This document shows positions 1 through 64,000 of a stretch of 64,000 bases of DNA, one piece after another (the stretch's first letter is position 1; each line of letters starts with the position of its first letter). Below the pieces are notes generated by a model that made no database searches, was not told the DNA's origin, and saw nothing but the letters and a program-made list of their open reading frames with translations. The position numbers were made by a program, and so were the translations under genes. Source of the stretch: Octopus sinensis (taxonomy: Eukaryota); contig NC_043003.1 in NCBI RefSeq assembly GCF_006345805.1, positions 75,578,001 through 75,642,000 on the forward strand, written 5' to 3'.

Positions 1-1180
1 CAGATAATTTTTAACAGCAAATATTATGACTAGATGTTCATTGTTCACTTAGCACTTAAGCATGGGAAACACAGTTGAACATTTTCAAATACATTTATCC
101 GCCATTCTAAACCGCCCATGAGCCTACAGTTCCGGCCCGTTACACTGTCGTTCATGTGGAGGTTTCCCCAGTACTTGACTGAACTACTTGGCCTATTTTC
201 TAGGTTAAATAATCTTTCCTTTTGCTTTTCTTGTTTCCCAATAGCTTTGATGTATGTATCTTGATTCTTTTCCACCAATCATACATTTTCTGAGACCCCT
301 TTGATCTCGCATGAACATGATGTCTTCATGCAAGTTTGCAAGTTTTTTTTCAGTTCTTTCTGTGTCTTTTTTATTATATTTTGGATATATTTCGACAGTA
401 AGTCAAAAAGATCAGGTAGCCGCTTTTTGGTGGAGTTCTCTAGTTTCTTCTGCTCTTTAAAAAGCATTTTTATTTCTAATTTTCTTTTTCTTTTTTGTCT
501 TCCGGTTCTTCCTTTTCTCATCGTATACTTATCAACATATTTGTAAATAAACACATTTTCTCACAAGGGATGCGGTCATCACTGGAAATAAAAAAAAAGA
601 TTTCAAAGTACTATGAAAATGAATATTTCCTTATACTTGTATAGTCACATCCCATAGACTGTGTAATTCCATGTTCTGTACATACAAACATTAAATATTA
701 GGAAAATAATCTCAGAATATGAAAAAACAACTTGTGTTTGGTACTGTTTACAATTCAATCTATTCTTTATGTATATTTAGTCAGACATAAAAAATGAGTC
801 ATCTAATAACATGTATATTATATATTTAGCTAGACCCTACTCTTCAGGGTATGAAATATCTAATAAAGCAGAACCTACTTAAATATATTTTCCAGTATCT
901 TTCATCCTTTTGTAGGATTTATTTCTATGTTTCTTGCATGCTTCGATAGTTCAAAAGATATCTTTACGTTGCCAAGTAGCTGCATTAGATATCCTTCCTA
1001 ATCAGTGGTAAAAGGGTTCTAATAATATTTCTCGGGTATATGTAAGTTATGTAAGAACAGTTGTCAAAATGTTGATAGGTAGACAATGGAGAAGGAAAGA
1101 GAAGGAAGACAAAAAAAGAAAAATTATTCATAATGAAATTTCAATTGGTTGACCACATCAGATTGAAAAGAACCGCGACC

Positions 1181-1204
1181 TCTCTCTCTCTATCTCTCTA
1201 TCTC

Positions 1205-1287
<83 letters not shown>

Positions 1288-1318
1288 CTATCTATCTATC
1301 TATCCATCTATATATCTA
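1181..1318. repeat. (TC)n/(TCTA)n microsatellite
   Basis: Direct reading; explains the YLSI-repeat ORF 1133..1438. Confidence 0.97.
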
Positions 1319-1624
1319 CACTTTCACATTCTTTACATATTTTCCTCTTTCTTGATTGTCCTGAAACCTCTCTCTCTCTCTGTCTTTATTTTCTCCCCCT
1401 CTTTGCTTTTCTTCTCTTCCCCCTTTATCCAACAATAACAAAATTTTTTTTTTTTTACTTTTAAGCAAAGCAAAAAACATACGATTAATATAAATTAACA
1501 TGGAAATGTTCTAATTTTATCATTTTGATTTTGTCTTGAGCAGTTCGATAAACGAACGAAAGCGTTGATAAAGATTATGCAAAATCCTGGCTAACTCACC
1601 TTCTCAATATGCATTTCTGTACAC

Positions 1625-1856
1625 CACTTCAAACACTCTGTCGTGTTTGACCGTTGAAATCTGCCCATTTGTTATTCTCTCCAAGTTTGTTTTTTTTTTC
1701 ACTTTTCTCCGTTTTATTTTCGCTTTTATCCTTTCTGTCGAAAAGCGTAGGCTCGAAACGTAAAAGACTACTCCATTCTTCCTGAGCGCTAAATTAACAC
1801 ACATGTTTGTTGTTCCTACACCTGTCTTCGTCCTTTGCTTTTGGCAAATTTGAACT
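1625..1856 (+). mobile_element. short non-coding interspersed element ending in (TA)n and carrying a degenerate hammerhead motif
   Basis: Pyrimidine-rich leader, then the HHR-like motif, then CTTCCTGAGCG, then a T-rich tail into TATATA. The layout matches 28988-29190. Left boundary approximate. Confidence 0.55.
1731..1766 (+). ncRNA. degenerate minimal type I hammerhead motif
   Basis: CUUU-CUGUCGAA-AAGC GUAG GCUC-GAAA-CG-UA-AAAG. Stem I is CUUU/AAAG, the core has A6>U and an extra A, and the first stem II pair is mismatched. Confidence 0.45.
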
Positions 1857-2039
1857 ATATATATATGTGTGTGTGTGTGTGTATACATGAATGCATACAT
1901 ACATACATATATATATATATACATATACATATATGAAGGAGTCTGCATTGATTGCCACGGTGTCCACTCCACTGCTCGATCATTGGAATGGTATACTTAT
2001 CGAGGTAATGAGTAAATAGCTTAAATAGCTGAATATTCA

Positions 2040-2410
2040 ACAGATATTTGCAAACTTTCCCTAATTTTGAAGCGCTGTACATCCGCAATCTGGCGCCCAG
2101 CGACTTCCATATGTTTGGTCCAATGTAAAATAGACTTCGAAAATAATGTTTTGAGAATACAGATGAGGTGAAGGTGAAGGTGACGAAGAGGATAAAACAG
2201 TAAACGACTGAATTATTTCGAAGCAACATGAATAGTTGGGTTCAACGAGGGTGTAAATGAATCGCTTGCGGCTGAGAGAGTATGACAAGTATTATCTCCA
2301 TAAAGAGGAAATGTTACTCTACGAACACGATCATTTTATAAAATATTTGCGATTTAAAATGAAAAAAAAGTCATATATACATTTTTATTACTTTCAGGTA
2401 AAAGCACGTG
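2040..2410 (+). mobile_element. mariner transposase C-terminal remnant
   Basis: About 2073-2125 translates LYIRNLAPSDFHMFGPM*, matching the mariner YSPDLAPSDYHLF motif. Stops are present. Confidence 0.6.
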
Positions 2411-2423
2411 CGTGTGTTCGTGC

Positions 2424-2425
<2 letters not shown>

Positions 2426-2508
<83 letters not shown>

Positions 2509-2656
2509 TATACGAATATATATGTATATATATGTGGAGACACATACACACAGTCTCACACACAGGCACTCACACAAGCACATGCACACACTTATATATA
2601 CATGCAATTATATATTTACACACACCTACAGATAGATACATTGATATATAAATAAT

Positions 2657-2734
<78 letters not shown>

Positions 2735-3016
2735 TTGTGGACGTATTTCTGCATATTCTTATGTTATGTAGTATTTTCATGAAATGTTCAAACAAGTACA
2801 TCCTTGGGTGAAATTCTCTGAATCAATTAGATGTTTCTTCTATCAATGTGTCTGAAATGGAAGAAGTAAAAGGAAGACATATAGCAACAACAACTCTATT
2901 GGTAATAATAGAAGTAACAATAAACAAGATATTCTACTACTACTACAACTAATACTAATACCACTACTAATAGTGCCGTCAGCACCACCACTACAACATC
3001 AATGATGATGACGATA

Positions 3017-3052
<36 letters not shown>

Positions 3053-3193
3053 ATGATTACGACGAAGACCAGGTCGAGGATGATAATACTAATAATAACA
3101 ATAAAAATAACAACAACAACAACAACAATAATAATAATGATAATAATAATAATGATAATAATAATAATAATAATGATAATAATAATAATAATA

Positions 3194-3234
<41 letters not shown>

Positions 3235-3272
3235 TAATAATAATAATAATAATGGTGATGATGATGATAATA
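2426..3272. repeat. cluster of (TA)n, (TAGA)n, (GAT)n and (TAA)n microsatellites
   Basis: Direct reading. Confidence 0.95.
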
Positions 3273-3543
3273 ATAAAATGAATCGTGAAGAAACTATTTA
3301 CTTTCGTGTAGCCGTAAGCAAAATATTGGTAAATATTCTTCCTAACTTATAATGCATGACAACCATATTTATATTTTATTCTGAGCATTGTAGCTGTTGC
3401 ATTTCTTTTCTATTAATATATTTCGATTTAGGTTTTTTTTTATCATTTCAAAGTTTTGTGTATGTAAGTATATGTTGAATCTATTTTTTTTTCATTTTAT
3501 AGATATATAGTTGGACAGGTAGGTAGATAGATAGATAGACACG

Positions 3544-4606
<1,063 letters not shown>

Positions 4607-4864
4607 AGATTTAGCAGTATTACAGAAATGTAAAGACGCAAAACACCAGCTTCCAGCAAGGTACTTATACAAGCGAACATAGACACAGCCACGTATAAGC
4701 ATATATACACTCACATACCTATTACATATACATATATGTATATATTATATTTATATATACACGAATCCGTTATCGGAAGGTAACGCCTTGCTGATAATTT
4801 GTACATATATACATATATATATATATGTATGTGCGTGTGTATGTATGTATTAATATATATATAT

Positions 4865-4983
4865 ATATTGTTATATTTCGGAATGGTCATATTGCCAGTT
4901 TAGCCAATAAAAACACACGCACTATATATATTTGGTGTTATTTTGCTTCAGTGATATTTATTTTTTACATTAATCTTAATCTT
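4865..4983. repeat. 119-bp inverted repeat, left arm (partner 7957-8075)
   Basis: ATATTGTTATATTTCGGAATGGTC...TAATCTTAATCTT is the reverse complement of 7957-8075. Confidence 0.95.
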
Positions 4984-4990
4984 ATTTCGG

Positions 4991-5030
4991 CAAAAGTTCT
5001 TTCGTCACACTCCTGTGACCGCATCAGTGG
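4991..5030 (-). ncRNA. hammerhead-like motif in the PLE 3' pLTR (non-canonical or degenerate)
   Basis: Minus strand reads CCA-CUGAUGCG-GUCAC AGGAGU GUGAC-GAAA-GAAC-UU-UUG. Stem II is a perfect 5 bp, A9 is altered and stem I is weak. Confidence 0.5.
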
Positions 5031-5399
5031 TCCTTTGTTTTCTTCTCACTTATTTGTGTCTCTCCTTACTAACCGTCAGCCATTTTGTATTTCTATTGTA
5101 TGTCTTCATTTGCGCATGCTTATATCTCTATGTGCGTCTATGTTTATTTAGTGTCTGTGGGGGGATGCCTGTATTATTTGTATCTTCTGTTTATATACAT
5201 TCTTGTAATTTGTATTTTGTTTTTGTTGTTGTTGCTTTTGTTCTAAGTTTGTTCATGTGTTTACATCCACCCATTATTATCATTACATATGATTGTATGT
5301 ATGTATAACAACAATATTAGTAATAATAATAATAAATCTAATCGAAAAAAAACAATATATATATATATATACATACATATACATATACATACATATATA

Positions 5400-5446
<47 letters not shown>

Positions 5447-5568
5447 TATACACATATATATACATATACACACATACATACATAGATACATATATACATA
5501 TATATAGTTATTCATTTCTATTTCTTTAATTATCTGTGTATTTATTATGTTTGCAGGATCCATTATCG

Positions 5569-7918
5569 TCATATGTTGTGGTGTGTGCTATTGCTCCATT
5601 CTAGTTTTCTATTCAGGCTAGGTTTATTTTCTATTATATGTGTAGCTTCTGTAATTTGTCTAATTGTTGCATCTGTTCTATGTGTGGACAATATCTTAAT
5701 CTCTATGTTATTGATTGGTCCCCCGTGTTCCTGTTCGGCGTGTTGGTACAGAATCGATGAGCTCTTACCTTTCTTGAGTTGTCTCCAATGTTCATTCACC
5801 CGCTCTCCAATGCTTCTTGCTGTTTCCCCTACCTATGTTACTGTCTTGTTACTGCATCGTCCCTCTATACATCTTATACTATAGACCACATTTCTGGCTT
5901 TACAGTTTGTTTGTGGGCTAAATCTACATACAGTGCAATAGTTATCCGTACAGAGGGTTCTACTAAAAGGATAGGTTCTACCAATTATAGATCTGATAGG
6001 GTTGCCTGGCTTTTCAACAACCTTAATTCTTAGTTTAAGTTTATCTAGGGTCCTTCTAAAGCGGTACGCCAGTTCACCTCCAGGGGTGGTGTCAACGAAC
6101 ATGACACTCTGGTATTTATGGCTATCATACCAAGAGTTGGCCTTCCCTATTTTCATTTTTGTCCTTTCTATAGTGTTTCATGACTTTTTCCTATAGAGTG
6201 GGCAAATCCCATTCCTATCATTACATAATATATTATCAAATTTCTTCATGGCTCCTTTGTATACTCTGATCCTTTCTTTATGGCTGTAACCTGAGAACTG
6301 CATGCGGTGAATGAAATACTGTATGTGTCTCTTTAATTCTGTAGGCTCGCACATGCGTGACACATTTCTCATTATTCTGAGGAGGTCTGCCATCAAAATA
6401 TTGAATTTGGCATTGCCCGCAATGGCTGAGTTCCGGTGGATCAGGTATTTTGAGGCCATAGGTTTTGCATAGTATGAATGAAGGATTTGGGTTTTATTTT
6501 TCACAATTTCTAGCCAGAGTTCAGTGTCTAGTACTGGTAGTCTATGGTTGGGGTGTTTAGTGGGGTAGTCTATTGTGACCTTAATACTCTGGTGGATGGA
6601 GTTAGCTATTTGCTGGATGCTCTCCATAGTATTAGTTTCTATTACTATATCAACATTACTCTCTTGTGGGGGTGCCTTTACTACTATGTTGATATCATCA
6701 ACATAGCGAGAGTACATGTTTACGAGTATGGATTTCTGCAGTAGGCATTCCTTAAGCCTTCTGTCCCACCATACCATGAAGAGGTTGGCCACATCACCAG
6801 CGACACTAACACCGATGGCTGCCCCCTCGTCCTGGGCATATATTTTATTATTAAATTTAAATGTGTGGCCTTTTAGGGTAACTCTTATACTAGCTCCTAG
6901 TGCATGTGCGATCATTTTCTTTACCTGATGGACATTTGCGGGGCTCCGTATGGCTCTGGTCCATCCGCGCCATCTTTCTATATGTGTCTTCCTAGCCATA
7001 GAAGTAATTGTAGGCGGTCTACCTCTTAAACATCTACTGGGGCAGAAACTACTAAGATTATGTTTATCTAAGTATTCACTATTATATGTCAGTCTAAGTA
7101 GGAGGCCCAGTTCTTCTGTGTCGACATTACAGAACTCCACCTGGCTCTCGTTGATCATCTCCACGCACTTCTCCACTGCCTGCAAAATCTACGTCAATCG
7201 ATGGGTATAGGGATACCACATCCATGCTACCTACTATACATCCTGTCAAGTCACAAGTTTTGTTACAGTCACTGATCCTGCTTAGGAGATCTTCTGTGCT
7301 GTCACACACATCCGGTGACATCCTGATTATAGGGCGTATGATCATTGAGAGGAAGTAGGAGATTCTGTAATTGCTAGCGATATTCGCTCCACAGACTGGT
7401 ATTGTTGGTGGTCCTGCTATAGGGTCAGTAAAATCTTTATGGTCCTTGCGAAGTCCATACAGTGCCGGGATATCATTGTTCCAGGCTTGGAAATTCTTTG
7501 CAGTACGTCTCTGGGGTCCCAGAACAATTGTCCACATCATCATGTGGGCATTGAGGACCTTTTCTCTCTCCTCATGCGCCTGTACAGTTGTTACGTTTGT
7601 ATTGGCGATATGAGGTTGCATTGCCTGGATGTAGTTCGGTAAGCTGTATATTGACATCCTGCCGGACTTATCTGTGGGAAGGCATATCACCTCTCCGTTC
7701 CTCGTGCGCTGAATGAGCTTCTGTAGGCCACATGCAGGTTTAATCCCGAGTTGTTGGGCATCTGTCTTATTCTGTCTCTGTCTCTTAATGTATAATCCTA
7801 AAATCTGTCTAAGTTTGGTCCTAGCTATAGTGAACTGTGCTTCCATGTGGTCATTAGTACGTCTTGGGATGTATACTCTTTTGTTGAAGGGTAATGTTGT
7901 TGGATAAATTCGGTTCAT
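5569..7918 (-). pseudogene. disrupted PLE reverse transcriptase / GIY-YIG endonuclease ORF
   Basis: ORFs 7127..7918, 6178..7185, 5833..6156 and 5569..5799 are consecutive pieces of one protein. It has a frameshift near 7190, a stop at 6178, and TAG in place of Tyr in the YVG motif near 5833. Confidence 0.92.
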
Positions 7919-8129
7919 GCAGTAAGTTTTGTCGCATACGTTGAAGAATTGAGTTGAAGATTAAGATTAATGTAAAAAATAAATATCACTGAAGCAAAAT
8001 AACACCAAATATATATAGTGCGTGTGTTTTTATTGGCTAAACTGGCAATATGACCATTCCGAAATATAACAATATCTGTTTCAACACACGACTTCACATA
8101 AAAAAATTTTGCACAACAAATATTTAAAC

Positions 8130-8204
<75 letters not shown>

Positions 8205-8497
8205 ATATATATATATTTCAACAATTGAGGGTAAAATTAATTAATTAATCAATTTCACCAAGTATTCAGTATACAAAGGGACCATTTAAGGCGAATTCAA
8301 ATTATTACATTATATAAAAGGGCTTAGTAAAATAAATTACTTTGCCGCATACTGAACTCATTAGAAATAGCAGCTAAAAAACTTTTTTTAAACTATTTCT
8401 AATACTTAAAGAAAACCTCTCTCATATAGTGTTTGCTCAATTCAACTCACGCAAATATAGGGGTAGAGACATTAAAAAATCAAGTGCAAAGGTTATT

Positions 8498-8549
8498 TGA
8501 GAACGTACGTTTCAAGATTAGTCAACTCGACATTTCTATCATCAGCTCA
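8498..8549 (-). ncRNA. type I hammerhead ribozyme (array A, copy 1)
   Basis: UGAG-CUGAUGA-U AGA AAU GUC GAGUU GAC UAA UCU U-GAAA-C GUAC G-UU-CUCA. Stem I is UGAG/CUCA and stem III is the palindrome ACGUACGU. Confidence 0.75.
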
Positions 8550-9053
8550 GAACTCCCTGGTTTGGATTTGAAAACACTGAAAGTGGGAGCATACCCTTTC
8601 GGCTTCCTCTCGCTTCTGAAGATCTGCTCCCAACTAACAGTGCCAACAAACCCAAAAATGCAAGCGAAGAATTTCTGCTCTCCCCTTTCCACCAGCGTGG
8701 GTTAAAATCAGTAAACACTATGCTTTTTTCGGTAAAGTCCGCGGCATTATATAGAGAGAGATGAATTATAATTTCAACAATTGAGGGTAAAATTAATTAA
8801 TTAATCAATTTCACCAAGTATTCAGTATGCAAAGGGACCATTTAAGGCGAATTCAAATTATTACATTATATAAAAGGGCTTAGTAAAATAAATTACTTTG
8901 CCGCATACTGAACTCATTAGAAATAGCAGCTAAAAAACTTTTTTAAAACTATTTCTAATACTTAAAGAAAACCTCTCTCATATAGTGTTTGCTCAATTCA
9001 ACTCACGCAAATATGGGGGTAGAGACATTAAAAAATCAAGTGCAAAGGTTATT

Positions 9054-9105
9054 TGAGAACGTACGTTTCAAGGTTAGTCAACACGACATTTCTATCAACA
9101 GCTCA
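9054..9105 (-). ncRNA. hammerhead copy with mutated core (array A, copy 2)
   Basis: Same motif, but the core reads CUGUUGA (plus strand TATCAACAGCTCAG) and stem II has a substitution. Confidence 0.65.
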
Positions 9106-9768
9106 GAACTCCCTGGTTTGGATTTGAAAACACTGAAAGTGGGAGCATACCCTTTCGGCTTCCTCTCGCTTCTGAAGATCTGCTCCCAACTAACAGTGCC
9201 AACAAACCCAAAAATGCAAGCGAAGAATTTCTGCTCTCCCCTTTCCACCAGCGTGGGTTAAAATCAGTAAACACTATGCTTTTTTCGGTAAAGTCCGCGG
9301 CATTATATAGAGAGAGATGAATTATAATTTCAACAATTGAGGGTAAAATTAATTAATTAATCAATTTCACCAAGTATTCAGTATGCAAAGGGACCATTTA
9401 AGGCGTATTCAAATTATTACATTATATAAAAGGGCTTAGTAAAATAAATTACTTTGCCGCATACTGAACTCATTAGAAATAGCAGCTAAAAAACTTTTTT
9501 AAAACTATTTCTAATACTTAAAGAAAACCTCTCTCAATTGTTGAAATTATAATTCATCTCTCTCTATATAATGCCGCGGACTTTACCGAAAAAAGCATAG
9601 TGTTTACTGATTTTAACCCACGCTGGTGGAAAGGGGAGAGCAGAAATTCTTCGCTTGCATTTTTGGGTTTGTTGGCACTGTTAGTTGGGAGCAGATCTTC
9701 AGAAGCGAGAGGAAGCCGAAAGGGTATGCTCCCACTTTCAGTGTTTTCAAATCCAAACCAGGGAGTTC

Positions 9769-9820
9769 TGAGCTGATGATAGAAATGTCGTGTTGACTAA
9801 TCTTGAAACGTACGTTCTCA
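9769..9820 (+). ncRNA. type I hammerhead ribozyme (array A, inverted arm)
   Basis: TGAG CTGATGA TAGAAATGTCGTGTTGACTAATCTT GAAA CGTACG TT CTCA. Confidence 0.75.
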
Positions 9821-10007
9821 AATAACCTTTGCACTTGATTTTTTAATGTCTCTACCCCCATATTTGCGTGAGTTGAATTGAGCAAACACTATATGAGAGA
9901 GGTTTTCTTTAAGTATTAGAAATAGTTTTAAAAAAGTTTTTTAGCTGCTATTTCTAATGAGTTCAGTATGCGGCAAAGTAATTTATTTTACTAAGCCCTT
10001 TTATATA

Positions 10008-10027
<20 letters not shown>

Positions 10028-10049
<22 letters not shown>

Positions 10050-12200
10050 CGCGTGAGTGGATAAAAGAAAGAACATCACTTAACCAATTTATTGGGAGTT
10101 ACATATATGAATCTAATTCCTATTCGCTCATATTAGTCTACTTCAAATTCGCTGGTACGCCTGAGTTTCAAGCGTGGTGCTATTCGTCAGCCATTTTGAA
10201 TCTGAATGATAGAAGTTGATTGTTATTACTGTAAGGTTGGCTGTTATTAATCGAGGAAGGCCACGCGGTGTCGTGGTTTGATGTTGGTATATGGGTAACA
10301 GTTAAATGGAAAATACCGCATGGTGAAAAGGAAATTGACCACGTGAGGGACAGGAAATAGACCACATAGCAAATAGGAAATTGTTCAGGTATTTTGGGAT
10401 ATGTATAAAGGGGCATCATGTGCAAGTATATAGTCCTATATATGAGTGAGTAGAAACGCTCGTATAGTTTTGTGTGCATGTGTTTATTGATGCGAGCTTG
10501 CCCATGTGTACCTGAGTCTGCGCACACACATTTAGGTTGGATGAACGCGTACACACATTCACATGCATAGGCACACATGCACACACATACATGCATACGC
10601 ACGTGTATACATTCATGTGTACATATATATATATATTCGCATGCATGTACGGAGGCATATCAGCGTGCGCGTACACGTGTGTATTCGCGAGTATACACGC
10701 GCAAAACAAGCGTTGGGAATTGGTAAGCTTTGGGAAGTGGTAAGCGTTCGTGATTGGTATACGTTGGGATTTGGCAAACGTTGAACATTGGTAAATAGCG
10801 GCCCTGCTCATGGGGTTATGTGGTAGCGGTGACCTTGCTGCACGTGGTGCACGGTAGCAGCTAGTGCTAAGATGGTATATCCAGGTTGTCGGCAGTTAGT
10901 GGTTTTAAACTTGCGCATACCTCTAGTGACAGCAATATGGTAAATCGTATTTCTCGATGATGTGCGGGTTGTTGAAGGATATGCAGGTTTTCGTAGAGGC
11001 ATGGCTGGCATTTGGGGGCGCCGCATGAATATGGTGGCTCTCTGTCGATAATAGTCCACTTGATGCTGGGTATTTCAATACGGAGACCATGGAGTCTCCA
11101 GAGAAAACGAGACAGGGAAGTATATTTGTCTCTGTTTCTGGATCTGAAGGAATGCATATGCTGGGAGTATCTTCTCTTAAAGTCATTAGTTGTCGTACCT
11201 GTATAGTGCCTAGTAATTCTATCGGAAGTTGTAAGTGTGGCTCTGTATACTACGGACCTTGAGGGGCATGAGCCTTCTAGAGAACCTCTAGGTTGAAAAG
11301 GGGTTTATACCATATACATTTTTTCCTCCTAATACTTTTGGGGTGAAGATAGGATGGTTGGCGCTCTTCCAAATATGGGAGTTTCTCAGGAAACCAGCTC
11401 CTAACCAAATCATCATTGTAGCGGATGGTGGCCGTGTGAAAGATCCCTCTATTTGCCGGATGATTAGTTAGTAGTTCACTAATGCCTGGAACCAGGTTTC
11501 TAATTACAGCGGGGGGATGGTTTGAGCACATGTGGATGTAAACTGTATCATCGTAAGGCTTACTGTACAGGCAATTATTGCCCCTACTGAGATCTACTAT
11601 ACGGGCAATACTTGCCCGCACTAAGATCCAGGAAATCGACCGTAGTTAGGTTGGTGGTAACCGTTACCTACAGGCCGAACTCCTTAAGTATTTTTATCAA
11701 GTCCTTCCTGATCCTATACTTGGTGTAGCCGTTCATATGACTTGAAATAGCTAGACCGTAGTTCCTTTAGAGGGCAGACATATGTGAGTGGGAACGTCTC
11801 TTGAGGGTATCCAAGATGCATAACCCAAAGAGGTCAGCGATTTCAGCCCCGTCAAAGCTCCCCATAGAGCCGTCGGACAATGGGTTGCCTTTTTCACACA
11901 GAAGAAATCGTCGTGGGCCAGAATTGATCTTCTGGCATTCATGATAACTCTGATGTCAAGATCACTAATGCTGGTATATCGCTCCTTCAACTGTGCCCTG
12001 AAGAATGGTATTGAGCAGGGACTTGCGACGGTATGTTTGACCGTACCTAGCAAGCTTACATTCTTTTACCTTCACAACAAGGGTTTTTTGTTTGCCAACA
12101 TAATTCTTGACTTGCTACATAGAAAGGCTGTTGGTGCTGTGTTCTGTGTATGGAATGTATGAGAGCGCACTAAAGCACCTGTGCTCATATTTCTTGATCA
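10028..12200 (-). mobile_element. second, more decayed Penelope-like element of a different clade (endonuclease with C-terminal KW...CxxC)
   Basis: Minus-strand fragments MGSFDGAEI (about 11840-11866), TVDFLDL, YSKPYDDTVYIHMCSNHPP and HSFR..TSLSRFLW..IKWTII..PYSCGAPKCQPCLYE. Multiple frameshifts. An HHR lies in the 3' terminal region abutting (TA)n. Right boundary approximate. Confidence 0.85.
10153..10193 (-). ncRNA. type I hammerhead ribozyme in the PLE2 3' pLTR
   Basis: UGG-CUGACGA-AUAGC ACCAC GCUU-GAAA-CUCAGGCG-UA-CCA. Canonical core, GUA cleavage triplet, stem I UGG/CCA. Confidence 0.75.
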
Positions 12201-12329
12201 TTCGTTCGATGTCAGTTGTAAGAATTCAGCTCCCATGAATATACAGAAAAGTTGAAGTCAGCAGGGTCTTGTACACTCTCAGTAATGCTGGAAAATTAAT
12301 GGAATTGCTTTTCTATAAGTTTATTTAGT

Positions 12330-12692
12330 TTAATCATGGTAGCAGGGTCTCAGAATATATGTATAATAATAATTGGAGAAACATTCAAAATAAAAAGACC
12401 TGGAAATAGAGGTAACCAGAATGTGGAATCTAAAAACAGAAACAATTCCTATCATAGTAGGTGCATTAGGCATGATAAAATGATATTCAGACAAATACAT
12501 AACAAAAACACAAGGACTTACAAACACATATAACATACAGACAATTGGACTATTAGGCACTGCACACATCCTATGCAGAACACTTTCCATACAATAACCA
12601 TCAGAGCATTACAACAAATCACAGCACATACCCAAGGCACACAGAGCTGCGCTCGGTAGTGAAGTGAAAGCACGCTATAAAAATAAAACTAA

Positions 12693-12694
<2 letters not shown>
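12330..12694 (+). mobile_element. 5'-truncated R4/Dong-type LINE tail followed by (TAA)n
   Basis: About 12370-12694 is near-identical to 40340-40662 (KDLEIEVTRMWNLKTETIPIIVGALG plus the 3' UTR). Confidence 0.92.
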
Positions 12695-12990
<296 letters not shown>

Positions 12991-13339
12991 GGAGTTAATT
13001 TACGGATAAGCAAGTTAGGCAGGTCGATATACAAAGAATATTTAATTCATTAAATACAAAAAAAAATTATATATGTTTGAATATCAACAAAGGTCCGATT
13101 TACACAGAATAGAAATAGTATCAAACATTAAAGGTGTTGAAAAGTGTACATACATACATACATACATACATACATACATACATACATACACATATATATA
13201 TATATATATCCATGTAGAGAGAGAGAGAGAGAATGAGAGAGTGTGTGAGAGAGAGACATTATGCACAAGGCTGAATAGAGATAGGAAGCGATAAAATCTA
13301 GGATGTAAAACAGTTAGTCTAGTTAGAGCACGCAGTGAT

Positions 13340-14215
13340 TATGCGTTGAGATATGGATATGCTGAAATCTCAAAAAGAATAATGGCTGTGTGAAAGGCAC
13401 TTTGTTCCAGACAGGATATATTCCAAAGGAAGATAAATAATTATGTATATGGCAAAGCCTTCAATCGCAAAGTCAGTTGCTGATGATCCTGTTTGTTCTT
13501 CGCCCATGTTAAAAAAGAAATATTAAAGGGCTGGGCTGGGACATTCGTTAGGACATAATGCTCAACAGCGGGTTCTGCTGGCTCCAGATTAGAGATTGTT
13601 ATGGAGAGTAGACCTCCAATATGTTTTGCATTTGAAGTAAGGGGACACATGAAGGAAAAGTGTCCCCAGAAACACGAGGTAGAAATAATAGAAACAGAAT
13701 TTCAAGAAGAGAGTACTGCTCTAAAGGAGGAAAAAATAGAGGAACAATTTACGGTGGGGAAAAGGAAAAAGAACTTAGAATCAGTACCCAAAAGCCCCAA
13801 GGAAAAAAAAAACAGCAAACCAAAAGAGGAAGAGAACAAGAAAGGAAAGAAGAAAATGGAAAATCATATGAAAAATCAAGTGACATTCGAACTTTGAAAC
13901 CGTTGCCTTCAACCAGTAAGGAAGAAGGAACACGATAGAAGAATGAAAACGAAAGAGACAGCGAATTTGAGACACAGAAAATTGTGTCAGACGAAGAGAG
14001 TGGTGAAAGATATCAGAGGAAGATAACTACAGGAAGGATTTTACGAAACCTCGTAGTATACGAAAAAAGTGTTGAAATCTAAAAGAGGGTAACAAAGATG
14101 AAAAATGTTATCTGAGTAAAATTGGCAAACATAGAAGGTAAGAAGGGTGTGCCGTTGGAGAGAGAAAGAGGGGAGAGATTAGTAGAACTGTTTGGAAACA
14201 AAAGAGTTGAAATAT
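13340..14215 (+). mobile_element. decayed LINE ORF1/gag-like remnant with a degenerate CCHC knuckle
   Basis: RPPICFAFEVRGHMKEKCP followed by a K/E-rich tract. Segment 13500-13612 recurs at about 19425-19538. Confidence 0.55.
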
Positions 14216-14764
14216 CACCACTTCAGTTTAAATACGACGAGTCGCCGCCTGTTGTAATTTTCGATGATATAGTACCATATTCGTTGTAATTTTGTGTTAA
14301 AAGAGACAAAAACAAAAAAAGATACATGACTGTAAAGTGAACTGTAATTTAAAAGAACAGTAAAATGAAACTGCTTGCTTGGTGTGGTGGGGCAGTAAGC
14401 CATTTCATCCTCATTTTTTATCATAGTCATTGTCCATTCAATATGTGTTTCATATGTATCCCAATGTCTTGTTTGTCTGTCCTTGTGGTGGCCCCTCTTT
14501 AGTAAGAGACATGTGCCTAAATAAAAGAAATCGAGCTAGCAGAATCTTTAGTAGGCCGGGTAAAATATGTAGCGGCATTTCGTCTTTTCGTACATTCAGA
14601 GCTCAAATTCCACCGTGGTCGACTTTCATTGTTTCAGAGTCGATAGTTTAAGTACTAGTGAAACACTGGGGGTGGATGCGATCGACTAGTCTCCTCCCCC
14701 TAATTTGAAGATTTGTACCATTAGGGGAAAGAATTTTATTATTGTTTATTTATTTATTCTTTTA

Positions 14765-16790
14765 ATTTTAATCTGCAGGATTGTTACAATCACTTGCCGA
14801 GAGACAACCAGCGTCCTGGAGCGAGTGAAGAATAAGATGTTACATTATAACTGAAATCTTGAGGAGCGGATGTGGCAGTATCAAAATATCTTCATAACAC
14901 ATACATTTAAGTGGTTAGGGTTTTTCCTAGGATGTAGCTAGTATTTGTCGGCACAATCTTTTGGATTTCTCTGAGACATGGTTCTACTGGAATCTTATCT
15001 AGATTTTATCATACCTACGGCAACTACACTGATGAGAATAGTTCTTGCTTTAAGATGACACATCTTTTGCATTTCAAATTCGAGGTCCTTCAATTTAATT
15101 AATTTGTCAAATTCCTTTACAGATATATATTTTATCAGTGTGAACACTTACTTATATCTATTACTCTACAAATATTTTCTTCCCTGTCATTAAATAATTA
15201 TGCCTGGTCGAATATCTTGGATATATATATATTGTACGCATGCTTTTACCTTGTGTCGCCAATATGAAACTTTCAGTCCTGAACTTCTCAGGAACAGATG
15301 GATTTTGGCTTGGTCTACATCAGCATTTCGATTTCGAAATATATACTGCGCATGGTGAGGCTTCTGGATCCACCTCTTCTCAATTCTTTCTGCCCGTTCT
15401 TTTTTGTAGTGTTCTTGAACTGTTTTGCTTGTGTTGTAGCAGTGGATTCAGTTTTTTTCATCTATTTTAGGGTTCATGTCAAGTTCCCTTGTGAATTTCT
15501 ATGTTTCCTTAACAAGAGAATGTAATTTTTGTTGCTTTTGAGTTTGCACACAAGCTGCAGCGTCCAGTCCTCTGAACTAGATGAGTACCTCTTTACTGCT
15601 ATTGCGGAGGTCTTCTAGCACTGCTTTACCTGCATCATTCCACTTCTCCCATTATCTCTAAGTAGTTAAAGACGATCATCATGTGCATTTGGGTGCTGCA
15701 TGTTCTTAGATGTTAATAGTTTTGTTGTCTTCTTTTCCAGGCGTTGGAAATCTATAATATTCCAGTTGATGACGTTAAAACTATATTGGACTACTAGAAG
15801 TGTCAGAGTGTTAAAAGATTCGATATAAATTTTGGAGTTCAGTCTTTATTATGTGTCATATTCTCCTGCAATTCCCTTTTCTTATTTTTCCTTCATAGAA
15901 GCATTTTGTTCGTTTGAGAGATGTATCAGTGTCATGCAAAAGAGTAACGGGGAGAAGGAGTCACCTGAAAATACCGCGTTTAACGTTCTGCTGTTCGATT
16001 GGCTAATCCCAATATTAAGGTTTAGAAGGAGACGTGCGTTGCACATGGCAATGCTAAATTGTGAGAATTTGAAGACGACAGTAGAGACCTTATATATTTC
16101 AAAGGCCTTGAGCAGCCAACTATGAGGGACACTATCAAACGATTTTCTGTTCGGTATCGACCACATACGCGGGTTCGAATACTTACGCTGGCAATTCTCT
16201 ACAATTATTTTAGATATGAACAATTGATCTTTGCACCCAACGGAATTCCTGTAACATACTTTTTCAGCCTCTGGAAGGATAGACTTCTGTTCAAGGAAAG
16301 CGTATATTCTGTCAGTTAATACAGATGTGAGGACCTTACATGTGGTGTTGAAACATGTTTCTGATTGGTATTTCTTTTTTTGAGTTGTTGTGTCTTCAGT
16401 TTTTGGTAGAAGGTATGTTGTTCCTTCAGTCAGCCAGGCAGATATTTACTCACGGTTCTGGATGATATCAGTTAGAGATGCAGCGAAATTGTGGTGTACT
16501 TCTGTCAAACAATTCAACTAGAAGATAGGTATTCGGTCCAGTCCTGGGTTTTTCCATTTGTGAGACTTCCTAAGAACACATCTTAACTATTCTATGTCTG
16601 TTGCCTCACACTTATGCTCCTCCAGTCTCACTTCCTCACGCTCTATCCAGTCAGCTTTAGCATTAAATCCTTTTTTGTTGCTTTATATTTTCTTTCGGAA
16701 CTCTTCCATTTCTTCAGTGGTTCCTTTACTTTTGCCAATTTCCCTTCAAAATTCCTTTCCATCCGTCTTGTAGATCTTGTTTTTTTGATA
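14765..16790 (-). mobile_element. decayed R4/Dong-type RLE LINE
   Basis: Minus-strand WKNPGLDRI, KSFDSVPHSWL, FSGDSFSPLLFC and DKLN*LKDLEFEM..HLKART. The 3' UTR matches 62110-62200. (TTA)n lies at the 5' side. Confidence 0.88.
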
Positions 16791-16793
16791 AAA

Positions 16794-16850
<57 letters not shown>

Positions 16851-18330
16851 GTTTTTCCTTCTTTCTTCATATTTTCTTCCGTTTCTCGCGGAGTGTTTTC
16901 CATACACCTAGGGCAGAGAAGGGCATTGTATGCATTCCCAGATTACACGCGCAAATTCACAGATAACATACGTATTTAAAAATGAATAAATAAATGAATT
17001 CATGGATGGATGTTATTTTCACAGCGATAGAGCTCTTCTCAGTACATGTGCCGTTCCAGTTAATACGATTTTTTGCACTTCCTGTAGGGATGGTAAGCCT
17101 GGAATCATTTTCAAATAGGTTTCAGTGCCTTTTTTTATCATTCCTAGAGATCCTACAATCACTGGTACTGTAGTCGCCTTGAGATGCCACAATTTTTCAA
17201 TTTCCATTAGCAGGTCTTGATATTTACTAATCTTGTCAAATTCTTTCGCCTCTATATTGTGATCACAGGGAATACTCATGTCAATTAATAAACACATCCT
17301 TTTTGTCTGATCTTTTATAACGATATCCGGTTTATTGGCTTTTATAGTCCCGTCGGTCTCCACGGGGAAGTCCCATAGAATCAACACATTTTCTCCCTCA
17401 GTCACAGCTTCAGGATGATGTTTATACCATTTGTCAGCGGTTTTGATTTTATAATGTCGACATATTGTCCAATGTAAATACTGGCCGACTCTGTCATGTC
17501 TTGCTTTATATTCTGCAGGTGCTAAGACTCTACACCCTGAGATTAGGTGGTCTATTGTTTCAATCTCATCGTTACAGAAACGGCATTTTGGATCAGCTCC
17601 ATTTTCCATCACATTGGCTTGGTAATTCCGGGTAAATAAGCTTTGGTCTTGAGCAGCTAATATGAATGATAAATTTTCTGTGTTGTTCAACAAACATGTG
17701 ATTTTCAAAATCTGTTTCGACATCATTTTCCGGGCTGTTTTTTCTAGGGTCATATTTTCCTTCTTCTTCAGGATCTTAAGTCGATTCGGCAGATGGTCGC
17801 CTTTCAGTTAATACTTGCGGCCCAACATTCCTCTCCCCAACTTCGTTATTTCTTTCCTGACTTGCATTTAGGTCATTCTCTACCACTTTTTAATAGAGGT
17901 TAATTCTGCATCTGTGAGTCTGGTATTTCTGAAGATATCTCTTCTAACATTTGCTAATCTGTTTTCATCCAGGTTTGGTCTGCTAGCTGGATTCCGGCTC
18001 CTCCAAATTCTGTAGGAGTTTGCGGTGTGTTTTTCTTGGGTTGGCCTACTTAATGCAAAGTAATAAGCATATATTATTTCTTTATATTCTTCCCAGTTCC
18101 ATTTAGTTCTTTTACTTTTTTGATTTTCTGGTCGTTGTGGTGGTGAACTTTGGGGGCTTAATTTGGGACAAATCCCGTTTAAGTGACCTTCCAGGTTCGT
18201 ATTCGGGGAAGATATTCTGCCATTTGAAAATTTTTCGCCATCAGGCTGGCACCCTCCTGACTGGCGCGCTTCCTTTGTACCCATTGGACAAGCGATTCTG
18301 TGTACTGTTAAAAAGTTTCTTTTCAAGTAA
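16851..18330 (-). mobile_element. internally deleted R4/Dong-type LINE (N-terminus joined to CCHC plus RLE; RT missing)
   Basis: 17019..17753 has CRFC..ETIDHLISGC, RHD, ILWDF, KPDIV and IDMSIP. 17880..18326 is homologous to the N-terminus of the 37066 ORF (KW..EEY..I..AY; NRLANVRR). The 3' end abuts (TTA)n. Confidence 0.9.
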
Positions 18331-18553
18331 AGTTGAATTATTATTCAGTTTTCATAATAAAAAATAAAAAAAAAATAAAATAAATAAAATATAAAAAATA
18401 ATAATAATAATAATAAAATTTTTAAAAAGTTTAAATAAAAGATTTAACCACTAATTTTCATATAGGGGCCTCATTTATCATCATTAGTAGCAGAAACTGC
18501 CCCAGTTATTGTAGCAGCAGCAATATCATTGTCAGCAGTTGGAGTGGCAGTGG

Positions 18554-18557
<4 letters not shown>

Positions 18558-18628
<71 letters not shown>

Positions 18629-18675
18629 CATTATTATTATTATAATCATTATTATTTTTATTATTATTATTATTG
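18558..18675. repeat. (TTA)n microsatellite
   Basis: Direct reading. Confidence 0.95.
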
Positions 18676-18879
18676 ATAAAAACTGCCAGAAAAGTCATAC
18701 ACCGCACAAAATTCTTTACGCTATTTTTCCTGTTTGAGCTCCGAGTCCAAATGTACTAAGTTTTACATTATATTTAGTATGAAATTGTCAAACCTTAATT
18801 CCAGTCGACGTACAAAAACTGCTAATCACAGATTGAAGCTGTGATATAATCTTTGCTTTAGAAACAGTTTCAATATTAC

Positions 18880-19275
18880 AAGATGAATGCAGTAAGATGG
18901 TAAAACCTTTAGACGCCGAACAAAATGTTAAGCTCCATTTTGTCTGCCAGCACGTTCTGAATTAATTCAAATCCCTTTGGTGTTGAGTTTGCGTTTCATC
19001 TCTTAGAGTTCGATAAAATCGCTGGTGTTGTGCCAAAATTTGAAACCAGTATTAAATCAAGAGGAATGCGGCGAACTCATAGAATCTTTAGCACACAAAA
19101 CAAACTGATTCGATGCATTTTATCTGTCTTCACGTTCTCCGTACAAATTGGGCCGAGATCGAATTCTACTTCTAACATTGCGAGGTCAATAAAGTAAACG
19201 CCAATCAAGAACTGGGATCGATGTAATCGACTTACTCAATCGTCCGAAATAGTAGGCCCTGTGCCAAATATTTGC
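18880..19275 (+). mobile_element. decayed SINE-like copies
   Basis: Shared blocks (CTTTCATC..GTCGATAAA..AGTACCAGT..ACTGGG.TCGATGTAATCGACT..GTGCCAAA) recur at about 14530-14730, 20270-20415, 22400-22525, 27560-27700, 36490-36670 and 56000-56340. Confidence 0.6.
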
Positions 19276-19924
19276 ATCAATACTGCAGCAAGACGCAAAC
19301 AACTTGATTGCTAGTATGAACCTTCTGAGAATATTTATGTTCATATATCAACAATGTCATCATCCAACGTCAGGTGCTGATGGTCCTGTTAGTACACATC
19401 AAGTGCTGATGATCCTGTTAGTTCAGCGCCCACGTTAAAAAAGAAATATTAACGGGTTGGGCTGGGAGATTTGTTAGGACATAATGCTCAACAGCGGGTT
19501 CTGCTGACTCCAGATTAAGGATTGTTGTGGAGGCTAGAGTTTGGAGTTTCATTTTTCATCATAATTTCTCTTTTGTCTGTTCCATCTTTCTTCACCTCGC
19601 GAGTTGATTTTGATAATCGTACACAACTTTTAGATTGAATATGCACTTCAAAACACATTTAAGACGTAACACTTTGTCCAAATTATGTGGGGCGTTCTGG
19701 AGATTTCTTTCATACTTATTTACTCTTTACTTGTATGTCTGTTTTCCGTCCTCTCTCTTTCTTTCCCTCCCACCTTGCTTGCTTCTTTCTGTCTTTCTTT
19801 TTCTCTCTTCAGTGTTGTAGTATGTGATCATAAATGACTTCTGCAAACGGCAAGTTATACATCCAGTAAAAAGGATTAAATAACACCGCCATTTCGCTAT
19901 TTATATATATATATATTTATATAC

Positions 19925-20200
19925 GGTGAAGAAATATAGCCTACTTTTGCAATCATGATTGTTAGGTCAAGGGTTCAATTCCCGTGACTGACTAGCGCGT
20001 TGTGTTCTTGATCAAAACAATTCATTACACATTGATCCCGTACGCTTAGCTGTAAATGGGTAAACCTGAGACGGAGTAGACATCCGATCATTGGCTTGCC
20101 CACTTAGTCAACGAGGTGGCATCTTTCGAAAGCTGAAACGAGACAAATCGCATTGTAACCAGCGATGTTTATCCGATAATGAAGATGATCACGTTATCAC
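19925..20200 (+). mobile_element. tRNA-derived SINE, decayed
   Basis: B-box-like GGTTCAATTCCC followed by GCGTTGTGTTCTTGA.CAAAACA, shared with 27277-27530. Confidence 0.6.
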
Positions 20201-21162
20201 GAAATATACGGTAGTTATGCGGTGAACTGGGAGAATCGTTACCTCACTGGAGGAAATGCTCAGAGGTATTTGCTCCGCATCTTCATACTGAGTTCAAATA
20301 TCGCCGAGGACAATTGTGCCTTTCATCCTTTCGGAGCCGATGAAATAATGTACCAATTGAGTACCAGAGTCGATGTAATCGACAAACCACTTTCCGCCAA
20401 AATTTGCGCCTATGGTAGAAAGAATGTTTATATACGGTAACTTCCCCCCCCCCACTTTTACAGAAGGAATAACATATTTCTTAATAGGTTCACATTCATT
20501 TTTACAAATGCATCCAATAAAATCCCACATTTTCTATTTTTGTTTTTGTTTTTTTTTTCTGAATACTCTCGCTTTCAGCATTCACGTCTTCTGTTAACAC
20601 TCAAAATTCAATGCAGCGATTTATGAACTTTCAGCTCAATAAATGCACATTTTTTTTATAGGCTGTCTACTGTGTACTATATCCATTCAAGTTATTTTTC
20701 TCAGACAAAACATTTATCTGCATGCGAGTGTGTTTACATTTACAGAGTAATGAATCAGAAAGCATTTATTTTGATATAGAGTAAAACTATGTTCCCATAA
20801 AGAAAGGATATGCTTTATTCTTATTTCTTAAAACGAGTTCGAAATTCGAAGACGTTCAAATCACAACTATCTCATTCAAATATAATATATTTGTCTCTTA
20901 TCGTTTTCTTGTCCTAGTCATTGAAGTCCGACCATGCTAGGTATGGCCTTGAAGGCCAACGCTACTGGTTTGATCGTATAATCTGGAGCGCTAATTTACG
21001 TGGACGTAAGCATACCAACTCTTGTAGTTGGACCGTGGTGGGAAACAAACACATACACAAAGACACGAAAACTTAAATATACACATACATACATGCATAC
21101 ATTCATGCATACATTCATACATAAACGTGTATATATATATACTCGCATATATATATATATAT

Positions 21163-21551
21163 CATGGCTCGGCTTCGCGAACGAAGATCAGGAAGGTTGT
21201 CCACGTCGCGTGCATGCACGCTCATCACTGACAAGTCCGATATAGGAAAGGCAGTTCCGTGAGCAGTGTCCACAAAGGAAGGTAACATCCGGTGTGGTGT
21301 CAGAAGCGGCTCGCGCCTTCCTCCTGCGTCTCTTGTATTTAAGTGCGTTTCTTCTTTGTTCCTCAGACTTGCCGACTGCGTTGAAGATCGTGAGGCGCCA
21401 GACATCACGGTCCGCAGCCGGGTCTGGCCAGCATTGGTGGCTAATTTGACATGCTGTTAGAGACTTCTTGAGGCAGTCTTTGTAGTGCTTCCTCGGAGCT
21501 CCTCTCACTCGGTGGCCGGTGGATTGGTCGCCAAACATGGCAATCTTTGGA
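21163..21551 (-). mobile_element. RTE-clade LINE 3' fragment between (TA)n tracts
   Basis: PKIAMFGD..GHRVRGAPRKHYKDCLKKSL..AADRDVWR..FLCGHCSRNCLSYIGL is a typical RTE/BovB-like C-terminus. Confidence 0.88.
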
Positions 21552-21561
21552 ATATATATGC

Positions 21562-21592
<31 letters not shown>

Positions 21593-22310
21593 TGTGTGTG
21601 TGTGTTTGTGTGTGTATACATATATATATTCATATATATATATAGATATATATATATTTCATTTTCTGTCTCTCAAATCCACACAAAATGCAATGGGTGA
21701 TCTTTGTTACTATATGAAATGAGATCTTGCAGATTACATAAACACAATATTGACATCATAACTGCAAATGTATCGAGATGATTACCAGTCAAACAATAGC
21801 ATATCAGAGACATAGGACACTTACTTATTTCACGTTCTTAAATATATAATAGGAAAAATATTTAAATAACAAACACAATGTGAAATGTCACGAGAAATAC
21901 ACTGGCGTTACATACTGAATTAACATAGATGCTGTGTGTTGATGAGAGACAAATAGCTTTAAAAACACAGTCGACATACAATTATAGACAACAATGATGT
22001 ATTTCCTATTCTAACAATGGCTATATTAATTATTTATGACAAAGAAGCACCGGAACCATAATATATGAAAATAAATTGTAACTATCAATGTCTGAATTTA
22101 TAGGTGTTACATTGTGAAATGAATGCGTGGAGATAAACAAGATTTCAAGACAGGTTGGTGTTCAGAATTCACAGAATGAGCGTGCACTCGCACATACATA
22201 CATACATACATACATACATACATACATACATACATACATACATACATACATACAAACATACATACAAACATACATGCACACACACACAAACTCTCTCTCA
22301 CACACACACA

Positions 22311-22363
<53 letters not shown>

Positions 22364-23106
22364 TTGATTCTTTATTGCCCACAACGGCTAAACATAGAGG
22401 GGACAAACAAGGACAGACAAAGAGAGTAAGTCGATGACATCGATCCCAGCGCTTAACTGGTACTTGTTTAATCGACCCCGAAAGAATGAAAGGCAAAGCT
22501 AACCTCGGTGGAATTTGAACTCACACATATATATATATTCACATAGAACTGGAAAGACTATATGGCAAGACTGGCTCTTTCAACTCTGGGCAAAGTCTGC
22601 CAATAGGTTACCCTTTGTATTTGACGACACACAGCAGAGTTATGGCAATACGACAAACAAAAAATGTAACGCAAAGAGAACGAAGACGAGTACTCATGAC
22701 AAGGTGAACGACTTAACCACCCTGGCATAACTGACCAAAGCCAAACACGTATAATGAAACAAACAAAGGCAAACACACATAGATGACCGCACACACCTTG
22801 TATACATACAACCGACAGTCTGGTGGAAAACAAAATCATACAAATAAATATATTCATATATATGCATGTATTGGTATACACACAGACACAGAGAGAGGAG
22901 AGAGAGAGAGGGAAAGATAGAGAAATTGGTGGAGAGAGAGAGTGCTAACACAAACAATATATAATATATGAGATAACACGGTTGAGCACATTCATATATA
23001 TGAACGGATTTGGCAGACAGGAGGAAATAAATTTCATCATGTAATAAAAAAAATGCTATTAACATACACAGACATAGACGCACTCATATGCACACAAACA
23101 CGCGTT

Positions 23107-23213
<107 letters not shown>

Positions 23214-23232
23214 TATATGTACACAAAGATTA

Positions 23233-23275
<43 letters not shown>

Positions 23276-24940
23276 TTCTGTGAGTCTGTGTGTGTATGTT
23301 TGTGTGTGTGTGTGCGTGTGTGTGTGTGTGTGCATGTATGTGTATGTCTACGTATATATACAATTAGTTGTAGTGAATGGAGAATAAATGCTCGCATAAA
23401 AATATGTATAAATATTCATATATAATAGCTTATACATGTGTACGCAGTTGCTGTACACATACCCACCCAATCACACACGCATACATATACACACTCACAC
23501 GAACGTACATATACAGGACATACACAAAGAAATTAAATAAAAGACGGACATATGGTATAGCGTTTTTTATTAATATTATCATCTAATGGTTTTCAATTAG
23601 GTTTGCGTTTGTTTTTTGTTTTTTGTTTTTTTTTACCTATTGCTTTATTTTCGTTTTACATTAAAATAGCATATATCTGTTTTACATTTATTCTTCTATT
23701 TAAATTTCAAACGTTTAGAATTAAATCGAATCACGACGGCATTTTATTTTCAAGTTATTGCTTCTTTATTTTAAGTCATATGTTTTTTTATATTTTATTT
23801 TCATTTCCAATTTAAACTAATCTGAATAGAAACAGATAGAGAAGCAACCACGCCGGTATATAAGTAAACGCACAAAATATTAATAATACCTGAATAATTT
23901 AGAAAGCAAAGAAACCAACCAACTACTTTGGTTGTGGAAGAAAATAGCCCGAGGATAGAAACCGTATCACATATTGTTAATTTTAAACTGGTAATAAGTC
24001 AAAATATGAACTTTCCTAACAATCTCGGCAGCAATGTACTATGAGTTTAGATAAAGACATATCCACACCTATGCTATGTTATTGTATTATTTCACTTCAA
24101 TGATAATTTATAGACCGAAATAATTACTCGGTTTCAAATTGCTGAATGTATTGTTGAATGTATTGTTCTAACTATCAGTTAAGATTCTGTTCATTATCAC
24201 ATATGTAAGTCTGCATATACATACATAGGTTCTTGTGTGTGTGTATTTGTGGTGGATGCGTGTGTCTGTGCTAGGATCACTGAATTATTAAGAATATGCT
24301 TCATAGGCTTAGAATCTGAGATAGATTCGGCTGCTTTGCCTCTTGAACAAATGTAATTTTCTGTAGACTTGGTTTCGGATCAGGCACTCCCCATGGGAAT
24401 TGGGTATTACTTTCTCGATGGACTGTATCACTAATTCAACGGTACCAATTTCTTATAAAATATGTCCCGAATTATATATGCTCCCTTGATTTCCATAATA
24501 TAACTATAGATTTCATATTAACCAAAACTATGCATTAGACAAGTCCCTTCGATGCTATTTTGTGTAAAAGCAACGTATTTCTGTCTGCCTGTTATACACC
24601 TCGCTGACTACAAAATTTTGTAGACAATGCATAATATGGAGAATAGACACTGTTAATGCATCAGTCATTTATTAAAACGAAGATGCTGTCAACAACATCT
24701 TATATAAGCAAAGCGGAACAACATGTATTTCTGTTCTCAATAATAATGCATAATACGTAGTTTGGGATTCTGTGACTTATTTAAATCCACGCATAGGATT
24801 TAAAACAACCGAATGATGCATATTTCATTACGATACCTCTTTCTGTATATTCTATACAAGTTATATTGTTTATATCAGTTAATTACATTATAACATTGTA
24901 TAAATCTATAGAAACTGCATGCAGAATAATAGAGCATAAA

Positions 24941-25682
24941 TACAGGGTGTTCCAGATAAATTTAACAGTTTGCCTAAAAAGAAAAGATAAGATAATACTC
25001 TATCCAAAATTATAAGTATTTTAAATAATAAATATGTATCAACTAAGGGATAACAGCATACTAAAAGTGACTTCTTTCAAATACCAACACAGTCTCAAAA
25101 CATACCTAGAACCTAGAACATGCGTTCTTCTCTGTGTCCATGAGAACACATTCTTGATCTTGGACACTGATGCGTGTTGGCGTTGATGTGTTTCTCAATC
25201 GCGTTCCACACATGTTAATTAGAATGCCAGAAATCGGGGCAGGTGACGACGTAGCAGTTCGCCGACAACCATTTCAGACTTTTTTTCCGCAGCTTTGCAT
25301 AGTTGTCTAGATTGATTATAAGGCACTGCTGAAAGACGCGGGGCGTGCAGACGCATTCAGAACATCCGATGCGCCCCTTCCTGCTGGCCACTTCTTTACT
25401 GTCTGCACTGCTTTACTGTCTCCATGTGACGTCTTACACACTTTGCAATATTCACAGATCATTGAACAGCAGTCATAGTGTCGCATTTTGATACCCGGCC
25501 CATCATGATCACAGCAGCCCTTTTTTCAATAGTTAGGTCGTTTCTAGTCACCTATGTCATTTAAGTTTTTCTCAGATACAACTTTAATTGTTATTCTCTC
25601 CAATGCCATTGACTATTCCCCAATACTAGAGCTCATGAAAAACACAACCTATAAAATTATCAAATTTAGACCGAACACTATA
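24941..25682 (-). mobile_element. degenerate Tc1/mariner-superfamily element with decayed TIRs
   Basis: TACAGGGTGTTCCAGATAAATTTAACAGTTT at left and AAAATTATCAAATTTAGACCGAACACTATA at right. Internal minus-strand PDFW..VWNAIEKH. Confidence 0.55.
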
Positions 25683-26344
25683 CAAAACACTATTCAAATA
25701 ACTCCTTAACATTTAACTAAGTACCTGCAAAGGACATAGTAACCCTTGACGGTTTATATGTTAGTGTATTGCTTCTTCATGTTGTGTGCGCTTTCGCATG
25801 TGTGTGTGTGTGCGTGTCTGCGTGTGTGCGTGTGTGCGTGTGTGCGTGTGTGTGTATCTGTGTGTGTACGTGTGTATACACACAGATTCAAGTCACATCT
25901 TGTCTGCAGAGAATAGATCATTGATGAGGTTGCGAATAGCAACGGAAGAATAAACGCCCGATTGCTTGCTTAACCAACACATTGAACAAACGATCGATTA
26001 CTTAGATGGTTAGATATTTAACCAATTGACTAACAAAAAAATAATGAAGCAGCGGGTCTGTTATTATTGGCGTACTGACTCTCCCATAACACAATCATAT
26101 ATACACACACTTACACACTTTCCAAAGTACTAGACCTCGAAACACGCAAACGTTGAGTTCCCTTGTGGAGTCTGCCAACATACTTCTCAGTTATTGGTTG
26201 CTTGGTTCAGACAAGTACTCAATCGAACAAGCGATATGTATCATTTGACGAATACATGTGTTATGCGTGAACTACAGGCTCTTCAATAGTACAACAATCG
26301 GACGAGGTTGTGCAGCCTATCGCGCGTATAATTCCGGTGTACAT

Positions 26345-26377
<33 letters not shown>

Positions 26378-26787
26378 ATGTATGTATATATGTATGTGTG
26401 TGTGTCTGTATGTGTGTGCGTGTGTATGTGTGTGAGTGTGTGAGTGTGTGTGTATGTATATGTATATATGTATGTGTGAATATATGTGTGTAACTCTGTG
26501 TGTGTGTGTATGTAAATATACATGAGCGTATACGTACATCTCTCTAATATATCTAGCTATTTGTGTGCATTTGTGCAGATATGTAGGAGTCGTACATATA
26601 TCTACTCAATTATCTATACATTTCCCATTTCATTCGAACATAAGATATTTAAGTTTCAAAGAATTTCTAATAACCATGCATCATTAACGGTATTTAATTA
26701 GGTGCAAACTAGAAACTACTTTTCTACTCATATACACGCACACACACAAACACATGTATGTATATATATATGTGTGTGTGTGTGTGT

Positions 26788-26830
<43 letters not shown>

Positions 26831-27203
26831 ATATGTATGTGTGTGTGTCTGTATGTGTGTGCGTGTGTATGTGTGTGAGTGTGTGAGTGTGTGTGTATGT
26901 ATATGTATATATGTATGTGTGAATATATGTGTGTAACTCTGTGTGTGTGTGTATGTAAATATACATGAGCGTATACGTACATCTCTCTAATATATCTAGC
27001 TATTTGTGTGCATTTGTGCAGATATGTAGGAGTCGTACATATATCTACTCAATTATCTATACATTTCCCATTTCATTCGAACATAAGATATTTAAGTTTC
27101 AAAGAATTTCTAATAACCATGCATCATTAACGGTATTTAATTAGGTGCAAACTAGAAACTACTTTTCTACTCATATACACGCACACACACAAACACATGT
27201 ATG

Positions 27204-27235
<32 letters not shown>

Positions 27236-27262
27236 GTGTGTGTGTGTGTGTGTGTGTGTGTG
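26345..27262. repeat. 443-bp direct tandem duplication bounded by (TA)n(GT)n
   Basis: CATGAGCGTATACG at 26521 and 26964; the unique cores look identical by eye. Confidence 0.92.
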
Positions 27263-27276
27263 TTGAGGTGAGTGTT

Positions 27277-27530
27277 GAGGCGAGTGGTTTAGTGGTTAGG
27301 GTGTCAGAACCGTGATCGTAAGATTGTGGTTTCTACTTCTGGACCGGGTGCAGCGTTGTGTTCTTGAGCAAAACACTTCCTTCCACGTTGCTCCAGTCCA
27401 CTCAGCTGGTAAGAATGAGTAACGCTGCGATGGACTGACGTCCCGTCCAGCGGGGGAGCACATACACTATAGAAACTGGGAAACCGAGACAATGAGCCTG
27501 GCTAGGCTTCAAAAAGGGCGCATTTATTGT
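27277..27530 (+). mobile_element. tRNA-derived SINE
   Basis: A-box-like TGGTTTAGTGG, B-box-like GGTTTCTACTTC, and a central GTGTTCTTGAGCAAAACACTT..CCACTCAGCTG block. Confidence 0.75.
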
Positions 27531-28305
27531 TTTTTATACACACACACACTGTGCTATTAGAATCATTAGCATGCAGGACGAATTTCGTCTGTTATAACAT
27601 TGTGGGTTCTAATATATCCGAGGCCGACATTACCTTTCATCATTTCGGAGTCGATAAAATAAGTACAAGTTGAGCAGTTGGGTCGGTGCAATGGAGTTAG
27701 CTACTTCTGTGTATGAGTATAAAAACTGCATCCTTCCACCAAGCCATGTCGAAGTCGAATCAGTCTGGCAGAGTAAGCTCATCAAACCAGTAGGATCTCA
27801 AACCTAAATTCGCTGCCTCCGCAACATATCGTGGTAGGCGGAGAGCGCGTGCCGAGGCCTACACAGGAGGCAACAGAGATTTTCATAATCTTTTTTGTTA
27901 TTATACCTAGGCTTCTTTAATAATAAATGAAATTGTGATTCATAAGGGAAATTTTATAATCAGATTATCACACCTTCAGAGATTTATATGATTCTCATGA
28001 ACGTTATATAGTAATCGACACAGATTTTTATAGTATCCTATGTAACGATTGAACTATAGCTGGTTAAACATTTCCATACATTAGTAGTAGATAGAAGACA
28101 CATAATCGTTATCATAGTAGATAAAGAATTAGTTTCTATCTCCAATCTGTCTATGAAAATGGGAAAAGATGTATCGATAGCAATTAGTATTGAAAGATCA
28201 CACCACGATATCTATCCAGTATATGTTTCACGTTAGGAAGCTAATTACCATGAATTTTCGTTGGCACCCTCATCAGTAGACACACATATGCACTTATATT
28301 TACAA

Positions 28306-28355
<50 letters not shown>

Positions 28356-28364
28356 TCATATACA

Positions 28365-28421
<57 letters not shown>

Positions 28422-28502
28422 TTCTAAGAATATTTATACACATATCTATCTACCTATCTATCTATCTATGTATCTCTCTCTCTCTCTCTCTCTAGATATA
28501 TA

Positions 28503-28586
28503 TATTTGCATAGTATTCAAATACAAGGGGCATTTTTCTTGTTTCTACCTCTCTGTCTCTCTAGCTTATTCTTGTGTGTGTATATA

Positions 28587-28651
<65 letters not shown>

Positions 28652-28665
28652 ATATATATATACAC

Positions 28666-28696
<31 letters not shown>

Positions 28697-28948
28697 AGAG
28701 TAAGCGAGAGAGACAGAGACAGGTAGAAACAAGAAAAATGCCCCTTGTATTTGAATACTATGCAAATATTCGCTTTAAAAATAACTTTTCTTTTAATTTT
28801 TCAAAAAGTTGTTTTCCATAACTACAGTTGAAAAAGTCTTATCGACTGAAACCGGTACTGAAATGCATCTTATAAAATTATCTTAGCATTTTCTACCTTG
28901 ACTTTTCTCCCATATATATCAAGTCGTGTGTTCCTCTTAAACTTTCTA
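28503..28948 (+). mobile_element. short hammerhead-bearing element with an inverted arm (28503-28580 vs 28686-28768) around a central (TA)n
   Basis: ATTTGCATAGTATTCAAATACAAGGGGCATTTTTCTTG is the reverse complement of 28730-28768. The right arm continues through an HHR. Confidence 0.8.
28825..28860 (+). ncRNA. minimal type I hammerhead, U3-A8 core variant
   Basis: CAG-UUGAAAA-AGUC UUAUC GACU-GAAA-CCGG-UA-CUG. Confidence 0.75.
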
Positions 28949-28987
28949 CATACACACATACATACATACATACATACATTCATACCT

Positions 28988-29189
28988 CGTGTGTACCATT
29001 GGCGATTTTTTTCCTCTGTCTTCCCTTCTCTGGATCTTTCCTTCTCCTATGTTTCCGACGAAGAGCTCCGCTCGAAACGTTAAGCTCTTCTTCTTTCCTG
29101 CTTTCCTGAGCGTCCAATAATACTATATTTGCTCCAAGTCCTCGCGTTGTTGTGTTTTTTTGTGCTTTCTTGTTTGGATTAACGTTAAC

Positions 29190-29190
<1 letters not shown>
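28988..29190 (+). mobile_element. short interspersed element with hammerhead-like motif, ending in (TA)n
   Basis: Its 3' end recurs inverted at about 35336-35378, and its layout parallels 1625-1856. Confidence 0.65.
29051..29085 (+). ncRNA. minimal hammerhead motif with extra A, U4>C
   Basis: GUUU-CCGACGAA-GAGC UCC GCUC-GAAA-CG-UU-AAGC. Confidence 0.55.
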
Positions 29191-29249
<59 letters not shown>

Positions 29250-30550
29250 GTGTGTGTGTGTGTGTGTGTGCGTGCGTGTGTGCGTGCGTGTGCGTGTGGT
29301 GTGTTTTACTATGTATCTATATTCCTTGCAATTCCAGATCTCATAGGATTTGCTTGTACCGAAAACTCTGTCAGCATAAAAATATGCTCTTAACTCATCG
29401 ACATAGTAATATAATATATACGAACATGTTTATGATAATCTCATCGCTCATAATCTACCCGCGCATTTTTATTACCTGTGTGTGTGTTGCAGCTATAATA
29501 ACCCTGCTGTAGTTCAAAATCTATGCATCTCAACCTTAAGCTCGAACATTTTCCGCTAGCAAAGACACTAGCACAAGTTTTGTTATTAAATGTTTATGTA
29601 TGCATAATATTGCTGCACTTAAATAGTGTTAGATGTGGAACCGATATATGTTTTATGACTTCGTTTCCTAACATAGCATTTGTAAAGTACGTTACCTTCA
29701 AAGACACAATGGAGTGCTGATTTAATGCTGCAGTATGGGAGTTATTTCAAGCATGTCCCACAGAATCTAGGAAAACAATATTTTCCTGCTCTTTATTCAG
29801 GATATTTTCGTCGGTAATATTTCTATTTTTAATATTTACGCTGTTAGTGTTAAGGCTAACAAAATTTTGTTGGATATAAGACATTTGAAATTTCGAAATG
29901 GGAATGTACTGTGTGAGATTCTTTAATTCTTCCTTCTGTACGAGTAATAGGATTTTCCTCAATTCCATAATTTTTCGAATTGTTAGTTTTATCACACACT
30001 GAGTTAGAAATCTTTACCTCCATAGTTTCTTTTGTTGATATGTATTTAATATTTTTTTTTTTTTTTTTTTCATTATTCTAAAGATTTTTTCTAGGGAAAA
30101 ATGTCATTTATATCATATTTTGTCTTCTGCTACTTTATAGGTAGGAACCAGACTTTGGGCTTTGTCTAGTTTATGGAATAAGTTTTCAGATATTATGGTA
30201 GAAAAAGATTGACAAGTGAGGCTTTGTGTATGAGTATTTCCCTAGTAACCGATTCAGAATACTATGTTATTTACAATTTGGTGTTTTTCTTAAGTATATT
30301 AAGGACAACCTTCGATATGATAGTCGTTACATGTTATCCCTACAGAGTGTTAAACGGGATTACCTCTTTAGTTTCTTAGTATTAGCTGCACCGGTGATGA
30401 TTTATTTTAAAGAATTTTTCATATTCTTCTCATCTGCGATTTTAGACACAGCATTCTCAACAGAAATTTCTGTAAGCTTTTTTCTTCAATCATCTACCTT
30501 GAAGTATATATTAAAATATCTCTCTAAATCTTTGTCTGTACATTTAAGCA

Positions 30551-31125
30551 CATTAATACCTCATTTTACGATGACCCACTTTTCGAGACCCCGGATTTAC
30601 AAGTTTTAGTTTTTCAAGCACAAGATCCAAATCTTGAACAAAGTGCAAAATTTCTACTACCATAACAAATGCGTCTGCGTGTTACCAAGAAATTTATTGA
30701 CAGAGAAAAAATGCTTCTTCTAAGCAAACAACTCTAGACTTGTTTTTTTTTTTTAAATCTCACTACGAGTGTTTGTGAATCAGCGATTGCGTCTACAAAC
30801 ACGATCTACAAACACGAAGTGATGGTGTGCGCGAGTCTAGTGCGAGTGAAACTGAATAAGAAACCGATAATAATAACAATATTTTTTTTTATTTATAAAT
30901 GATCTTGAAATCGTTTTTACTTTACATAAATTATTCTTTTGCGTCTAATATTGTTTTATTACCATTTATTTGCGAGTACTATAAATGTTACAAGTAAATA
31001 TTTTTCTGGGAACGAATTACGATTTACAACATTGCTACCATGTGAAATTATTGCTCTGCTTTAGGAGTTTTCATTTTGCGAGCGGTCTTCGGGAACAAAT
31101 TAACTCGTATATAGAGGCATTACTC
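30551..31125. mobile_element. possible decayed pogo/Tigger-like MITE
   Basis: CATTAATACCTC at left and GAGGCATTACT at right resemble decayed inverted ends. No coding capacity. Confidence 0.35.
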
Positions 31126-31164
31126 TACTTCTACATGATAAATACTTATGTATGAATGTGTATT

Positions 31165-31359
31165 TCTTTTATTCTTTATTTGTTTCAGTTATTTTGACTA
31201 CCACCATTCCGGAGCACCATCTTTAGTCGAACAAATCGACCCTTGGACGTATTGTTTGTACGCCTAGTACTTATTCCGTCGGTTTCTTTTGCCGAGCCGT
31301 TATGTTACAGTACTTAAACACACAAACATCGGTTGTTAAGCGATGGTGAGGGACAAGCA

Positions 31360-31406
<47 letters not shown>

Positions 31407-31448
31407 ACTCACACACACACTCACTCACACACATATATACACGACGGG

Positions 31449-31504
<56 letters not shown>

Positions 31505-31512
31505 TATATGTG

Positions 31513-31551
<39 letters not shown>

Positions 31552-31715
31552 TATGTTATTGGTTTCAAACATTTGACTGCGGCCATGCTGGAGCACCACC
31601 TTTAGTCGAACAAATTGACTCCAGGACTTATTCTTTGTAAGCCTTGTACTTATTCTATCTTTCTCTTTACCCAAACTACTACGGCTCTCAAGTAATGGTG
31701 GAGGAGACAAACACA
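31165..31715. mobile_element. two related SINE-like copies separated by microsatellite
   Basis: GGAGCACCA.CTTTAGTCGAACAAAT.GAC..GGAC.TATT.TTTGTA.GCCT.GTACTTATTC occurs at about 31210 and about 31590. Confidence 0.65.
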
Positions 31716-31724
31716 GATATACAA

Positions 31725-31813
<89 letters not shown>

Positions 31814-31815
<2 letters not shown>

Positions 31816-32088
31816 CAAGGAAAAATTATAAAAAGGCAGAACGCTATATTGAATGTAAATTTTAATGAAAATGGGTGTATCGAAAATTTTTTTAAATTAA
31901 AAAAAAAATATATATACATTAACTCAAACCGGTTTTCGTCGCAATGCGACTTTTCAAGAATTGTAAGGTGAAAAGAAAATGTTTATATAATTGGGGGGAG
32001 GGAAGAAAATTACATTGCTTTTCGCAAAAAAATAATAAACATATACAAAAATTAAAAAATAGCTACACCGATACATTGTAAAGTCTTT
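31814..32088 (-). mobile_element. about 275-bp AT-rich hammerhead-bearing insert between two (TA)n tracts
   Basis: Bounded by (TA)n; contains the HHR at 31921-31962. Confidence 0.65.
31921..31962 (-). ncRNA. minimal type I hammerhead, U3-A8 core variant
   Basis: AAUUC-UUGAAAA-GUCGC AUU GCGAC-GAAA-ACCGGU-UU-GAGUU. Stems I and II are 5 bp each and stem III is palindromic. Confidence 0.75.
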
Positions 32089-32370
32089 TATATATATATA
32101 TATATATATAAGTTTAACAATTAAGGATAATCTCTTAATAAGGGATCTTAACAAGAAATTATCGGGTAGCTAGCGTGAAAACCTCATAAAAGAAAAGAAT
32201 CCGAAAATAATTTTTTTCTTTTGAACAAATTAATTATATCTATATTGTATAGAGGGCATTATTACACATAAATGCCTCACACTAGGAGGGACAAAGTCAT
32301 TACTACCAAAAATTATACTAATCATACCCAAATGCAGTTTTTCAAAGCAAGACATTTAAAAATGAATTAT

Positions 32371-32426
32371 GTTCTGTATCACCGTGATTTCACATACAAC
32401 TTGCGTCTAATGATCGTCAGCAGAAC
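32371..32426 (-). ncRNA. type I hammerhead ribozyme (array B, left arm)
   Basis: Reverse complement of the 33115-33170 motif. Confidence 0.85.
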
Positions 32427-33114
32427 TGATTCTGAATACATCATAAATAAACTACCAACCTTACGTAGCGGAGACGAACAGACAACTGCTCACTCCGGCC
32501 AAGCACATGGAATGTTTATAAATCATATATCCGGTAAATGGCGGGCTTTTTACGAACTGCATGTCGGGTAATGAAAAGTATTTCGGAATAAGTTTAACAA
32601 TTAAGGATAATCTCTTAATAAGGGATCTTAACAAGAAATTATCGGGTAGCTAGCGTGAAAACCTCATAAAAGAAAAGAATCCGAAAATAATTTTTTTCTT
32701 TTGAACAAATTAATTATATCTATATTGTATAGATCATGATTAGTATAATTTTTGGTAGTAATGACTTTGTCCCTCCTAGTGTGAGGCATTTATGTGTAAT
32801 AATGCCCTCTATACAATATAGATATAATTAATTTGTTCAAAAGAAAACAATTATTTTCGGATTCTTTTCTTTTATGAGGTTTTCACGCTAGCTACCCGAT
32901 AATTTCTTGTTAAGATCCCTTATTAAGAGATTATCCTTAATTGTTAAACTTATTCCGAAATACTTTTCATTACCCGACATGCAGTTCGTAAAAAGCCCGC
33001 CATTTACCGGATATATGATTTATAAACATTCCATGTGCTTGGCCGGAGTGAGCAGTTGTCTGTTCGTCTCCGCTACGTAAGGTTGGTAGTTTATTTATGA
33101 TGTATTCAGAATCA

Positions 33115-33170
33115 GTTCTGCTGACGATCATTAGACGCAAGTTGTATGTGAAATCACGGTGATACAGAAC
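33115..33170 (+). ncRNA. type I hammerhead ribozyme (array B)
   Basis: GUUCUG-CUGACGA-U CAU UA GAC GCAA GUU GU AUG U-GAAA-UCA CGG UGA-UA-CAGAAC. 6-bp stem I, AUA cleavage triplet, GNRA loop II. Confidence 0.85.
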
Positions 33171-33594
33171 ATAATTCATTTTTAAATGTCTTGCTTTGAA
33201 AAACTGCATTTGGGTATGATTAGTATAATTTTTGGTAGTAATGACTTTGTCCCTCCTAGTGTGAGGCATTTATGTGTAATAATGCCCTCTATACAATATA
33301 GATATAATTAATTTGTTCAAAAGAAAAAAATTATTTTCGGATTCTTTTCTTTTATGAGGTTTTCACGCTAGCTACCCGATAATTTCTTGTTAAGATCCCT
33401 TATTAAGAGATTATCCTTAATTGTTAAACTTATTCCGAAATACTTTTCATTACCCGACATGCAGTTCGTAAAAAGCCCGCCATTTACCGGATATATGATT
33501 TATAAACATTCCATGTGCTTGGCCGGAGTGAGCAGTTGTCTGTTCGTCTCCGCTACGTAAGGTTGGTAGTTTATTTATGATGTATTCAGAATCA

Positions 33595-33650
33595 GTTCTG
33601 CTGACGATCATTAGACGCAAGTTGTATGTGAAATCACGGTGATACAGAAC
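33595..33650 (+). ncRNA. type I hammerhead ribozyme (array B)
   Basis: Identical motif 480 bp downstream. Confidence 0.85.
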
Positions 33651-34073
33651 ATAATTCATTTTTAAATGTCTTGCTTTGAAAAACTGCATTTGGGTATGAT
33701 TAGTATAATTTTTGGTAGTAATGACTTTGTCCCTCCTAGTGTGAGGCATTTATGTGTAATAATGCCCTCTATACAATATAGATATAATTAATTTGTTCAA
33801 AAGAAAAAAATTATTTTCGGATTCTTTTCTTTTATGAGGTTTTCACGCTAGCTACCCGATAATTTCTTGTTAAGATCCCTTATTAAGAGATTATCCTTAA
33901 TTGTTAAACTTATTCCGAAATACTTTTCATTACCCGACATGCAGTTCGTAAAAAGCCCGCCATTTACCGGATATATGATTATAAACATTCCATGTGCTTG
34001 GCCGGAGTGAGCAGTTGTCTGTTCGTCTCCGCTACGTAAGGTTGGTAGTTTATTTATGATGTATTCAGAATCA

Positions 34074-34129
34074 GTTCTGCTGACGATCATTAGACGCAAG
34101 TTGTATGTGAAATCACGGTGATACAGAAC
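34074..34129 (+). ncRNA. type I hammerhead ribozyme (array B)
   Basis: Identical motif 479 bp downstream (1-nt deletion near 33980). Confidence 0.85.
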
Positions 34130-34258
34130 ATAATTCATTTTTAAATGTCTTGCTTTGAAAAACTGCATTTGGGTATGATTAGTATAATTTTTGGTAGTAA
34201 TGACTTTGTCCCTCCTAGTGTGAGGCATTTATGTGTAATAATGCCCTCTATACAATAT

Positions 34259-34294
<36 letters not shown>

Positions 34295-34296
<2 letters not shown>

Positions 34297-34410
34297 GACA
34301 GGATTCTTTCCATTTCAGTCTACTAGATCCACTCACAAGGCTTTCGTCGACCCTAGGATATTTGTAGAAGACACTTGCCCAAAGTGCCACGCAATGAGAC
34401 TGAACACAAG
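34295..34410 (-). mobile_element. SINE fragment
   Basis: TCCACTCACAAGGCTTT..TAGAAGACACTTGCCCAAAGTGCCACGC is a recognisable SINE body in reverse orientation. Confidence 0.55.
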
Positions 34411-35378
34411 AAGCAGAAATTCAACAAAAAATAAGATACTGATAAATAGACGATAACATAACAAATGAGAAAGTAGACAAAAACTAGATACATGGACCAT
34501 CCACAGCAGATTTTCTATTCAATCTGTTTCCGAAAAGTCCAAGCAATTTTGCACTTTTTTACCACTCGAATCAGGTAAGCACCAGAGCTTTAACTTAAAA
34601 GCATTACGCTTCTGGGAAAAGCAAACGATGCATACAAGAACGGAAACAAAAAAGAACACAAGAACAGGAAAGCTAGAAGTATACACATACAACAGACGAA
34701 CGTCCTTCGGCTATACAACAAAAGGAAAACAATTGTACATTTACAAATAAATGAATAACAGAAAAAAGTCCTTCGACTATCAGGCGTACGTAACGTGATG
34801 AAGTAATAATACAGGTGAAACAGAAAAAGAATTATACTTATAGAGTAGACATACACCTTTCGGCTATACAACAAATAGAAAATAATTGTACAATAGTACA
34901 AACGTAGAAGGCTGGTTGAGAGGAGAAATGGAACGTCTTAGCAGACGAAGCGGAAGAACCGAAAACGTGACCGGCCTGGATGACGGCTGGTCGTAAAAGG
35001 ACAACAATGCATTGGTCGGGCAGCGATCACGTGGTTGGAGAGGGAAACAGTTGTAGAGGGAAAAGGGATCAAAGTTTAAGAGGGAGGGGAAAAGAGGGCA
35101 AACGAATAATAGAGAGGGAAAATGAAATCAAGAGTGGGGAACGAGAGGGAGGGAGAGAGAGAAAGACAGACAGAGAGAGAGAAAGACAGACAGACAGACA
35201 GACAGAAACAGAAAAGGAAGAAACAAAGGAGTAAAGCGGGGAATGAAAGAGGTGAGAGTCGTATACAAATATATAAATACATATATATATATATATATAT
35301 ATGTAAGCAAATATATAGTTATATATGTATATAAATAGTTAATCCAAACAAGAAAGCACAACAAAACACAACAACGCG

Positions 35379-35413
<35 letters not shown>

Positions 35414-35414
<1 letters not shown>

Positions 35415-35761
35415 TTAAAAAAAGGAGATGTGGAACATGAGTTGTGTTATATAAAAAAAGGAAATGAAGAAAATGCTGACAAAATAATTTAAGTAAGGGA
35501 GAGTGTATTTAATTAGGTGAAAGTTCTTTACCGGTTGCGCATTTGTTATGCTTATCAAAAGATATTTTTTAAGAGAGATACAGTTCCTTTCTGATAGATT
35601 TTTTCTCAGATAAGAGAAGAAAATCTATCAGAAAGGAACTGTATCTCTCTTAAAAAATATCTTTTGATAAGCATAACAAATGCGCAACCGGTAAAGAACT
35701 TTCACCTAATTAAATAAACTCTCCCTTACTTAAATTATTTTGTCAGCATTTTCTTCATTTC

Positions 35762-35770
<9 letters not shown>
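35414..35770. mobile_element. near-perfect palindromic insert (arms about 35457-35602 and 35620-35766, 17-nt spacer) in (TA)n, each arm with an HHR-like motif
   Basis: Arms are reverse complements with about 2 differences; the left arm extends about 40 bp further. Confidence 0.88.
35660..35697 (+). ncRNA. minimal hammerhead-like motif, U3-A8 variant with GAAA>GCAA (mirror copy near 35525-35562, minus strand)
   Basis: UCUU-UUGAUAA-GCAU AACAA AUGC-GCAA-CCGG-UA-AAGA. Confidence 0.6.
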
Positions 35771-35796
<26 letters not shown>

Positions 35797-36353
35797 ATAC
35801 ATATATAAATACATACACACGTACACACCTATATCAATGTGTGTATGTGTGTGTATGATAAATTTGTATTTTGTGAAATCTTGTTGTATTCCTTATTAGC
35901 AATCGCTACAAATTTCCAAATATATATTTACGTTAAAACTGGTATATAATGTAGTGATTACATGTAGTCCGCAGGTGCAGGATATCTTGATATATACCTT
36001 TGACAGAATGAATTGGCTTGAGTCGCAAAGTAAAACAGAATACAAAATGAAGATTTCATTATAAGTTTAAATTCTTTTGCAATTATTTCAATAACAACTC
36101 ATTAATTGGATTCTTACACATAGAATACTACGCAAGACTTGTGTGTGTAAATTAAACATATTTTAAATGAGTAGGATTTTCACTTTAATTAGATATTATT
36201 TAAGACATATGTCACATAATATGCGAATGCATATTTTCCGTTGCTTACTTCGTTAGAGGTAGCAAAACAACAATCAGAAGGACCAATGGTAATGACAACA
36301 ATAGTAGTAACATCAGTAGCAACTATAATAGAATATATAAAAATATATAATAT

Positions 36354-36406
<53 letters not shown>

Positions 36407-36708
36407 ATAATAATAATCACGTTTACATTCATACTGGTATAACTAAAGTCAATCGTAATTAAAGTGAATAAATAAATTAACAATAATAGTTTCAAATTTT
36501 GGCATAAGTCCAGCAAATTCGGGGGAATGGGTAAGTTGATTATATCTACCCCAGTTTGCAATTGATGTTTATATCATCGGCCCAGAAATGATGAAAATCA
36601 AAATCAGATGGTAAAGTGGGCGAAAGTGCGCCAGGCATTTTGCCAGTCGCACTAACGATTCTGCAAGCTTGCTGCGTTTTATTATTATTATTAATAATGA
36701 AAATAATG

Positions 36709-36762
<54 letters not shown>

Positions 36763-36764
<2 letters not shown>

Positions 36765-39700
36765 CGGGGACGTTTAAGATGTAAGAAGGAAAATTCAGAG
36801 GAACACCGGGGACGTTTAAGATGTAAGAAGGAAAATTCAGAGGTACACCGGGGACGTTTTAAGATGTAAGAAGGAAAATTCAGAGCTCCGAAATCTATCC
36901 ACAAACATCGAAAACAAGGACATCCTATGGAGCCAAAGTTTTACTAACAAAGAATTGGACTGTATCCGAGTAAGTAATACTAATTGAAATTTATTACTAT
37001 TTTCGAAACGAAATGATGTATTTTGACTCGATATCATCTCCGCCTCTAACGCAACACATGTAAACATGCGTGGAACATCACGATCATCTCCGACCCCAAA
37101 CACCATGTACAAAGGAACTACGAAGAAATTAAATGCCACCGATACTATTCAACCCAAGAATAACAATCGAGCGGTACGTACATTAAACTTACAACAAAAA
37201 ATGTACGAAAAACTACACGTGCGAAATAATGTGACAACAGAAATAAACGGACCGGTACCCTACGAAAATGACGACCGTCAAAATAATGGGCCGGACGTTG
37301 TACCTCATGTCCCGCAAATAAAACCCCAAAGACGTAAATGGACACGTGAGGAATACATTTCTATCTTACACGCATACTTCACAGCAGTACTCTACCCAAA
37401 AAATGAAAGTACAACAAAACATACATATAAAATATGGAAGGAAAATAATAGAGATATAGACTTGGATAAAGCAATGAATCCTAATAAATTAGCTAACGTA
37501 CGAAGATACATTCTCAACACAAAAAAAATATCAGAAATAGAAATAGAACACCTAAAAGAAAACATACGCCAGGAAAATGTAGATAGAAGCCACACAACAA
37601 TGCCCAATAATATAAATACTGAAACTGTAAAACACGAAGACAAACGCAACATTCTCAACAAACACGATGTAAACAACGAAGGGGAGCCTATTGGTTATGA
37701 TAATATAAAAAATAAAATAATCAAAGAACTGAAAACCACAGAGCTCAAAATGGACCACCGACCATACCTCCCAAGAATCAAAATAAACAAAATAACAACA
37801 CCTATTATACACAGCATAAACCTAGCCATCACTGAACTGATAGCCACTGAATCAAAAAAAAGTGATATCACTGAGCTAAATAACCTAATATACGCAGCAG
37901 CCACTGCAGCCACAAAAGAAGCTGGATACTCACCCAAACCCGCCCAAACAGGAGTACCACCACCCAAACAAACCCTGTGGATAAATAACATCCAAAGCAA
38001 AATATAAAAAAATTAGAAAAGACCTGTCGATTCTTAATGAAATCAGCAAACAATCAACGCTACTGAGCAACAAAAAGAGAACACAATTACTCCGCAAATA
38101 TAACATCACAGAGAAAGATTTGCCTGAAATAAAAGAAAAGCTGAAGCAAGATATACTTGCCAAAGCACAAAGGATCCGCCGGTACAAGAAACGCCAACGC
38201 TTCTTTGAAGAAAACAAAAAGTTCAACTCCAACCCCAAAAAGTTCTACCAAGAACTGGGAAAAAATAAAATAGAAGTCACTGCAGCACCAACGGCAGAAG
38301 AATTGGAAGAATTCTGGAGAGAAATATGGTCGGCGAACGAACCAGCAAAAAAAAAGAGTATCAGAATAACAAACTCGGCATCTGAACAACTTTGGACCCC
38401 CATAACAACTGAAGAGGTCACCCAGGCACTGCAAAGACTAAGCAACTGGAAGGCACCTGGGCATGACAAGATCCCCAACTTCTGGTTGAAATATCTAACA
38501 GGAATGCACAAAAAGCTGGCTGAAAACTTTAACAACGTACTAGTAGAGCCAGAGACAATGCCTGAATGGCTCACGAAGGGGAAAACCATCTTAATACCCA
38601 AATCAAATGAAACAGAAAAACCAGAAAACTACAGACCAATAACCTGCCTCCCTACTATGTTCAAGGCATTTACTGCAGTGATATCACAAAGGCTGAACAA
38701 GCACCTGGACGAAAACAAACTGTTCCCAGAAGAGCAGAAAGGATGCCGCAAAGGCTCATATGGCTGTAAAGATCAACTAATGATTAATAAAGCCATAACT
38801 GAAAACAGCCACATAAAGAAGAAAGGCCTCAGTATGGCCTGGATTGACTACAAAAAGGCGACATCCCCATTAGAAGAGGAATATTCCAGGGAGACACGCT
38901 CTCTCCACTCCTTTTCTGCTTGGCACTGTCACCTCTATCTGATATGCTAAATAGAACTGGATCCGGATATAAATTTTACGGCAAAACGATCAGCCACCTT
39001 TTATATATGGATGACCTAAAACTATACGCTGCAAATGACAAACAGCTGGAAACACTATTAAAGACAGTTCATGGATTTACCAAAGAAATAGATATGAAAT
39101 TTGGATTTAAAAAATGCGCCAAAGTAGCCATGAAAAGAGGAAAACTAGTTAAGAGTAACAACACCACACTAGATAAAACCAATGAAATAAAAGAATTAGA
39201 CCAAAGCCAAACTTACAACTACTTAGGAATCCATGAACTAGATAAGACACAACACACACAAATGAAAGAGAAAATAAAAAAAAGAATATTATAGACGAGT
39301 TAGATCAAATCTAAACACAGAGCTCAATGCTAAAAACAAGATAATAGGTATCAACACTTTAGCTGTCCCAGTTATAAGTTACAGCTACAATATCCTTAAC
39401 TGGACACGAAATGAACTGACCAAAATAGATAGGAAAACATGAAAAATACTGACAGGATCTAGGATGCATCACCCAAAATCTGACATAGAAAGACTATATA
39501 TACAACGTATAGAAGGTGGTAGAGGCCTTATACAGCTGGAAAACTACTATAAAATAACCACCATAGGACTGCAAAAATATCTACTTCAGAAGGAAGGAAA
39601 ACTGATCCAGATAGCGGCAAAACACGAGCAAAACAAAAAACTGTTCTCAGTATTTAAGGAAGCTGACAAATACAAACAAGAAATCATACCACCTAATAAA

Positions 39701-40658
39701 CAGGAAGAAGAAGAAGAAGATGAAGAAACAACAAAAGCTATAAAACAAATGAAATCCAAACTAAAAATAGAACAGCAACGAACCATGATAAAACGATGGC
39801 AAGAAAAGCCCCTTCATGGTAAATACTGGACTAAACTAAACACAAAAGAAATAGACAAAGAAAAATCCCAGCAATGGTTGAGAAGCTCAGGACTCAAAGC
39901 AGAAACAGAGGGATTTTTAATTGCAGCACAAGACCAAAGCCTCCCCACCAGAAATTACCAAAAACATGTAATGAAAAGAAATATTACAAGTAACTGCAGA
40001 ATATGTGGAGATGGACAAGAAACAATAAATCATATTATCTCTAGCTGCCCAGTCCTGGCTAAGAAGGAATATATTCACATACATGACAGAGTTGGAACCT
40101 ACATACATTGGAAGCTATGCCAACATTATGGAATAACAACAGAAAAAAGATGGTATAGGCACACACCAGAAAAGGTCACAGAAAACGAGAAAGCAACCAT
40201 ACTCTGGGATATGCTGATGCACACAGATAGAGAAATTAAGGCCAACATACCAGATATAGTTGTCAGAGATCATGAAGAAAAAAAATGCTTTCTAATTGAT
40301 GTATCAATACCGGCTGATGACAACGTGTCTCTAAAAGAAATGGAGAAACTCTCAAAATACAAAGACCTGGAAACAGAGGTAACTAGAATGTGGAATCTGA
40401 AAACAGAAACAATTCCTATCATAGTAGGTGCATTAGGCATGATAAAAAAATATTCAGACAAATACATAACAAAAACACCAGGACTTACAAACACATATAC
40501 CATACAGAAAATTGCACTACTAGGCACTGCACACATCCTACGCAGAGCACTTTCCATACAATAGCCATCAGAGCATCACAACAAATCACAGCACATACCC
40601 AAGGCACACAGAGCTGCGCTCGGTAGTGAAGTGAAAGCACGCTATAAAAATAAAACTA

Positions 40659-40662
<4 letters not shown>
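36763..40662 (+). mobile_element. near full-length R4/Dong-type RLE LINE in (TAA)n
   Basis: (TAA)n on both flanks. RT motifs WKAPGHDKI, YRPITCLP, EEQKG, WIDYKKA and HLLYMDDLKLY, followed by GGRGL, CCHC (CRIC..ETINHIISSC) and RLE (PDIV..IDVSIP..K..KY). Confidence 0.95.
37066..40564 (+). pseudogene. disrupted single ORF (RT-CCHC-RLE) of the Dong/R4 element
   Basis: Split into 37066..38007, 38120..38950, 38920..39294 and 39464..40564. A deletion near 38860 joins DYKKA directly to IRRGIFQGD. Confidence 0.92.
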
Positions 40663-40736
<74 letters not shown>

Positions 40737-40737
<1 letters not shown>

Positions 40738-40910
40738 ACCTTCAAGATCATGCGCAGTTTATTTTGATATGAGATCACCATGTTGCACACATATGGTTGT
40801 GATGCATGTGCCTGCTGTACCCTTATCAGGCGGGTAGTCATGATGGGTATACTGGGCTTCGTATATTTTACCCCGGTTTCACTTTGATGGCATGCACTGC
40901 TCTCTCACCC
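40737..40910 (+). mobile_element. about 175-bp insert within (TAA)n, probably the 3' UTR of another TAA-targeting LINE
   Basis: Unique sequence bounded by (TAA)n on both sides. Identity is inferred only from the target. Confidence 0.4.
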
Positions 40911-42101
40911 AATAATAATAATAATAATAAAAATAATAATAATAATAATAGGAGGAAAATGGGAATTCGTATGATTAATACATTTTAAGTGATGATCAAA
41001 ATAACTACAAAAAAAACAAGAAAAATAGGAAATAACGTCTATAACGATGAACGGTGTGTGGAACGCCGACAAAGATATAGCTGATTAGGAAAAGTAGATT
41101 AAATATATTAGGAGAGAATATATTTGAGTACTTTTCTATTGATATGCTAGCATAAGAAGTTTCAATCTAAATTGGATCATGAAAATGGCAAAAATATATT
41201 AGTGCTGTTCAGTGTATCTGATGCTCATAGGAAGATCAGAAAACATCATTTTTGTAGTGTTCATACAAACATGTGTACATGATAATGGTCAACTGACGCA
41301 AACTCTGGTGAACGTGACAACAATGTCATTGAGGGTTATTAATGATACTAATTACGGTATTGGTCAACCCCATTCTGTATTACCAGTGTATTTTGAGATT
41401 GCAGTATTTCCCTTTCAAACACACATGAATGCATTTGGAGCGCCAAATGTTGTCATACAAATTATATTCAAATATGTGCATCATTTAGATGTAGATGTGT
41501 GCATATATATATATATGTGTGTGTGTGCGTGTGCATAGACATACATATGCAGGAAGCGGAGGCGTAATTGTGTGTGTTTGTGAGTCTTACTGACCGTGTC
41601 TGTCTCCCATCAACGTCAACTGAAGTGTTTTGCTGAAGATCAATTCGCATTGTTCGATTCGGGAATTGAAACCACCTTCGTACTTTCATGCTACACCGAA
41701 TCAACTAAATCCCGTGCATCCTCACACACACACACACGCACACACACACACACACATACATACATGTGTCTGTATAAGTGTATGTTAGCGTGTGTGTGTT
41801 GTGTGTACATGAAGTAATGTGAGTATAACAAATAACTTTTGATTCTGATTTAAATTAAAATTGCACAACAGTAGAAACAAACAAAAGATGACTGTTACGT
41901 GAATGATATATGTGAATTTAAATACACTAACCACATTTTTATAGTACTTTAATACGTAAAATCTATTAAGATTTTCAATTAATTTCTCATTTTTATTAAT
42001 GCTACAAGTATAGTAATTTACGACTTTATTTTATTTATAATATTTTATTTTTGTTTGTATTTTATCGTAATCAACAACCGAATTTAGAAAAGCAGAAAAT
42101 G

Positions 42102-42148
<47 letters not shown>

Positions 42149-42228
42149 ATTTCATTATTCTTTCCGCAAGTTTTTAAACAAGCATTTTGTACTTCTTTTT
42201 TTAGTATCATTAAATTTAGTTGATTTAC

Positions 42229-42299
<71 letters not shown>

Positions 42300-43231
42300 T
42301 CGTTGTCATCATCATCATTACATAAGATAGTTTTGCTCTCGTATTGCAAGCTTCAGTGTCAGTTACACTGAGTTTTAACTTTGCTTTTGATTCGAACGTT
42401 TTTTCCCAAAATATGTAAATATGGCTCATTTCCTAACATGTTCCAATCTCCAGACGTGTGTCTAGCTTAGATCAATTGCCTGTAAACTGTTTGTGAGGTT
42501 TAAGCAGACAAATATTGAATATGTTACAGTTATATTGCTGTTGACAAATTGTAACCATGCTTATAGGTTATTGTATTCAGAATGGATTGTCTCATAACAT
42601 GAGCTTTTCAGCGGTTACAAATAATAGCATTAGCATGAGCAGCATTTTTCAGTTGAAATATTTTCCTAATCTGTTATTATCTTACTTTCGAAATTGTTCA
42701 ATTTAGTGTAATCTATTTGCGTAGGATTATTTTATACTGTTGATTTCAAATATGAATGAAATTGTGCTTCCTGTGACTAAAGAATCTTGTAACGCATTGA
42801 AAAAAATTAAACGGGTATATTTTTTGCATATTCTTTCTTACTGTTCGATTTAAAATATGAACTTTATATATCAGAAATTATTATCTCCCTTACAAATATG
42901 ACCACCCGTGGGCTCGTGTTGAAATACTATGGCTGTGAATTCTAATCCATATACACACAACTGATGGCTACTGCCAAGATGTTATGTGCCCGAAAAAATG
43001 GGTCTGCTAGCACATAGCGAAGGTTAAACAACTTAGGAATACCAGCGGGAATCCATCTACTATGCTCGATATGAAAGCATAAAAACTGATTTGTGAAATT
43101 CGTTCAAGACAATTATAACTACATTCCTGAACTTCTTTAAAAGGCAGATATTCCTTAGAAATATTCAATCTGTATGTACAAGTATCCTCTCTTTCTTTCT
43201 TTCGTTTTTCTTCCTTTCTTTCTCTCTCCCG

Positions 43232-43265
<34 letters not shown>

Positions 43266-46200
43266 TCTATCTTCTCTTTTACTTGCTGAACTAGGAACGA
43301 TTTATGAAGAAAGGGAAGGAAAAGAGACGCATACTAAACTGTCTCGCTTTGTAAAATGTTTACTTTTTAGTGACAGCTATTCGTCTAGTTATAGTGACTA
43401 CTATGCTATACTAACTATAACAAATAAGTAATGGCGCTTTACAAGTCTACCTCTCATTAAAATCTTTTGTAGGTTTTTGTAAAGAGTAGAAAACATTAAA
43501 TAGGTCTACTCTGTACATTTCTTTTTTTAGTTTTCTATTTCAACTCAGATATCTAACCTCGTAATTATTTATGGGAAGACATTATCTCCCTTAGAATAAC
43601 TGTCTCCAGCGTACCACGCAAATCATTATATTTATCGCTTATAGACAAGTCTGTTTGCATTTTCAGCGAAAACATGGGAGAATTCTATGTTTGTCAGAGA
43701 AAAATATGCTAAAGAAAAAGAACCTTTATAGTCGGACTATTTTTATACTATTGTAGTAATAACAATATTTTTAATAAAAGGGAAAGAAAGTGTGTTCCTT
43801 TATGCAGAAAGAATGAATTTGACTTGAGGTGGAAATATCCTATATATTAATCCAGGAACATAATCCTCAAATCTGCCATACTTTGAATTGCACTAAGAGC
43901 AGCTGATGTCCAGGTATAATGCTAAAGCAGACACTGAATTACGTCCAGAATACAGTCCTACAGGCTTTCCTTCACTAGACTCTTACAAGAATTTGTTTAA
44001 TTTCTTTCACAAAGCTTGCGACAACGTTTACCTAACTTTGATGGCAATCTGTACATGTTTACGTAGGGGACAACTGAGCTGATTACCACACGATTCCAAA
44101 ACGCACCTAATGTCTACGATTAGCAGGTTGACGCACGGTTCTATGTTTAACCTTATTTGAAACAAATACTCTTTAGTAAATATTAGATATCGTATGCGAG
44201 TTAAATCCCTGTAAATCTTGGGTTGTTAAGCTAAACAGGCGACTGACTCGTACCTGTCCAAAATTTTCAATACCTTAGTGGAAAAATCTGTTGACACTGC
44301 AATAAATATGGACTCTGGAATATTTAGCTGAGGGTCAAATGTGGATTCTTGGTCACACCAATGTATTGTAACTTGATTGACTACGTGGCACACGCGCACA
44401 AATATTTACAAATATGTACACATATACTTAGTATATGCATGCACAAACAAGCATATATATAGCCGGCGCAAAACTTACTCGGAACCTTTTAAAACATCAC
44501 AGCGCATGTTTAATACATAATATAAATTAAAAGAGAGTAGGTTGACAACACATGGCTAAACACATTAGGCCCATTCGCCCTAATCGTAACTATACCCACA
44601 ATTCATATTTGAATCAAGAACTGGATTAGAAGTTATATGAATTATATGTAGGATCTGAGCCTATGAAAAAACTAAATTAACCAGAATTAGACTTAAGTGA
44701 AAAACATCTAAATGAACAAGCAAAGAGTATATAGAAAAACGTAAACTAATACTCACATATAGATCATCATATTCATCGCATAGCAACACCACCAAAAACA
44801 AATCCAGTAGCAACAAAGACATCGACGTTGACAACAATCGAAAGTATTATAGGATTATAGTAGTAGTCAGCCCGCTTCTCCCACACTACACTGTGGCAAC
44901 CATTAATTACAATCACACAGAAATACTTAGAATGTTTAAGAAGGAAAAACTGTCAAATAGAAATTTCTTCGAACTATCAGAAGGATATTGAAATAATTTT
45001 AATTCACTAAAAGTGGTGTGGGAAGATATGCTGCATTTGGTCCAAAACATTAATTCTAAAGTTTTCCCTGTTAAAACGGGCATAAAACGCGGTTTCTCAA
45101 TTAGAAGTGGAAGTAGTAAAAGAGACAGCGAGAAACTATCGATTGAGACAGAACTAACGTACAAGATTTTTGATATAATTGTCTGCAGTGTCATTGCAGA
45201 CAAGGTGTACAATATAATCAGAGGCAAACATCCGGAGCCAGGCCGGATCTCTAAATTGCAAAATAAAAGTCTCTTTCTTCGAAGAGCTATTTCACTCATT
45301 ATCATAGTTAACACTGTCAATAAATTCCAAAATATCTGAATCAATTAACATATAAATTAGGAAAGCAGTTTGGAGGGCTCAAAAAGTAAAAACCGTAAAT
45401 TCCAACCTTCATCAGCTGAAGCAATAGCTGACAGCTACAGAAATTAAAATATAATTTGCATATAAACGGAAAATAATGAATAGACTTTTTGCAAGAAATT
45501 CCAAATCAGTTTATCGTAGCTTCAAAACTTAACACGATAGCAGTAGAAAACATACCATCGATATAACATGTTGAATGGTATTGCAGATCAGTATGGGAGT
45601 AGAATGTTAAATTGAACGAACATGCTGAATTAGGATTGGAATACTGGAAATGCTTTAAGAAAAAATTAAGCGATCGACGATGCAGTAATAGAGATAGTCT
45701 TGAACAAAATACCCACCAGGAAATCTCTTCTACCAGGTCTTGTCATAGGATATTTCGTAAGATTTTATTAGGAAGACAACTGAAGGGATGTTAAACCTAC
45801 CTACATGGATATCAATAACCTTCATCCTTCTCAAACCTTTGTAGCTAAATATTACCGCCCATTAGACTGCCAAAACATTATGTATAAGATGTGCATATGG
45901 TGTTTCAATCTATTTCTACAGTACTATTGTACAAATTACAATATTATAAGCCATTAAGCAGTTTATGAAAAGTAAGTAGTGTGATGAAGATTGAGCACCT
46001 AGTAATTAATGCAAAAAATGTTTCTAGGAAAATTCGAAAAACAAAAGGAAAAAAAAAACAAAAAAAAAACAACTCAGAAATTGGCTGTGGTACGGCTGGA
46101 CACTAAAAAGGGGTTTTTTTAAGCATACTTAATAGGCGGGCCAACAAAGCAGTCAATTAGCCAAAGTATCACAACCGAAACCCCTCCCTCCTTCTTAAAG

Positions 46201-48142
46201 GTGTCAACAAGCAAATCAAATCTTGCAACAAACACTACCAAAACGTTTTCCCTCAAGGTAATAAAGTATCAATATAGCTCTTTTTCTTTCATTGAACCCC
46301 CTATAATACCTGATCCCCACACATTAACTATAGAAATGGCTCCTGTAACATTTCTCACATTTTTTTTTTGTTGATGTCTCAAATATTAATCAGTACAAAA
46401 AACAACTGGATTTCAGTACTCAGTTCATTGGAATGAATTTTGTTTAGGCTAAATGTGCACTATGGGTGAGAAAATGTGGTAAACCTTTGCCCTCTTCAAG
46501 AAATTAACGTAAATGAATTAACAATAAAGCATTCTCTGTTGAAAGCCATAATTCTTATGAACAGTTTGAGAATGTCATCTACGAGAGACTCTTCAATTAT
46601 AAGGAGATAATGTATTATTACTTTGGGCGAGTTATTCAGTTATTTCTTCTGAACTCTCAGCTTATTCCAAGCTTTTCACTCACAGCACCTTTGCAGTAAC
46701 CATCCATACACTCGCACTTGGGCTTCTGATCTGATCTCTGCAAGAGCTCAATAAAACTTCAACTTAGTAAATTGTTGCGTTACTTGAAATTTCAACATCA
46801 ATGGAGATGTAAACAATCTAGACTTGTCACGCAAGGATGTTGGTCGTGTTCTTAATACTGCATTGTCATACGAACACGAGTGTGACACTGGCGCAACATC
46901 TGCTGCAGTGGAAAGAAGCCAGCCACCAATTTTATCCAAGTTGTGAACACCAAAACCAAACTTATGAACATGAAAATTAGCATGAAATATTCATCTCTTT
47001 TTCATGGTAACACAATTTAAAAAAGAAGTAGTTGCTACAATAATCTCTCTTGTTCATGCATGTTTGTGCATTGTTCCAAAGATCAGTAATATTTTTTTAA
47101 AGTATTTATTGTTGATTGTTGTGGTTTTTGGTGTTTGATTTTGCTGCCTTGTAACAGTTTTGTTAACTCTGTTCCCCTTATTTGAAGAGGGCAGTATTGT
47201 TTAGAAAATAATTATTGATAAATTATGAGAACTTAAGCCCTGGAGAACGTAGACAGAAAAATGGACTTCGCAACGATGGACACAAGCCACCAAAAATAGA
47301 TTAATTTACAAGAAATCGGAAAACATAAAAATATATTAAGAAGGGACGAACACAATATGAAGGTGTCCCCTCCCTAAGAAGCAATGCAAAGTGAGGAGAA
47401 AATAAAAATTTACTGAATATTTTCTGTGAAGAATCAGAAAATTTAGGTAATGAAGTTTGCCCAATATGGAGAGAAATTGTTTACCTCAACACAGGTCGAA
47501 AGTTTGGAACTGTGGAGGTGCAATTACGAGATGCAGCGACCACCAAGCTACACTCAGCAGCCGCTTTAAAAACTGAGATATTGTTTCTATCCATATACCT
47601 CGGAAGGCGTGATTCCAGGGTAAGGATAGAAGATATAACCCCAGAAACAGACTAGCTTGCTTAGTGGACGATATCCTGCTAGGCTTGAGGAGGAGCTGGT
47701 TACCCTCCAAGTCACTTGTTCTGCCCACACGAATTGGCACGGGTAGGGTTTCCATATATATATATGCAACGACTAAAAAATATGAGGAGAACGTGAAATA
47801 CGTGGCCAGGAACATAGATACTAGTGAGATGTCCACAGAGTCAAATTAAATTAAAACAAACTATGTGGTAGACATTTTACAATATTTAACATGTTAAAAA
47901 ATTTGAAAGAAAGAAAATAGTTATGAAACCCAGAAAATAAAAGGATAAAATTGTAAGGTTAATTGAAGGCGCCCGGACGTGGGGTCGAACGGCTTAATTT
48001 CGCTGTTCCTTGTAATTTTATTATACTTTTATTCATTCTTACATCCGATTTTGTGTCCCCTCTTACCTTGTACTGTATTGTTTCTATATTTTCTGCCCCC
48101 TATATATTTATTCCTATGTGATTCGCTGTTACAATCATCTGA

Positions 48143-49238
48143 AATGGAACTGTCAAAGTGTGATATTCGAGCAATTTTGCTATTCAACCTCAAAAAAGAA
48201 CGTAAACATCTGAAACTGCTCGCGATATCAATGAAACATTTGGTGAGGAAATGAACAGTGAGTAGTTAGCTCGAAAATGGTTTAAACGATTTCGCAGAGG
48301 AGAGCCGAGCCTTGAAGAACGTGCGCATAGTGGACGTCTATTTGTCATTGATGACGATCAATTAAAACCGTCACTGGGAAAGATCCAAGTAAAACCACTC
48401 GAGAACTGGCAAAATAATTTCAAGTTAGCCAGAACACTGCCTGCAACCATTTGCATGCGATCGGAAAATTAAAACAGCTCAACAAATGTGTTCTCCATGA
48501 TTTAAATGAAAATTAGAAAATGTGCAGATATGATATTTGCTCGTCGCTTCTTCTGTATAACTAGACCGATCCATTTCTCGACCGTATTGTAACTAGTGAT
48601 GAAAAGTGGATTCTGTATAATAATAAAAAACATTCTTCGCAGTGGTTGGACCAAAGTGAAGCACCGAAAGCCATCCCTAAACTGAAATTCTTCAAAAATA
48701 GGGTTATGGTGACTTTTTGGTGGTGTACTGCTGGACTCGCCCACTACGCTTTTTAAAACCAGGAAAAACCATTACTGCACAAATATATTGCCATGAAATT
48801 GCCAAAATGAACGAAAATCTGCTACTCCTCCGTTCCAGGCAGGTCAAAAGAAGAGGACCCATCTTTCTTCATGACAATTCTCGACCACACGTTTCACTAA
48901 TGATGCTACAAAAGTTGAGGGAACTTGGCTACGAAGTTCTTCTCCACCCAGTTTATTCCACAGACCCTTCTCCTACCGATACATTTTTCCAATCACCTTG
49001 ATGGTTTCCTGCGAGAGAAGGAAATCAAAAATCAAACTGATGATGAAAGTGTGTTCAAAGAGTTCATCAGTGCCTGAACACCAGATTTTTATGCTACCGA
49101 AATAAACAAACTTGGCAAAAAAATGTGTTGATTGTAATTGTACTTAGTTTGATGAATAAAATTTCCGCATTGTTGAATATATATTGTGATGTCTTTCATG
49201 TTTCAAAACGGTGCTTACTTTTTACTCTGCCTGACATA
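48143..49238 (+). mobile_element. mariner (DD34D) transposon, pseudogenised
   Basis: MELSKCDIRAILLF, RKWFKRFR, DPFLDRIVTSDEKWILYNN, HDNSRPHVS and HPVYSTDPSPTD, with multiple stops and frameshifts. Confidence 0.93.
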
Positions 49239-49239
49239 C

Positions 49240-49269
<30 letters not shown>

Positions 49270-49270
<1 letters not shown>

Positions 49271-50455
49271 CTAAACTGAATTATAGCCCGGCGTTAACAA
49301 AGTTTTGATGTAGTTTCAAACTATGAAGAAAATTATGGTGTGGCGATGCTCGAGTTTGCTCTGAATGTCCTGAAAATATGTAATGCCGACTTCAATTGTT
49401 GGTATTGTTGGTTAATATTACTTCTATTAACATTATGGAGAAAACAATTACCCGTAGATTTAAAGCAAAATGAAGCTCAAGTTTCGAACTGCACTGAAAA
49501 TCTATTAAGAAGTCAGCACTGCAACAGTATTCATTAAGAAAAAGTACAGGAAAATCCAAAACGTTAGTAAGAGCAGTTTGTGGTTACAAAGAAAAACAGA
49601 AAAATGTAATTTTGAAGCCAAACGGGTGGACAACAAGAATCGTGGAGGTAGCTGTAATATGAATAAAATCGACTATTTTGCATCACGTATAACTAAAACA
49701 ATCTGTAAAAATACCCATTGAAGGTTTGAGTTGAACGTCGTATATAGTAACAGCGTGCAGATCGCACAACTGCTACGACTGCCATACCCACAAATAAGAA
49801 TCACTTAAACCGACAAAAAAGAAAAGCCGTTACCATTGCATCTTCTCATTCAACTGAGTATGATGGCGAGACATCGATTCAAGGCAGCAGTAATGCCTCT
49901 GCAAATGCATTCCCACAGGCTGCGCTGATTAACGAAAATGTTCGGCATCAGAACGAAGGAAATGCAACGATTAATGCAGATTTACAAGCCGCTGACAAAC
50001 ATAATCGGCATAGACTTCGTCTTCACCGAAAAGCTACAGCTGCACGTGCTACAAGAGCTGCTGAAAACTTCATCAGAGTAATGAACGAAGCATAAAATTC
50101 TTTTCGACCCTTTAGAATTGGAATTTTTGAAAAGTAAAACTTTTGCATTATGTAGCTTGTTATTCTCTTTAAGCCAACATTTTTCTGGTTGAAATACACC
50201 GAAAAATGGCAACACAGCAGGCAATAAATTGTAAAAAAATAGGGGTTTTCATAGAAAAAAATCACCTTTTTGATGTAAATAATTTTTGGTCCTAACATGG
50301 TTCGATTTTATTTTTTTCTTCTACAGAATGAAGATCAAGCCTTCTTCTATCATACTCTCAATTTTAGTCAACTTTTGCCGCAGGGTCTCGAAGGAGATAG
50401 TGTTAGTTGAAGGGTAACCAAAGCTGCCACACACACACACACACACGCACGCACG

Positions 50456-50503
<48 letters not shown>

Positions 50504-50532
50504 ACTTCAGCTCTCTATATATAAATATAGAA
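49270..50532 (-). mobile_element. non-autonomous Helitron-like element
   Basis: The minus strand begins TCTATATTTATATATAGAGAGCTGAAGTTGTCTG(TG)n and ends ..ACGCCGGGCTATAATTCAGTTTAG. This resembles TC-start, microsatellite-containing Helitron derivatives with a partial 3' hairpin. Confidence 0.5.
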
Positions 50533-50539
50533 GCATTTA

Positions 50540-50953
50540 TACATAGGGTATGGAACCCTTAACTTTATTCCTATGCCAATAAACAATAACTGATACAGAA
50601 TATACAATCCAAAAATAAAAGTATTTTAAAATCATTAAAAAAGCATCAACTCGATTATGGTTGGGACGTAACTCAAAGTAGCTGTCCTCAGCTTCCACCA
50701 CGGTCTCAAGACGGCTTCAGAAAAGAGGCAGGTATTACTCACTGAATACATGGGAAGATCTACGAAGACCTTGATCTTGGTCACCAGCTAGCTCTTGATG
50801 TTGTAGGCATCTTCCATTCCTCCATGTAGTTTTTCTCAACAGCATATTCAAAATTCATGCTCTCAAATGTCGTGAACCGTTCACCAATACATCAAGCAAT
50901 TCCGGAAAAAAGAACACATAAATAATGGTCAAATTTATGTCGCACTCCCTGTA
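50540..50953 (-). mobile_element. Tc1/mariner-superfamily remnant
   Basis: Minus-strand SRLETVVEAEDSYF C-terminus. The right end reads TACAGGGAGTGCGACATAAATTTGACC, similar to the TIR at 24941. Confidence 0.5.
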
Positions 50954-52014
50954 AGATATTTGGAGTTTTTATTAAATGTGAAATTAAATTTTCTACTGTT
51001 AGTAGAAAATGGTAACTCTTTAATTTAAAACTTCCATGTCCCACGCATCTTTCTTTTTTTGCCGAAGCTAGAATACGTAAGCCAACACCGTGACCAGCAT
51101 ATGTTTCATTCTTTTATTTGGCAAGGTGTGATACAATAGAGAAGATGCTGTTATTACCAAAACGGATTACGCGTAACGACCACGTACTTGAAACATTGAA
51201 GCTTAAAAGGTACACACCATACAAGAGAAATGGCAATTAAAAACTCAGAATGGAAAGAAATCCACAAGAAATTTTGATATGCAAGGGTAACGTTTGTGGT
51301 GCTGTTGTCAGTGGTTAATATAAAAGCACTGATAAGAAGAGAAAGAAACGGATCAGATGTTTGAAAGTAATTGCTTTCTTTTCATTGGAATTTATGCCAG
51401 TAAGATAGATCATTGGTGAAGCAAACACTTACTATTTATATGTTAGAAAAAAAAAAAGGCTAGACAGAATTAATTTAAGATTATCCAAAACATAAGTCCA
51501 TATTTATCTCAGAATCACAAAGGAACTATTATACGAGTGAATATCTTGGATAGAATTTACTTCAACTGAACAAACATTCTTGATTTTATAGCCACAAAAA
51601 ATGTTCTGTGTAAATACCAAATAAATTACTGCGGTTCTTTAAGGATATGACGAATTCTCAGCCAAATACATTCTTCTAATTTTTAGATCTCATCGTCCAT
51701 TGAAAAACATGCCACTGCATAAAGCTGCTTTAACATGTAATGCACTCACGGAGAAATAAATCACTGGAGTGCTGACATGTTAAACCTTTTTCCATATTGA
51801 CCGGAAGACATTTTATCAATCTTGCAACAACAATACTCAATGAATAGGGATCAAAACTTAAAGTTAGCTCGTTGTCCAACCCGTAACACAGAACAGTTTA
51901 TTGAGTTAAAATGAAGTAATTATCTACGTATGTATGTATGAATGTATACATGTATGTATGTATTTATATATATACACAAACATATATATGCTTATACACG
52001 TATAAATACATACT

Positions 52015-52086
<72 letters not shown>

Positions 52087-53790
52087 GATGTGTGTGTGTG
52101 TATGTCCATATATGCGTGTTTGTGTGAGTGTCCGTGTATGACGGCATGCTTGTGTGTCTGCATTCGTGTGGCTGTGGTGTATGAATGCGTGGGTTTTGTG
52201 TAAGCCAAATAATATGAAAGCAGCTGTCTAAAGCTAAAATCAAATTTGGCCAAAACTATCGTGAGAGAAGCGAATATTATCACAGGAACATAGGAATATG
52301 AGGTGACTGTGTTAGTCTGCGTGTGCCAGAATCAATATAAAATGAATAAGAGAAACAAAGAAAAATGTAAACTGATTTATGTTCGATTACCGCCAATTCA
52401 GGAAATATTTAACAGGTCTTTCCACAAAGAAGTTATATTTTTCACTTTCTTCATAGCAACCTCATTATTAAAACTATTTTTCTATGCTTTCATCGTGTGA
52501 GAGATTGGTGTTTAGCCAAAAGGAAATCAATATTTAATTAATTTAAGATACTTCAACTTCGCATTAAATAAACTCCTGAATGATGTAAATTATTTTCTCA
52601 GTTTTTACTTTTATTTCTGTTCATGTTTTTGTTTTTCCAATTCAAAACTGCCGCCAACTGACTTGATTAATGAGTGTTTTGTTGGTGATGATAATTAGGA
52701 AAGGATAAAATGGAGCATGGATCATTCAGTTGAAAAATTAATGTTATATGTTATAAAGCATTTTTTTCCCTTTCGTATTCTGTTATTTTTTAATTACATA
52801 ATCCCAGCAAGAGGGACAATATTGATAGCCCACCGCAGATCCTCTCAAAATACCAAGGTCAATGTTAATCGTGTTCTATCTGAACTTTTACTTGTCAATG
52901 TTTGTAGAAAAGCTAATCGGCAAACCTAAAAGTGTAGGACATTGTATCTCTAAAAACGTAAGAGGGAAATGTGTTGCACAATGTCTTTTGATCTATGCAC
53001 AAAATATCTTGAGGTGTAATTAATGAATACCATGAATTGTAGACATAGTGTACGCGGTGTAATTTGACGAAAGGCTGCATCTTTTTACATTCGTTGAATA
53101 CAAATTTGGACATAAGTGGTACGCGACGTATACGCGTCGTAAGACTACAAAATTATTCAATAGTTTGCCATGTCCTCGCTGTACTAAAATGGTAGAGCGG
53201 GTAAGCATTGCAGTCTTTGAATACTTTCTTTTCAGCTTCCCATGTATGAAATAAAATTAATTATGTTTTAAAGCATCCTGATATTAAATTCCCTTAGAAT
53301 ATCGGCAGAAAAATTATCGACTTCGTATATCCGTGGTCCGTGTTTAAACCGTGTTTGGGGCCAATTTAGAGAAGTCTTCTCTGTTGCAAGCATTTGATAT
53401 ATATCGTGCGTTTTAGGATATGTTCTTCCCTACAGCTGACCAGTCTTGTAGGTTATGTGTAGGAACTAAGCATCAAATTTTACTAATTAATTATAGCATC
53501 ATTCAGCAAGTTGGAGCGGAATTCGTAATTCAGAATACGGCAGCAGTCAGACCTTTAACAATAGATGATTAGGAAATTTGAACCGTAATCTTATTTATTT
53601 ATATAACGATCAGTTTCTCATAAGTATTTGGCTCACGTATAGTTTCTCGAATATGATAGCAATGAAGATTTTCATGATAAGGATGTTGTTGATGTGTATT
53701 TTTGTTGGTGGAGGTGATGGTGAAGGTATTGTTGGTGCTGGTGCTGGTGCTGGTGCTGGTAGCGGAGGTGGCAATTTTGGCGTGTTAAGG

Positions 53791-54641
53791 TACGAGGTGA
53801 TATTAAAAATTTCTAGGACTAGTTATGTTTAATAAGAAAAAATGACTTATTTACTTCGGAAATAATCACTTTGCGCAACAATACACCGGTCGGTCCCAGG
53901 GTTCCTGCCAATTTTGGAATCGTTTACCGTAAGTGATTCGAGGATGTTCTGTGATTCGCTCCTGATCTTGATAACGGGGTTTAAAACGGTGACCTTTGAG
54001 CTGCATTTTCATCTTGGAGAAGAGATGTAAGTCCTCAGGGGCTAAATCGGGTGAATAGGGCGGGTGCGGAAGCGATACCATGTTGCTTTTGAAGAGAAAC
54101 TCGCGAGTGATGAGAACTAAGTGAAGAATCCAATTTTGCGCGCTCCACAGAACCGGTTCTTTGCGGCGAATGTCCTCCTTCAAACGATTCAAAACGTCGT
54201 AGTAGAGATGTCGATTAACGCTCTGGCTCTGGAGACAAATTATCGATGCTCTATTCCATATTTGCCGGGGTGGCGCCCGTGGCAGATCTTCCAGATCGCA
54301 CGTCATCTTCCATGAACTTTCTTCTGCATTTGAAGCGCCTGTACCACTTGAAACATTGTCTCGTCGTCTAATCTAGTTGAAGCATGCCCCAAGTCTCTGT
54401 AGCAGACTTCCGAGTTTAACGCAAAATTTCAGGTTCGTTCTTTGTTCTTGTCTATAACAAAATCGCATCCACGTGTTCAGGAAAATGCAAATTTCACAAA
54501 TTGCGAAGTAAAAACAGTGATGTCACTAGGGACACTGCCTTGTGAAAGTATCTCCTAGGTCTCGTTGGGCACGCCACCTTGTACTGCCGTTTATTGACGC
54601 GCTACATAATTAGTGTGTGAGCATTTTGATACCACCTCGTA
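53791..54641 (-). mobile_element. internally deleted mariner with both TIRs and TA ends
   Basis: TACGAGGTGATATTAAAAAT at left and ATTTTGATACCACCTCGTA at right. The ORF contains LPHPPYSPDLAPEDLHLFSKMK..LKGHRF. Confidence 0.9.
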
Positions 54642-54647
54642 GTAATA

Positions 54648-54686
<39 letters not shown>

Positions 54687-55185
54687 GTTATCGACGACAA
54701 TACAAAGTACAAAGTGGAAGTGACAAATTTTGGCGAGAAGCGTTAGTCGATGAAATTGTTCCTCATACGTCAATAATAATTTATTTTATTGACAGAAAAG
54801 ACGAAAGCCAAATTAAACCTCGAAGGAGATTTGAAATCAGAACGTGAAAAGCCATAAATTAATGTGTACACTCGTGATGATGATGATGATGAGGATTGTA
54901 AGGAGGAAGAGGACGAAGGTAACATCTGTGACGATAGTGACAAAGGCGACGATAACGACAACGGCGAAGACTATGATGGTGATGACATGTTGAGATGATC
55001 ATGATTATGCTGATAATGATTATGATGATGATGATGATGATGATGACGATGACGACGACGACAACGATGATGATGATGGTGATGACGACAACGACGACGA
55101 TGACGAACTTGTTGACGGCGACTAAGACTATGGAGCTGACCATGGTATTGCTGGTGATGACGATGATGATGATGATAATGATGCG
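54642..55185. repeat. (GAT)n/(GAC)n low-complexity tracts
   Basis: Direct reading. Confidence 0.85.
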
Positions 55186-56897
55186 TCCTGGTATATGGAG
55201 AAATTAGATAAAAATAAAACAAAACCAAACAACTCAGATTTTCCATCTCTTCCCAAACGATTAATTACATTTATGTGTGTGTGTATATGTATGTATATAT
55301 ATGTATACATATGTATATATATTTATATTTATATTTACACACACACACACTTTTTTTTATCTGTGGCAAAGAAGATGAGATTTTGTTGAACCAGTGCCAC
55401 AATAAAACGTTAATAGCAATTGCATGGTAGTGATATGATCATTAATGCCTCTGGCATGGAATGAATGCATAGTTTCTTCAACTAATATCATTTCACCATT
55501 TGTTTTCGACAGCTCCAATCACCTTTACATTTTACGTCTCTTCAGGGGTCGTTGAAATAACCATATTTTTTGTACGTTTTTCTTGTTTTTCTTTTATTTG
55601 ATTGAGTGTAGTTTTTTTTCTATAATAATTTGTATGTGTGTATGTGTGTGTGTGCTGGTGTTTGTGTGTGCGTGTGTGTGTGTGTTTAAACCCGTATGCG
55701 CTATGTGTGCGCTGTTTAGATTTGCTTGTGTTTTAATATTTATTTAACAAGAACAGATTCATCGTTATTATTGCTGGATCATAATTAACTACTGAAGTTA
55801 AAATTCATCACTATAATGAGGAAATGATACCATCCCAATTTCTTAACGAAACTCGTTTTCGGATTTTAAATCGAATAATAAAATTATGCAGTGATTTCAA
55901 TGAGTAATTTAGATTGTAGCGTCTAATAGCATTTAAACTCTCGTAGTGGTCAGTTCTATCTTGCAAGGAGCTCTCAATAAATTTACAAGATTAATAGCTT
56001 CCTATCGAAAGTTGCTGAATTGGCAGAATTATGAACTCTTGGGACGAAATGCTTACAAGTATTTCATCCGACTCGTTATATACTGGGTTCAACACCACTG
56101 AGGTCGAATTAGGTTTTCGTTCTCTCTGGATCGATAAAATAATTTCCTCTTTACACATGGGTACAATGAAAACAATTGGTCCTCTTTGCTAAATTTTTCA
56201 CGCCTTAAGTCAAACTTTGAAACAATCCTTCTAAGGTCAAATCTCACCGTTGTCAACTTTACTTTTTGACTATTCGGAAGGTGATTTAATTGACTACCCC
56301 CAACCACCCTAAATGTTTAGCCTTTGTACCAAAAGTAGGAATTCTTATTAGTATCCATGTAATCTCTCAACTTCTAATTTATCTGTCACGTCTCAGCGGT
56401 TGCATACAGCAGCTTAGAGACGCAACACTTTTCTCAACACATGAGCTGTTCCAAGAATTGCTGCCAACTGAATACTGCGAATGAAGTTTAGTATTTGCAG
56501 CTTTTGCTGCTAAAATATTACTGTCCTTCAGATGGTCTCAGGTGCACCAATCATAATAGATTCTACATTCACTTTTGAGTCCTTGTGTATTCATTTCACT
56601 TCAAAGCCAGAATTCTCAGAGAGTCCATTTCTCACTTGTAATCTTCTTTAGTGGACAGGTTCAGCATATGAAAACTAAGATCGTTGCTTTTGACCTTACT
56701 TCTGTAGCCACGGTGTTTTCATCGTTGTTGTTTTTGTAACTAGCTAGGCTATGTTCTCTAACCACAGGATCCCAGAGGGATGGGTTTCCTGGCAAGTTGT
56801 CGTTGGTTCCTGTGTTGTTGATGCTGTTCTTGTAGTTGTTGTTGTCTTTATCTGGGCAGCCGTTGTCAATTGCTTCCTTTATTGTCGAATCTATGTT

Positions 56898-56988
56898 TAG
56901 TAGTAGTAGTAGTAGTAGCAGCAGCAAAGTAGCAATAGTAGCAGCAGCAGTATGAGTAGTAGTAGCAGCAGTATTAGTAGTAGTAGTG

Positions 56989-57062
<74 letters not shown>
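56898..57062. repeat. (TAG)n microsatellite
   Basis: Direct reading. Confidence 0.95.
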
Positions 57063-57865
57063 TATGCTTTGAAATCTTGTGCGATCAGGAAACAAAAGAA
57101 GAAACGTCACACCCTTGCGGTCAGCAGAGGTCAAATGTGTTTACAATTACTAGCGATCAATGAAATAGATAACCTTGGACTTAGAAAGGACCAACTCACA
57201 TTGCTTTGTTTTATTCACTGATAGAAAAATAATAATAATAATATATATATTGATATTTACATCGTCGAATATATCTTTTCCTTTTTTATGGCTTTTGCAG
57301 TGTTTTTAAAGTTTTCGTAATCAAGCAGTTTGTATACATTGGCATTTGCTTATCTACATAGTTTTTATCGTGTCTTTAATAGTGTTGTTGCAATAAAAGG
57401 TGTTTACATATTCGAGTAGTAAGCGAGAAAAGAAGGGTACAATTTTCACAGAAAATTGTAGCTATTAATATTTTTCAATCTCCTAAAGATGATCGTTTAT
57501 ATTTCCGACCAGAAAAAAAAAAAGAAAACTGTTGTGCTCTTGCAATAAAAAGGATGTTTACATTTTCGAAATCTCAGGAAGAAAGGAAAGGATAAGTATT
57601 CACAGAAAGTTGTAGATATTGAAGTTTTAAAGATATTAAAGATGATCGTTTTTGTGTTCGACGAAAATAAACTAGATAAGCAAGCTTTAAAGGGAATTTG
57701 AAATACTCACAGCAAATTGTTGATATTCCAGATTTTCAGCTATTGTCCAGCAGTGCTGTTGGGTTGTATCAGTGTTTCTGTGTCTTCGGCTGCTGATTGG
57801 TCAGAGCAGAGAAGAACCATTTCAAAATAGCGAAGAAAGATTTTATGGTTCTTCACTATTATTAC

Positions 57866-57926
<61 letters not shown>

Positions 57927-60900
57927 GTCATTGCACAGCTTCTAACACTGTACTACAGTGTCAGTTGTTCACTACCAGTGAACTAGGGTAACACCTCTTA
58001 TTTTTCGAGCACCTTCCGGACTATTCGAGCGGTTCCAAGCAGTGCTGTTTTCTGCAAGTGCTCCACCCATATTGAAGCACCTATTTGTTCCACGTTCTTC
58101 TCAAGATTTTTGCTCACCGATCCCAGGGCTCCGACAATCATTGGTACTACTGCAACCTTCTCCATCGACCACAACTGCTTAACCTCCAAAGCAAACCTGC
58201 CATGTCTCTCAAAATTTCTTTCTTTCTTACCGCATACCTTGTTGTTAGCTTGGCATGCTATAATCTATGATCCAGCATAGTTTGTTTTCTTTCTCAATTA
58301 AGACTATTTCTGGCTTCCTATTCTCTATCTCATGGTCGCACTGGATCATACAATCCCATTCGGATCTTTGCATTTCTATTTTCGACGATACCTTTTGGTT
58401 TGTGGTCGAACCAATTTTTTCCATACTTGTTGCAGACTCTCCAATGGACAAGCCTGGGTATATTGTCATGGCGTCTCTTATATTCCTTTTTGAGTAGTGG
58501 CGTACATTGGCTGATAATATGCCATACGGTTTCACCGTTTTGTCCACAGATTCTGCACTTATCACTTTCTGCTGTGTTGTCTATTCTGTATTTTATGTAG
58601 TTTGTTCTTAATGCTTGCTCTAGGGCAGCACACATCAGAGACTCCGCTTCCGGTTTTAAATCACTTTTTGTCATCCACATCCATCTTTTTTCTCTATCTG
58701 TCTTATCTTCAACATCCTTATGAAATTGACCATGCATTTTTTTCTTTGCTCACCTATTTTCATTCGTTTTCAATTTCTTATCTAGTGCTTTATCTTTGAC
58801 ATCTTTCATCCTACACAAGCCTGACCTTCCTACCTCTAACAATAGCGCTTCTGTGACATTTTTTACGTACCATGCTATGTTGTTTTCTTCTGCTCTAGTA
58901 CTGTGTTTGTATACAATAAGTTCTCACCCCACTTTTTCTTGGTACATACGGTCTGCCTGTGTCACTTTTTGGGTGGAATCACCCATATCTGGTTAGCAAC
59001 TTCCTTGTCTTTCAGTCTAAGCTATTTCGTTCGTCTACTGTCTACGGGATTACCCTTGCTCCATATCTAAGGAGTGAAACTGCCCAGGTGTTGATAGCTT
59101 CAATCTTATTTCATCTGTTTAATTTTGACTTAAGAATCAGTCTAAGCCTGCACAAGTACTCCACCTTAAATTTTTCTGTCATTTCTTTCTCCATCAATTT
59201 ATCCATTTCCAATATCTCCATGTACTTATAGTTCCTCTATTCTATATGCTTCATAACCACTCCCGATGATATCGCAAGCCCTTCCATACATTTAATTTTG
59301 TCCCTCTTCAAGATTAACACACCACTCTCTTTTAGTCCGAAATCCGTTCTGATATCAGTATTGAAAGTATACACCGTATCAACGACGAAACTGACTCGGG
59401 ACTCATCTTTACCATAAAGTTTGAGATGATCTATGATTAACAAGTGGTTGATATTTTGTTGACGGCTCTTGAATACATGCTCAGCCTTTGCTTTCCTCAG
59501 AATCAGTGTCAATGGCATCATGCACAGTACAAAGAGCCGGTGGGACAGGTGCCTCTCCTGATTTCTATTGTCCATAAACTTCTTCCATATGCCGTCAGTT
59601 CTACCCTCCACTTCGCCAAACTTTTTCCAAGCAATCTTTCAACATACGATGCAATACCAAATAGGTTCATACACTCCATAATCCAAGAATATGGGATCAT
59701 ATTGTATGCGTTGCGATAATCGATTCATGACATGGCTAAGTCATTTCTCCTCCTCTTGCAGTCTCTAAGTAAAATTTTGTTACCAGGATTTGATCCTTGG
59801 TGCCTCTGCACTTACACTTGCAACCCTTCTGCTCATGTGGCAGAACTCTATTTTTACCAGATGTTCATATATTGACTCTGCGACTATTCCAGTCAATAAT
59901 TTCCACATAAGAGGTAAGCAGGATACCGGCCTGTACTTGTCTACCGTATTACCTTTCACGATGTTTTTCAAGCACATCACTGTCCTACCCGGTGTCAACC
60001 ACACTGGTGTTACTTGGTCGGCATTTAACATAGTGATGCGTTGTGCAGATATTCGTGCATGACATTCGCCAAAACATTTGATCCTGTAGCCATCGGGTCC
60101 CGCGGGCTTCCAGTGGCTCTTTTTTTTTTGCTGGTCTCCTTAAATTCCCAGACTGAAATGAATATTTCCATTTATTATGCACAGTCTGATGTATGTTTAA
60201 GTTCTTGCAACTATTCAACATCCTTTTTGGTCTCTTTGTCGTTGCTCCTGATGTCACTCCAAAACCGTTGACATTCAAATGTCATCTGGTATCAACTTTG
60301 CATCTTTACACTTTCCATTTATTTCTTTATAGAATCTCTTCTGATCCAGTCTGAACAAACTATTCTGCTGGTTTCCCTTTGTTCTTTTGTCGTATCTTAC
60401 TATCTTTGATTTCTTTTCAAAGATGCGCTGTTTCAGTCCTCTATTACCACTTACTTTCAATATCATACTTCCTGTTTAGTGCCCTGTACTTTTGTTCACT
60501 TTTAATTTCCCCTTCCTCTTTTAGGTCTAACATAGAAATGTCCTTCTAGAGCATGTCTAACACCGCCTGTATTCTTTTTGTCAATATGGATCTTTACTTT
60601 TGTCACTCCTATTATGTTTCTTTTTCTTGACCTCAACACACACATTTTCTCTAACGACTGTACTTGCTGCTTTAAACAAATTATTTGTTTCTGTGATGTT
60701 TTGTTCTGATTTATTTTATAATTTCATTCACACTTTTCGTTTCTTGGTTCAATTTCCACCGGTCAACCTTTTTAAGGGTGCAAATAATATCGCTATCGTT
60801 CTCCTATAGCCTTGCCTTTATCCTGTTGTACATTGCCTTTTACTCATCTGTCATGTCACCATTAGTTTTACTATCGTCTTCCATATTATCTATATGTCTC

Positions 60901-61990
60901 TCATCCAGCAAGCTATCAAATATTTCCTGTGGTTTATTAGAGGCCTCACCTCTGTATTCTGCTATAAGATCACTTTTATCAATACGAATTGTATTTTCAT
61001 TGCTTTCTCTGCGCTATTTGCAAATACCGGTCTTTTGATAGCTTCGAACTCTATTTCTCTGAACCAATGATTTTTTTACTTGCTCTAGCTTGATCACATA
61101 GTCTCTGTTCAATGAGTTGAAACAATCTTCTTTCTCTCCATTGATCATACATACGTTGTCGGTATCCCCTAATATGAGCACCATGTTAGCGTATAGATTT
61201 GCTCAGGTAGTAACACTCCATGACCACGGCATTAACTTGTTTGTTCCGTCTACGCCGTGTGTTGTTTCATTGCTGCATAACGACAGGCTGGAACCAAACC
61301 AATATCTCTGAATCTGACCCGTGCAATACTATAACCATCAAGGGCTTCAGTTTCATTACTACCGTTATTTTGTTTTTTCGTTGTCACTCATATGAGGTAG
61401 CGATTATCAGGTTGCGCAGTTACCAGTGTTTTCCTTGTGACACCATCTCTAGATGTATCATCGATCAGGACATAGGGAGATTCCAACCGCTTCCTTTCGT
61501 TATTATTATTATCATCACTGACATTACTATTTTAATATTTTACTGTCATTGTTAATATTACTTCTGATCCGACAGCATTTTTGGCTAATTGTCATTAGCA
61601 CTTTCGTGTCAGTACTAGGCGTAGATAACTTGATAGAGCACCGCTTCTATAATTTTAAAGTAACAAATGTAGTAAAACTAGGCAAAGTCCAATATGTACT
61701 TTCTCGGATATTGTCTATCACTTTTAAAGACTGTTACTTACTCGGATGTACACCATTGCTTTGTTAGTGTGGCAACCGTGTTTACATGTGTTGTCCGAGT
61801 GACGAAGGCGACACACACTTAAAACACATCGTTTCATTCGGAAAATACGAATACATTTTAATGAGTATTATTTACTCGTATATAGTCCAACTCTTTGTCA
61901 GTTATTTTTCGCTCCGAGTATTGTCCCCGATACTTTTGGATAGATTTCGGAGCAGTGTTTTATCGCTCTCACATGTTAAACGTCCACGGT
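57927..61990 (-). mobile_element. full-length decayed R4/Dong-type LINE (second subfamily) in (TTA)n
   Basis: (TTA)n on both flanks. Motifs YRPVSCLPLMWKLL, MIPYSWI, NHLLIIDHLKLY, ALEQALRT..CRIC..HIISQC..RRHD and VGALG..LLGTARI. The 5' end is homologous to 36847-36905. Confidence 0.93.
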
Positions 61991-62007
61991 GATTTCGTTA
62001 TTATTAA

Positions 62008-62083
<76 letters not shown>

Positions 62084-62109
62084 TAATTAATTAATTTATT
62101 TATTTATTT

Positions 62110-64000
62110 TAATCTGCTAGTTCATTACAACCACTTGCAGAGACAAACCCAGCATCCTTCGGGGGAGTGAATGATAAGAGAGGTTACAGTATGGCTTAAA
62201 GCTTAGAGAGGGGAAATGAGAGAGGTAGTAGGGATATATTGTCATGTAATACAACCCACACATTTCAATTGATAGTGTTTTTCTAAGAATGTGGCCAGTA
62301 CTTGTCAGCACAATCTTTTGTATTCCTCTCAGAATTGGTTCTCCTGGGATCTTATCTAGATTTTTCTGACATCCCTTCCTTATCATACGTAGGACTCCCA
62401 TGATAACAAGAACAGTTCACGTTTAAAGATGTCACGTCTTTCGTATTTTAATTTCCAGGTCCTTATATTTACTTAATTTGTCAAATTCCTTTACAAATTT
62501 ATATTTTTTATCAGTGGGAGCACTTACATCTGTTAGTCCACAGATATTTTCTACCCTCTTTTAAATGACTATGTCTGGTCGATTAGCCCCAATCATTCTG
62601 TTGGTGTTGACTGGAAAATTCCAGAGAACAGTGACATTTCTAATTTCAACGACTGACTCAAGATGATGTTGATACCAGTAAGCAGGAGTGTTGATTTTGT
62701 AGTGTTTACATATTTTCCAATGTAAATAATGTGGCGAGATTTGTATTCATTTTGTGTCAACACAGGACATCCGAAAACTAGATGGTCTATTGTTTCATCA
62801 AACGTATCGCAGAATCTGTATTTAGGATCAGGACCGTTTTGGCGAACGTTAGCCTGGTAATTTTTTGTAAGCTAACTATAATCTAATGCCGCAAATATAC
62901 GTTCAGTCTCCGCTCTTAGTCTCGACTATTGATGGGTTGTTGCAAAGTGTACATCAGCATTTCGGCTTCAAAGTATATATTATCCGTGCAGAGGCTCCTG
63001 ACTCCATCGGTCCTGAATTTGTTTCTGTCCGTTCTTTCTGGCAGTCTGTTTCATCCGTTTTGCGTGTTTGGTAGCAGTGGTTTCAGGTTCTTCATCTAAT
63101 TCAAGATTAATGCCGAGTTCTCTTGCAAATTTGCAAGCTTCCTTGACAATCGAATTTGCTTTATTCGCTGCATCCACTTCTCTGTACTAGATAAGTTAAT
63201 TGCTAATGTGGACTTCTTATAGCATTCCTCTTCACCCATTACTTCTATGTAGGTACAGATGATTATCTTCTGGTTTTGGGTGGTGCATATTTTAGATGTT
63301 AGAAGTTTTCTTGTCTTAATGCCCTGACGTTGGAATTCTGTAACATTCCAATTGATGATGTTAAAATTATATTGGACCAGTGGAAGTGCGAGGGTGTTAA
63401 TGGCTTCGATGCGATTTTTGGATTTAAGTTTAGATTTTAGTGTCTTACTCTCCTGTAATACTCCTTTCTTATTTTTCCTTCATAGTAGCATGTTGTATAT
63501 CATCTCCTTCGTTTATCCACATGTGTTGATCTTTGCATCCATAAAAATTCCTTTTACAACCTGTTTGAGCTTGTGGAAGGATAGAGTTCTGTTCAAGGTA
63601 TGTGTATATTCTTTCAGTTAGTATCAATCTGAGGATCTTGTACATGGTCTTGAGTCATGTTATTGGTCGTTAGTTCTTTGGATTTTTCCTGTCTTCAGTT
63701 TTGATGGAACGTATGTTGTTCCTTCGGACAACCAGGCAGGTATTTGCTCTGGGTTCTGGATGACATCAGTTAGAGATTCAGCAAAAGGTTGGTGTACTTC
63801 TGTCAAACAATTCAGCAGGAGGTTAGGGATCCGGTCCAGTCCTGGGATTTTCCATTTGTAAGACTTTCCATGAACACATCTTATTTCATCTACTCCTACT
63901 GCCTCCCATTTCTGCTCTTCAACTTCATCCACTCTCACTTTTTCACGTTTCATCCAGTGAGTTTCAGCATTATATTCTTTTTTGTTGCTTTATTTCTTCT
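62110..64000 (-). mobile_element. decayed R4/Dong-type LINE (same subfamily as 14765-16790), running off the window
   Basis: WKIPGLDRIPN, WSQEPLHG and GVLRMIRKG..IQKIVLTSTGHILRKTL; shared 3' UTR. Confidence 0.9.

What the first reader, a model, noticed from the sequence alone, without database searches (positions are those of the whole stretch)
28825..35697. Three unrelated minimal hammerheads with the compensatory U3-A8 core (UUGANAA)
Seen: 28825-28860 (UUGAAAA), 31921-31962 minus (UUGAAAA) and 35660-35697 (UUGAUAA). Each has different but fully paired stems I and II and a CCGG-centred palindromic stem III. Known: C3-G8 is a tertiary Watson-Crick pair in the active HHR, and U3-A8 swaps retain activity but are uncommon in nature. 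Inference: the double change recurring in three families argues for selection rather than decay. CUGANGA-based searches would miss this class.
Basis: partly seen in the sequence, partly recalled or inferred. Interest (0 to 1): 0.82.

Follow-up and report, generated by a model that had tools for sequence, protein, structure and literature searches.

The report
Penelope-element minimal hammerheads, U3-A8 core
The three motifs are real copies of the small hammerhead RNA motif carried by Penelope-like jumping genes; their U-A core pair is the normal state of thousands of related copies in this genome and is already in print, their cutting activity is untested, and one of the three families has likely lost it.

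Summary
All three motifs exist as described, beyond chance (0 of 100 shuffles reach three), except that site 3 reads GCAA, not GAAA (A13C). Each lies in a 5'-truncated 3' end of a Penelope-like retroelement family. Longer copies carry a GIY-YIG (and RT) ORF 0.3-0.9 kb upstream on the same strand. U3-A8 is the family state (30/30, 29/30, 30/30 copies) and common genome-wide: 7,560 U3-A8 matches against 159 C3-G8, 141 U3-G8 and 305 C3-A8 in the CCGG frame, so this is not decay. But the families are related (51-71% protein identity, one clade), so one inherited swap explains all three. Natural U3-A8 hammerheads were published in 2011 and, in Penelope elements, in 2014 (~1,300 hits); this scan also noted them in other genomes. 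Two side results are fresher. Family 3 amplified to over 1,300 copies with A13C and mostly a 2-bp stem I. A 360-bp retrozyme-like family outside the window holds C3-G8, C3-A8 and U3-A8 subfamilies. Verdict: new members of a known kind; interest 0.3.

The parts
28825..28860 (+). Site 1: type I minimal hammerhead of family F1. Core UUGAAAA 28828-28834 (U3 28828, A8 28833), stem II 28835-38/28844-47 (A-U at 10.1-11.1), G12-A13-A14 28848-50, palindrome ACCGGU 28851-56, A17 28857. Predicted cut between 28857 and 28858.
28690..28979 (+). 5'-truncated 3' end (pLTR) of Penelope-like family F1, between (TA)n and (TACA)n
   Evidence: covered by at least 5 of 29 other copies; longer copies L007 and L029 carry ORF remnants of the element upstream
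28502..28579 (-). Short inverted copy of the F1 fragment across a (TA)n tract; it does not include the hammerhead
29051..29085 (+). A decayed copy of an abundant canonical family.
31921..31962 (-). Site 2: type I minimal hammerhead of family F2. Core 31957-31951, stem II 31950-46/31942-38, GAA 31937-35, palindrome AACCGGUU 31934-27, U17 31926. Predicted cut between 31926 and 31925.
31733..32088 (-). 5'-truncated 3' end of Penelope-like family F2, ending in (TA)n 31733-31813
   Evidence: continuous homology into GIY-YIG ORFs in L046, L055, L060, L034, L035
35660..35697 (+). Site 3: hammerhead-shaped motif of family F3 with U3-A8 and A13C. Core 35664-70, stem II 35671-74/35680-83, G12-C13-A14 35684-86, ACCGGU 35687-92, A17 35693. 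It is the minority form with a 4-bp stem I.
35525..35562 (-). Identical inverted twin of site 3
35379..35819 (.). Fold-back insertion of two 5'-truncated F3 ends (arms 35456-35602 and 35620-35766, 99% complementary) between (TA)n tracts; 91-94% identical to the 3' end of the near-full element L170

Best explanation
The three motifs are type I minimal hammerheads sitting in 5'-truncated 3' ends of three related Penelope-like retroelement families, whose U3-A8 core pair was likely inherited from one ancestor and likely kept by selection on the parent elements. In a parent element transcribed as a partial tandem, two such motifs would pair through the CCGG palindrome to build stem III and would slowly cut after position 17, trimming the element RNA (inferred from the published dimer model; not tested). 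The window copies are solitary or lie on opposite strands and are probably inert passengers. Family 3 has added A13C and mostly a 2-bp stem I, and is probably catalytically weak or dead although the family kept spreading.
For: Shown. (1) The motifs exist beyond chance. (2) Each is one copy of a dispersed family (2,042, 1,405 and 1,070 first-look candidates). (3) U3 and A8 together in 29 of 30 F1 copies (U3 30/30, A8 29/30), 29 of 30 F2 and 30 of 30 F3 among the best-scoring copies. In position-ordered lists: F1 95 U3A8, 3 U3G8, 1 C3A8, 1 G3A8 and 0 C3G8 in the first 100 of 410; F3 U3 in 97 and A8 in 100 of the first 100 of 943; both hand counts. (4) Pfam GIY-YIG in longer copies of all three families (L007; L046, L060, L034, L035; L065; 6 of 54 ORFs scanned), on the hammerhead's strand and upstream of it. 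RT plus GIY-YIG in near-full F3 (L169, L170) and in unbroken 780-aa ORFs of sister family F4. (5) Protein identity F1b-F3 71%, F2-F3 51%, F2-F1b 52%. F1 and F3 are sisters (96/95) and F1-F5 form one group (100/100) in an 18-row tree. (6) Across these families stems I and II change sequence while staying paired, and U3-U4-G5-A6-N7-A8-A9 stays fixed (15 natural copies parsed; F5, F6 and F4b parsed poorly). (7) Genome counts in one frame: U3A8 7,560 (control 67), C3G8 159 (30), U3G8 141 (39), C3A8 305 (40). (8) The monomer stem III is unstable, while the palindromes form intermolecular helices of -8.3 to -10.1 kcal/mol. Literature: PMC4209133, PMC3088659, PMC8557442.
Against: No cleavage or transcript-end data. 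Published PLE minimal hammerheads cut poorly even as dimers (PMC4209133). In one saturation mutagenesis of a type III hammerhead only G3-C8, not U3-A8, rescued the pair (PMC9901934). In +-30 nt context stem I has pairing probability near 0 at all three sites, and site 1 prefers a competing fold (stem II probability 0.1). F1 lacks the G10.1-C11.1 pair, and none of the three has the bulged nucleotide after A9 that is typical of published motifs. The tree is unrooted and built from partial endonuclease regions. A more distant family (O2) is also U3-A8 while its neighbour O1 is C3-G8, so the number of swaps among PLEs is not fixed. Copy counts reflect amplification, not independent events.
Confidence: 0.8

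Rival explanations
1. The U3-A8 motifs are kept for their fold or pairing (dimerisation, RT binding, a 3'-end signal) rather than for cutting; catalysis is negligible.
For: F3 reached at least 1,341 copies with C13. Of the first 100, 95 have two extra A's that leave a 2-bp stem I next to the core, 4 have the window's form and 1 another. U3-A8 was low-activity in one mutagenesis. Naiad PLEs spread without canonical hammerheads, and the authors raise the idea that hammerheads merely parasitise PLEs (PMC8557442).
Against: The catalytic-core letters U4, G5, A6, A9, G12, A14, A15.1 and U16.1 stay fixed across families about 50% identical in protein while stems turn over. Non-A13 cores are concentrated in F3 (about 75 of the first 100 of 2,018, hand count).
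Confidence: 0.13
2. One reading: the double change arose independently in three unrelated families.
For: The stems differ and the three window copies share almost no DNA similarity. The 3-8 pair has switched more than once in this genome: a retrozyme-like family holds both cores, and O1 (C3-G8) sits beside O2 (U3-A8).
Against: F1, F2 and F3 fall in one clade in which every family with a readable hammerhead (F1, F1b, F2, F2b, F3, F4, F5) is U3-A8. One event is the simplest reading.
Confidence: 0.05
3. The motifs are chance matches or copies that decayed individually from C3-G8.
For: The genome is AT-rich (GC 24-43%), and C-to-T and G-to-A are common changes.
Against: 0 of 100 shuffles reach the count. 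The families are U3-A8 throughout. Single variants are 1.4% and 3.5% of the double after control subtraction.
Confidence: 0.01

Closest known systems
U3-A8 minimal hammerheads of Cercyon Penelope-like elements in Schistosoma mansoni (Cervera and De la Pena 2014, PMC4209133)
   Same: Type I topology, short stems, palindromic helix III, location in pLTRs, mostly solitary truncated copies plus opposite-strand pairs, and the same U3-A8 covariation (about 1,300 hits there).
   Different: Here stem II is 4-5 bp rather than 7-8, there is no bulge after A9, helix III carries a CCGG palindrome (as in the Drosophila, rotifer and shrimp types), F1 has A-U at 10.1-11.1, the copy number is at least 7,560, and F3 adds A13C.
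Natural U3-A8 core variants (Perreault et al. 2011, PMC3088659)
   Same: The same compensatory pair, reported in several natural hammerheads and cited there as active in vitro.
   Different: Those were scattered examples; here it is the fixed state of a retroelement clade in minimal, dimer-type motifs.
Neptune/Nematis-type EN+ Penelope-like elements (as described in PMC8557442)
   Same: [quoted passage not shown]
   Different: Placement in Neptune versus Nematis was not tested against reference sequences.
Non-LTR retrozymes (PMC7229834; bioRxiv 10.64898/2026.07.22.740005)
   Same: Type I hammerhead with a palindromic stem III. The 360-bp family seen outside the window fits the tandem size.
   Different: The three window sites are PLE ends, not short tandem monomers, and have only 3-5 bp of stem I.

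Membership tests
Minimal hammerheads of metazoan PLEs | Type I three-way junction with paired stems I and II | tested here: met
   for F3 the majority form has only 2 bp next to the core
Minimal hammerheads of metazoan PLEs | Core C/U3-U4-G5-A6-N7-G/A8-A9 with a Watson-Crick 3-8 pair | tested here: met
   U3-A8 at all three sites and family-wide
Minimal hammerheads of metazoan PLEs | G12-A13-A14, A15.1-U16.1, H17 (sites 1 and 2) | tested here: met
   site 2 has U17
Minimal hammerheads of metazoan PLEs | G12-A13-A14 (site 3, family F3) | tested here: not met
   C13 in 99 of the first 100 of 943 matches, none with A; 1 of 15 with A in the extra-T subset. Site 3 is a homologue of the motif, not a consensus member.
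Minimal hammerheads of metazoan PLEs | Short palindromic helix III suited to dimer formation | tested here: met
   ACCGGU and AACCGGUU; intermolecular helix in cofolding
Minimal hammerheads of metazoan PLEs | Located in the pLTR of an RT/GIY-YIG element | tested here: met
   (through longer copies; no such ORF remains at the window sites)
Minimal hammerheads of metazoan PLEs | G10.1-C11.1 pair and an unpaired nucleotide after A9 (frequent, not obligatory) | tested here: inconclusive
   G-C in F2 and F3, A-U in F1; no bulge in any of the three
Minimal hammerheads of metazoan PLEs | Self-cleavage as a dimer | not testable with these tools
   no assay; only contigs were available
EN+ Penelope-like elements, Neptune/Nematis type | RT with a C-terminal GIY-YIG endonuclease | tested here: met
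   Pfam RVT_1 then GIY-YIG in L169/L170 (F3), L167 (F2b), L171/L172
EN+ Penelope-like elements, Neptune/Nematis type | CX2-5CxxC linker and a cysteine pair inside the GIY-YIG core | tested here: met
   read from translations; the two histidines of CCHH were not mapped
EN+ Penelope-like elements, Neptune/Nematis type | Phylogenetic placement against reference Neptune, Nematis and Penelope/Poseidon RTs | not tested
   no reference sequences were fetched
Non-LTR retrozymes | Tandem 150-400-nt monomers without an ORF, each with a hammerhead (window sites) | tested here: not met
   window copies are solitary or inverted PLE ends

The most novel reading that the evidence does not exclude
Family 3 carries a working hammerhead with a triple-changed core (U3, A8, C13): in the U3-A8 background the 'invariant' A13 is dispensable, which would be a new natural core class fixed in over 1,300 copies of a recently mobile element. 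If it is dead instead, family 3 is a natural demonstration that a canonical Penelope-like element spreads without its ribozyme.
Probability: 0.15. Interest if true: 0.6.

Novelty: new member of a known kind. Interest (0 to 1): 0.3.

Why it matters
The U3-A8 class is known, so the finding mainly adds scale: about a third of the minimal hammerheads counted in this genome would be missed by CUGANGA descriptors and by Rfam. The by-products make an open question testable, namely whether PLE hammerheads are needed for transposition. Sister families F1 (intact U3-A8 core) and F3 (U3-A8 plus A13C) are a natural pair. The 360-bp family offers C3-G8, C3-A8 and U3-A8 versions of one ribozyme on near-identical scaffolds, a possible natural path of a compensatory swap through a mismatch intermediate.

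Tried and rejected
Rfam at E<=1: no hammerhead family; 144 matches, nearly all miRNA or snoRNA models on microsatellites and hairpins. Pfam on 23 window ORFs: RT and zf-RVT fragments elsewhere, no GIY-YIG; tblastn with family endonucleases found nothing in the window. The first F3 pattern had one T too many and caught only 15 copies; it was redone. Expression: no RNA holder listed; only contigs, with kind guessed. Laying four runs on L170:4300-5650 showed contigs across the hammerhead region and no listed difference in the core, but 19 difference rows were hidden and contigs show no ends, so this is no evidence on cleavage or expression. The first protein tree (54 rows) finished only in quick mode; an 18-row careful tree replaced it. 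The first retrozyme tree was distorted by truncated copies; 19 of 54 rows were dropped for departing by more than 13%. The core tally failed as coded, so O2 cores were read by eye (22 of 22 U3/A8). My first guess that the C3-G8 family with the GAGG stem was a PLE sister family: no GIY-YIG within 1.5 kb in 30 loci. Papers not held: Lunse et al. 2017, Przybilski and Hammann 2007, Nelson and Uhlenbeck 2008. PMC11014351 and PMC7151607 gave nothing on A13 variants. Searches 'hammerhead + A13C' and 'hammerhead, C3-G8, A13, mutation' returned 0 papers; this is a weak blank, because many hammerhead papers are not in the library.
Full report
1. Observation. The three motifs are at the stated places. 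A type I descriptor with positions 3, 8 and 13 free gave 5 hits in 64 kb: the three sites, an identical inverted twin of site 3 (35562-35525, minus) and one non-palindromic hit at 14701. In 100 block-wise dinucleotide shuffles, U3-A8 hits with a palindromic stem III averaged 0.01, with a maximum of 1. A relaxed scan adds a fourth motif at 29051-29085 with C3-G8 and U4C. Rfam reported no hammerhead among 144 matches at E<=1. The window lies on contig C7 of a 2.7-Gb genome rich in microsatellites; I did not determine the organism.

2. What the sites belong to. Each is one copy of a dispersed repeat (2,042, 1,405 and 1,070 first-look candidates, 40 scored each, 30 loci taken each). The shared part is usually a few hundred bases next to simple repeats, often with an inverted partner. 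Of 54 ORFs scanned from these loci (out of 288 listed), 6 hit Pfam GIY-YIG: L007 (F1), L046, L060, L034, L035 (F2) and L065 (F3). Homology runs without a break from those ORFs to the hammerhead, which lies on the same strand about 0.3-0.9 kb downstream. Near-full F3 elements (L169, L170) have RT followed by GIY-YIG, and sister family F4 has unbroken 780-aa ORFs with a U3-A8 hammerhead behind them. The translations show a C-x4-C-xx-C linker and a cysteine pair within the GIY-YIG core, features described for Neptune and Nematis elements together with 5' truncation, inverted copies and (TA)n targets (PMC8557442, passages). The window sites are therefore truncated 3' ends (pLTRs) of Penelope-like elements.

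3. Family state or decay. Among the 30 best copies, U3 and A8 occur together in 29 (F1; one U3-G8), 29 (F2; one C3-A8) and 30 (F3); these are chosen by likeness to the query. Position-ordered lists with 3 and 8 left free give, by hand count, 95 U3-A8, 3 U3-G8, 1 C3-A8, 1 G3-A8 and no C3-G8 in the first 100 of 410 F1 matches, and U3 in 97 and A8 in 100 of the first 100 of 943 F3 matches. In a generic frame ending in CCGGU the genome holds 7,560 U3-A8 (control 67), 159 C3-G8 (30), 141 U3-G8 (39) and 305 C3-A8 (40) matches; these patterns do not enforce stem pairing. After control subtraction the singles are 1.4% and 3.5% of the double, as expected from decay after insertion, and C3-G8 is 36 times above independent decay, mostly from one other family. 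Canonical C3-G8 motifs with an ACGU palindrome number 17,847 (control 1,036). U3-A8 is thus roughly a third of what I counted; other palindromes were not counted.

4. Related, not unrelated. The three window copies share almost no DNA similarity, but their proteins do: F1b-F3 71%, F2-F3 51%, F2-F1b 52%. In an 18-row tree of thumb and endonuclease regions, F1 and F3 are sisters (96/95), F4 joins them (92/87), and F2 and F5 complete a group set off at 100/100 (one search agrees). Every family in it with a readable hammerhead is U3-A8, so one inherited swap explains the three sites. Outside the group, O1 (L175, L102) is C3-G8 and O2 (L111, L227, L228; 22 of 22 motifs read by eye) is U3-A8. The tree is unrooted, so one gain, two gains, or a gain and a reversion all remain possible. 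An independent switch is visible in a 360-bp retrozyme-like family outside the window: in the first 100 of 277 matches, 58 U3-A8, 35 C3-G8, 5 C3-A8, 1 U3-G8 and 1 A3-A8 (hand count). With positions 3 and 8 masked, 35 of 54 copies form three subfamilies (bootstrap 100, 95, 94), with C3-A8 lying between the other two (93% to C3-G8, 91% to U3-A8, 89% between those). The direction is not established.

5. Mechanism. Shown: the anatomy, the location, the family states, and by computation that the monomer hammerhead shape is not the most stable fold while two copies pair through the palindrome (-8.3 to -10.1 kcal/mol). Inferred from the published dimer model (PMC4209133, parts 1-2 of 4 read, supplements not seen; PMC6765202, passages): in a partial-tandem transcript two motifs swap stem III strands and cut after position 17, trimming or circularising the element RNA, slowly and perhaps with protein help. 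The window copies have no same-strand partner of their own family and are probably inert. Against strong activity: stem I is not populated in local context and site 1 has a competing fold; published PLE motifs cut poorly; and in a saturation mutagenesis of a type III hammerhead only the G3-C8 swap rescued (PMC9901934, passages), whereas Perreault et al. cite 3-8 covariants as active (PMC3088659, section 8). That A13 substitutions strongly lower the rate is my recall; the papers were not held.

6. Family 3. C13 is fixed: 99 of the first 100 of 943, none with A, and 1 of 15 with A in a subset. Non-A13 cores in the generic frame are mostly F3 (about 75 of the first 100 of 2,018). Of the first 100 of 1,341 matches, 95 have two extra A's after position 17 that leave 2 bp of stem I beside the core, 4 have the window's 4-bp form and 1 another. 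The best copies are 94-99% identical to the window's, and near-full elements carry the same motif. The likeliest reading is a weakened or dead ribozyme in a lineage that kept spreading, which fits the remark that Naiad elements lack hammerheads and still proliferate. A tolerated new core is the less likely alternative (0.15); a 2-bp helix I is known from D. virilis.

7. Known or new. U3-A8 covariation in nature was reported in 2011 and in PLE minimal hammerheads in 2014, where a dedicated descriptor gave about 1,300 hits. Earlier notes of this scan record the same variant in other genomes (AI notes, seen after I had reached my reading, not counted as support); none exist for this genome. I found no paper on a natural A13C family, but Lunse et al. 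2017 and the supplements of the two papers, which may list such variants, were not seen. Verdict: real motifs, a known variant, new members; the inference of three independent events is not supported. Interest 0.3, carried mostly by family 3 and the three-state retrozyme-like family.

Noticed in passing
L132-L164 and L179-L208 (e.g. L163:2404-3160, L162:2334-2723, L159:2312-2858): A 360-bp tandem and inverted retrozyme-like family with one hammerhead scaffold in three core states: U3-A8 58, C3-G8 35 and C3-A8 5 of the first 100 of 277 matches. They form three subfamilies, with C3-A8 intermediate. C7-G8 is a CpG, which may have fed the G8A step.
   Followed up: partly
window 35660-35697; L169, L170: Family-wide A13C plus a mostly 2-bp stem I in a young family of over 1,300 copies. 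The change also creates a second palindrome (UGCGCA) just before ACCGGU.
   Followed up: partly
window 29051-29085 (+): A fourth minimal hammerhead with a C3-G8 core and U4C, from an abundant canonical family, about 190 nt downstream of site 1 on the same strand but with a different palindrome.
   Followed up: partly
L024:1317-1345 (-) and L173:1626-1654 (-): Two F1-type copies with a C3-G8 core; in L024 it is the inverted neighbour of a U3-A8 copy. Possibly an older or reverted subfamily.
   Followed up: no
L171:1253-4200, L172:1032-4390: Penelope-like elements with unbroken 780-aa RT-GIY-YIG ORFs, a second upstream basic ORF, and a U3-A8 hammerhead with an ACAUGU palindrome.
   Followed up: partly
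L111:292-333 (-), L209-L228; L175 3' UTR: Distant PLE families with a mismatch at the base of stem II: O2 is U3-A8 with an AGCGCU palindrome (1,718 candidates); O1 is C3-G8 with an AGUACU palindrome.
   Followed up: partly
window 32108-34265: A 480-bp unit repeated 3.2 times at 99% identity, with 100% complementary inverted copies at 32108-32733, directly beside the F2 fragment. It could be a complex insertion or an assembly artefact.
   Followed up: no
window 37027-40564 (+), 15882-18344 (-), 5833-7960 (-), 58330-58749 (-): Broken LINE-type elements with RVT_1 and zf-RVT hits.
   Followed up: no
window 26359-27263: A 443-bp tandem duplication at 99% identity.
   Followed up: no
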